This document shows, piece by piece, positions 1 through 64,000 of a stretch of 64,000 nt of DNA. Source of the DNA: Okamejei kenojei (Eukaryota); NCBI GenBank assembly GCA_035221665.1, contig CM069133.1, positions 7,440,001 to 7,504,000 of the forward strand. The letters run 5' to 3'. Numbering within the stretch: position 1 is the first letter of the stretch; every line of letters begins with the position of its first letter. Under the pieces are notes generated by a model that worked only from the letters and a program-made list of their open reading frames with translations, was not told where the DNA came from and made no database searches. Both the position numbers and the translations under genes were made by a program.

Positions 1-103
1 GTGGGCCAGAAGTGACTGGTGCACTTTTTTTCTGAGATAAAGCTAAAATTAATGATTGAGATCACTCCGTCGGAGAAGAAATATCTATGCAAAATGAAAT
101 ACT

Positions 104-2215
104 GCGGGACCTTATCAAAGATAATTTTACTTGTCACATCCTCAAAAAATTCCAGAAGATTAGTCAAACATGATATTCCTTTCATAAATCCATGTTGACT
201 TGGACTAATCCTTTTTACTGCTATCTAAATGCCCCATTATTACATAGAAACATAGGTGCAGAGGTAGGCCATTCGGCCCTTCGAGCCTGCACCGCCATTC
301 AATATGATCATGGCTGATCATCCAACTCGGTATCCTGCACCTGCCTTCTCTCCATACCCCGATCCCTTTAGCCACAAGGGCCACAACCCCTTAAATATAG
401 CCAATGAACTGGCCTCAACTACCTTCTGTGGCAGAGAATTCCAGAGACTCACCACTCTGTGTGAAAAATGTTTTCCTCATCTTGGTCCTAAAGGAATTCC
501 CCCTTATTCTTAGACTGTGACACCCTTGTTCTGGACCTCCCCAACATTGGGAACAACCTTCTTGCATCTAGCCTATCCAACCACTTAAGAATTTTGTAAG
601 TTACTATAAGATCCCCCCATCAGTCTTCTAAATTCTAGTGAGTGTAAGCCAAGTCTATCCAGTCTTTCCTCACATGAAAGTCCTGACATCCCAGGAATCA
701 GTGTGGTGAACCTTCTCTGTACCCCCTCTATGGCAAGAATGTCTTTCCTCAGATTAGGAGACCAAAACTGTACGCAATACTCCAGGTGTGGCCTCACCAA
801 GACCCTGTACAACTGCAGTCGAACCTCCCTGCTCTTGTACTCAAATCCTTTCGCTATGAATGCCAACATACCATTCGCTTTTTTCACTGCCTGCTGCACC
901 TGCATGCCTACTTTCAATGACTGGTGTACCATGACACCCAGGTCTCGCTGAATCTCCCCTTTTCCTAATCGGCCACCATTCAGATAATAGTCTACCCTCC
1001 TGTTTTTGCCACCAAAGTGGATAACCTCACATTTATCCACATTATACTGCATCTACCATGCATTTGCCCACTCACCCAGCCTATCCAAGTCGCCTTGCAG
1101 CCTCCTAGCATCCTCCTCACACCTAACACTACCCCCCAGCTTCGTGTCATCCGCAAACTTGGAGATGTTGCATTCAATTCCCTTGTCCAAATCATTAATA
1201 TATATTATTAAAAGCTGGGGTCCCAGCACTGAGCCTTGCGGTACCCCACTAGTCACTGCCTGCCATTCTGAAAATGACCCATTCACTCCTACCCTTTGCT
1301 TCCTGTCTACCAGCCACATCAATACTGAACCCCCAATAACCTCTTTAATAATTGACTCCTGCATCTTTCCCACCACCGAAGTCGGGCTAACTGGTCTGTA
1401 ATTCCCCGTTTTCTCTCTCGCTCCTTTCTTGAAACATGGGATAACATTAACTATCCTCCAATCCACAGGAACTGATCCTGAATCTATTGAACATTGGAAA
1501 ATGATCACCAATGCGTCCACTATTTCTAGAGCCACCTCCCTGAGGACCCTGGGATGCAGACCATCAGGCCCAGGGGATTTATCATCTTTCAGTCCCATTA
1601 GCCTACCCAATACTATTTCTCACCTAATGAACATTTCTTTCAGTTCCTCTACCCCCTTAGATCCCCATGTCCCCAGTACATCTGGGAGATTGTTTGTGTC
1701 TTCCTTAGTGAAGACAGATCCGAAGTACCTGTTCAACTCTTCTGCCATTTCCTTGTTCCCCATAATAATTTCACCCGTGTCTGCCTTCAAGGGACCCACA
1801 TTTGACTTTGCTTTTTCCCTTAAATATCTAAAGAAGCTTTTACTGTTCTTCTTTATATTCCTGGCCAGCTTCCTCTCGTACTTCATCTTTTCAGCCTGTA
1901 TTGCCCGTTTTGTTTCCTTCTGTTGTCCTATGAAATTTTCCCAATCCTCTGGCTTCCGGCCACTCTTTGCTGTGTTATACATTTTTTCTTTTAGTCTTAT
2001 TCTATCTCTGACTTCTCTTGTCATCCACAGTTGCCTCCTACTCCCCTTTTTGGAATGAAGTGATCCTGTGTCTTCCTGATTTTGCCCAGAAATTCCTGCC
2101 ATTGCTCTTCCACCGTCATTCCTGCCAGGATCCCTTTGCAGACCACCTTGGCCTACTCCTCCCTCATGCCTACATAACCCCTTTTGTTCAACTGCATCAC
2201 TGACACTCCGATTTC
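104..2215 (-). mobile_element. CR1-clade LINE composite: older copy (104-243 + ~1340-2215) with a 5'-truncated same-family copy (~244-1338) inserted into it; lies in the intron upstream of the IgM terminal CH exon
   Basis: Minus-strand ORFs 585-1052, 1053-1610 and 1620-2102 carry CR1 RT motifs ([50 protein letters not shown]). The 3' tail (TAGAAACA)n lies at ~244-255. Segment 104-243 matches the RT segment seen contiguously in the copy at ~51080-51250. Confidence 0.9.
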
Positions 2216-2310
2216 ATACAAATCTTCTGCCGTGCACTGGAGAGATGCACATTCAGGTGTATATGTCTGACCAAAGAGACAAGTCACAAAAGAATGCAAT
2301 ACTGTTAATA

Positions 2311-3171
2311 GGGGGTGTGCACGTAAAGTCATTGGGTCATGGGGCTTGACGCACCGAGCCGCTCATCCATCTGGAGGACATCGCAGCTTCCGGTATATGT
2401 TATTAATGCAAGAAACGCGTACTTTCCTACCTGATAAATGTTGAATTTTTGCACTGTAAAACATTGTGGAAGTCGGGGTGAGCGTGAGAGACACGTACCC
2501 AACTTCAGAATTCCAAAAGTGAAATGAAGGTAAAGAGAAGTGAGAGCTGAAGGGACAACAACAGCTAAAGTGCTTGGCAAGCATTGGCCGTGCAGATATC
2601 GGAATTGAAAATATTGGGAATTATCGCGTTTGCTCACTGCATTTCATCAACAGCAAGGCATTATTTGTGTTTTTTCTTGATTCCTTTGGTAACTAAAAAG
2701 TCTCAGAAGTGACTTTCTGGCTGTAAATTTAGCTTCAGAGGCGTTTTCTTTTTGTATGTAGGAACCCACGAGAACCATGGGCGATTTAAAAAAATTACAG
2801 CCAGATTTATCACTTCTGAAATTTTTTAGATGCCAGAGGAATCAAGAAAAACCACAAATGCCTTAGTTGATGAAATGCTGTGAGCAAATGGCTAATGTTC
2901 GCCAAGCACTCTGGCTGTTGTCCCTTCAGCTCTCGCTTCTATCTACCATCATTTCTCCTCACTTTTGGAATTCTGAAGTAGGCTAAATGTCTTTCACTCT
3001 TATCCCGATTTCCATAATTATTTACAGCGCAAAAATAGACAATTTCGACGGTCGGGTTTTAACGGGCCCGCTACGTTGGAAACAATGGTCAGTGCTTACC
3101 TGCAGTTCATCGCGTGTAGCGTGGCAGCAGTAAGGGTCACGGGTCGTGACCCGACTGCCGTGAAACCTTCC
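2311..3171. mobile_element. Non-autonomous foldback/MITE-like DNA element, copy 1
   Basis: Imperfect terminal inverted repeats (GGGGGTGTGCACG / CGTGAAACCTTCC) flanked by TA. Long internal imperfect inverted repeat (~2440-2730 vs ~2791-3045). A second copy lies at 8945-9675. Confidence 0.75.
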
Positions 3172-3203
3172 TATAAATAAACGCCATTTGAATTGTCCCG
3201 TAG

Positions 3204-3595
3204 GTCAACATCTGCTGACACCGTCCGTCTCAGTCCTTCTGCCGCCGACAGAAGAGATCTCTGCGCACAAGACTATCACCCTCACCTGCTTTGTGAGAGG
3301 ATTCTCTCCTCGCAGGGTCTTCGTAACGTGGACACATGATGACAAGCGGGTGGATAGGAGCAAGTACAGGAACACTGAGGTGGCGGCGGAGAGCGGCAAA
3401 GAAACCTTCTTCACCTACAGCCTGTTATCCGTTGGGGCAGAGCAGTGGGCGAGCGGAGCCTCCTTCTCCTGTCTGGTGGGGCACGAAGCGCTCCCCATGA
3501 AGACCATCGTCAGAACGGTCAATAAGTCCAGCGGTAAACCCAGTTTTGTCAACGTTTCCCTTGTATTGATGGACACTGTCAATTCCTGTCAATAA
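3204..3595 (+). CDS. ighm: Immunoglobulin heavy chain mu terminal constant exon (Cmu4) plus secretory tailpiece
   Basis: Acceptor TAG at 3201-3203, phase 1. C1-set Ig domain [40 protein letters not shown]. Tailpiece [20 protein letters not shown] has an NVS glycosylation site and penultimate Cys, resembling chondrichthyan IgM tails as I recall them. Isotype call is from recognition, not a database search. Confidence 0.9.
3531..3540 (+). promoter_or_regulatory. Internal (cryptic) splice donor in Cmu4 used for the membrane form
   Basis: G|GTAAAC after 3533, at the Gly codon of S-G-K. This is the canonical position and phase (1) for IgM CH4-to-TM1 splicing, and it is in frame with TM1 (G+AT = Asp). 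Confidence 0.85.
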
Positions 3596-3622
3596 GAATG
3601 AATTCGTTTCAATTTTCTCTGA

Positions 3623-3638
3623 AATAAATACTAATAAA
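3623..3638 (+). terminator. Tandem polyadenylation signals of the secretory IgM transcript
   Basis: AATAAA at 3623-3628 and 3633-3638, 28-38 nt after the stop codon. Confidence 0.75.
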
Positions 3639-4149
3639 ATACATTTAACTTCCAATCTTGAGCTGAACACATGGCCGCCCAATTAATTATGTAGGAAATT
3701 TGCCAAAACGATGACTATATATTAACGTTGATACTTGATTATCTTGGCGACCATTCACGGAAAACGGATGCAGACTGCGCGCACAGTAACACCGAGGTTT
3801 TGGAGATAAGTCACAGCCTGCACGGACACACTTCAACATTATTGCTCTTGCTGGGCAGATATGGGTCCATGTCTGTGGATCTCCAGTTCTCTCCTGCTTC
3901 TGTTTCCAATCCATGCCGCTCCGAGAAAAAAAGTAGCAACTCGCCCTCCTCCACCCGCATGAGGGGAACTTGTAATTTTCCGTGCGTCTGTCACGCATAT
4001 TTCTGCACACATTTCTATTTCCACACATAGATTGAAATGCGCATTCAATGTCTTATTATGTGAACGCTCATCTGCACAATCACGTGTAACGTTTACATAG
4101 TGCCATGTACTCAACATATTTGCACACTTGCACGAGGATTAACAACATA

Positions 4150-4200
4150 AACACACACACACACATACACACACGCACGCACACACACGCACGCACACAA
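4150..4200. repeat. (CA)n/(CACG)n microsatellite
   Basis: Directly visible. Confidence 0.9.
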
Positions 4201-4292
4201 ATGCGCCCCAAAAGAAGGAATGAGAGTGGAACCTCCATATATTAATGAAAGTCTTCAGGAACGCAGTCCAAACAGCCGTTACCAATGCAATA

Positions 4293-4633
4293 ACCATATA
4301 ACAATGACAGCACGGAAACAGGCCATCTCGGCCCTTCTAGTCCGTGCCGAACACTTACTCTCACCTAGTCCCATCTATCTGCAACCTGACCATAACCCTC
4401 CGTTCCTTTCCCGTCCATATACCTATCCAATTTATTTTTAGAAACATAGAAAATAGGTGCAGGAGGAGGCCCTTCGAGCCAGCACCGCCATTCATTGTGA
4501 TCATGGCTGATCGTCCGCTATCAATAACCCGTGCCTGCCTTCTCCCCATATCCCTTGACTCCACTAGCCCCTAGAGCTCTATCCAACTCTCTCTTAAATC
4601 TCTCTCTTAAATCCATCCAGTGATTTGGCCTCC
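4293..4633 (-). mobile_element. Two adjacent LINE/SINE 3'-end fragments (CR1-family tails)
   Basis: GAAACAGGCCATCTCGGCCC tail at ~4315, and TAGAAACATAGAAAATAGGTGCAGGAGG...GCACCGCCATTC tail from 4439. The latter matches the 3' end of the long LINE copies. Confidence 0.75.
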
Positions 4634-5184
4634 TTTAAATGATAAAAATGAAAGCAACGTAATTCCAAGTACAACTAAGTGCAACTTAACAGCTCAGGAA
4701 TAAAGTGTCACCAGAATAGATTATTCCCATGAAGAAGTGGGCCATTTAATTTCGGGTCGAGAATACTGTGGCGCTCAGTTAATAAACAGGCATCGCTCCT
4801 GATAGTGTGTGCAGGCGATTGATGGGATAACCGCTATGACTGGCTGGTGAGAACACGAACATCGAGCCCAATATCAGATGCGGCGAGAGATTTATTAGCA
4901 CCCGGCTCGAGCATTAGACAAGGGCAACTCCGTTTCCATCTCTCCCCCTGATGTACACGGAGTACACTCGTCACAAAGCATCAGCCAGCGCACGGAAATA
5001 AAATAATTTATGGGTCGGATAGAAACATACATGAAACGTAATTAACGACATATATACACCATAGTACATGGACATGCAGCTGAACAGACCAGCAATCAAA
5101 CATTCTGTAAAATACAAAATAATAGGAACGGTTATCTAAAAGCGCATATTTACACAATATAAAACACATGAAAATACAACACAA

Positions 5185-5375
5185 ATACACGCACACACAC
5201 GCACCCACACACACACACACTCACGCACACACAGGCACACACTCACAATCACACTCACGCGCAAACACACACAAACATACTGGCACACACCCACACGCAC
5301 CCACACACACACGCACACACACACACACACGCACACACGCACACACACACACACACATATACACATACACACAAC
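5185..5375. repeat. Compound (CA)n microsatellite
   Basis: Directly visible; source of the spurious HT/VC-repeat ORFs. Confidence 0.9.
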
Positions 5376-6091
5376 CATGAACCAATACGAAAACTATGTT
5401 AGGATTTAAGCAAACTTATACTTATTCGCACACGCCTACCCAGTTAAAGGCAAATGGAAGGGCAATTCAGATCATTTAACCAGTAGTTTTCCACGCGTTC
5501 CAAAAGACTAAGTGTAACTGTAGATTAATTCATGTTCCATATTTTACACCAGAAAAAATATTGCCTATTAAATAGTTTAAAGCTATTTTTGTACACAAGC
5601 CTTCCTCCTTTAGCTACCCGAAAACAGGATACATCAGACAACAGGGTTCTAATGTGGGAATTATGGCAAATTGTTGGGAGCCAATGTTTGCATTCAGTGA
5701 GTTCCTTCGCCGAGCTCCGGTCACCATCTCCAAATAAAGGTTTAAGATAACATTGTAAGCAATAACCAGTTTCCATTTTTATACCATCTCGGTTAGTCAA
5801 TTATATTAATGGGAAGCGGACGTTTATAGAATGAACAATTAATCCCAGAAAGATAAATACACATGGCTTTCTCTAAAACTATTCATAAACGATTCTTTAT
5901 TGGCTGCTGTGGTTACAAATGGCCATTATTTTGTATATATTTATTGAGGGTGATTACCTCAACGTAAAAACAGTTCATAATAAATCAATATCCCAATATT
6001 ATTATTCGTATTGTTTTGGTGAGTAATACATAAAAAACAATGTTCAATATTAGAATATATTGTGAACGTCTTCGCGTTCTGCTTTGCGTAG

Positions 6092-6219
6092 ATTACGCCG
6101 ACGACGTTCGTCTTGAGGACTACGAGGAAGACAGAGACAACATCTGGACAACCGCTTCCACATTCATTATCCTGTTCTTCCTGAGCATTTCCTATGGCGC
6201 TGCCGTAACTCTGGTGAAG
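6092..6219 (+). CDS. ighm: IgM transmembrane exon TM1
   Basis: Acceptor TAG at 6089-6091 (phase 1), donor AAG|GTGAGT at 6220. Encodes (D)YADDVRLEDYEEDRDNIWTTASTFIILFFLSISYGAAVTLVK: an acidic spacer plus the conserved antigen-receptor TM (CART) motif TF..LF.LS..Y. Confidence 0.92.
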
Positions 6220-6335
6220 GTGAGTTCATTCCACTTACTTTTCCACCTGATTGAAGAGTCGGGCAAAATATAGATTATCGTACTCTTTGAATGTCCTGGT
6301 ATCTTAGTCACAGACTGCTAATGCACTTTCATATT

Positions 6336-6788
6336 AGAAACATAGAAAATAGGTGCAGGAGTAAGCCATTCGGCCCTACGTGCCTGCACCGCCATTCAAT
6401 ATGATCATGGCTGATCATCCAACTCAGTATCCTGTACCTGCCTTCTCTCCATACCCCCTGATCCCTCTAGCCACAAGGGCCACATCCAACTCCCTCTTAA
6501 ATATAGCCAAAGAACTGGCCTCGACTACCTTCTGTGGCAGAGAATTCCAGAGATTCACCACCTTCTGTGTGAAAAATGTTTTTCACATCTAGGTCCTAAA
6601 AGATTTCCCCTTATCCTTAAATTGTGACCCCTTGTTCTGGACTTCCCCAACATCGGGAACAATCTTCCTGCATCTAGCCTGTCCAACCCCTTAAGAATTT
6701 TGTAAGTTTCTATAAGATCCCCCCTCAATCTTCTAAATTCTAGCGAGTACAAGTCGAGTCTATCCAGTCTTTCTTCATATGAAAGTCC
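6336..6788 (-). mobile_element. 5'-truncated CR1-family LINE in the TM1-TM2 intron
   Basis: Near-identical to the 3' end of the LINE at 244-690. ORF2 C-terminus LSYEERLDRL..SLEFRRLRGDLIETYKIL. Flanked by CATATT at 6330-6335 and 6798-6803 (candidate TSD). Confidence 0.9.
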
Positions 6789-6821
6789 ATATAATACCAT
6801 ATTCTCTCCCTCTCTTTACAG

Positions 6822-6830
6822 ATCAAGTGA
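6822..6830 (+). CDS. ighm: IgM TM2 exon coding part (Ile-Lys-stop; cytoplasmic tail KIK)
   Basis: Strong polypyrimidine tract TTCTCTCCCTCTCTTTACAG ending at 6821, followed by ATC AAG TGA. Phase 0 matches the TM1 donor; equivalent to the canonical VK* TM2. Confidence 0.8.
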   Translation: MK

Positions 6831-7189
6831 TGAATGAATGCTGAAAATCGCGTATTTTTCTGACCGGTCCATGGATAATATCCGTTGTAACCAAGGGAAA
6901 TGTTCCAATCTGAAACGGACAATATCATAAGCAATAGTTCATTCTGTCGATCTGACTTGTTTGATATTGTTTAGTTGCCTTTAGTATAGCGTTAATGTAT
7001 CAAATTGTAATCGTAATTTGAATATCATGTGAAAATAAGTCGGTTTTCTCAAACGGTATACATGTTGTTTTTTTAAACTGTTTTTCTATACATTCTCTTT
7101 TTCTTTACATGGGTCATATTCGTGTCATTCCGGCGTTGAATGCCGTTGTATAGAATTGCGTGACATCGCAAACTTCATGTTAAATTCAG

Positions 7190-7430
7190 ACACACCATCT
7201 ATGCCTGTCATTATTCTAAAAACTTCTATTGGGTCTTCCTTCAACCTCCCTCCGAAGCTCCAAAGAAAATAATCCATGTTTAGCTCGTCACTTCTTATAC
7301 CTAATAACTCTAACCCTTGCAGCATTTTAGTAAACCTCTTCTGCATCTTCTCCAAAGCCTCTACATTATTCCTTCGAAGGGACTACCTGACCTCCACACT
7401 ATACTCCAAGTGCGGCCTAACCGAGGTCCC
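7190..7430 (-). mobile_element. Old, diverged CR1-like LINE 3' fragment within the putative TM 3'UTR
   Basis: Minus-strand translation EKMQKRFTKMLQGLELL..RLKEDPIEVFRIMTGID resembles the CR1 ORF2 C-terminus. Confidence 0.65.
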
Positions 7431-7433
7431 ATA

Positions 7434-7688
7434 AATAAAATGTAATGTAAATGCATGTGTAAATACATACCCGAAAATCCAAATGCGTGCACACATTCCG
7501 TGTATGAGAAAATATCTCTTTACTCCTTTTTCTGCACAATTGTCCTCTCCATAATTCAGAGCTAATCTTCGACTCGAGCTAAATGTTGAGTGTACCTGTT
7601 GTCATGTGGAATTCAGTTGTTTTGACCACTTTGTGTTATGCTTTTAAAAGCTTCTCTGTACTATATTTTCTGTGAAATTACAAATAAA
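7434..7688 (+). terminator. Candidate polyA signals for the membrane IgM transcript
   Basis: AATAAA at 7434-7439 and 7683-7688. Which one is used cannot be told from sequence. Confidence 0.45.
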
Positions 7689-7874
7689 AGCGGAACTACA
7701 TAAAGCCGAACCTGGTTTGCTATGTTCATTTCTCGAAGGAACCAGCACCTGGAGCTAAATACGCTCTCGTATTTCTTCATGCTCCACCATTTGCCCAAAG
7801 ATAGTTTCTCTCAAATCGCCACTGGCTGGTAGAATAGGAATCACTTCTAGCGCTCGGGTGTCTGATAACGTTAA

Positions 7875-8066
7875 TGCTCCTGTCCCACTTAGGAAACCTC
7901 TGGAGACTTTGCGTCCCACCCCAGGTTTCCGTGCGGTTTCCCTCAGTCCTCTCGAAAGCTCGTTTAAAAAATCTGTGTAGCTGAGGTGGTTGCCGCTAAC
8001 TTGGGTGGGGTTGCAAAGTCTCCAGAGGTTTCGTTCAGTTCAGGTTTCCTAAGTGGGACAGGGGCA
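7875..8066. mobile_element. MITE (CCTGTCCCACTT-type TIR; PIF/Harbinger- or Kolobok-like, unresolved)
   Basis: TIRs TGCTCCTGTCCCACTTAGGAAACC / GGTTTCCTAAGTGGGACAGGGGCA, flanked by TTAA and TTAG. Confidence 0.75.
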
Positions 8067-8944
8067 TTAGGTCATATATATTTGAGTGCATTTTATGGCA
8101 AAGTTCCAGGAGAAACTTTTCGCAACCGCCCCTTATACAGTGACTATCTTCGACAAATAGGTCGTCGTGACGAACTGTCTGCTCCACCAAGCACTAAGCA
8201 ATATCACAATACCTTCTTATATGTCTGTCGAGTATTCAGAAAAATGTTTCAAAGCAACGAGTGTGCACTTGATGCAGCCAACACCGTCAGAGAGACCAGC
8301 AAAGTACGTGGGTATGATTCTGGGTATGGAGTCTAGAACGGGCAAGAGATAAGGATAGACATTAAGAATTTATCGTCAGCATCTGGAATTAGTTGGGATC
8401 ACATTACACCAACGGATGGTAAATGAGTTCAGATCGATTTGCCTCGTACCCATCTTGGTTACGCTTTCACTTCGACGTTGTTGCGGCCTTTGATGGCGAG
8501 GAGTGAGGGAATATCGCCCCCCAAATAAGAATAGTCCATACGGAGACACAAAGCGATGCAATCTACTTGTCCCACTAGTTGGGTATCATGGACTAGTCTC
8601 GTTTGGTTGCATTTGGCCCATTCAGCGCATTATCAGGGTAACTGCGACTACAGTTATTGGGCCCAGTGTAATTTGTATAGAGATTGGGCCTACTTTCCGT
8701 GGCTTAATGCAAGACCAACTCTGTGTGCTTTGTGTGCTTTGTGTTTCCGGACCTTAGGTTGTTTGAATATTGAGTGGGTCTGTCGTCATAGGGCCCAATG
8801 TCGGGCCTGTGTTCCCTCCAGATCTACCACCCTTAGGAGAGATAGAGCATATTTTAGAAGTTTTGCCACCAAAGTTAAATCAGTAATATGACGTGAAAAG
8901 ACTTATTCGGCACCAGGGCCGAGTTGAGTCCCTTAATGGGTATA

Positions 8945-9675
8945 GGGGGGTTGCACGTAAGGTCACTGGGTCATAGGGCTTGATGCACTGAGCCGCTTAA
9001 TCCATCTGGAGGACATCCATAACTTCCGGTATTTGTTATTAATACAAGAAACGCATACTTTCCAACCTGTTAAAAACCACCAAAATGTTGAATTTGTGCA
9101 CTTTAAAAAATTGTGGAAGTCGGGGTAAGCGTGAAAGACATGTACCCACCTTCAGAATTCCAAAAGTGAAGCGAAATGAAGGCAAAGAATATCTAAAAAG
9201 TCTCAGAAGTGATAAATCTGGCTGTAAATTTTGCTTCAGAGGCGTTTTCTTTTTGTATGTAAAAACCCACTTGAGAACCATGGGCGATTTTTAAATTTTA
9301 CAGCCAGATTTATCACTTCTGAAACTTTTTAGATGCCAAAGGAATCAAGAAAAAAACACAAATAATGCCTTAGTTGATGAAATGCATTGAGCAAACGGGC
9401 AATGTTCGCCAAGCCCTCTGGCTGTTGTTGTCCCTTCAGCTCTCATTACTATCTACCGTCATTTCTCCTCACTTTTGGAATTCTGAAGTAGGCTAAATGT
9501 CTCTCGCGCTTATCCCGATTTCCATAATTATTTACAGCGCAATAATTGACAATTTAACGGGCCCCCTACGCTGGAAACAATGGTAAGTGCTTACCTGCAG
9601 TTCATCGCGTGTACTCCAGTTGGCGTAGCAACAGTATGGGTCATGGGTCGTGACCCGACTGCCGTGAAACCTCCC
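8945..9675. mobile_element. Non-autonomous foldback/MITE-like element, copy 2 (same orientation as copy 1; part of the left internal arm deleted)
   Basis: Colinear similarity to 2311-3171, including both termini. Confidence 0.75.
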
Positions 9676-9818
9676 TTTCAACGTGCACCTGATGTGCTTA
9701 GATTCTCGCAGAGGCTCTTGCGAATAGTTTGGCAGAAGCAGGTCATACCAAGGGTTTGGAGGAGGGCAGGTCCACGAGTAAAAAAGGTTGTGAATTAGAT
9801 TGTGGAAGTGGGACAGGC

Positions 9819-10070
9819 CCTTTACAGTGCCAGACACCAGGGTTCAATCCGGACTGGGTGCTGTCTGTATGGAGTTTGTAAGTTCTTCCCATGGCCGTGT
9901 GGGTTTTCTCCCAAACTCCTAAGACATACACGTTTCCAGGTAATTGGCTTTAGAAAGACGTAACATTGTCCCTAGTGTGTGTAGGTTAGTGTGCAGAGCG
10001 ATCGCTGGTCGGAGCGGACTCGGTGAGCTGAAAGGCCTGTTTGTGCGCAGTTTCTCTGGTCTAAAGTAAA
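9819..10070 (+). mobile_element. tRNA-derived V-SINE (HE1-like), 5'-truncated
   Basis: B box GGTTCAATCC at ~9841; V-domain-like GCTGTCTGTATGGAGTTTG..TTCTTCCC..GTGGGTTTTCTCC; TTGTCCCTAGTGTGT; LINE-derived tail GGCCTGTTT. Confidence 0.75.
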
Positions 10071-10104
10071 ATGTATTAAAAAAATGTAAAAAAATTTAAA
10101 AATC

Positions 10105-11295
10105 ATGACAAACATCGATGAGGTAGACGGTCAGAATGTGTTTCCCTGGATGGAAATATCAAATATCAAACAGCCTGGCAGTATTTGGTACATGGATGAG
10201 GGGGGCAAGGTTTGAAGGAGATGCAAGGCACGTTTTGTAAGAGAGTTTTAGGTTGTAGGAAGATAGCGGAGTCAGGGGATATGGAGAGAAAGCAGGAACG
10301 GGGTACTGATTGGGGATGATCAGCCATGATCACATTGAATGGCGGTGCTGGCTCAAAGGGCCGAAAAGCTGACTCCTGCACCTATTGTCTATTGAACAGA
10401 ATTGGGCATTTGGCATCGAGTCTACTCTGCCATTCAATCATAGCTGGTCTATTCCTCTCAACTACATTCTCCTGCCTACTCCCCATAACCCCTGACACCT
10501 GCACTAAACAAGAATCTTATCAACCTCCACCTTAAAAATATCCACTGACGTGGCCTCCACAGCCTTTTGCAGAAAGATTTCCACAGAGTCATCTCCCGCC
10601 GACTAAAGATATTTCTCCTCGTCTCCTTCCTGAAGCTTCCAAGGAAGACCAGAACCTATTAGGGGGGTTCCCTGAGAGACCAATTGTTGGCTAGGGACAG
10701 TGTGATGCCAAGAGAGTGGCGAGTCTGTGATTCTCACAGAGAGTGTTGAGTCTGTGGAATTGTCTGCCTCAGAGGGCGGTGGAGGCAGGTTCTCTGGATG
10801 CTTTCAAGAGCTAGATAGGGGTCTTAAAGATAGCAGAGTCAGGGGATCTGGGGAGAAGGCAGGAATGGGATACTGATTGGGGATGATCAGCCATGATCAC
10901 ATTGAATGGCAGTGCTGGCTCGAAGGGCCAAATGGCCTGCTCCTGCACCTATTGTCTATTGTCTAAGAGGGATGCTTCTTTGCAAACTCAAACTGGTTAA
11001 CCGTTTTTTAGTGAGTGAAGGGGGGGGGGGGGCAGGGAAGTGATGTTTCAGGTTGGGACCCTTCTTCAATTTGATTGGGCGGCGACAGTTGGAGTGGGAG
11101 GGGGGTAAGGAAGAGACAATTTCACCCCTTCCACTACAAGACGGTTAACCAGTTCACAGCGATGTCTCCCTTTTGAATATGGGGAGAAGGAGGAGCGGGT
11201 TACTGATTGGGGATCAGCCATGATCACATTGAATGGCGGTGCTGGCTCAAAGGGCCGAATGGCCTCCTCCACCTATTTTCTATGTTTCTATGTTT
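10105..11295. mobile_element. Cluster of short CR1-family 3'-end fragments (+ at ~10105-10395, ~10725-10965, ~11175-11295; - at ~10400-10640)
   Basis: Repeated GATCAGCCATGATCACATTGAATGGCGGTGCTGGCTC..GGGCCGAATGGCCT 3' ends with short tandem tails. Confidence 0.75.
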
Positions 11296-11474
11296 TGGTA
11301 TCAATCATCGTCGATAGCCAACAATCTGCCTATCAGGGAACCACTCCTGCCTGGAGGAGGATCAACACAACTGACTTCAGTCGGAAGATGTAGACACAAG
11401 GATCGGCAGATGCTGGAATGTAGCTGAGAGCACAAAGTACTGGAATAACTGGGATTGAGGAAGTTCCCGACCCA

Positions 11475-11872
11475 AAACATCACCTATCCATGTTCTCCAG
11501 ACATGCTGCCTGACCCGCTGAGTTACTCCAGCACTCGGTGAAACGTCACCTATCCATGATCTCCATAGATGCTGCCTGACCGACTGAGTTACTCCAGCAC
11601 TCTGTGAACCATCACCTATGTATGTTCTCTAGAGATGCTGCCTGACCCGCTGAGTTACTCCAGCATTCGGTGAAAGTCACCTATCTATGTTCTCTAGAGA
11701 TGCTGCCTGACCGCTGAGTTACTCCAGCACTCTGTGAAAACGTCACCTATCCCATGATCTCCACAGATGCTGCCTGACCCGCTGAGGTTACTCCAGCACT
11801 CGGTGAAACGTCACCTTTCTATGAATCTCCATAGATGCTGCCTGACCCGCGAGTTACTCCAGCACTCTGTCT
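11475..11872 (+). repeat. Tandem array, six copies of a ~66-bp unit derived from the Penelope 3' terminal sequence
   Basis: Unit AAACGTCACCTATCCATGTTCTCCAGAGATGCTGCCTGACCCGCTGAGTTACTCCAGCACTC(G/T)GTG. Similar to 12744-12800 at the Penelope 3' end. Confidence 0.85.
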
Positions 11873-12059
11873 TCTATGCTGGGGCCTCCTTGCCAAGTCC
11901 GGTGCTGACCATTTGTTTTCCCCTAGTCTGATTCCCTTCCGTCCATATACCTTATCCACCACCAACAGTACGCACAAGAACAGGCATTTTGAAGCCTTCT
12001 CGCTCGACCTAACTTGTCATAGTTCGTGTGCAACACCCTCACCTCTCATTTGTTCTGCC

Positions 12060-12815
12060 CTTGCTCCCGAAATTTCCACCCCCTCCAACGGGATCCCACC
12101 ACTAGCCACATTTTTCCCATCTCACCCCACCCACCCCCCCCCCCCCCCCCAAATTTTTACCTCCTCCCTCGAATCTGTCCAGGGACCCTGACAGTCTTTT
12201 CAGGTTAGGCAGAGGTTCACTTGCACCTCCTCCAACCTCATCTACTGTATCCATTGTTCAAGATGTGGACTCCTATACATCAGCGAGACCAAACGCAGAG
12301 TGGGCGATCGTTTTGCGGAACACCTTCGCTCAGCCCGCCTGAACCAACCTGATCTCCCGGTTGCTGGACACTTTAATTCTCCTTCCCATTCCCACACTGA
12401 CCTTTCTGTCCTCGGTTTCCTCCATTGTCAGAGTGAGGCTAAACGCAAATTGGAGGAACAGCATCTCATATTTCGCTTGGGCAGCTTACAGCCCAGTGGT
12501 GTGAATATTGATTTCTCTCACTTCAGGTAGCCCCGGCATTCCCTCTCTCTATCCCTCCCCCACCCAAGTCGCACCAGCTTCTCGTTTTCACCCAACAAAC
12601 AGCTTACAATGGCCTCTTTCTTTTATCATCGATACTTTTTTTTTGCATATCTTTCATTCATTGTTCTTTATCTCTCCACATAACCGTCTATATCTCTCTA
12701 TTTCCCTTATCCCCGAACAAGTCTGAAGAAGGGTCTCGACCCTAAACATCACCCATTCCTTCTCTCCAGAGATGCTGCCTGTCCCCGCTGAGTTACTCCG
12801 GCTTTTCGTATCTAT
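12060..12815 (+). mobile_element. Penelope-like retroelement 3' fragment with GIY-YIG endonuclease (pseudogenised)
   Basis: Frame ending at 12530 reads FQVRQRFTCTSSNLIYCIHCSRCGLLYISETKRRVGDRFAEH..PVAGHFN..H..EQHLIFRLGSLQPSGVN, a PLE GIY-YIG with the CxxC insert. Upstream LQRDPTTSHIFP linker; in-frame stop near 12190. Confidence 0.88.
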
Positions 12816-12890
12816 TGTAGACTTTTTTTTAATGTTGCTTTTCCATCAGATGGCACCATAGATTACTCAAATCTTGTGTCGAATGATTAA

Positions 12891-13594
12891 AGGACCTGTC
12901 CCATTTACGTGTCCTTGGCACGCAAATTACACTACCTCGCGTGGTCGCGTTGAGACGCGATGGTCGAGCGAAGGTCGAAGGGGATTTCATGCGTACGCAC
13001 AGCCGTCTGGAGCGTGTGACGTCATTTGAAGATGGACACAAAGCTGGAGTAACTCAGCGGGACCGGCAGCATCTCTGGAGGGAAGGAATGGGTGATGTTT
13101 TGTGTCGTGACTTCTTCAGTCTGAAAAGAAGAGTTTTGACCCGAAACGTCACCCATTCCTTCTCTCCAGAGATGCTGCCGGTTCCGCTGAGTTACTCCTG
13201 CATTTTGTGTCTATATCTACTTTTGTGTCTTTTTCTTGGCCCACTCTGGGAGTAGAAGTGGGGACGGATCCGGACCGCAACGGACGTGTGCCCCAGACCG
13301 AGCTCGGTGATCGATTGCCTGCTTCTGCTGCTGTTGGAGGTGAGATGTTGTGTCGCGCCAGGGTCTTGGGCCTGTCCCACTTTGGCCATCAGTTACGCGA
13401 CAGGCAGTCGGCGCGAAAAGATTTTGTTCACTACAAAAATTTCAGAGCCCCGTGCGATGTCGCGCACAACTACATACCCCTCTGCGCTTCGCAGTGGGAC
13501 CCGGCCCCGTGTGGCCACACGATGCCCATGCGCCTCAACTCGACCACGAAGTTGCGTAATTTGCGTGCCAAGGACACATAAGTGGGACAGGCCT
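12891..13594. mobile_element. MITE with AGG..CCT termini and TTAA flanks, containing a palindromic Penelope-end insert (13030-13218)
   Basis: TIRs AGGACCTGTCCCATTTACGTGTCCTTGGCACGCAAATTAC / GTAATTTGCGTGCCAAGGACACATAAGTGGGACAGGCCT; TTAA at 12887-12890 and 13595-13598. Confidence 0.8.
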
Positions 13595-13669
13595 TTAAGG
13601 ACATTCATATCGGCATGCAGTTTGGAAACAGGCCCATCAGTCCAACTTGCAGAAGAACAAGCCCTTTGG

Positions 13670-16481
13670 TAATATATTATTACATTACAGTACACTTCAG
13701 CAAAATACACTATAATATTATAACATTATAACACGCTATGACAATAACACACTTTAGCACACTAATACAATATTATATACCATAATACAATATAATTAAA
13801 ATACATTATAACACACGATAATACATATATACACGTTAACACGATATCACACGATAAAACATTAGAACACTTAACAAACTAGAATCTGTTATAACACTTA
13901 CAATAACATACAATGAAACACATTATAAAACATCATAACTTTTATTCTGTTTCATAGTGTATTTTCCTGTAGTATAGTGTTTTTTATTCTAGTGAGTTAT
14001 GTTTACAATGGTGTATTGTCTATAGTGTTTAGTGTATATAGTTGATAGAGGGATAGAGATAAAGATATTGAACTAGATCGATAGTTAGACATGGATGGGG
14101 ATAGAGATTGAGATACTATAATGATATACTATAATAAATATATAAAATACTATAATAAATATATAATATACTAATAAAAATACTACTAAAAATACTACAA
14201 TCCTTTAACATTATAATATATTTTATAATTAACACATTATATTATACATAATACTGCTAATATTGTGCATAATATTGCATATAACCTTTTACAATATAAC
14301 AATATAACACTAAAACATACGCTAAACACTAACACACTTTATCCTATAAAACACTATATCACTATAATACACTATACCACACTAACAGTATAATCACTCG
14401 TATAATATATTTTGACGCTTAACAACATCACCTGCTATCACTATATTACAATGAAATACACTATGAATTAGTATAACATACTCTTTAGTTAGTGTTAGTG
14501 TGTTATAGTTTATTATAGTATTCTTGTATATTTTAGTATTATATTAGTGTGTTATACTGTTATAGTGAGTTATTCAATTTTAGTGATAGTTTTTATAATG
14601 TGTTAAATGTAGGATACGATAGATATAACCCACTAAAACAGATGCTGTGTTGTATTGTTGTTTATTCGTATGTGTTTTAGTGTATTATAGTTATAATGTG
14701 CATATAATTGTGCTATAATTGTGTCGTAATTGACTGCTTTGTTTTATATAGTATTTTATAATAGGATATAGTTATAAACTAAATAATATACCATACACAA
14801 ACTAATACATACAGCACACTGTAACTCTANNNNNNNNNNNNNNNNNNNNNNNNNNNNNNNNNNNNNNNNNNNNNNNNNNNNNNNNNNNNNNNNNNNNNNN
14901 NNNNNNNNNNNNNNNNNNNNNNNNNNNNNNNNNNNNNNNNNNNNNNNNNNNNNNNNNNNNACACTAACCCTATAATATGATATTGCACGATAATACATTA
15001 TAACAGAACACTAGGATCTGCTGTAACACCACAACACTATAAGACAATGTAACACACTATAAAACATTGTAAAATACTGGCTAGTTAGTGCGCTATAGAC
15101 TATTATAGTGCTCTTGTTATTGTTGCGTGTTATTGTAATTATAGTGATATGGTGTGTTATAATATGTTACAGTATATTATAATGTGTTGTATTGTTGTTG
15201 TGTATTATGGTGTCTGCTAATGTATATAGCGTGTTGCTATGTATTATGTGTAAATTTCCTGTATTTACGTGTAATTTAGTACAGTGTAATATTTATAATA
15301 GTGCATCGTATACAGTAGACAGTGTATAGGATAGTATAGTATAATAAACATAATTGTGTATTATAGCATACCTTGTATTTATAATGTTATGGTGTAATTA
15401 CAGGATGTTGCAGTGAGTGAAAAGGTTAATGTGTTAGAGTGCGATATGGTATGTTATAGAGTTTCATAGCGTTTTAAAGGCGTGATAATGCGTGTTATAC
15501 GGTGTTAAAAAAGTGTATATATTGCGTTATAGTGTATTTTAGAGGTGTAATGTATTATAGTGCGTTATAGTATATTGCAATGCGTTAGAATGTGTTATAG
15601 TGCATTGTAGTGCTATATTGTAGTATAATGTATAATGTGTTATAGTTATGTGTTGTAGTGCATCTTAGTGTAATAGTGTAATTAATCGTGTTGTAATGTG
15701 TTACAGTATAATGTATTATTGTATTACAGTGTGTTATTGCGTTGAACTGTGTTATAGTTATGTGTTGTAGTGCATCTTAGTGTTATAGTGTAATTAATCG
15801 TGTTGTAATATCTGCAATAATATTATCACTATAAACACAATGTAACACGAGCCTAAAACAGTATAACATACTAATAGTGTTAGTGTGTTATAGTTTATTA
15901 CAATATATAGTTTATAATACTTATAACGTATAATATAACACACTAACACACCATAACGCACTTTAAAACAATATAACACTAATATAATATATATTACAAT
16001 ATAACACTAATATAATACACAATCACAAACACACTAAACACACTAATAAACACACTTTAACACGCTATAATGCACTCTAACACATTAACACTTTCACACA
16101 CTGCAACATCCTGTAATACACCATAACAATATAATACAATAAGGTACACTATAATACACAATTATGTTTATTAGTTACAGGGTTTTGTAGAGCATTATAG
16201 TGCATTAGTGTTACAGTGTGTCATAATAAACATAATTTCAATATGTGTTTAATAAACATAATATGTGTGTTTATTATACTATACACTGTCTACTGTATAT
16301 GATACACTCTTTAGTAAATTACACATGAATACAGGACAATAACACTTATAATACACAGCAACACACCATAATACTCTTTAACACTTTCATACACTGTCAA
16401 ATCCTGTAATACACCATAACATAATACACTAAGACACACAATAGTTTATACTATACTATCCTGTGCAATGTGTATTATATA
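13670..16481. repeat. AT-rich degenerate satellite (ACACTATA/TAATAC/TATAAC motifs) with alternating strand blocks
   Basis: Blocks nearly devoid of G alternate with blocks nearly devoid of C. The same family continues at 18152-18650, 24089-26930, 32340-32574, 34390-37980, 47658-49830 and 51620-52200. Confidence 0.85.
14830..14960. other. Assembly gap (131 N)
   Basis: Run of n. Confidence 1.
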
Positions 16482-18151
16482 CAGTGGCTTGCAAAAGTAT
16501 TCATACCCCTTGAACTTTTTCACATTTTGTCACGTTACAACCACAAACGTAAATGTATTTTATTGGGATTTTATGTGATAGACCAACACAAAGTGGCGCA
16601 TAATTGTGAAGTGGAAGGAAAATGATACATGGTTTTCAAATTTTTTTACAAATAAAAAACTGAAAAGTGTGGCGTGCATAAAGTATTCAGCCCTCCTTTA
16701 CTCTGATACCCCTAAATAAAATCCAGGTGAAACCATTGCCTTCAGAAAAGTACTAATTAGTAATAGAGTCCAAATGCTGTGTAATCTATTCTCAGTATAA
16801 ATACATCTGTTCTGTGAAGGCCTCAGAGGTTTGTTAGAATAGAGAATCATTAGTGAAGAAACAGCATCATGAAGCCCAAGGAACACAACAGACAGGTCAG
16901 GGATATAAAGTTGTGGTGAAGTTTAAAGCGAGGGTTGGGTTTAAAAAAAAATATCCCAAGCCTTTTGAACATCTCACGGAGCATCTGTTCTATCCATCAT
17001 TCCGGATCCGAAATTGGAAAAGGTATGGGCACAACTGCAAATCCTACAAGACATGGCCGTCCACCTAACTGACCAGGCCGGGCAAGGAGAGAGCATTGAT
17101 CTGAGAAGCAGCCAAGAGGCCCATGGTAACTCTGGAGGAGCTGCAGAGATCCACAGCTAGGTGGGAGAGAGAATCTGTCCACAGGACAATATTAGTCGTG
17201 CACTCCACAAATTGGGCCTTTATGGAAGAGTGGCAGAAGAAACGCCATTGTTGAATCAAAGCCATAAGAAGTCCCGTTTGCAGTTTGCCACAAGCCATGT
17301 GCGGGGACACTGACAAACATGTGGAGGAAGGTGCTCTGGTCTGATGAGACCACAAATTGAAGCTTTGGCCTAAATGCCCCAAAACGGTATGTGTGGTGGA
17401 AAACTAACACTGCCACATCACTGACCTGAACACACCATCCCACTGTGAAACATGGTGGTGGCAGCATCCTGCTGAGGGGATGCTTTTCTTCAGCAGGGAC
17501 AGGGAAGCTGGTCAGAGTTGATGGGAAGATGGATGGAGCCAATACTGGGTAATTCCTGGAAGAAAACCTGTTAGAGTCTGCAAAAGACTTTTGACTGGGG
17601 CGGAGGTTCACCTTCCAGAGGACAACGACTGTAAACCAATACAGGCAGAGCTACAATGGAATGGTTTCGATCAAAGCATATTATGTTGTTAGAATGGCCC
17701 AGTCAAAGTCCCAGACTAAATCCAATTGAGAATCTCTGGCAAGACTTGAAAATTGCTGTTCACAGACGCTCTCCATCCAATTGATGAGCTTGAGCTATTT
17801 TGCAAAGAAGAGAATGGGCCAAAAATTTCAGTCTTCTAGATGTGCAAAGTTGGTACTAGAGAGATACCCAAAAGACTTGCAGCTGTAATTTGCAACGACG
17901 AAGGTGGTTCTACAAAAAGGTATTGACTCAGGGGGGGCTGAGGGGCTGAATACTTTTGCACGCCACACTTTTTAGTTTTTTATTTGTAATAAAATTTGAA
18001 TGAAACATGTATCATTTTCTTCCACTTCACATTATGCACCACTTTGTGTTGGTCTATCACATAAAATCCCAATAAATACATTTAGTTTGTGGTTGTAAAG
18101 TGACAAATGTGGGAAAAGTTCAAGGGGTATGAATACTTTTGCAAGCCACTG
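16482..18151 (+). mobile_element. Tc1/mariner transposon (Passport/Eagle-like IR/DR type), full length, frameshifted transposase ~16869-17926
   Basis: TA-CAGTGGCTTGCAAAAGTATTCATACCCCTTGAAC...GTTCAAGGGGTATGAATACTTTTGCAAGCCACTG-TA; ~210-bp TIRs with an inner direct repeat. Transposase fragments MKPKEH, GRPP, VLWSDET, TVKHGGG, EWPSQSP..NPIENLW. Confidence 0.92.
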
Positions 18152-19189
18152 TATATGATACACTAATATATACATCTCACTGTACTAAAAATCACGTAAA
18201 TACAGTAAAATACAATATAACACATTGATACACAATAAACACATACCATAATATCAAAACAGTACAACACACAATACTGTTTTATAGTGTCTTATTACAT
18301 TTTCTTATTAGTGTTACAGCAGATTTTTAGTGTTATAATGTAATTATCGATGCGATATCGTATTATAGTGTTAGTCTGTGTGTGGCTTTGTGATGTATGT
18401 TTGTAAGTGTGTGTTATGCGGTATTATACAGCTATATGTATTATATTGTGATGCGTATTATATCATTTATACCAATATATTCTACTACAAACTACTATAT
18501 AAAACAATACAGTAACTTATTACACATAATACGAAATTTTAATTTACTATTATACAATATAATATACATTAATTCTCTATAATACACATTATCACATTAA
18601 AAATACATAACACATATAAAAAATAACACAGTATCACACTTTACCACTATAATAGTAAGATTAAACGAGAACTTACCAAGTTTGAAGGTTGATCTGTATT
18701 TTACGAGGAGTCGCGGTGAGGGATTTCGTGAAGACCCCGCCAGCACGCATGCGCGGCATTCTTCAAAGCAGCGGTGTGGAATCACAGAACCAAACCATGA
18801 CTAAAAAATAGTAAGATGAAAACGTAGAACTACCTGGTTGACCTTATGATAGAGGGTGGGAGCGGTGGGCACGAAATCCCTCACCGCGACTCCTCGTAAA
18901 ATACAGATCAACCTTCAAACTTGGTAAGTTCTCTGTTTAATCTTACTATTTTACTTCGGAGTCAGAGTGAGTGACTTCGTGAAGATTTCAAAGCTCTGTG
19001 ATTTCACGCCCTGGACAAACGTCCATGCTTATCACACTGCCGCCAGTCTGATGGAGGAAGGCTGTTAATGGAGTTTCAGTCGAAACTGGCTGAAAATCTA
19101 CACAAGTTTATAATAAAATATAAACAACAAAAACCCCTAATTTGGGGCAGACATTTACTGAGCGGCTCCCAGGATAGCTTCTACGAATG

Positions 19190-20100
19190 CCGCAGGGGCG
19201 GCAGAGGCTTGTTATAGAAACCGTTGAAAGGTTTTTCCACTGGCCCAGCCCGCGGTGGCGAGAATGTGGTCCATGGGCACCTCCATGGCTCTCGCCGTCT
19301 GATGTGGATGCAGCCCTGGTGGAATGAGACTTAAAATGTCCAGTAGCAAATCTGCTGCATCCCAGCAGCACCACCCTGAGCCACCTGGCGATCGTCTGTG
19401 TAGTTACCCGATGATGCGGAGGTTTATGACTGATGAGGAGACCCTGTTCCTTCATCCTGATAACTCCAGTAACTCGGATGTAGTGGTGGAGATGGGTGAC
19501 TATGCAGAGAGTGGCATCTACAGGGTGAAATTCCAACTGCAGCCCATGCGCTCCTGGCCTGTGCTGTTTTAATAATTCTTTGACAAAGAAATTTATTTGA
19601 CCAGGGGTGGCCACCATGCTGTCCAGTTGCAGTTTCTGTAACGTCTGGACTCGTTGGGCTGTAGTTAGTGCCATAAGCAATACCACCTTGAGGGTGAGCT
19701 GATTCAACGGTAGCTCATCTATTGGAGCCCAGCTCCTCAGTAGGGTCAGCACAATCCCCACATCCCCACGTTACTGTATATCTGGGTCGTGGAGGGTTGG
19801 TGTTGAAACACTCCCCTCATTAGTTTAGACACCAGGTGGTTGGAGCCGACACCTATATCCAGGTATGAGGACAGCGCACTCTGGCGCTGTTGATGGCACT
19901 GTAGCTGAGGCCAGCATCGAAATGGAGGCCTGCTAGAAACTCCAACACATCAGGTATTGTTGCCGAGTTGGAAGAACTTGTTGGTCCGGGCACAGAATGC
20001 CTCCCACTTTCTGATTTGGGTGAGGTATTGTTTCCGAGTTGATTCTCGGCATGATTGATGCGGCGATAAGGTCTATGGCTCTTTAACAAGATGCCTGCCC
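19190..20100 (-). pseudogene. DIRS tyrosine recombinase (frameshifted)
   Basis: GLSYSAINSAR, ALTTAQRVQTL (catalytic Arg), FKSHSTRAASTS (H-x-x-R). Confidence 0.85.
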
Positions 20101-20138
20101 GGATGAGTGGTCTTTCAGAACCTGCAGGCCAACAAGTT

Positions 20139-20545
20139 TTAAATGACCATGGCAAGGATGACTGACCTCCCCGTAATGGGGTGAGTAATCAATTTGGGAT
20201 GTTTCCCAATCGCCATCCCTGGTTGTTTTACAATTTCTACAACCATCGGGTACCATGGTTGTGTAGGCCAGTCGGGAATGATCAATATGCCAGTTTCAGA
20301 GTCTAGTTTAATTTTCTGCAATACCCGACTGGTGAGGCAGAATGGGGGAAATGCGTAGCAAACCATTTCCCCCAATGGATAAAAAAACGCATCCATTTGC
20401 TATTGCCCCAGGGTCTGGTTCCCACAAACACATACGTTTGGTATTCGATGGTACACGGAAATTTCAGCCTGGACGCAAATAGGTCAATATCTGGTGTCCC
20501 AAAATGAGCTATAATATCTCCAAAATTTGGGGGTTCAACATCCAC
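20139..20545 (-). pseudogene. DIRS DNA N6-adenine methyltransferase-like domain
   Basis: PDIDLFASRL, DAF, YAFPPF and LIIPDWPTQPWYP motifs, typical of the DIRS1 MT domain. Confidence 0.8.
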
Positions 20546-20963
20546 TCAATGTTGTCATTGAAGACTCGTGACTGGTGTCCGCCACTGAATGAAGCTTCCC
20601 AGGCAAATAGGTCGCAGTAATCCAAAATATTTCTTTCAATGCACCAGTGCCAAATTGTAATAGCCAATTCATCACAAACTAGCGACCTGATACCACCCAT
20701 ATGATTGATGTAAGCCACTACTGTAGCATTATCTATTTGAAAGCGGATATGTAATCCCGTGAATTAGACAGTAAGCCCGCAGTCCATGAAATGCCCCCAG
20801 CATTTCTATATAGTTTATCCCATGTGACTCCAGGAATGTAGACTCATGAGAGTTCCATCTGCCACCACAACTGGACATCGTACCAGTTGCTCCCCAGCCT
20901 GGTGCACTTGCGTCAGTTAGTAGCACAACATCAGGGTTGCTCACTATAATAAGTCAATGACAT

Positions 20964-21423
20964 TAATATAATATTGACTGGCCTTGAGGGAGACACCAGG
21001 AATATTGCCCAAACTGAAATCATATTGCCCGAGGGCAATATGATTTCAGTGCGGGCAATATTCCTGGTGTCTCCCGAAAGAAGCCAGTCAATATTATAAT
21101 TATTACCTATCCCCACGTAAATTAAAATAAATCCGTCGTCGTCAAGAGACGCGAATCTCGCACTGCTGGAGGCTGCCATGTTTGTTTAGATGCCGTGACC
21201 TGATTCTTCGCGGTGAACTTTGGCCGGGTTCGTGTCCCGGATGTACGCCGGATGTAATATTTCATCTTTGTGATTGACCGCAGTTTTTCTACGTAAAGTC
21301 AATGGCGAAACCCGGAAGAAGAAAAATACCAAGTAATATTGCCCGCTGGAAACTGCGCGTTTTTGGACCAATCAAAATACCAACTAATATTGCCCAGTAA
21401 AACTACCTCATATAGGTAATAAT
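20964..21423. mobile_element. Small non-coding hairpin element inserted into DIRS 1 (putative non-autonomous tyrosine-recombinase/Crypton-type element)
   Basis: Interrupts the RT-RNaseH linker (IDNIK | ..SNPDVVLLTDAS). ~64-bp-arm palindrome at 20967-21097; TAAT at both ends; six ATATTGCCC motifs. Confidence 0.7.
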
Positions 21424-24400
21424 CTTTAATATTATCTATCCGACCATTGTAGCTCATTTCTAGCTTCCGGTGGTAACCGAATTGGCCGATCAAAGCGGCC
21501 AGCATTTGTTTTTTAATGCTGTGATTTTTGATCTTTGTAAATTTCGGTAGTGTAGCGGTCCGAATCGTGCAGCTGGGAATGTAGCTACCAATTTGCCTAT
21601 AACTTTTGCTGTTTGCCGAATGGTCGGTACCCTGGCGCAAGCAGGATTGTGGCACTCTTCTATTATAGCAGTAGCTTTATTAGTTGGGATGGTAAACTTC
21701 ATTAAATTGGTGTCTAGGGTGAACACCAAATAATCCATAACCCGTACCGGGTGCAGTTTTGATTTGTCTGGATGGATTACAACCCCAGCTTCTCAAGCAT
21801 AGCCTTGGTTGCAGCCACTCCTTGAATTGCCAATTGGAGGGTCTGCCCCACTATAAGGATTTCATCCAATATGCCATCACTATATAATCTTGTTGTTGGA
21901 GAAGAGCCAATACAGGTTTACAATTTGGTAAACAGCCTAGGGCTGTGATGATTCCATTGGGCAATGCACCCTTCCAGACAACTTCAGAATTCCCTGTGAG
22001 CCTCAGCGATGGGCACCGTTAGTATGCATCTTTCAAATCGATGCATGCCAAAAAGTACCTGGGTAAAGCATCTGCCTAGCTGTTCCAATAAGTATCCATT
22101 TTGAAATGGGTATATTGTACAAAAGTGTTCAACTCAGTTAAATCTATTATAATCCGACATCCCCCTTCTTTTTTACTCCTGGTGGACAAATTAAACTCAA
22201 ACTCATAGGTTCATGCTTGGTTTTGTCAATTACCCCTTTTTCTGCTAGCCGTATAATTTCAGCATGCCCTGCCTCCACCACTTTTTGGGATAGAGTAAAA
22301 TTCCTACGAGGCGAATGCTGGGTAGGGGAATTTATACCTCCAATAAATTTATATACCCCTTGAACACTTTGTAAAATAAACTCATCTGTGGTGACAGTTT
22401 TTCCCATATGTCAAAGGAAGCCCGCAATCGCCCACCTATTCGTGCAGAAGGGGATACTATGGCGTGAGAGGAGCCAGACCCCCTTACCTCCATGGTTAAC
22501 GGCGGTTCCGTACATACGGTGCTTCGGGTGGACGTTACGGAGTTTGACGGGCCGGCGGCCGCATTTTCCAAGCAGGCTGCTGTTGGCCTTGCCCTAAAAG
22601 GTCGTTGTGTTTGTAGAGATGGAGGAAGTTAGGATCTTTGTGCCCTATCCGGCAGCCTTGGTTCCCAGGTTGTATTAGGCTGTTGCCGGTGATATGGGTG
22701 AAGTCTGGCCGATGGAGTTTCATGAGGCCCGCTGTTTTGGCCTTCTTGTCCAGTCCCTTCACCTGTTTGGACAGGTCTCCAAACAACTGATGCGGCGGTG
22801 GAGCGGTAATGGTCGGCACAACCCCGCGAATTTGGGGTTGAGTGTGGGCTATATGGAGCTCTTACGCAGGCAGTTTATCTCATACTGGGCATTGCATAGG
22901 AGTGCCAGTGCATCTTGCTGTTTACTGGACACATTATCCCCGACCAGGGTCCTAGCAAACGTCGTTATGCCCGTGGAGAACCTTTCTCCAAGGTATTATT
23001 GAGAACCTGACTCTGGAGTTGGTGCGTAATTAGGCAATCAATGGTGCCCGCCAATTCGTGGTGCAGGGGTTCACCTGTCTGGGTGGAAACGGCAAACTTC
23101 ACTCACCACATCCAGCATATCCTCCTCATGCTCTGGCTCAGCGGTCACTGGCTGTCCCGGGTCGTCTTCAAACAGCAGCTGGGCAATCATTAATGCTTCT
23201 GGCGGGAGACGATGAGATGCTGAGTGTGTGTCCTTGCACGCTAGTGGATGTCCCGCGAGTCCTGCTCTTCTCGTTCCCGGTCCCGCTGGAGGTGTTGCAC
23301 CACTAAGAGCTCCAACCGCTCTATGCGACCGTCCCTGCTATATGCAGCGGAACAAGCCGACTTCCCCAGGCCCTGCGAACTCACTGGGGCTTCCACCATC
23401 GGACCACACCTCCATAAGGTGCTGTCTAGGGTCCAATGGCAGGTTGTCGTGACCTACAGCCCAAGTTAGGATCATACGACTCCCGCACGGACTCTCCGCT
23501 AGTCTGTTTCTCCCAGACTTTGTTTGATAAGAAAGGCAGGTGAGTTGAATCGGCGCGGCCCCCGGAACCTGGCTCCCCGGAGTCCGTGCAGGCTTACCTC
23601 CACACATGCCCATCTTTTGGCGTGGAGGCGCATGGTCGGCCGCTCCCAGAGCTGAGCTGACTGAACGCTTCCTGCTGCCACCTCCGCCCTTGACCGCAGC
23701 CTGACGGGGTGTGTTGTCGGCGGTATCTGCTCCAGCAGGCCTAACACGATGCAGCAGTGATGTTGCCAGGCTGCACTACGGCTGATTCCCTGGCTGTGGT
23801 TACGTATTGCACAGCTGTAGGCTCCCCCTGTCGTGCGGCTGTCCCGGACCCAGCCCCCCTCGGGGTCTTCTGGAGCTCGGGGAGGGGTTGCCTGTAAAGA
23901 GTGAGGCCCCTTGCAACGTACCTGTATCCCCCCTTCTTTTCTTGGGGGACGGGGGCTCGGAGTCTGGATCCGTTGCATCCAGCTCCGGAGCGGTAACCCA
24001 TTCGGGTGAGTCGGCCCCTGAATCAGCGGGTGCGCCCGACTTCCGCATTCCTGCCCCCACCCCACTCACGTGACTCCGAAGTAAAATACATTCTAATACA
24101 TTACAACATTATAAAATACTATAACCCACTTTAACACACTATACGCACTACAACACACTATATTATAATCTCAGTGTAATTTACTATAACACATAATACA
24201 CTATAATACGTCTAGCACAATATAACAATATACCGTACCAAATTATAAAACACTATCACACGTTATAATAGAATTTAACACATAATCACACTCTTTTAAA
24301 CACAATAATACATTATAACACACTATAGCACAATAAATACACTATAACACACAGATACATAATAATGCACTACGACATGTAGCTATAACACATTGAAATA

Positions 24401-25307
24401 CGTATAATACAGCATAACACTGCAATGCACTATAACATTTATAACGCTATTATAATGCTTTAACAATTGCAATATAATATAACGGACTATATACACTATA
24501 ACGCAATCTAACACATTGTAACACCCAAATTCGTACTATAATACACTATAACATGATAACACACTATAACACTATATAACAATTTAATACACTTTAACAA
24601 TTGAATTCACTATAACACTATAATAATACATTATTGTGCATATCTTGCTATAATTTATATTGCAGATGAAACACACTATGAATCAGTATAACACTATATT
24701 GTGTTGGTGTTAGTGTGTTATGGTTTATTATTGCTGTATATTTTACTGTTAATTTTAGTGTAATAGTGAGTTATTCTATATGGTGATCTAGTGTTTTTTA
24801 TAATGTGTTTACCCCCCCCATATTATAATATGTGTTGTATTGTTATGTATTAATGTGTGTTATCGTGCCATTACAGCGTGTTATTGTGTATCATAAGTGT
24901 TATCGTGTATTACAGCGTGGTAGTACAATAAACGTTATTGTGAACTATAGTGGGTCAGTGTTATATTCTAAAGTATTATGGTATTAGTGTGTTATAGTAT
25001 TATGTATTATGTATAATATAATATGTTAGCATAGTTTTTTTGTATAGAATAATGTATTATAGTTTATTAGTATATCTTCATCTCTGGCTCAATCTATATA
25101 TCTCTATAAACTCTATACACTATATACGATACGAATACAGGAAAATACTATAAAACAGAATAACATTTATAGCGTTATAACAGATTCTAGTATGTTGTAT
25201 TATAATGTTTTATCATGTGATATCATGTTATCGTGCATATATATATTACATCGTGTTAAGGTGTTATTACTGTGTTATATTATATTGTATTATGGTATAT
25301 GGTATAT

Positions 25308-26040
25308 CCTGATTTTAAATTGTCTGACAACAATTAGTGTCTGTAATAAGAAAAAAAAAAAAAAGATAAAATATCTAGGGCATATTATTACAGAACAAAT
25401 GACAGATGATGAGTATATTTATAGGCAACGACGCATGCTGTATATACAGGCGAATATCCTCTTGCGTAAATTTGGTGCATGTGCAGATGTGGTGAAGATG
25501 TCACTATTTAGAGCATACTGCACACCCCTCTACACTGCGCCACCTGTGGTCGAAATAACTATTTAAAGACAAGTATGCAGAGACTAAGGTTGCGTATATA
25601 ACGATGCCATGAGAACACTGCTAAGGCAACCAAGATGGTGTAGTGCCTCAGTAATATGTTGTGGCTGCAGGAGTCAGTACTCTAGAAGCTATTCTAAGAT
25701 CGCAACACATGTATAAATTCATTTGCATGGTTATATGACTCTAAAAATGTGATTATTGTGGCCCTGACAAACATAAGGGTTAGCACTACACGCTACGAAT
25801 CCAGTTGTGGAGACACTGGTATCGTTGTCTCATTGTAGACATTGATCATTTTTTTACCTCTGGATTTTTAACTTAAGTATTGTGGGGTTTTTTTTAAATA
25901 TATAAATTATGATGTTTTTATGTGATTTACCATGATTTTATATATATTTATGATATTTGAGATGCAATGCATTTTTTAATGTAATGTTGCCCCTTGTCTG
26001 GACCTTGAGTCTGTAATAAAGTTATTATTATTATTATTAT
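25308..26040 (+). mobile_element. 5'-truncated non-LTR retrotransposon, RTE/RTEX-like
   Basis: IKYLGHIITEQMTDDE..RQRRMLYIQANILLRKF..C..VKMSLFRAYCTPLY (RT domain 7 and thumb). AATAAA followed by a (TTA)n tail at ~26015-26040. Confidence 0.75.
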
Positions 26041-26999
26041 ATGGTTATTGTATTATGTCTTGTAGAGTGTTATTCTTGTAATGTATTATAGCGTGTGATA
26101 GTATTATAATGTTATAGTGTAGTGTACTGTGTAGTTTACTGCAATGTGCTAATATATTACGTTAGTGTTATGTTGTATTATTACTGCCTTATAGTATTAT
26201 AATGTGATAGATTATTATTGTGTATTATACGGTATTATAGTTACAGGGCTTTGTCAGAGTGCATTATAGTGCGTTAGTGTTATAGTGTGTCTTACTTTAT
26301 TATAATGCATTTTATAGCATGTTTTTATAATTAATGTTATAGCGCATTGTAGTGCATTGTAGTGTCTTTAAGTGTTATATTGTGTATTGTTTGTTTATGG
26401 CATTATTTTTATGATATACGTATTTTATACATTTCATTATATAGTAAGATATAGTGTGCATTATAGTGTTATTTTGCATTATATGTATATATTGTGTATA
26501 TATATTATATATATTGCGTTAATCATTGTTTTAGTGTATTATAGTCTGTTATAGTGTAATACTGTAGTGTATTTATAATGTGATAGCGTGTTCGTGTATT
26601 ATAGTATTAATAGTGCGTTATACTGTTATATGTATCATAATATTTACATATATAATATTATACTATTATAATGTTTATATTGTAATGTGTTTAATATTAG
26701 TATGGTGTGTTATCATATTGTATTATAGTATCTGGTGTGTCTTATTATGTATTATAATGTTATAGTTAGTATTAGTACAATGAGTTTGTAGTGCATTTAT
26801 AATGAATTTTATATTGTGTTAGTATTATATATCATAAGTATTATAGTATTAGTGCATAATAGTGTTGTTATATAGTTTATTATAGTGTATCTGTTTTTAA
26901 ATAGTTTCAATTACTATACTATCATCTATATATATACATAGATATATATATCTTTAAACGATCTATCTGTATATTTATCTTTCTCTTATATCCTCGATA

Positions 27000-29900
27000 T
27001 CTATCATCTCCAGCTGCAGCATCGCTCTCAGGTTCTCCAGCTCTTGCTCCACTCCGCGCAGCTCTATCTCAAAACTCTTACTCCAACCAGCTCCCTTTTC
27101 CAGGTCGACCAATCCAGCTCTAGCTCCCATCTTCTACTCGATTAGCTCTCTATATCTCTAGTCCCATCTGTTTTTGTGTCTCTCTCTACCTATCACTCTC
27201 CCTCTCTCCTCCCTCTCTCCACCCCTCTCTCGAACATAAAAATAAACATGCCTTAACACCAATATAAAATCTCCATCTCAAGCTCTGGTTCCATCTCCAT
27301 CTCCAGGTATAGCTCCAACTCTAGCTCTATCTCTAGCCCCATCTTCAGTTCCATCTCCAGTTCCATCTCCAGTTCCATCTCCATCTCCATCTCCACGTCC
27401 AGTTGTATCACCAAATCTAGCTCTAGCTCCAGGTCCAGCTCCACCTCCATCTTAAGCTCCATCTCCATCTCCAGTTCCATTTCCAGCTCCAGGTACCTCC
27501 GGCTCCATCTCCACCTCCGGCCCCATCTCCACCTCCTGCTCCAACTCCATTCTTCAGCTCCAGCTCCAGCTCCAGCTCCAGCTCCAGATCCACCACCACC
27601 CTCCCAGCTCCACCTCCATCAGCAGCTCTAGCTCCATATTCAGCCTCCAGATCCAGATCCACCACCATCTCCAGCTCTAGCTCCAGTTCCATCTCCAGCT
27701 GCAGCTCCAGAGCTCCATCTTCATTCCATTTCTAGCTCGATCTACCCAGCTCTACTATCTCCAGCTCATCAACAGCTCTTAGCCCAGCTCAATCTCCAGC
27801 TAAATCTCCCTTTCTAGCTCTAGCTCCATCTCCAGCTGCATCTCAAAACTCTAGCTCCATATCCTGCTCCATTTCCTGTTCCAGCTACAGCTGCAGCTAT
27901 ATCTCCAGCTACAGCTGCATCTCCATCTCCTGTTCTATCTCCATCTCCAGTTACATTCCAGCTCCATTATTCCATCTCCAGCTCCATCTCCAACTCCACC
28001 TCCACCTCCACCTCCACCTCCATCTGCAGTTCCAGCTCCATCTGCAGTTCCAGCTCCAGCTCTATCTCTAGGTCCATCCCCACCTCCATATTCAGCTCTA
28101 GCTCAAGCTTCAGCTCCATCTCCAGCTCCATCTCCAGCTCTATCTCTAGGTCCATCCCCACCTCCATATTCAGCTCTAGCTCAAGCTTCAGCTCCATCTC
28201 CAGCTCCATCTCCAGGTCCCTCCGGCACCATCTCCAGCTCGATCTTCAACTCTACCTGCATCTCCAGCTCCATCTCCAGCTTCTGCTCTAACTCCATCAC
28301 CAGTTCCATCTCCAGCTTTATCTCTAGCTCCATCCCCAGCTCCATATTCAGCTCTAGCTCAAGCTGCAGCTCCATTTCCAGCTCCATCTCCAGGTCCCTC
28401 CGGTGCCATCTCAGCACTCCACATTCAGCTCTAGCTCAAGCTCCAGCTCCATCTCCAGCTCCATCTTCATCTGCAGCTCTAGCTCCATCTGCAGCTCCAG
28501 CTCCATCTCAATCTCTAGTGAAAACTACCTCCAGCTCCAGCTCCGCCATCCATCTCCAGCTCCAGCTCTAGCCTCAACTCCATCTTCACAATCTAGCTCT
28601 AAGCACTAGGTCCATCCCAGCCCTCGAGCTCACCTCACACTCCAGCTGTAGATCTAGCTCCATCCTCAAGATCACAAAGCTCGAGTTCCCATCTGCAGCT
28701 CAATCTCCAGCTATATCTCCACGTCTAACGCTCTAGTTCTACCTCAATCTCCAGCCCTCTCCAGCTCTAGCTAAATCTCCATTCCCCAGCAACAGCTCCA
28801 TCTCCAACATTAGCTCTAGCTCTCCTCAATCTTTAGCTCCACCTCCAGCTCAATTCCAGCTCCGAGCTCTATTTCCAGCTGCAGCGACAGCTCCATCTCC
28901 ATCTCTAGACCCAAGCTCCATCTCCAGCCCTAGCTGTACCTCCATCACCAGCTCCATCTCCAGTGCTATCACCAGGTCCAGCTCCATCTCCATTTCTAGC
29001 TATAGTTTTCATCTTCATTTCCAAATCCAAACTCCATCTCAATCGCCCAGCTACTAGCCTCCCATCGCAAGCTTCTCCGTTCCAGCTCTTATCTCTAGCT
29101 CTATCTTCACAAATCCCTCCAGCCCTACTGTAAATCAAAACCTTCATCCACTCGCTCCATCTCCAGCTCTAGCTAAAGCTCTATTTCCCAGTGCGCTCAG
29201 TGCCAGCCCCAGCTCTAGCTCCATCCTCACTGCTCTAGTGTTTCAGTTCCAGCTCCAAATACTATCTCTCCTACCTGCTAAATCCTCCAAGCTCACGCTC
29301 TACCTCTCATCGTCCGTCACACCCCATCCAGTCTCCAGCTCTAGCTCCATTTCCATCTCAATTTCCAGCTCTAGCTCCATCTCCAGCTATATCTCCTGCT
29401 AGTGGGCAGCTGGAGCGACAAGCTGGAGTGATGATACATATCAAGATTAGATATCCTGTACGCAGTGCTAATCTTCCATCGAAAGCTCTGGTAGTTCTCG
29501 CGCTCCAGCTCCAGCTGCATCTCTATCTCCTACTCTATTTCTAGCTTCTATCTCTAGCTGTAACTCCATATCCAGCTCCATTTCCAGCATCTATTTTCCA
29601 GCTCTCCATCGACAAACTCCATCTCCAACTCTAGCACATGCTCCATTTCCAGCTCAAGCTATAGCACCATCTCAGCTTATATCATCAGCTCTAGCTCTAG
29701 CTCGGCTCCCAGTCATCAGGCTCTAGCTCCATCTCCAGCTCATTCTCCAGATATCTGCAAGCTTCTGCTTGTTCAAGATTAAGCTCTAGTTCCCCATCTA
29801 CATCTACATCTCCACCTCTATCTCAGCTCTTGCTTTAGCTTCATCTCCAGCCAGCATTCTCCATCTTCCAGCGGTAGCTCTAGCTCAATCTCCAGCTCTA

Positions 29901-31930
29901 TCTGCAGCACCAGCTCCAATTTCAGCTCCATCTCCATCTTCAGCTCCAATTCCAGCTCAAGCTCCATGTCCTCCTCTATCTCCATCTCCATCTCCATCTC
30001 CAGCACCCTGCAGCTCCATCTCTAGCTCCAGTTCCATATCCAGCTCATCGCTCGCTCAAGCTCCATCTTCAGCTCCCTCCCCCAGCTCTAGCTCTACTCA
30101 TTCAGCTCAGTCTCCAGCTCCTCCAGCACTAACACTATTTCCAGCACCATCTCCAGCTCCAGCACCATTTCCAGTGCCATCTCCAGCTCCAGTTCCATAT
30201 CCAGCTCCCGCTCGAGCTCCACCTTCAGCTCCAGCACTAGCTCCATCTCCATCTCAATTGCCAGCTCCAGCTCTAGCTCCATATCAAGCTCCCTCCAGCT
30301 CCAGCTCCAGCACCAGCTCTATCTCAATCTCCAGCTCACTCCAGCTCTAGGTTAACTCCATCTCCAGCTCTAGATCGGGCTCCCTCCAACTCCATCTCCA
30401 GCTGCAGCTCCAGCATTTACTCCCATCTCCAGCTCAATCTCCAGCTCTAACTCTAGCTCTTATCTCCAGCTCCATCTTCAGCTCTAGCTCCAGTCTCACA
30501 GCTCTAGCTCTACTCAGCTCTGTCTCCAGCTCCATCTCCAGCTCCATTTCCAGCCCATTTCCAGACTCTAGCTGTCCAAATCCAGCTTTAGCTCTGCTTG
30601 CTTACAGTCTCTCCAGCTGTACAAGGCTAGAGAAACATCTCCAGCTGTACAAGCTAGAGACACGATCTCTCCCATCCTGGCACTCATCTCCAGCTCCATT
30701 TCCAGCTCTAACTAGCTCTATCTCTAACTCCAGCAGCAACTCAAGCTGTTAGACTCTAACTCAAGCTTCAGCTCAAGCAAAAGTTCTGCGGACATCTCAG
30801 CTGCATCTCCAACTAGCTCAAAGCTCCACGCTCCATCTCCAGCTCTAGCTCCATCTCCTGCTCCATTTCCTGCTCCAGGCCCAGCTGCAGCTGTATCTCC
30901 TGTTCTATTTCCATCTCCAGTTCCAACTCCAGCTCCATCTCCAGCACCATCTCGTTCTCCTGCTCCTGCTCCAGCTCCGGCTCTAGCTCCATCACAAGCT
31001 CCATCTTCAGCTCTAGCTCTAGCTCTATTCCCAGCTCCATATTCAGCTATAGCTCAAACTGCAGCTCCATCTACGGCTCCATCTCCATCTTCAGCTGCAT
31101 CTCCCCTACCTCTACCTCTAGCTACAGCTCTACCTCCACCTCTAGCTACAGCTCTAGCTCCATCTCCAGCTCCACTTCCACCTCCATCTGCAGCTCCAGC
31201 TCCATCTCAATCTTCAGTTAACGCTGCATTTTCAGCTCCAGCTCCGTCTCCATCTCCAGCTCCAGCTCTAGCTCTAGCCTCAGCTCCACCTCCAAATCTA
31301 GCTCGAGCTCTCGCATTAGGTCCATCCCCAGCTCCATCGAACTGCACCTCCAGCTGTAGATTTAGCTCCATCTGCAACTCAATCTCCAGCTCCATCTCCA
31401 GCTCCAGCCGTAGCTCCTTCACCAGCTCTAGCTGTAGACGTAGCTCCATATTCAGCTCTATCTCCAGCTCTAGCTCTATCTCCTTCTCCGTCTAAAGCTC
31501 CCAGTTCTACATCCATCTCAGCTCCTATCTCCAGTCTATAGCTAAAAACTCATTCCAGCTCCAAAGCTCACTCCATCCTACCAACACTACTCAGCTCCTT
31601 CTTTAGCTCCATCGTCTAACTCCAGCTCTATTTTCAGCTCTAACTTGACATGGAGCTAGAGCTGGAGATGGAGATGGAACTCGAGATGGAGCTGGAAACT
31701 GGAGCTAGAGTTGGAGGAGAAGAGCTGCTGATGGAGGTGAACCCTGGAGCGTGGAGATGGGGCTGTAGCTGAAATTGAACTACAGCTAGAGCTAGAGGTG
31801 GAGGCTAAGAGTTGGGAGATAGTAGCTTGGAGATGGAGATGGAGCTAGACCTTAAGATGGGGACGGCATCAGGAGCTGGAGTCGGTGCGCTCGGACCTTG
31901 CTGGAGATGGAGCTAGTACTGGAGATGGGG
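27000..31930. repeat. Hexamer satellite (CTCCAG/CTCTAG/CTCCAT), block 1; strand flip at ~31648
   Basis: Directly visible; produces spurious ELEMEL/SSSSI/APAPSP ORFs. Confidence 0.92.
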
Positions 31931-32574
31931 AAGTTTATATGGGGTGTGTTTTGAGCTATTATTATTATATAATACTGGAGAGAGCTCTAGGCAGGAGATA
32001 GATGCTCGGAGATAGATAGAACGCGATTATAGAGATAGAGTATAGAGATAGAGATAGAAATAGATAGAGAGAGATAGAGATAGAGATATACAAAGTGATT
32101 CAAAGAGACGAGAGATATAGATAGATGGGGCTATTGATAGAGAGAGATAATGGAGTAGAAGATGGAGCCTGAGCTGGAGGTGGGAGGGAGCAAGAGCTAG
32201 TGGGACACTGGGCTTACAGCTTGAGATGATAGATATCGAGATGAGCAGAGAGGACATAGAGATAGAGAGATAAAGATTTAGAGAGGATCGATAAAAGATA
32301 TATTTATGGATGGACATAATGATTGAGAAATAGAAAAAGATACACTATAATAACCTATAATACACGATTACACACTAATACTATAATACCATAACACTAT
32401 CACCTTATAATATACTTTATAATACACTAACACAATATAATATACACTATAAACACTAAACACTATAATACTAACAGCAATAACAATATAATACATAATA
32501 AGATAACACATTAATGCATAATACATAATACGATAACACACTAATACTAAATTATATTATAACATTACAACATA

Positions 32575-34388
32575 CAGTGGCTTGCAAAAGTATTCATAAC
32601 CCTTGAACTTTTCCACATTTTGTCACGTTACAGCCACAAACGTAAATGGGATTTTATGTGATAGACCAACATAAAGTGGCGCATAATTGTGAAGTGGAAG
32701 GAAAATGATACATGGTTTTAAACTTTTTTTACAAATAAAAAACTGAAATGTTGTGGCGTCTCAAAAAGTGATGACAGGCCCACCTTTGTACTCTGATTTA
32801 CCCCTAAATAAAATCTCAGTGACAACTCCAATGCCTTTAGAAGTCACCTAATTAGTAAATAGAATCCCACTTGTGTGTACATCTACCATACCTCAGTATA
32901 AAAAATACAGCATGTTACTGTGAAGGCCTCAGAGAGTTTTTAGGTGAAACATTAGTGAACAAAACAACGTTTCTTTGGGCATCTACTGAAGCCCAAAGGA
33001 ACACACCAGATCAGGTTTTGTAGGGATAACAGTATTGTGAGAGAGGTTTAGAGTCAGGGTGTAAGGTTTATCAAACCACTGTATCGCCAAGCTTTGAAAC
33101 ATTCCTCACCGGAGACATCTGTTTCAAATCCTATACATATCCGAAGAATGGAATGAAGTATGGAACAAATGCAAACCCTACCAAGAGACCATGGCCGTCA
33201 CCTAAAACATGCAGGACCGGGCCAAGAAGTGCAATTGATAAGATGATAAGCTAGAGCAAATGAGGCCTCCATGGTAAACTGGAGGTGCTGCAGAGATTCC
33301 ACAGCTCCAGGTGGGAGATCTGTCCCACAGGACAACTATTATGTTGTGCACTACCAGAAATTGTGCCCTGTATGGAAGTGTGGCAAGACAGAAAGCCTAT
33401 TTGTGAAAAAAAAAATAAGAAGTCCGTTTGCAGTTTGCACAAGCCATGTGGGGACAAGCAAACATGTGGAGGAAGGTCGCTCTGTGTCTGATGGGTCCAA
33501 AAATTTGAAAGTGTTGGCTAAATGCAAAATGCTATGATGTGCTGAAAAACATCACTACACATCGCACCCTGAACACAATATCCTAACTGTGAAAACATGG
33601 TGGGTCGGTCGCATCATGCTGTGGGGAATCGACTTTTCTTCAGCAGGGACACGGGAAGCTGGTCAGAGTTAATGGGAGATGGATGGAGTCCGCTCAACTA
33701 AATACAGGGCAATCGCTTGGAAGAACACCTGTTTAGAGTCTGCAAGAAGACTTGAGACTGGAGGTGGAGGTTCAAACCTTCGTAGCCAGGACAACGACCC
33801 TAAACGTTAACAGTCAGAGCTTACAATGGAATGGTTTTGTTCAAAGTGTATTAATGGCTCGTTAGAGAATCGGCCCAGTTAGATAAAGTACAGTAATAAT
33901 AATCCAATGAGAATCTCCTGGCATGACTTTGAAAATTGTGTTGCACACCAGACGCTTGCTCTCCGATCCAATCTGAATCTGAGCTTGAGCTATTTTGCAA
34001 AGAAGAGCATGTGGCGCAGAAGTAATTCGCTCGTTGCCTATGTAGATATGTAAGAAGAGGGTAGTTGAGACATACCCCAGAAAAGACCTTGCCAGCATGT
34101 TATTGCTAAACGAAAGGTGGTTTACAAAGTATTGACTCAGGGGGGCTGAAATAACTTTTGCACGCCATAAACTATTTAAAGTTTTTATCATTTGTAAGTT
34201 AGAAAAATTTGGAATACCATGTTCTCTCATTTTTCCTTCCACTTCAACAATTATGCACCACTTTGTTGTTGGTCTTCCACAAAAAATCCCCATATAATTA
34301 ATGAGCGTGAGAGGTTAGTAACGTTGCATACTCAAATATGTGTGGAAGTAAGTGTCAAGTGGGTTATGAATTACTTTTGCAAGCACTG
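32575..34388 (+). mobile_element. Second Tc1 copy of the same family, heavily indel-disrupted
   Basis: TA-CAGTGGCTTGCAAAAGTATTC start and ..TTTTGCAAGCACTG-TA end; colinear with 16482-18151 but ~140 bp longer. Confidence 0.88.
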
Positions 34389-36437
34389 TAGCGCACTTTA
34401 TAATACTCAGTAAGATAACCACTATAATAACATTATAAATTTATCTGAGATAACATATAACAGTATAAAATACTATTAACACAATAATACACTAAACACG
34501 ATAATATACAATTATACATATATATATATTTATAACCCGAACTATTAGATACTTAAAACTTATGTACTTTGAAAGCCCAATATATGCAAAATAACAGCTG
34601 CAACACCACCTATCGCACTACATCTTAACTTAATAGAAATGTATATAATTTCTTTTTTTTAACAACATTTTATCATAGAAACAATTACTGCCATAATCCT
34701 CAACTTATACAGTACACTAACAATTACGCTATAATTTACACAGTGTTTAAAATATAAAACACTATTAAAACGTTACAAATACAACTACGACACCACTAAT
34801 GCACTATAATAGTATAAACTATAATAACGTTACATCGCATTAATAATAAACTATACACACTTCGTCCCACGATATAATACAACTTTACCAGCAATAATTC
34901 TGTAATGCAGTTAATACAACTTACGTTACCATACGTTTAACAATATTAAACTAAAACTACTAGTACTATCGATAGTGAGAATAGATCATTAGAGTGGATG
35001 GAGATACGAGAGATATTTATAATAAACTATCACACTCCATTACACATAATAATAAATTACTAATAAATCTTTAACAATATCTATACATAATACAAACAAT
35101 ACTAATACGATAATGGCTGCTATTACATTTTACATTATAATCATATAATAAAATGGTCACATATAACACACTAATAAACGTTACGACTACGACGTTTAAC
35201 CATCGGTTATATAAACTGAATAATGAAATTTTATACACTCCCGCAGAAAAAACAGTAATGTAACTCTTGAATTTAAGATATGCACTCACTTTCACGCGTA
35301 ACTGTAATCAGTACGATATGCCGTAAATCATATATTGCAATGAATACACTATGCCATACAGTATAACCCTACTATATAGTCGTTAGTGTTAGTGTGATGA
35401 TATTTTAGTGTTAGAGTCTGTTATCACGTGTATTCTATTTGAGTCTATCGGTTTCTGATAATGTCCTAATTATGTATTATATCTGTTACATATCAGATAC
35501 AAGACAGGTTGTGTTGTATTGTTGTCGTTTATATTCTTGTTAATTAGTGTATAATTGTAGGTGTCAATATATGATATCTGTCTTCGTATTTGTATAGTAA
35601 TTTTATAAGGGTTAACACATTATGTTATAAATACATAAAATAAGTACTTCCCTTAAACACGACATAAACCCTGTGTTCATGTGTACAGTGCACCACTGTA
35701 CATGTTTTTATTAATTTTACTCAAAACACCAAATAGAAGGATAGTCACACCCACTTTCACACACTTCAACATACGATACCGCATACACATTATATAAATC
35801 ATATAACAGCAAATATTACATTATAATAGACTTAACATTAGAATTCTGCATAGTATTATAAAACATCTGTAAAATACTGTCATAGTTTGTGCTATACTTT
35901 ATTGTAGCTGTTTTTCGTATGTTTTGAGTGCTATGTATCTCGTGTGATTGATCAGTGAAAGTGTTAATGTGTTAAATTTGTGCGAGAGTGCAGAAGGTAT
36001 AGAGTATGTTTAGTGGTTTTATAACGTAGTACAAAGGTGTGTATTTAGCGTCTCTATACATGTGTTACCTATTGCGTTATTAGCTGTATTCGCTTATAGA
36101 GGTGTAATGTGTCTATAGTGACATTTCCATTGTACTTTTGCTAATGTGTTCTAGAACGCGCGTGGTATTGTCTATCAGTGTATAGTATATATAGTCACTG
36201 ATTTAGTCGTGTATTATATAGTTATGAGTTTCCTGTGCTATCTGTGATAGGGTAATTATGCGTATTTCGTAATTAGTTACCCCACAGTATGTTATCAAAT
36301 GTATTAATCTGTGTATTACAGTGTGTTATGTTGTGTTAAACTGTATTATAAAGTGACACTATTGATGTGATATTAATGTGACTAATTGCTGTTTGTGTAG
36401 AATATCGGTGCTATTATGTAGTGATTGATAGTGTGTA

Positions 36438-36987
36438 TTATCATTTAGGACATCAGAACATTTATCCTCTAGCCGATTGGTTGAGAGAGGCTCATCACGT
36501 GATGTTTGCAAAATTACGTTGTTTCAGCGCTATTGTCAGACCATGTGGGCAATTGTTGGAGCAATCCCAACGATTTACTGATTTGCAAATATGACATCAC
36601 TTTTATGATCGACATTTTGCCTAATAGGTATGTTGCTTTTGTGGGATAAGAAGTGATATCGCAGCTACGTCGTGCATGTCAGGGAAACTCATCTGCGCGC
36701 TGCCGAAGATTTAAGGTAATGCAATTCATTCTTGTTTTTCTTCTTTTGGTTTAAATGGTTGATCCCAACAATTACCTAAAATACAATATTCCTTGGCCTT
36801 CATTTCTGAGTTTCTGGGTTAAAACAGATGTCGGCCCTACCGGTTGCAATACCAAATAGTGACTATTCGCTATTCAGGGCTGCGCCCTCAGTGTAATATG
36901 TACATTATTTTGGATGGCACCATCATGCCTCCAATAGTGCTTACAGACACTCTCTCAAGGTACCAAGTACGATTTTGTCAGAATTAT
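36438..36987. mobile_element. Unclassified non-satellite insertion with a degenerate hairpin
   Basis: Composition differs from the flanking satellite. Imperfect inverted repeat around AGGGCTGCGCCCT (~36876-36888); GATTGG near the left end. Confidence 0.45.
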
Positions 36988-37981
36988 AGTGTGTTTATGT
37001 GATAATTCTGTATCCTAGTGTTATTCGCACTTATTATAGGTTTGTATTGTATCATGGTGTCCCCATACTACTACTGTAGATTATAGTGTATTTAGTTGTT
37101 ATTATTACTATTGTTAATGTGAGAACACATTACAGTATATTATTACCTTAAACTACTCTATCATCTACAGTCGGTATAAACACTGTAAACATACAACACA
37201 ACAATACAAAAAACACAATTCACAACACTCCCTGTATATATATATACTACAACACTATAATAACACAGTACACTATATATTCCGCGCGTCAGAGTGTATT
37301 TTCGACGGTCGAGTATATGTATTATCAAGATTGGTCATTACTAGTTATATATTGCAATGCGTTAGAACGTGGTATAGTAGTATAGTGCAATGTATATTAT
37401 AATGTGTTGGAGTTATGTGTTGCAGTGCAATCTGAGATAGTGTTGGTAACGTGCGTATTGTACTCTTTTGTTACAGTGTTATAATGTATTAGTTAGTGTA
37501 TTATTGTGTTTTGTTAGTACGGTGTGTTATTGCGTGTAAACTGTATTATATAAGAGTGTTATAGAGTGTAGTGTGATGTTATTGACTTTCCAGTGTATTA
37601 ATGGGTATATATGGTCGTGTAAATATGTCATAGTGCTTCTAGTGTCAATAGAACATCCTCGTGTTATTGTTAAGAGTGCTTACTGGTGTATTATAGTGCA
37701 GTTACAGTTTTGATAGTGAGCCTTTTGTATTGTTTTATAGTGTCGCTATACTATGTAGATGATAGTGTATATAGTTGTGAATATATATTATTATAGGTGT
37801 AATGTGTCACATATCACTAAATACACTATCACTTCTACATGGCATAAACTACTATAAATACAATACACTATTAAATACTATGTATTAATTTTATTGTGTT
37901 AGACTGTGTATAACCATAACAACATTCGTGTTAAGTGTGTAGTATAATAATATGTTATAGTGTGTGTAAAAAAAATTAGTG

Positions 37982-40900
37982 TATTTTACTTCGGAGTCAC
38001 CGGTCGTGAGTGAGCTTCTTGTGAAGACCCCGCCAGGACGCATTGACAATGCGCGACACATATCGGATCAACGCATTGTCTCGGTAAGCGCAGATCGGGT
38101 AGGAGAGCGACGCTCCAATCGCAGGCGCGAGTTTTGAAAAATCTACGGAAGGTAAGTCTTACCTCGTTTCCTGTGAGCGAAGTAGCGACTGTACGGTCGG
38201 GGTGTTCTTATTCAGGAACGGGAGGAAGCACCATGGAGTTGTCGCGCAAGGGAGTATAGCATCACAAGGCTGATACCGCTGCTGTGGTAGCAGCCAGCAA
38301 GATAGTGCGGGCGGAACCCTTGCAAAGGGTGCCACGTCTCCAGAGCTGCAGTGCTCGTGCGCAGCCAGCTGCCCGGAGCTTCTCGCGCAACACCGCTAAA
38401 AAGGACCGCACAGGTGCGAGCCCGCGGTGGTGGCGTGGCCACCAAGTGAAACTCCAACCCAAGGAGAAGTCGGACAGGTCCGTCTGACCGAATCGGCTGG
38501 GTCCGGTCCTGACAAATACACCCCGTTCACGTGATAGGGAAGGAGGGCGTCTGGGCGTACTCTTTCCCGCGGGAACAGATGGGGAGCACGTGCTCCAGCG
38601 CTGACCTGCTTCATGCAGGGGCGGGTCAGTCTCACAGTGGGTCCTCACACATGCGGAGAACCACATCGCGCAGACCCACGGCATCCTTTTCCAAGGATGC
38701 TCCAAATGTGTCTCACCCTCTTATTCGAACGCAAAGGGAGGATTATGGGTCCAGAGCTGGGCTGAACTCCCTGAAGAAGGGGCAATGGCTGAACAGTCAG
38801 CTTGTGTAGGGGTGCCAGACCTGAGAGAGCAGCAGAAAGATTTGTGCGGAAAACATGACTGTATCAACTCAAGAAGGACTCTGCCATACTATACTCAAAG
38901 CTGCAGAAGCCATAGTACAAATAGATACATTGGCTACCAATAATCAGCTACAGAGGAGACAGAGCCATTAGTACAACTCTTTATGGCTCGGTACAGTACA
39001 CATTTGCTCCAGGAGAACTTCCATTTCTCTTACAGTACCGTACCAACATGATACTCGACTTTTTTCACCCAAAATGATATATATATAAGGCCCCCGCACT
39101 GGTGGTATCACAATGTATGTGTACCGTACTTGACCAACTGGTGCTCATCTGAGCAGTAGGCCTAAATGTCCGACATGAAACGCTCGAGCCCAGCATTTTT
39201 CTAGATAACTTTAATTGCGCAGTGGCTATTCTTAAACAGAATAATTTTTGTTGCAACTCATACTCCCTGCCACCACAACTTGCGTGATATTAGTTGCTCC
39301 CCCAACCTTTAGCCCGGCTCAGTCTCAGTTCTGTAACTACCTAGGGATATACGATTGAGGGTGATGGGTAGGATAAATATCTTGAATTTCATGTCCTCCA
39401 CCAGGTTTAATTCTGATTTACTTTCCCCTGGTAGTTGCATAGTCCTATTGAAATGCGGATCTGCATGTTGATATTTATTTTGAGAGCTGAAAACTTTCCC
39501 TCTTCTAAGGTTTTAATAAAGGAGTCGGTCCAGATATTGTGCTGCTGGGAACGCAGCAACACCAATTTTCCCAATGTCACTCTTCTTGTATCGGGCCGAA
39601 TTGATATACTGGTTCCCCTGATAAGGGCTTTGCATCGACTGCAATACCCAACGATCAAGTCTCGACTGTTCGCGGTTGTTTGGTGGCAAGGTGATAGACA
39701 TATCGAACAGAGTCAATAGTGAACCCAAAAATAATCCATGGTTGGTAGTGGAGGGTTCCAATTTCTGACTTATCTGGATGTACGTTTAATATCTCTGTGT
39801 GTGGCGATGATACCACCATATGTAGCCAGCTCCAATTTTCCAACCCTACAATGAGAATTCATCAAGGTAAGCATGACTCCGATTATGGTTATGTTTCGTT
39901 AAGTAAGGGGCATGCGCTAAGGCTGGTTTTAATGAATTTGTAATAACCTGGGGCAGATGTACTAACCCATGGATAAGGCATACTGGCATAGCTGTCCATC
40001 CAGATAAATTTCAGGTATTTACGATGACCCTGTGTGTGACAAACGTGTCTATTTTGATGAAATGGGCATACTGAACTGGAAGTATTTAGTTCGGTCAAAT
40101 CTGTAATGATACGGCAACCACTCCATCTTTGATAGTTTTGTTATAACTCATTATTTGATACAGAACTCTTGGGGAAATTCTCTGATTGTTTTACATCAAT
40201 CCCTTTTGTGTTTAGTCTTAACAGTTCAGCATGGCCTGCTGTTCTCTCTGTTTGTGAAGTATGAATACTTCCTGCTATGCGTAATGCTGAATAACTGGGA
40301 AACATGTGTGGAAGTTCGTATACAAAATTCAATTTTGTAATTCTGAATACTTTCCGAGATATGTAAAAGTTCAGAGGTAAAAGTTGCAGCACACATGATG
40401 ATAACAAGTGGCAACCGTCCCCCACGCAGTTTTGATGACATTCGGAACATGCAATGTTTTTTAAGACAACCAGACCCACTACCTACCTCCATGGTTACGG
40501 TGTTGTGTGGGTTGTCTCCGCAACTTGTTTCTATCTGGGTATTGTTCAGGTTGCTGCATTGTGGGGTTTGGCACATGTTTCCATTGAAGGCGCGGGCTGT
40601 GGCCATGGTATGAAAAGACCGCTGTGCAGGTGGGCCGGCCTTCGAGCTTTCACCACCAGATTTGGTCTTCCATAGCACCGAGGTCTGTGGTGGGTGTGTG
40701 GGGGGTGCTGCCGCTGTTGATAGTGGTGTTAGAGGTGCTTGCACCTGATCAGGCCTATAGCCTTGGCTGTCCTCATGCAGGTCTTTCACCTGCTTCAGGG
40801 AGGTCCCCCAACAGCAATTTTGGCGCCTGTGTGCGAGCTTGACTTGCATAATTCCGCACTTCTTGATGATCTCGTCTTCCTGTAACTGTTAATCTCCACT

Positions 40901-43900
40901 GAGTATACACAGTCTGCTAGAGCATCTAGTAACTCTTCAGGCAAATTCAACCCCATCAGTTGTCCTGGTACTGCTGTGATTTGTTTTGATATGCTTTTTC
41001 CCCTTCTGCCTCATCAGGCCGAGTCTTACAATAATTTTTAAAACAAGACGCGCAACGGGTACCATGGTTCCCAACAGTACAAAGATGGTCTCAGAACCCT
41101 GCATCTGGATCAACAACGGCCAAGGAAAGTGCGGGAAAGTATCCGTGCCATGACTGTTGAACTTGTTGATCTGCAGTTTCTGAACAGGCCATTTCTGGAT
41201 AAGATACGGACTCTCCGACAGGACGATCAATGCCATCTCAGCGTCGTGCAGGGAGTCCACGAGAAGACAGTACCTGACATATTGTCAGGAAATGGGAAGT
41301 GTTCAGCACCAGGACGAACACTTACATATGACTCAGCCACCAACACTGAAGTGCTGGAGTTCTGGCCACCCTTCATTTCGATGAAAGATTGAGTTACAGT
41401 GCCATTATTGTGCAAGGAGTGACCTATCTATATATCTGGGCAGAGGGGAGTGATCACTGGCTATAGGATCACACCCACTAGTACCTAAACGAATGAGGGG
41501 TATTTGTACTCTATTCCCCCCAGCCAGATTCACCTTATATATGGGACATAGGTAGTACAACCATGTTACGAGGATGGACCACCAAATCGGGGCTCACTCT
41601 GGACAAACTAATATCCTAGATGGGAATGAATATTGGGCACTCTTGGATTCAGCACAACGTGTCCAGTCCTTACACAAGCTAGAATAGTAAGATTAAACGA
41701 GAACTTACCAGTTTCGAAGTTTGATCGTTATTTTATGAGGAGTTACGATGAGGATTACGTGAAGAACCCGCCTCACGCTGGCAAACGGCATACTTCAAAG
41801 CAGCGGCATGAAAAACAACAGAACACCAAATAGCCGAAGTAAAATAGTAAGCTTATAAAAGACTTAGAACTACCAGATTGATCATTTATTTTATGAGGGT
41901 GGGGAGTGGAGGGCACGTAATCCTCATCGTAAATCTCCCTCATAAAATATCGATCAAACTTCGAACTGGTAAACGTTCTCGTTAATCTTACTATTTTACT
42001 TCGGAGTCACGTGAGTGCGCTACGTGAAGATTTTAAAGCTTTCTGTGTTTTTTATGTCGTAGTATTTAATCAGTACGACAGTCCGCTAAGTAAAATACAT
42101 ACATGAGAAACCAGACTTAATATATTCCAAGTTCTTTCCATAATTAACTTTTTAATGGTTTAAAGAACATATAATATAACCCTCCTTATATCCGAGGGAA
42201 TGATTACAAGTGTGATAAAAGATATAAGTGACTACATAACTGGTTATAGTAAATCAATAGTATACAAAGCAGGTGATTATGATTGATCCCAACACCGCGT
42301 GGGCCAAAGCTTTGTCATAGTGTGAACAGGTTTATTGTAGAACTTTGAAAAAGTTTTCTTCTTTACTCCACCCGGGCCGGCAATTTTTTAAATATGCTCG
42401 AGTGGTACGTCCCGAACACACCTTCGCCGCGGACGTAGCTGCAGCCCTGGTGAGTGAGATTTGAACACATCAGTGTCTACTCGCCCCCCGGTAAAGCAAC
42501 ACCTGTTGCTCAAAACCATTTTGAGATAGTTTGAACTGAAGCTTTGTGTGTGGCTTTTTATGCGTAATCATTAACGTTTTTTCATTTCCTCGAAGAGTTT
42601 CATGTAACTTTAACATATTGATTCAAATGTTTAACCACACACAAAGTAGATCAATAGGATAAGCTTGAAAGGTTACCTTAAGCTCCAGATCTCCTGGTCT
42701 GCTTTGTTTGATCAGATCGTAAACATAGATAACACTAGACATGTTTATCGGTAGTCACATGCATACAGTCTAAACGCAACATTTGTAAAGTTTGCACTCT
42801 TGAGCTGAAACCAATGACATTAACATTATTAATTTCAATGTTAACATTTCCAATGACAATCCTTCAAGTGGAGTCCATTGCCTAAGTAAGGTAAAGTACA
42901 ATGCTCACATCCCCAAATTCTCTGTGTACCTTGGTTTGGGGTGGATTGATGTTAAAGATCCTTTCATGAATCTAGATATTAATGGTTGTGATCCAATTGA
43001 TTTCTGGTCTACATTAGTCCTAAATAAGATGATAAGCACTGCGTGCAGTGTTAATGGCACTGTAACTTAAATGTTGTCAAAATGCAATTTGGCAAGGAAC
43101 TCCAAAACATTTGCAATATTCACAGTTATCATAAGAAATATTTGACTGTGTGCAAAATTCTTTCCCATTTTCTTTATATGTGTTCATATATTGTTTTTGT
43201 GTGCTCTCTCTCGCCATGATGTGACTATAACTTTCCATAGTTTTGTCCGACAATCCCAGTCCTGTAGTGTCTGGTCAAAACCTGCAGATTAATAAATTCA
43301 TATATGCATATAATGGATAAATTTCTTTAGTTACTGGATTAATCAAAAATATCACTACAGTTAGGAATTGACATATATGGTTCTTTAATCATATTCAGCA
43401 TTAAGGGAACCAAGGTTGTGTTGGCCAATTTGGAACTACCAACAATCCAGTGGCAGAATCTTGTTCTATTTTCTTCAGACATTTCTGAATCAAAGCAAAT
43501 GGTGGAAAAGCATAAAAGAACATATTCCCCAGTTCAATGAAAAAGCATCTACTGCTACTGCATCTGGATCGTGTTCCCAAGACACATATTTAGGCAATTG
43601 ATGATTAAGTTCCTTGATGCAAACAGATCAATTTCTGGTAATCCCCAAATTGGGTTACAATATTCTTAATATTGCTGGATTAAGCATCATCTGTGTTATC
43701 TTTAAATATCCTTGATGTTTTATCTGCCACCACATCTGTCTTTACCTGGGAATGTAATTTGGTGAAATCCAAATTTGGCGGCCAATACACCATTTGCCAT
43801 ATTTCATTGACCAGCCAATCACATGATACTGATCTAACTCCCCCCATGTGATTATATATGCAACCGCCGTTTTATTGTCTAACTGTATTAATACATGTAA

Positions 43901-46900
43901 CCCTTTTTTTGAACAACAATATGCTTTTAGTCCATAGAAAGCACCCAATAACTCTAAATAGTTAATACCATAAGTTTGAAGAAACATTTTCTCTTGAACT
44001 TTCCATCTACCTCCACAACTGGAGGATGAATCTGTTGCCCCCCATCCGAGAACTCTAGCATCTGTTTGTAAAACCATTTCAGGCTGTTTTAATCAGAATG
44101 TTTTTAGCAGCTTGTGGGACATTTTTAACCCACCATTGTAATTCCAACACAGCTTCTTTTGTTAATTGCATAGGCCTATCAAAGTGGCCCTGCTTTCTCT
44201 TTGAGAGCTCTTTATTTTGTCCCTTTGAAGATTTTGATAGTGTAATGGACCAAATCTACTGCAGGAAATGCTGCTACTAGTTTACCAATGGTTTTTGCTA
44301 CTTCTCGGATGGAAGGATAAGGTTTGTGAATGAATTATTACAGGTTACCAAAATATCATCAACTTTATATCTGTTGGTAAAGTTACTAACATAGTCACTG
44401 AATTAATTACAAACCCCAAAAAGTTAATTGATTGTGCTGGCTGCAGCTGGGACTTAATTGATGAATCAAGAACCCTAGCTTTTCAAACAAAGCTTTAGTA
44501 ACTGAAACTGAGTTCTCACCTGACTCTTGATTATCATTAATGATTAGAATGTCATCGAGATAAGCCATAACGATGTGTTTTTGTGCTCTTAATTGGCTAA
44601 AACTGGTTTCAACAGTTTCGTAAAGAGCCTGGGAGCTGAACTCAATCCATTTGGCAAAGCTTTAAACTGCCATAATTTCCCAGCCAATTAAATTTTAAGT
44701 ACCTCCGGAAACACTGATGTATAGGTACAGAATAATACGTCTTTTAAATCAATCTTAGCCATATAACAACCTGCTGAAATTAAATATCTTACAGTATTAA
44801 ATGTTTCCATTTTAAAAATGTTTGTATTCTACAAACTTTATTTAGATCTGTAAGGTCCAGAATAATTCTGCAACCACCATCTTTTTTATTTCTCTCCGAA
44901 AAATGTTAGAGACAAATTGATGCTCGTGTTCATAAGTTATTTTCCAGATAATTTTGTCAATTTCCACATTAATCTCTGCTTTATCAATAGCAGTAAACAC
45001 GAAAGCATAAGCAGGTTTATTCTGTACAGGCGGATTAACCCCTTCTTTAAATGTAATAGTGGCTCCTGAAAACTGCTTGTAATATAAATCGATCAGAAGT
45101 AATAGTAGCCAGTCTTTATAAAAACTTTTGTAATCTCCCTCCAACTGGAGATTTATCCGCAGTTTCTTTAAGGGGGGGTATAAAACAAGTCTTTAAATAC
45201 CTCTCCTTATGAGCGTGGTGGACTCCTTCTCCCTGAATATGGGTAAGCATTGGGCTGTGCAGGACGATAATACTTCCGTGACAAATTTCTGCCTCTATTT
45301 CCAAAGTCAAAACCCCTTCGGGGCGAAAATATCTTTTTTGTCCAAAGACAAAGGTTTCACACCGCTAAAATATTTAGCTTCTTCATCCAACTCTTTCAGT
45401 TGTTTAGGCAGAGTTTTCTCCAAACAGATACCCAGGAGCTTGAACACCACTTGCTCGACACAGGCTTGCAAATCTAGGGGTGAAATATGGGCCGAATCGC
45501 CAGTTCCTCATACAGTTAATTTCATAGAAAGAATTGCACAATAAGCCCAAAGTATCTTTTTTGAATCTTATCCATCTCCAATCTCTCCATTTGTCTCCCA
45601 TAGGCCGTAAACGGCAGCAGAAATTAGTTTGAGGGTTTTTTGAAATCTCACTTCTTGAGCTCTCATACTTGGAGTCATGGATGTCCATATCAACGGATTA
45701 ACCGTAGCACTTCCAATGAGGCACAATTTCCTGTGTCTTATATAATTCGGGGATGTTTCAATCATCACAGAATCTTGAAGTTGGTGAGACACCATATAAT
45801 TAATACTGGCAGCTAGGTTTTCTTCCATAGCCTCACCACTTCCTTCAGGTATAGCAAAATTATTTTGCTATCCCAGGCACATTTGGCCTTTTCTTTTTAC
45901 TTTGTGGTGTGCATTCAAAATCCAAATCACCACAGCAGGGTCTGCCTTCTGCAGCCCTAAATCAATTGGGATTTCACCCCATGAGGAGACTTCTTCCAGC
46001 CCAAATCCTGGGTCCGGATTTTCAAACTCCCAACTTGGCCCACAGCCATATTCAGAATAATCAAAACCCCCTCAGAGCTTTTTTGGGGGATCCTTCTGGT
46101 TCTGTGACCCTTGTCTCATGATTTTTTGGAGAACTTTCTCCCATATGCCTCCATTTTTAACCACATAGTTTTTAGTTTCTGGGAGGACTTTCAGTAATCA
46201 GAGTCATCAGAAAACCACGGGCCTCTCAGATTTCTTTTTACATTTTTTAGGAGCATTTCCCTCCGTGGTTATTATTGCTGGAGAATCTAGAAACTCGCTA
46301 TCGGGTATATCAGCGGCCACCGGTATCGGAACCGGATCCGCACTAGCTTCTTGACCCGTATTTTTTTTTCACCCCGGAAGATCTTTTTACCCCGCGAATT
46401 TCCTCTTTGCCGATTTCTCCATTTTCTTTATTATCAGTCAGGCTTAAACAGCACGTTTACGCGACTCTGAATTTTACTTTTACTTTCGCTTGCTGGGCCC
46501 ACCCAGCGTACGCTAAAAAACATCCCGACTTTGCTGCACTTACCTGCGGGCCGTTCCGACCGCTGCAAAGCAGCTGCTCCTTACTGCAGCTCCTCCTTCC
46601 GCCGTCAGCGTCGACGTAATGCCGTTTTTTTTTTTTTTTGCCAGCGTGAGGCGGGTTCTTCACGTAGTCACTCACGTGACTCCGAAGTAAAATAGGGACG
46701 TCATGTCTGTCACAAATGGCAGATAACCTGCTACAAACAGGGGTACTTAAACAAGACTGACCCGGTTCCTTTGGCCATATTAGGAGTTTTTGGCTGGACT
46801 TATCCTGCAGATAGTCGGCCCTGCATGGTGACACAATTTTTTCCAATATATAGTCACCAAGACACTTATGGGCACGGAGAGAGCTTTCTCATTAGCCATA

Positions 46901-47657
46901 AATGCCCTCACTAAGGTCACAGTGCAAAACCATATCCAATGGTTCGGGTGGTATTACGTGCAGTAGTGAATACTAATTTGTTTTCAAAAATCTCACTCAA
47001 CAGGGCTGCATCTACATCGGACGCTAGGATGATGGGAGTTCCTATGGACCACATCCTTGCCACAGCGGGGTGGAGCAATGAAACGCATTCAATGCTTTAT
47101 AATAAACCCGGGCCGATCCTGAGACGTTTTGCAGGGAAAAATTAAGTTCGGTAAAATAAATTACCCAATGTGGGGCATATTATTTTGGGTATGAATAATA
47201 CCTTTATTGTTTTTTTCAGCACAGTGTCGTGTGTGAAAATACGTTCATTCCTCCGTCCCAGAATGGCAGTGTGTGAGCATGGTCTCGTTCCAGGGCATGA
47301 AATCACAGAGCTTTGAAATCTTTACGTAGTCAACTCACTCACGTGACTCTGAAGTAAAATAGTAAGATTAAATGAGAACTTACCAGTTTGAAAGTTTGAT
47401 CTTTATTTTATGAGAGTTACGATGAGGGATTACGTGCCCTCCGCTCCCAAAACCCTCTATTATAAAGTTCAACTGGTATGGAAGTTCTCTCTTATCTTAC
47501 TATATTAGTCTACTCTGGTATCTGTGATTTCACACCACTGCTTTGAAGAATGTTGCGCATGCGTCCTGGCGGGGTCTTCACGTAATCCCTCATCGTAACT
47601 CCTCATAAAATAAAGATCAAACTTCAAACTGGTAAGTTCTCATTTAATCTTACTATT
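37982..47657 (+). mobile_element. DIRS1-type retrotransposon 2, with internal inversion (~38950-41055) and nested DIRS 3
   Basis: Left ITR TATTTTACTTCGGAGTCAC..GTGAAGACCCCGCCAGGACG; ICR ~47318-47440; right ITR ending ..TTTAATCTTACTATT at 47657. YR is split: AQRVQSLHKL at ~41652-41682, and RAASTS..GVPMDHILATAGWS at ~47000-47080. Confidence 0.85.
41683..46694 (-). mobile_element. DIRS1-type retrotransposon 3 (different subfamily), nested in the YR gene of DIRS 2
   Basis: Both ITRs (41683-~41805 and ~46620-46694) and the ICR (~41912-42030) are present. Remnants of RNase H (LQTDARVLGWGA..YLELLGAFYGLKAY), RT, MT and YR on the minus strand. Confidence 0.9.
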
Positions 47658-49868
47658 AGAATGTGTTATAATGTATTATATCATTTGATATATTATTATA
47701 TAGTACGTTATAATGTTAAAGTGTGTTTTTGTGTGATAGACTACATTAGTGTGTTATATTGTTTAGAGTGTGTTATGGTGTGTTATAAACACAGTTTAAC
47801 ACTTAATAACACAATACACAATAATACATTATAACACAATAACACACTATAACACTGGGATACATAACAATGCACTACAACATTGTACATTGCAATATAC
47901 TATAAAAAGCCCACTAAAAACCACTAAAATACACTAAACGCAATATAACACATTTTAACCGAATAACACACTATAAAACACTTTTAACACACTATAATAC
48001 ACCGTAACATACCATAACCCAGTCTAAACAGCACGATGACAATATAACAATATAATGCACTTTAGCACTTTCATACACTGCCACACCCTGTAATACACCA
48101 TAATAATATAATGCACTAAGGCACACTATAATACACAATTATGTTTATGATACTATACTATCCTATACACTGTGCACTATAGATGATACACTATTATAAA
48201 CATCTCACTGTACTAAATTTCACACAAATACAGGAAAATACAATATAACACATAATCTAAATACAATATAACACATGATACACAATAACACGCTATAATA
48301 CACGAGCACATACGATAATACACAAAATCAATACAACACAACATATACTGTAACACATTATAACGCACAAAACTAACAATAACACACTATAATAAACTAT
48401 AGTTAACTATATGGTATTTTATACTGTTTTATAGTATGTTACATTGTCTTATAGTGTTATAGTATTACAGCAGATTCTAGTGTGTTATAATGTATTATCG
48501 TACGATATCGTATTATAGTTAGTCTGATGTGGTGTGATTGTGTGTTATCCGGTATTATAGAGTCACTGTGTGCTATATGTATTATATCGTGTTGTATATT
48601 ATATAGTTTATAGCATTATATCCTACTACAATACCATATAAAACGATACTAACTTATGACACACAATACAAAACTCTAATTTACTATTAAACAATATAAT
48701 ACACCATTATACATTAAAAACATTATAACATTAACATTATCACATTCAAAATATAAACACATATAAAACATGACACATTATCACTATAATACATTCTAAT
48801 ATATTACATTATAAAATACTATAATACACTATAACACACTATACACACCACAACACGCTATATTATAATCTCAGTGTAATTTACTATAACACATAACACA
48901 CTATAATACATTATAACGTCTAGCACAATATAACAATATACTGTACCAAATTATATAACACTATCACACGTTATAATAGAATTTAACACATAATCGCAAT
49001 CTTTCATACACAATAATACATTATAACACTTTAACACACAATAGCACACTAAATACACTATAACAATCAGATACTTAATAATGCACTACGACATATAGCT
49101 ATAACACCTTATGAAATACCGTATAATACAGCATAACTGCAATGCACCATAACATTTATAACTATAACAATTTCAATATACTATAATAATTATGCACTAT
49201 AACGCAATATAACACATCGCAATACCCTAATACGCACTATAATACACTATAACACAATATAACTATATAACACTATATAACACTTTCACACTTTCATTCA
49301 CTGTAACACACTATAACAATACAATAATACATTTTTGCACATATCACACTAGAATCTGCTATAACTATATTGCAATGAAACACACTATGAATCAGTATGA
49401 CACTATATAGTGTTAGTGTTAGTGTGTTATGGTTTATTATAGTTTGTTATTGTATATTTGAGTATTATATTTAGTGTGGTAATAGTGTGTTATTCTATTA
49501 TAGACAGTATTTTTATAATGTGTTACATATTATAAAAAAATATGTTGTGTTCTATTGTTGTGTATTAATGTGTGATATAGTGTATTATAGCGTGTTATTG
49601 TGGTATCATAAGTGTTATCGTGTATAAATACAATAAAAAGTAATTTTGTACTATAATGGTCTTAGTGTTATATTGTAAAGTGTTATAGTGTATTATAGTA
49701 TTAGTATGTTATAGTATTATGTATTATAATGTATATAATAATGTGTTAGTTATATTATAAACTATATTATAATGTGTTTAAAGGATTATAGTTTTTTTTG
49801 TACGTAGTAGTGTGTAACATAGTTATTATGGATATATTGATCTCTCCGCTCAATCCTCTCTCTCCAAA

Positions 49869-51445
49869 CCATCTGTCTCATAGAACCCATAGAAACATAG
49901 CAAATAGGTGCAGGAGGAGGCCATTCGGCCCTTCGAGCCAGAACCGCCATTCATTGTGATCAAGGCTGATTGCCCCTATCAATAACCCGTGCCTGCCTTC
50001 TCCCCATATCCCTTGACTTCACTAGCCCATAGAGCTCTATCCAACTCTCTCTTAATCCAGGATTTTGGCCTCACTGCCCTGTGCGGCAGGGGGGGAATTC
50101 CATAAATTCACAACTCTCTGGGTGAAAAAGTTTTTTCTCACCTCAGTCTTAAATTCAACCTCCCTCCCCTTTATTCTAAGACTGTGGCCCCTGGTTCTGG
50201 ACTCACCTAACATTGCGAACATTTTCCTGCATCTAGCTTGACCAGTCCTTTAATATTTTTTATATGTTTCTAAAGACGACATCCTTCTAAACGCCGGAGA
50301 GTGAACCCCCTCCGCCACACTAGCCTAGTCTTTTCAATCCCCCCCTTCCCCCCCAATCCTCATATACAGTCCGCCATCCCAGCGATCAATCTCGCGAACC
50401 TATGCTGCACTGGCCTCAATCACAAGGATGTCCTTCCTTAAATTAGGAGAGCAAAACTGTACACAATACACCAGATGTGGTATCACCAGAGCCCTATACA
50501 ACTGGCAGAAGAACCTATGCTCCTATACTGAAATCCTTCTTGTTGTGAAGGCCAACATTCCATTAGCTTTTGCTTCACTGCCTGCTGGTACCTGCACACC
50601 AACTTCAGTGACCGGTGTACCCGAAAGGACAAGGACACCCAGGTCTCGCTGTACCTCCCCCTTACCTAATCTAACCCCATTGAGATAATAATCTTCCCCC
50701 TTGTTTTTGCCGCCGAGTGGATAAACCTCACATTTATCTATATTATACTGCATCTGCCACGCATCTGCCCACTCACTCAACCTGTCTAGGTCACCCTGCA
50801 ACCTCTTAATATCCTCTTCACAGTTCACACTGCCACCCAGCTTTGTGTCATCTGCAAACTTGCTAGTGTTGCTCCTAATTCCCTCTTCCAAATCATTAAT
50901 AATATATAACAGTTGCGGCCCCAACACCGAGCCTTACGACACTTCACTTCGCCACTGCTGCCATTCTGAAAAGGACTCGTTCACTCCTACTCTTTGCTTC
51001 TAGGTCTCCAACCAATTTTCTATCCATGTCACCACCCTACCCCCAATACCATGTGCTCTAATTTTAGTCACCAGTCTCCTGTGCAGGGGACCTTATCAAA
51101 GGCTTTTCCGAAAGTCTAGATACACCACATCCTTTTACTTGTCACATCCTCAAAAAATTCCAGGAGAATTAGTCAAGCATGATTTCCGTTTCATAAATCC
51201 ATGTTGACGGACTAATCCTTTTACTGCTATCCAAATGCCCCATTATTACCTCTTTCATAATTGACTCCAGCATCATTTCCCTCCACCGGTCAGGCTAACT
51301 GGTCTGTAATTCCACGTTTTCTCTCTCGCTCCTTTCTTGAAAAGTGAGATAACATTAGCTATCCTCCAATCCACAGGAACTGATCCTGAATATATTGAAC
51401 ATTGGAAAATAATCACCAATGTGTCCAGTTTCTAGAGCCAGTTTC
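49869..51445 (-). mobile_element. CR1-family LINE, 5'-truncated (plus a short duplicate fragment at ~51715-51852)
   Basis: (CATAGAAA)n tail; [13 protein letters not shown] motif; colinear with the copy at 244-1530. Confidence 0.88.
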
Positions 51446-52219
51446 TCTACAACCTTAGAAACAGAAACATACTAGCTCTAGTTCCAGGTCCGGCTCCACT
51501 AGCTCAAGCTCCATCTTCAGCTCCATCCACAGTCATTGTCTACAGCACCATCTCCATTTCTTGCTCTATCTCCAGCTCAGCTCCAGGTCTCCATCTCCAA
51601 CAGTATCTCCAGCTCCATCTCTAGTATAAACAGTTATAAAACAATAAACTATCATAACACACCATAATAGACGACACTGTGACTATTTTAGGTATTGAGC
51701 TATATAAGCGTCGTCTACTGGTCAGTAATTCCCCTGATATGTTTTCTCTCTCGCTCCTTTCTTAAAGTGGGATAACATTAGCTATCCTCCAATCCACAGG
51801 AACTGTTCCTGAATCTATTGAACATTGGAAAATGATCACTAATGCGTCCACTGTTATAGGTATAATTTTATATCTTATGATATAGTGTTATACTGTATTA
51901 GAAAGCATTATATTGTAATGTTATAATCTAGTATGTGTGTTATCGTATTATGTATTATAGTATCAGTGTGTTATCTATTATGTATTATAATGTTAATGTT
52001 TAGTATTATAGTGTTTTAATGTTTATAGTGCATTATAAAGTATTTATATTGTTAGTTTTACAGTATATTTAAGTTGATATAGTATTATAGTATTAGTGCA
52101 TAGTGTATCATTTTCCATAGTTCAATCACTATATCTATCCATCTATATTTATCTTTAACAATCTTTAACATATCTATATATGTATCTCTTTCTCTATCTC
52201 TATATCTATCTTGATACCT

Positions 52220-55200
52220 ATCATCTCCCTATACATCTCAGCTGTCCATCTCCAGTTTCTCCATCTCCGCTCTGCCCATCTCCAGATTTCTCATCTCCAG
52301 CTCTTGCCATTCCAGCACTCATCTCAGTCCAATTTTGGCGGAGCTTCAGTCCATCCAACTCCCCCGGTCCATCTGCAAGCTCCTCTCTCCATCTCCATCT
52401 CCAGCTATATATCTCCAATGGCTCCACTCTAGCTCCCCCCCGCTTCATTCCATCCAGTTCCATCTCTCCATCTCCAGCTCCAGCCTCTAGCTCCAGTTGT
52501 ATCGCCAGTTCTCTAAGCTTCTATCTCTCCAGGTCCAGCTCCTACAAAGCGATCCATCTCCACTTCAGCTCCATCTCCAAGCTCTATTGCTAGCACCATC
52601 TCTATCTCCATCTCACTCAAGCTCCATCTCCAACTGTATATGCCAGCTCTAGCTCTGGTTGCCATCCCCATCTCTAGCTACTCCATCTTCAGCTCTAGCC
52701 CGAGCTCATCTCCAGCTCTAGCTCTTGCTCCATCTCCACCTCCAACTTCCCCCAACTTTAGCTGCCGTTCCATATCCAGCTCCATCTCTAGCACTAGCTC
52801 CATCTCGTGTTCCATTTTCCCTTGGCATCTGTCCCATCTCCCACTCCATTCCAGCTCCAGCCCCTGCATTCCATCACAAAGCTCCATCAACGGCTCCATC
52901 TCTATCTCTAACTTCAAACCTCCAACTCCTCTCCAGTATCCATCTCCAGCTCCAGGTAACCTCCGCTCCATCTCATGGCTCCATCTCCCAGCAGTCTTCA
53001 TCTCCACTCCACCTCCATCTGAAGCTCTAGCTCCATCAGCAGCTCCAGCTCCAACCCACCAACTAGCTCAATCCAGCTCTAGCTCTATGCTTTCTCCATC
53101 TCCAGTTCTAGATCCATCACCAGTCAGATCCACACCACTCCAATCTCTACTAGCCTCCATCTTCTTCTGCTCTATCTCCAGCTTCCATACTTCAGCCACA
53201 AGCTCTCTAGCCCCAGCTCAAGCTCCAGCTCCATCTCCCGCACAGCTCTAAGCTCTAGCCCCATCTCCAGCTCCATCTCCAATAGCAGCTCCATTTCCAA
53301 CTACTAGCTCCATCTCAATCTATAGTTCTAGCTCCATCTCCAGCTCTGAACTAACTCCATCTCGCATTTCCAGCTTCAGCTCCATCTCCAGCTCTCATCT
53401 CCACCTCTACATCCAAATCCAGCTCCAATTCTAGCTCTCTAGCTCTAGCTCCATCACCAGCTCCATCTCTTCCACTCTCAGTCTCCAGCTCAACTCCGTC
53501 ACACCTCAAATCTCCATCTCCAGCTCAAGCTCCGCTACCGATACCTAACCCTCTACTACTATCTCCATACTCCAGCTCAAGGCTCCATCTCCAATTCCAG
53601 TTTCAACTGCATCTCCAGCTCCAGCGGCCATCTCCACTTCTCACCATCTCCAGCACCAACTCTAGCTCCTTCTGCAGCTCCATCTCTAGTTCCATCTTCC
53701 AGCTCCTTCTATTCCACATAAAGTTCCATCTTTTTTACTACCTTCTCCTTGACTACTCCTAACTCCTCTCCCAGTTCCAGCTCCCCCCACTCTAGCTCTA
53801 CTCCTATCTACGCCTTCTAAATCTCTCTTCTCTAAACACTCTTCTTATATCTTCTTAACTACTCTACTTTATCTTCCTTAGCCCAGTCTCCGAAAGCTCC
53901 AGCACTAGCTCCAGCTCCATGCCATCTCCAGCTCCAGCACCCACACCAGCAACCCTACCTCTATCTCCAGCTCTAGCTCTAGCTCCATCTTCAGCTGTAT
54001 TAGCTGATCTCAATCTCCAATTCCAGCTCTCCTGCTCCATCTTCAGCTACATCTCCAGCTGTACAAGCTAGAGCACACCATCCTCTAGCTCCATCTCCAG
54101 CTACAATCCTCCAGCTCAGCTGCACAAGCTAGAGCAACCATCTTCACCTCCAATCCAGCACGTTTCCAGCTCTAGCTCTAACTCTATCATCTATCTCTAG
54201 CTGCAACTCAAGCTCAAGCTCAAACTCAAACCCAGCTTAATCACCGCTTTACAGCAGCTCCACCTCCAGCCTAGCTCCATCTCATCTCAGCTGTATCTGG
54301 CGGAATCTCAATCCCAATCCATCCTGCTGCTCCCATCTCCAGCGCCCCTCCGGTCCACTCCATCTCCAGGTCTAGTTCAGCTCCCTCTTCAGCTCCAGCT
54401 CAATGATTGCTGGAATCGCCATCCTCCATGTCTAGCTCCATCTACAAGCTCCATCTTCCAAGCTCCATCTGCACTCTATCTTCAGATCACTTCCAGCTCT
54501 ATCTTTAACTCCACCTCAGATCAGCTCTCACTCATCCCAGCTCTATCTCCACTGTAAACTAAAGCTCAATTTCCATTCCAGTTCTAGCTCCAGCTTCCAG
54601 CCCAACTCTAGCTCTAGCTCTACCGTCCACTCCATCTCCAACTCCAGCTCTATCTCCAGCTCAATTTCCAGCTCTAACTCTTGGTCAAACACAAGTTCAA
54701 GCTTCCTCTCTGGCTTTATCTGCAGCTCTAGCTCTAGCTCCCTCCAGCTCCAGTTCTAGCTCCATCTACAGCTCCATCTCCATCTCTAGCTCCATCTCCA
54801 TTTCCAGTTCCAGCTCTAGCACTATCTCCAGCTCAATCGTCAGCTCTAGCTCTCGTTCCATCTCCAGCTCCAGCTCTAGCTACATCCCCAGCTCAATCTC
54901 CAGCCCTAACTTTAGCTCCATCTCAGATCTAGCTTTACGAGCTGTACTGGCTACAGCTCCATCTCCAGTTCCATCTCCAGCTTCACCTCCAGCTCTAGCT
55001 CCAGCGCCAATTCTAGCTCCAGTACTAGCCCTAGCTCAATCTCCAGCTCCATCTCCATATCTAGATTTAGCTCCAAATCCTGCTCCACATTTAGCTCCAT
55101 CGCCAGCACTCTCCAGCACCCACCAGTTCTAGCTTCAGCTCCAGCTCCAGCTCCAGCTCTAGCTCCAGCTCCAGCTCCATCTCCAGCTCCATCTCCAGCG

Positions 55201-58200
55201 CATCTCCAGCTCATCTCCAGCTCCAATTCCATCTCGAGCTCCATGTCCACCTCTATCTCCAGCTCCAGGTCCATCCCGAGCTCCATCTCAAGCTCTAGCT
55301 CCATCTCCATCTCCAGTTTCATCTCCATCTCCAGCACCTGCTCCATCTCCATCTCCATCTCCAACTCCGACTCTACCTCCGTCTCCAGCTCCATTTCTAG
55401 CTCACTCCAGCTCCGCCAGCTCTAGCTTTAGCTCCATCTTAGCTCCGCTCTAGCGCCATCTTCCCATCTCAATCGAGCTCCAGCTCTAGCTCCATTTCAC
55501 TCACCATTACCCTGCCCACTCCAGCTCCCAACTCTAGCTCCATCTCCAGCTCTTACCAGCTCAATCCAGCTCTAGTTTAGAGCTCCATCTCCTGCTCAGA
55601 TCAGCTACATCTCAGCTCCATTCTAGCTCTCCATCTCCACCCATCTTCCATCTCCAGCTCCAGCTGCACCTCCATCTCGAATCGCAGCTCCACACTAGCG
55701 CGATGTCATGCTCCATACTCCAGCTCAATCTCCAGCTCCAGGTCTTCATCGCTTCCATCTCCAGCGCCCAGCGCCCACTCAATCCCAGCTCCATCTCCCA
55801 TGTCCAGCTCCAGTCTCCACTCCATCCATCTCCAGCGCCAGCTGTAGCTCATTCACCAGTTCTAAGCGCATCCGCAGCTCCATATTCAGCTCTATCTCCA
55901 GCTCTAGCTCTATCTCCATCTCCACCTAAAGCTTTAGTTCCACCTCCATCTCCAGCTCCATCTCCATCTATAGCTAAATCCCCATTCCCAGCTCCAGCTC
56001 CATCTCCATCTATAGCTAAATCCCCATTCCCAGCTCCAGCTCCATCTCCAACACTAGCTCCAGCTCCATCTTTAGCTCCATCTCCAGCTCAATTTTCCTG
56101 CTCTAGCTCCACTTCTCTCCAGCTCCCTTTAGCTTCTCTCTGCTCCAGCACCTATCTTCCAGCGCCAGCTTCACTTTATTCCATCTCCAGCTCTAGCCCA
56201 CTGCATCCATCCCAGCTCCATCTCCAGCTCAGCTTTAGGTCCATCTCCCCCAGCTGAAGCAACCACTTGTCATCTCCAGATCCAGTCCAGCTCTAGGTCC
56301 CAGCCCAATCTCCTACTCCATCGGTAAACCTCCATCACCACTACATCCTCCAGCTCTAGAGTCTACTCCATCCCCAGCTCAATATTCAGCACAATCTCCC
56401 ATTCTAGCTCTACTCCATCTAAACTCTAGTTCCAGCTCCAAACCCCCACGCCTTCTCCAGCTCCATCTCCAGCTTCTACTAAAGCTCCATCTCCAGCTCT
56501 AGCTTCAAACTCCAGCTCCATCCCAGCTGAGCTTTAGCTCCATCTCCAGCTCCCAGCTCTAGTTCCATCTCCACTCCATTTTCCAGCTCAATTCTAGCTC
56601 CATCTCTAGCTCATGCTCCATTTTCCACTCAAGCTAGTCTACTCCATCTCCACTGAATTCGTCAGGTCTGCTTCTAGCTCCTCCGTCTCCAGCACCAGCT
56701 CTTCCTCCATCTCCACTTAGTCCGATCTCCATCTCCAGGTTCATCTCCAGCTCATTCGCCAGTTCTAGCTCCAGCTCCATTTCAGCTTCTCAGCTCTAGC
56801 TCTCAACTCCATCTCCATCTCCACCTATCTCCAGCTCCTCCAGCTTTAATCTTTAGCTGCATCTCCCAGCTCCTCTCCAGCTGTATCTTCTAGCGCAATC
56901 TCCGCAGCATTTTGGGGCTCTACAGCTCTAGCTCCATCTGGCAGCTCTATCTTCAGATCACTCCTGCTCTACTTTAACTCCACTCCTCCAGCTCTAGCTC
57001 TCACTCAATCTTCCAGCTCTATCTCCAGCTGTAGCTAAAGCTCATTTCCAAGTTCCAGTTCTACCCAGCTCCAGCTCCAAAATCTACCTTTCCCCACGAG
57101 CTCATACTCTACCCCTAGCCCATCTCCAACGTCCATCTCCAGCCAATTTCTAAGCTTAACTCTTGGTCAAACACAAGTTTGGGAAGCTCCCTCTCTGGCT
57201 TTTATCTGCAGCTCTTAGCCGAACCCTCCAGCTCCAGTTCAGCTCGAATCTACAAGCCTCCAATCTCCATCTCAGAGCTCCATCTCCATTTCCAGTTCCA
57301 GCTCTAGCACTATCTCCAGATCAAAATCGTCAGCTTCTAGCTCTCGTTTCCATCTCCAGCTCCAGCCTCTAGCTACAATCCCCAGCTCAATCTCCAGGCC
57401 CAATTTTAGCTCCATCTCAGATCTAGCTTTTAGCTAGCTCCGTCACCAATGCCAGCTCAAACGTCCATCTCCAGCTCTAGCTTTACGAGCTGTACTGGCT
57501 AACTGCCCAATCTCCAGTTCATCTCCAGCTTTCACCTCAGCTCCTAAGCTTCCAGCGCCAATTCTAGCTACTGTTACTAGCCCTAGCTCAATCTCCAGCT
57601 CCATCTCATATCAGAAATTTAGACTCCAAATCCTGCTCCACCAGTTAGCCCTTCGCCAGCAACTCTCCAGCACACCACCTAGCTCTAGCTTTTAGCTCCA
57701 GCTCCAGCTCATCTTCCAGCTCTAGCTCCAGCTCCATCTCCAGCTCCATTCTCCACGCCATCTCCAGCCCATCTCCAGCTCCAATTCCATTTCGAGCTCC
57801 ATGTCCACCTCTATCTCCAGCTCCAGGTCCATCCCGAGCTCCATCTCAAGCTCTAGCTCCATCTCCATCTCCAGTTTCATCTCCATCTCCAGCACCTGCT
57901 CCATCTCCATCTCCATCTCCAACTCCGACTCTACCTCCGTCTCCAGCTCCATTTCTAGCTCACTCCAGCTCCGCCAGCTCTAGCTTTAGCTCCATCTTTA
58001 GCTCCAGCTCTAGCTCCATCTTCATCTCAATCGCAGCTCCAGCTCTAGCTCCATTTCAATCACCATTCCCTGACCCAGCTCCAGCTCCAACTCTAGCTCC
58101 ATCTCCAGCTCTATAGCCAGCTCCATCCAGCTCTAGTTTAGCTCCATCTCCAGCTCTAGATCAGCTCCAGCTCTAGATCAGGCTCGAGCAGCCCACATCT

Positions 58201-61200
58201 CCATCAGCTCCACCTCAATCTCGATCGCCAGCTCAACCCAAACTTCCTAGCTCGATGTCATGCTCCAACTCCAGCTCCATCTCCAGCTCCAGGTCCATCG
58301 GCTCAAGCAGCTCCAGCCTAGTGTTAGCTCCACTCTCTCCATCATCTCCCATCTCAGCTCCATCTCCAGCTCTCCATCTCCATCTCAGCGCCAGCTCCAC
58401 ATCTCGAGCGCCAGCTCTCATACTCACAGACAGCAGGTCGTCATCGGCGCCATTCTAGCGGCATCCGCAGCGCCTCTCCAGGCTCTATCTCTCCAGCTCT
58501 AGCCTCCCATCTCCAGCTTCCAACTCTCCAGCTCTCAAAGCTGTAGCTCCAAACATTCGCCAGCTAAGAGATACGCCTAATTGAGACCAGGGGGGGCGGC
58601 AAATCCGCAAGCACCAAAATATTCAGCTCAAAAATTCTCAGCTCCATCTATAGCTAAGCATCTAAATCTTTTACTTCTACTACTCAGTCTCTCTATCTCC
58701 AGCTCTTCGCTCTCTTCAATCTATCTCTCACTCCATTAAAATATATAAATATCTCCAACCATAAAGCTTTAGGGTGTTCCACCTCCATCACCCCCCTCAA
58801 GCCACCTCTATAGCAAAAAGCTTTTGTTCCCCCACCCGCCAGCTCCAGACCCATCTCGCTTCTATTAGCTAAATCCCACATTCCCCAGCTCCAGCTCCAT
58901 CTTGTCAACATCTTTTCCTAGTATCCCAAAAAATAAAAAAAAAGGAAAAAAAAAAAAAAAAAAAACAAACACAACACCGAGCTCCAGCCTCAAATCCTAG
59001 ACTCTACCCATCTCCAGCTCAATTTCCTAGCTCCCGTTATCTCCATCTCCAGCTCATCCCCAATTTCCTGACGTAGCTCCAACAGCTCCAGCGCCCTTTA
59101 GCTTCTGCTTCTGCTCCAGCTCCATCTTCAGCGGCCAGCTTCAGCTTTAGTTTTCCCATCCATCTTCTCCACCAGCTCCCCCCTCTAGCTCTATATAAAG
59201 TGCATTCCACCTACCAATCTCCAGCTCCATTTTCTCCAGCTCAGGCTTTAGGTCCAAATTCTTCCTCTCCAGCTGCAGCAACCAGCTTTCTCCATCTCCA
59301 GCTTCTCACACCCCATGTCCAGCTCTAGGAGGCCCAGCCCCCATCTTTTCTCCGTACTCTAGCTGTACCTCCCACCCACATCACCAGCTATCTTCTCCAG
59401 CTCTTGAGTCTAGCGCTCCATCCCCAAAAAAAGCTCATATTCAGCAGATCTTATATCCAAGAGAGCACTATCTCCATTCGAAAGCTATTGTTCTAAAGCT
59501 CCTACCCCCCGCTCCATCGCGCCAGCTCCAGTTTTTCCAGCTCTACCCCGAAGCTCCATCTCCAGCTCTAGCTCCAACGCCAGCTCCATCTCCTGCTGCT
59601 TTCCCAGCGGGGAGTTTAGCTAAGCTCCATCTCCTGCTCCAGCTCTAGGGAAGAAAGTTCCATCTCACCAGCTCCATGTCAGCTGTAAAGACTTTCTAGC
59701 ACCAATCTCCCATCTCTAGCCTCTAGTTTCCATCCAGCATCCATTTCCTGGCCTAAGCACCAGCGTTCGTCTGCTTGTAGCGCGCCCTGGTCTGGCTAGC
59801 GTGTCCGCGGCCTCAGCACTGCATGCTCCATTTTCCCTCCCACTCCCCTGGCGTGCACCCGCCCTTAGTTTCACCGGGGCAGCTTGCGGCATCTCCAGGC
59901 GAGCTAGCTCCACTGCTGCCAATTTTCGGGCTGGCCTGCGCGTGCGCGAATCGCCTGAGCCATCTCCCTCATATCTCCAGCTCCCGCCAGCTGGAGTCGT
60001 TAGCTTCCATCTCCTGCGCCTTGCTCCAGCTGTATCTCTAGCTCAATCGCCAGCGTCCTTCTACTGCTCTAGGCTCTATTTCCAGCGCCGTTCCAGCGGG
60101 AGCTCCGTCCTCCTCATATCCCATTCGCCATCTCCAAGCGCTAGCGCCAGCTCATTCTCCAGGTTCAACTGCTGCGCCAGTCCAGTGGCCTTCTCCAGCT
60201 CCATGCACCAACTGCTATGCGCCTGCTGCAGTGCTCCTGCGCGTGTTCCAGCGCCTAGCTACGTGTATCCTTACTCCTTCTCCAAGGGTTCCAGCTCCCC
60301 CCACTCTAGCCTCTTTATCGCCTTCAGGGCCCCCATTCGCCACAGCGCCAGCTCTAGCTTCCAGCGCCAGTGCCAGCTCCAGCTCCTGCTCCAGCTCCAG
60401 CACCAGCTCTGCGCTCGAGATCCCATCCGTGTGCGCCTGCTCTTAGCTCCAGCTCAGTCTCTATTCGCCAGCTCCAGTGTAGGCGCTGTGTCATGCTCGA
60501 GCCCACTCCAGCTCAGCGCTGTGCGCCTGCGGTCGCATGCGCGGGGGGGATTCGACCTGCTGGGTACTGGTGAGATCTGGGAAGCCTGCGCCTCGCCTTA
60601 GCCAAGACTGCGCGAGACGGGTGCGTATGGCGCCCTACTGACGCCTGCATCCTGCACCATGCCGCGACCGCGTGCGCCTGGCGTGCGCATGAGGCTGCGG
60701 GTGCGGGATGTGCGGGTGCGAATGCGCAAGGGCTGCGCCCGGCTCCAGCTTCAGCTGACAGTCTACCTATGCTGTACAAAGGTGAAGCACCATCTCTAGC
60801 TCCATCTCCAGCTACATCTCACGCGTGCACTAAGCTAGGAGCCCGCGCATCTCCACCTTCCATTTGCACTGCTCTGTGTCCTGCGCTCGTGCCTCCTCAC
60901 TCTAGCCGCTTTCTCTAACTCTTATAGCTGCAACTCAAGCTCTAGGCGCTCTCAACTCAAACTACCGCAAGCTTATTCTCCGGCTTTATCTGCAGCTGTG
61001 CCAGCTTGCCGCAGCGGGCTCTCCCAGCTGCGCCTGCCATGCAACGGCTGCCGGGGCGGCCATCTTTCAGCTGTACTGGAGCTTGAGAATGGCCTGAGGG
61101 AATCTCCAATTCCCATGCGCCTGGCCTGCTCCAGGGGGGGTCGCCAGCGCCTGCCATCTCCGGGGGAGTGGGCGTGCACTCCATCCCAGTTCTAGTTCTA

Positions 61201-64000
61201 GTTCTAGCATTCCATCTTCTAGCTCCAGCTCCAACTGGGCCATCAATCGATCTCATGTCCTTGATCCAGGGTCGCATGAAAGCTCCATCTCCTGCTCCTC
61301 TGCAGCCTATCTTGACTGATTGCACTCCAGCTTCTACGGATGTACGCCTGCGCGTACGGGTCCACCGCAGCTCAGCTCTAGCTCTCGCACTCAATCTCCA
61401 GCGCTCTATCGCCAGCTGTAGGCTGCTAAAGCTCCTACTTTTCCTCAGCTGCGCCAGTTATTGCTCCGGCTCCTGCTCCAACTTTTAGGCTTAGCTCGAG
61501 ACCGCCTGCGCCAGCTCCGTCGAATGAGCCTGCGCTGGGCCTGAGCTCCGGGGGGGGGGGCTCAATTTCCAGCTCTTGGTAACATCGGGGGTCAGCCAAA
61601 CGGCCGCTTGTTCACGCGTCCCCCTGAGTGAGTGCCCCCGCCCCCTAGTGCGCGAGACATCGTGTCCCTCGTTAGCCTCTGCAGCTCTAGCGCTAGCTCG
61701 AGGCCTCCAGCCATCTCCCAGTCGCTTGCCTCCTACAGTCCATCTGCCTTATCTCGAGCTGCCATCCTCCATTTCCAGTTCAGCTCTTAGCACTATCACT
61801 CCAGCTCATCGTCACTCTAGTCTCGTTCCATCTCCAATCCAGCACTCTAGCTACATCCCCAGCTCAATCTCCAGGCCTATAACTTTAGGTCCAGTCTCCG
61901 ATATAGCACTTTAGCCCCTGTCAGCAGATTGCAGCTCAAACTCCATTCGCCAGCCTAGCTTTACGAGCTGTACTGGCTACTGCTCCATCTCTCCTGTTCC
62001 ATCACCAGCTCTAGCTCCAGCGCCATTCTAGCTCCAGTACTAGCCCTAGCTCAATCTCCAGCTCCATCTCCCATATCTAGATTTAGCTCCAAATTGGGGG
62101 GGGCTGAAGGCGCTCCAGCTCCATCTGCATCTCTAGCGCTCTACAGCTTTCTCAGATCTATCTCCATCTCCAGCTCTAGGCTCATGCTCTATTTCCAGCT
62201 CAAGCTCTCGCATCATCTCCAGCATCAATCGTCAGCTCGAGCTCAGCTCCATCTCCAGCTCCATCTACAGATCTCGCTTTAGCTAATCTCCAGTTGCAGA
62301 AACTCCATCTTAGCTCAATTTCCAGCTCTAGCTCTACGAGCTGTGCTAGCTACAGTTTCCTCTCCAGTTCCATCTACAGGTTCATCTCCAGCTCTAGCTC
62401 CAGCTCCAGCGCCAATTCCAGCTCCAATTCTAGCTCCAGCTCTATTGCAAGCTCCATCTCCAGCTCCACATCCATATCTAGATTTAGCTACATCCCCAGC
62501 TCCAGCTTTAGCCCAATCCCCAGCTCAATCGCCAGTTCTAGCTCTAGCTCCACCTCCATCTCCATCTGCATCTCCATCTCCAGCTCCATCTCTAGCTCCA
62601 TCTCCAGCTCCATTTACTGCTCCATCTCCAGTTCCAGCTCTACATGGATGTAGTTAAATCTAGATCTGGATATGGAGCTGGAGATGGAGCTTGAGCTAGA
62701 GGTGGAGCTAGAATTTGAGCTAGAATTGGAGCTGGAGCTGGAGCTAGAGCTGGAGATGAACCTGGAGGTGGAACTGGAGATGGAGCTGTAGCTAGCACAG
62801 CTCATAGAGTGAGAGCTGGAAATTGAGCTAGAGATGGAGTTTGAACTGCATCTGGTGATGGAGCTAAAGCGAGATCTGTAGATGGAGATGGAGCTAGAGC
62901 TGGTGCTGGAGATGGAGCTAGAGCTAGAGCTGACGATTGAGCTGGAGATGATGCTAGTGCTTGAGCTGGAAATAGAGCATGAGCTAGAGCTGGAGATGGA
63001 GCTGTAGATGGAAGCTAGAGCTGGGGCTGGAGATAAGAGCTGAGATTAGAGCTTTAGAGCTAGAGCTGCAGATGGAGCTCGAGATGCAACTTGAGTTAGT
63101 GAAACAGCTAGAGATAGAGCTGGAAATGGAGCTGTAAGTGGAGCTGGAGGTAGAGCTATTTCTAGAACTGGAGATAGACATGGAGCTGAGAGCTGGAGGT
63201 AGAGCTAGGAGATGGAGCTAGAGCTGGAACTGGGAAAGGAGCTTTAGCTAGATGCAGCTGGAGATGGAGCTGGTGATGGAGCTACAGCTAGAGCAGGAGA
63301 GCGAGCTGGAGATGAAGCTGGAGATGGAGTTGCAGATTCAGCTGCAGATGGGACCTGGAGCTGGAAGCTGTAGATGGAGCAGAGGGTGGACATAGGGCTA
63401 GAGCTAGAGCTGGACCTCGATTTGGAGATGGAGCTGGGGATAGAGTTGGAGTTGGAGCTGGAGATGGAGCTAGAGATGGAGATAGCTAGAGCTGGAATTG
63501 GAGATGGAGCTGGAACTGGAGAATTGAGATGGATGTTAGAGTTGGAGATGGAGCTGGAACTGCAGATGGAGCTAGAAGCTGCAGATGCAGGTGGAGCTGG
63601 AGGAGATGGAGATGGAGCTGGAGGAGATGGAGATGGAGCTGGAGGTGTAGGGCTGGAGCTGGGGCTAAAGATGGAGGTGGAGCAGGAGCTGGAGGGAGCT
63701 GGAGCTGGAGATGGAGCTGGATCTAGAACTGGAAATTGAGCTGGAGATTGAGCTAAACATGGAGCTGGAGATGGAGCTGGAGGTAGTGCTGGAGATGGAA
63801 GTTGAGATGGAGCTAGAGATGGGGATGAGCTGCAACTGCAGATTGAGCTAGAGCTGCAGATGGAGGTGGAGCTGGAAGAGATGGATGGAGCTAGAGCTGG
63901 AGGTGTAGAGCTGGAGCTGGTGCTGAAGATGGAGGTGGAGCAGGAGCTGGAGGGAGCTGGAGCTGGAGATGGAGCTGGAGCCAGAACTGGAAATTGAGCT
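52220..64000. repeat. Hexamer satellite block 2, with higher-order duplication and a strand flip at ~62645; runs off the window end
   Basis: CTCCAG/CTCTAG/CTCCAT units on + up to ~62645, then GGAGCT/GGAGAT/AGAGCT. Near-identical segments are offset by 2558 bp (55243 vs 57801). Confidence 0.92.

Follow-up and report, generated by a model that had tools for sequence, protein, structure and literature searches.

A 459-nt gene-less mobile element in a decayed DIRS retrotransposon carries a mirror copy of its own joined ends and may move as self-splinting single-stranded DNA

The RNase H region of a decayed DIRS retrotransposon is interrupted, within the 64-kb window analyzed here (a single stretch of DNA of 64,000 nucleotides), by a 459-nt element that sits there without a target duplication. 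The evidence supports a repeated, gene-less, non-autonomous mobile DNA that lacks both terminal inverted repeats (TIRs) and a target site duplication (TSD), in agreement with the original prediction of a miniature non-autonomous mobile element. The element combines a hairpin with a mirror copy of its own joined ends, and it therefore likely moves as a folded single strand. We think it somewhat more probable than otherwise that this is a young non-autonomous element of the CryptonA type which splints itself as single-stranded DNA and is served by a tyrosine recombinase in trans, a reading that leans in part on general background. The parts of the element are as follows.

20964..21422 (or the equivalent register 20965-21423, one T being ambiguous), no strand assigned: the whole element, 459 nt, from the empty-site contigs, the frame test, and the codon count in the second DIRS
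20964..20966, + strand: terminal bases outside the hairpin
20967..21098, no strand assigned: long terminal hairpin with arms of ~65 nt (fold z = -10.1)
21002..21061, no strand assigned: four ATATTGCCC motifs in the hairpin, on the + strand at 21002 and 21022 and on the - strand at 21033 and 21053
21083..21098, + strand: internal segment complementary to the left terminus (16/16 with 20967-20982)
21099..21110, + strand: internal segment complementary to the right terminus (12/12 with 21412-21423), adjoining the foot of the hairpin
21314..21395, + strand: two 31-nt direct repeats (84%) with ATATTGCCC at the end of each (21336, 21387)
21368: CCAATCA motif, in the second 31-nt direct repeat
21404..21418, no strand assigned: at the right end, a small hairpin of 5 bp (on each strand, about -2.5 kcal/mol)
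21412..21423, + strand: right terminus; the contig from organism B (run X13, record 9) stops exactly at 21423

The boundaries come from an empty site. Five contigs in sequencing run X1 follow the left flank as far as 20964 and go on with right-flank sequence from 21424 onward (agreement, 1.0; median loose end, 9 nt); these empty copies are paralogous DIRS copies rather than a pre-insertion allele, and they describe one insertion site. The window has scattered single-base indels, and among those listed none lies at the ends of the element. This puts the net insertion at 459 nt, whether read as 20964-21422 between T and T or as 20965-21423, and corrects the length of 460 given originally. Three junction models were tested against the host reading frame, whose flanks on either side of the element translate as RT/RNase H, ending in ...DNIK and resuming with CH*LIIVSNPDVVLLTDAS. 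Only the removal of 459 nt preserved the RNase H frame without an extra codon (DNIKECH*LIIVSNPD), keeping one TAAT introduced an extra stop codon, and removing all 460 nt shifted the frame. In the diverged second DIRS of the window, N and P are likewise separated by 12 residues.

The empty site, the frame, and the second DIRS together thus indicate that TAAT does not represent a target duplication and does not form a core in common with the target. The TAAT start and end sequences had been read correctly, as had the internal 28-mer at 21083-21110, but the suggestion that a TAAT core overlaps the AAT(A) core of the host DIRS had to be given up: neither TAAT nor AAT is shared with the target at the empty site, and a TAAT core is rejected on that ground. 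The target is of the T^T type, and the overlap consists of one ambiguous T only. The direct repeats of 4 to 6 bp at both ends that are a feature of CryptonF and CryptonS are absent, a single T being shared. A duplication of TTAA or TAA/TTA, as in a TIR/TSD MITE of the piggyBac, Kolobok, or Harbinger kind, is excluded by the empty site, and the TIRs of such a MITE are lacking as well.

The absence of classical TIRs and of an open reading frame was likewise confirmed. The outer hairpin arm shows only direct matches to the right end, no open reading frame of at least 150 amino acids lies inside the element, and the frames overlapping it gave 0 Pfam matches. Apart from the element itself, no copy was found in the window. 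The motif ATATTGCCC was counted six times in the element, as predicted together with the CCAATCA near the right end, and these six are all of its occurrences in the window. In the predicted fold, the four motifs in the hairpin come together in pairs as two double-stranded sites in tandem, spaced 20 bp apart; the two near the right end stand in direct rather than inverted orientation to the outer hairpin arm. The ATATTGCCC motifs are candidate protein-binding sites.

The left-end hairpin, whose arms had been put at about the length found here, aligns over 134 columns with 89.6% identity between 20967 and 21098, and the fold of 20955-21430 was matched in stability by 0 of 100 shuffles (z = -10.1). 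Directly at the foot of the hairpin, 21099-21110 is the exact reverse complement of 21412-21423. Among shuffled sequences, this 12-mer came up in 2 of 20000, and an inverted match of at least 12 nt anchored at a terminus in 0 of 5000. The internal copy corresponds to the right end up to 21423 followed without a gap by the left end from 20967, a splint geometry that is gapless and beyond chance. It mirrors a circle of 457 nt and is 2 nt shorter than the junction of the real 459-nt circle. The internal junction had been described as carrying one extra T because a wrong junction model was used; the copy instead lacks 2 nt of the true junction. If the true 459-nt junction were laid on the internal copy, 2 bases would be left bulged, these being the 2 bases among the 3 at 20964..20966 that the copy does not mirror.

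The arms of the hairpin are interrupted at defined positions. On the + strand, GA lies opposite GA (20986-87 / 21076-77), AA is bulged (21081-82), and there is a 2x2 internal loop (21011-12 / 21051-52). The GA opposite GA is present only on the + strand, and such GA/GA pairs are stable as sheared pairs. With DNA parameters, the 12 predicted splint pairs have pairing probabilities of 0.66 to 0.76 on the + strand and 0.72 to 0.89 on the - strand (mean splint pairing probability, 0.73). The splint appears in the centroid and in the ensemble and is absent from the minimum-energy fold, and the 5-bp hairpin at 21404-21418 competes with it. The folding energies of the hairpin on the two strands are nearly equal (-62.7 versus -61.9 kcal/mol); there is therefore no computed strand bias, and the idea of an energetic preference for one strand was rejected. 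Two other explanations of the hairpin were also set aside: a miRNA gene, since none of 12 Rfam matches reached the gathering score (the best were generic miRNA hairpin models), and a palindrome produced by assembly, since there are defined mismatches between the arms and the inverted motif persists in a diverged relative.

Words of the element occur in 17 of 23 listed sequencing runs (8 studies), with word shares of up to 0.68 in organism A, 0.37 in organism B, and 0.32 in organism C; the run with the highest share may be the window's own sample. Among the listed holders of element words, no RNA run is listed. Four of the 23 runs (X1, X13, X14, and X18) were aligned to 20750-21650, of which X18, a raw-read run, gave 0 reads; the runs left out include one from a marine metagenome (share, 0.08) and one with a share of 0.18. 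In X1, a 113-nt unitig covers 21183-21295 with 0 differences at a depth of 2865, versus depths of 24 to 97 for five diverged unitigs of the host flank. Depth does not give a copy number, but such a contrast suggests that near-identical copies are numerous. A contig of 274 nt in X13 (organism B) spans 21151-21423, with 4 differences and a single gap, and ends at the terminus.

From X14 (organism C) comes record 12, which follows a foreign flank and spans 20960-21033; it has 13 differences, 6 of the listed changes falling at 20991-21001 and none listed inside the first ATATTGCCC, and a subfamily at about 82% identity over 74 nt is seen in this run. Record 14 covers the right end and continues into other sequence. 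Behind 21033, the loose end of record 12 holds a different, longer loop region and then the inverted motif again, which suggests that the fold has been maintained. The observed/expected ratio of CpG is 1.17 in the element versus 0.57 to 0.65 in the host DIRS. These data show a family that is repeated in three organisms (A, B, and C), as expected of a repeat rather than a single-copy sequence, and the near-identical deep unitig and the CpG contrast indicate that it is young.

Circle junctions, for which read mining had been proposed as a check, do not figure among the joints listed in the aligned runs, whose contigs drop rare forms. One joint in X1 leads from 21355 to 21085 with one base between them at a depth of 136, and may stem from a derivative of the element that is rearranged or in tandem. 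The summed contig depth in X1 at 20967-20997 was 141,000, versus 3,000 to 39,000 in the other bins of the element, which could reflect abundant families with a common left terminus or both arms piling up. Other collections returned 0, 0, at least 120, 6, and at least 120 loci for viral contigs, 2 for metagenome contigs, and 2 for prokaryote genomes. Compared with the element, these 250 loci gave 284 weak matches, 5 of which reach 26 aligned bases (best E = 0.04), and in none of the loci does the terminal 15-mer occur on both strands; they were therefore treated as chance. Phage records had no match to the element.

Eulor5/6 and two salmon Crypton families carry a similar hairpin. The passages of PMC5753468 file Eulor5/6 and Crypton-N1_SSa, along with CryptonA-N2_SSa, as Crypton, and those of PMC3212892 describe animal Cryptons and their non-autonomous derivatives as having no direct or inverted terminal repeats and list non-autonomous derivatives of 353 to 709 bp. 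Like these families, and like CryptonA-1N1_OL, CryptonA-1N2_OL, and CryptonI-1N1_RPro (PMC3212892), the element is short, gene-less, and repeated in a jawed vertebrate, and like the non-autonomous animal Cryptons, to which it is likened by description only, it lacks TIRs, terminal direct repeats, and a TSD. CryptonA ends are poorly defined, and Cryptons in general are flanked by direct repeats of 4 to 6 bp, according to passages of PMC13465315. The element reported here has a hairpin and an internal copy of its junction, features that these passages do not describe. Among the literature matches listed, none gives a terminal hairpin or an internal junction copy for Cryptons in the passages available, and the words "hairpin" and "palindrom" have 0 occurrences in PMC3212892, PMC5753468, and PMC13465315; curators of Repbase or Dfam may know the hairpin.

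For a self-splinting element of the CryptonA type, we hypothesize that one strand would be exposed, with its left end predicted to fold onto 21083-21098 and its right end onto 21099-21110, which would place both ends side by side on the internal splint. On the splint, a tyrosine recombinase acting in trans would join the ends into a circle, at whose junction the duplex would carry a 2-nt bulge. The recombinase may bind the paired ATATTGCCC sites, the two far-end motifs being possible binding sites as well, and would exchange only the terminal strand with a target that has one matching base; replication would then resolve the product by analogy with integron attC cassettes. Such single-strand exchange would explain why an overlap of one base suffices and why no core is duplicated. 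In the attC mechanism, a tyrosine recombinase acts on a folded single strand that is marked by bulges. The likeness of the element to attC cassettes (PMC2727003) is one of analogy only; attC, unlike the element, is bacterial and has no sequence relation to it, and the predicted site of the element lies between joined termini and an internal copy.

The foreign flanks in organism C (X14 records 12 and 14) count in favor of the self-splinting CryptonA-type reading. Counting against it are the minimum-energy fold, which lacks the splint, the slightly better pairing of the splint on the - strand, and the missing 4-6-bp direct repeats that are described for other Cryptons. The search for an autonomous partner, a longer element with the same ends that encodes a tyrosine recombinase, gave 0 Pfam matches to DUF3504 among the 119 open reading frames of the window.

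The best placed of the alternatives, although unlikely, is a non-autonomous Helitron2/Helentron-type element on the - strand that would have a small 5' hairpin and a 3' hairpin, would depend on an HUH RepHel enzyme for its movement, and would have the match of 11-12 nt as its asymmetric terminal inverted repeat (ATIR). Passages of PMC3627910 and PMC5148889 describe for Helitron2, Helentron, and HINE elements an inverted repeat that is short and asymmetric, a hairpin at either end, and a TT target without a TSD, all of which the element shares. On the - strand, the 5' layout of Helitron2 (an 8-15-bp ATIR at 0 to 2 bp from the 5' end, within the 5' hairpin) was found: the repeat lies 0 to 1 nt from the 5' end, is 11 to 12 nt long (8 to 15 in passages of PMC3627910), and partly forms the small 5' hairpin, and its partner stands immediately upstream of the 3' hairpin. 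There is no TSD, and the insertion is in a TT dinucleotide, as for Helentrons in passages of PMC5148889. The 3' side departs from this layout, as the 3' repeat ends ~135 nt from the end, not 20 to 30 nt, and the 3' hairpin, ~130 nt in all, has 65-nt arms and reaches the terminus. The target strand, too, is the opposite of the one that the layout calls for: where the ATIR arrangement is found, on the - strand, the target is A^A, not T^T or TTTT^Y, whereas the + strand, on which the target is T^T, has no subterminal inverted copy of its 5' end.

The element sits in a host whose own ends are built in a comparable way. The DIRS features of the window are as follows.

18648..24088, - strand: host of the element, a decayed DIRS1-like retrotransposon that contains RT/RNase H and its own internal complementary region (ICR) as well as an inverted terminal repeat
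18870-18973: ICR of the host DIRS
19111-19770: remnant of the host tyrosine recombinase, with an HSTR motif
41680-46694, - strand: second DIRS
47265-47658: 3' end of a third DIRS, in the opposite orientation to the second

In the host, 18648-18730 pairs with 18870-18953, and 18947-18973 pairs with 24063-24088, and the ICR overlaps both DIRS ends on a shared AATA. The fold-back and junction layout that was originally likened to DIRS was borne out, the order in the element being terminus, two adjacent complementary segments, and other terminus, as in the host. When the 16 hairpins of the window were scanned for a hairpin adjoined by the complement of a far site, the scan returned two DIRS copies, the element, and 4 matches in AT-rich satellite. 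The second DIRS and the third DIRS end share a 26-nt terminal/ICR word with the host (100% and 96%), and the coding pieces of the second DIRS have only about 22 to 59% protein identity with those of the host; the termini of these DIRS are far better conserved than their genes.

A miniature DIRS-type retroelement, which would be transcribed, copied by a DIRS reverse transcriptase, restored at its ends on the ICR, and integrated by a DIRS recombinase, is less likely still. The returns of the scan speak for it, as does the position of the element inside a DIRS in the same orientation. On the - strand, its parts follow the DIRS order (left terminus, lICR, rICR, right terminus), and as in DIRS1-like elements (passages of PMC3266345 and PMC7192593), two adjacent internal segments near one end are complementary to both termini in the same order. 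The register 20965-21423 begins and ends with ATT, so that in one register ATT stands at both ends as in DIRS1-like elements, and ATT is the commonest DIRS trinucleotide in passages of PMC3266345. The ICR is essential for the mobility of DIRS-1 according to passages of PMC7192593. DIRS elements are, however, described in passages of PMC3266345 as having inverted terminal repeats (ITRs), a pair of ICRs, and a circle junction of 3 bp whose recombination partner is the same sequence in the target, and the element, unlike them, has no ITRs, no open reading frames, and no 3-bp core shared with its target. The same test that found no ITRs in the element detected a weak inverted match in the host DIRS (E = 0.19), which served as its control. 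As the target supplies no trinucleotide, the element itself brought both copies of ATT. Its comparison with the termini of the three DIRS ends of the window gave nothing better than E = 0.1. The internal copy has 28 nt, compared with 85 to 130 in DIRS (according to the passages of the same sources), and falls 2 nt short of the junction, whereas the host ICR overlaps both ends on AATA. Since the DIRS order of parts is kept and the tests for ITRs and for a shared core fail, the element is built like a DIRS end and, by these tests, is not a member of DIRS.

The original prediction had named a DIRS or a Crypton tyrosine recombinase as the source of mobilization in trans. The DIRS half of this proposal is weakened by the lack of ITRs and of any terminus match better than E = 0.1, and recombination through a core shared with the target, which is the DIRS rule (PMC3266345), is not supported; the Crypton half fits the passages of the literature cited above, and no partner enzyme was found among the window's open reading frames.

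If anything a little less probable again is a Crypton-type element that moves as the textbook double-stranded circle, in which case the hairpin and the junction copy would represent the duplication of a recombinase-binding region, or else a relic of fold-back, and would not work as a splint. Excision and integration of double strands are the published model (passages of PMC3212892 and PMC13465315), the lack of an energetic strand bias agrees with it, and an inverted duplication of the circle junction could arise in one step. A relic sits poorly with the defined mismatches and bulges that are retained within otherwise perfect arms and with the relative from organism C, whose other, longer loop followed by the inverted motif suggests a maintained fold, and a target overlap of one base makes a double exchange via homologous cores hard to draw.

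Extended beyond this one family, the self-splinting reading becomes more tentative. It is possible, at somewhat less than even likelihood, that animal Crypton-type transposons are not plain double-stranded circles and instead splint themselves as single strands, with the recombinase acting on a junction that has a 2-nt bulge and on a one-base target. If so, they would be a eukaryotic counterpart of integron-type recombination. The DIRS ICR would be linked to a DNA transposon without a reverse transcriptase, such that ICRs would not be tied to reverse transcription, and this young vertebrate element of 459 nt would represent a near-minimal substrate. The present analysis contributes a young family from a vertebrate, an empty site at which no core is shared, and the geometry of the 2-nt bulge. 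With this element, the ends are defined at base level, the empty site is available, and a rule (splint, 2-nt bulge, one-base target overlap) can be put to the test; its design offers a search signature for gene-less repeats that are missed by TIR- and TSD-based tools. The family itself is an ordinary passenger, and the interest lies in the mechanism.

The remainder of the window is filled with repeats apart from an immunoglobulin C1-set exon on the + strand (3164-3592; Pfam E = 2e-20), which suggests that the DNA comes from a jawed vertebrate. A 66-bp tandem unit at 11475 resembles the SINE/LINE tails of cartilaginous fish. Two decayed copies of an element with the appearance of Tc1 (16479-18153 and 32572-34390) are 76% alike and have terminal inverted repeats of ~225 bp. 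Long degenerate (CTCCAG)n satellite blocks occur in both orientations at 27271-31476 and 52000-64000, and AT-rich satellite of the ACACTATA type surrounds the transposons of the window.
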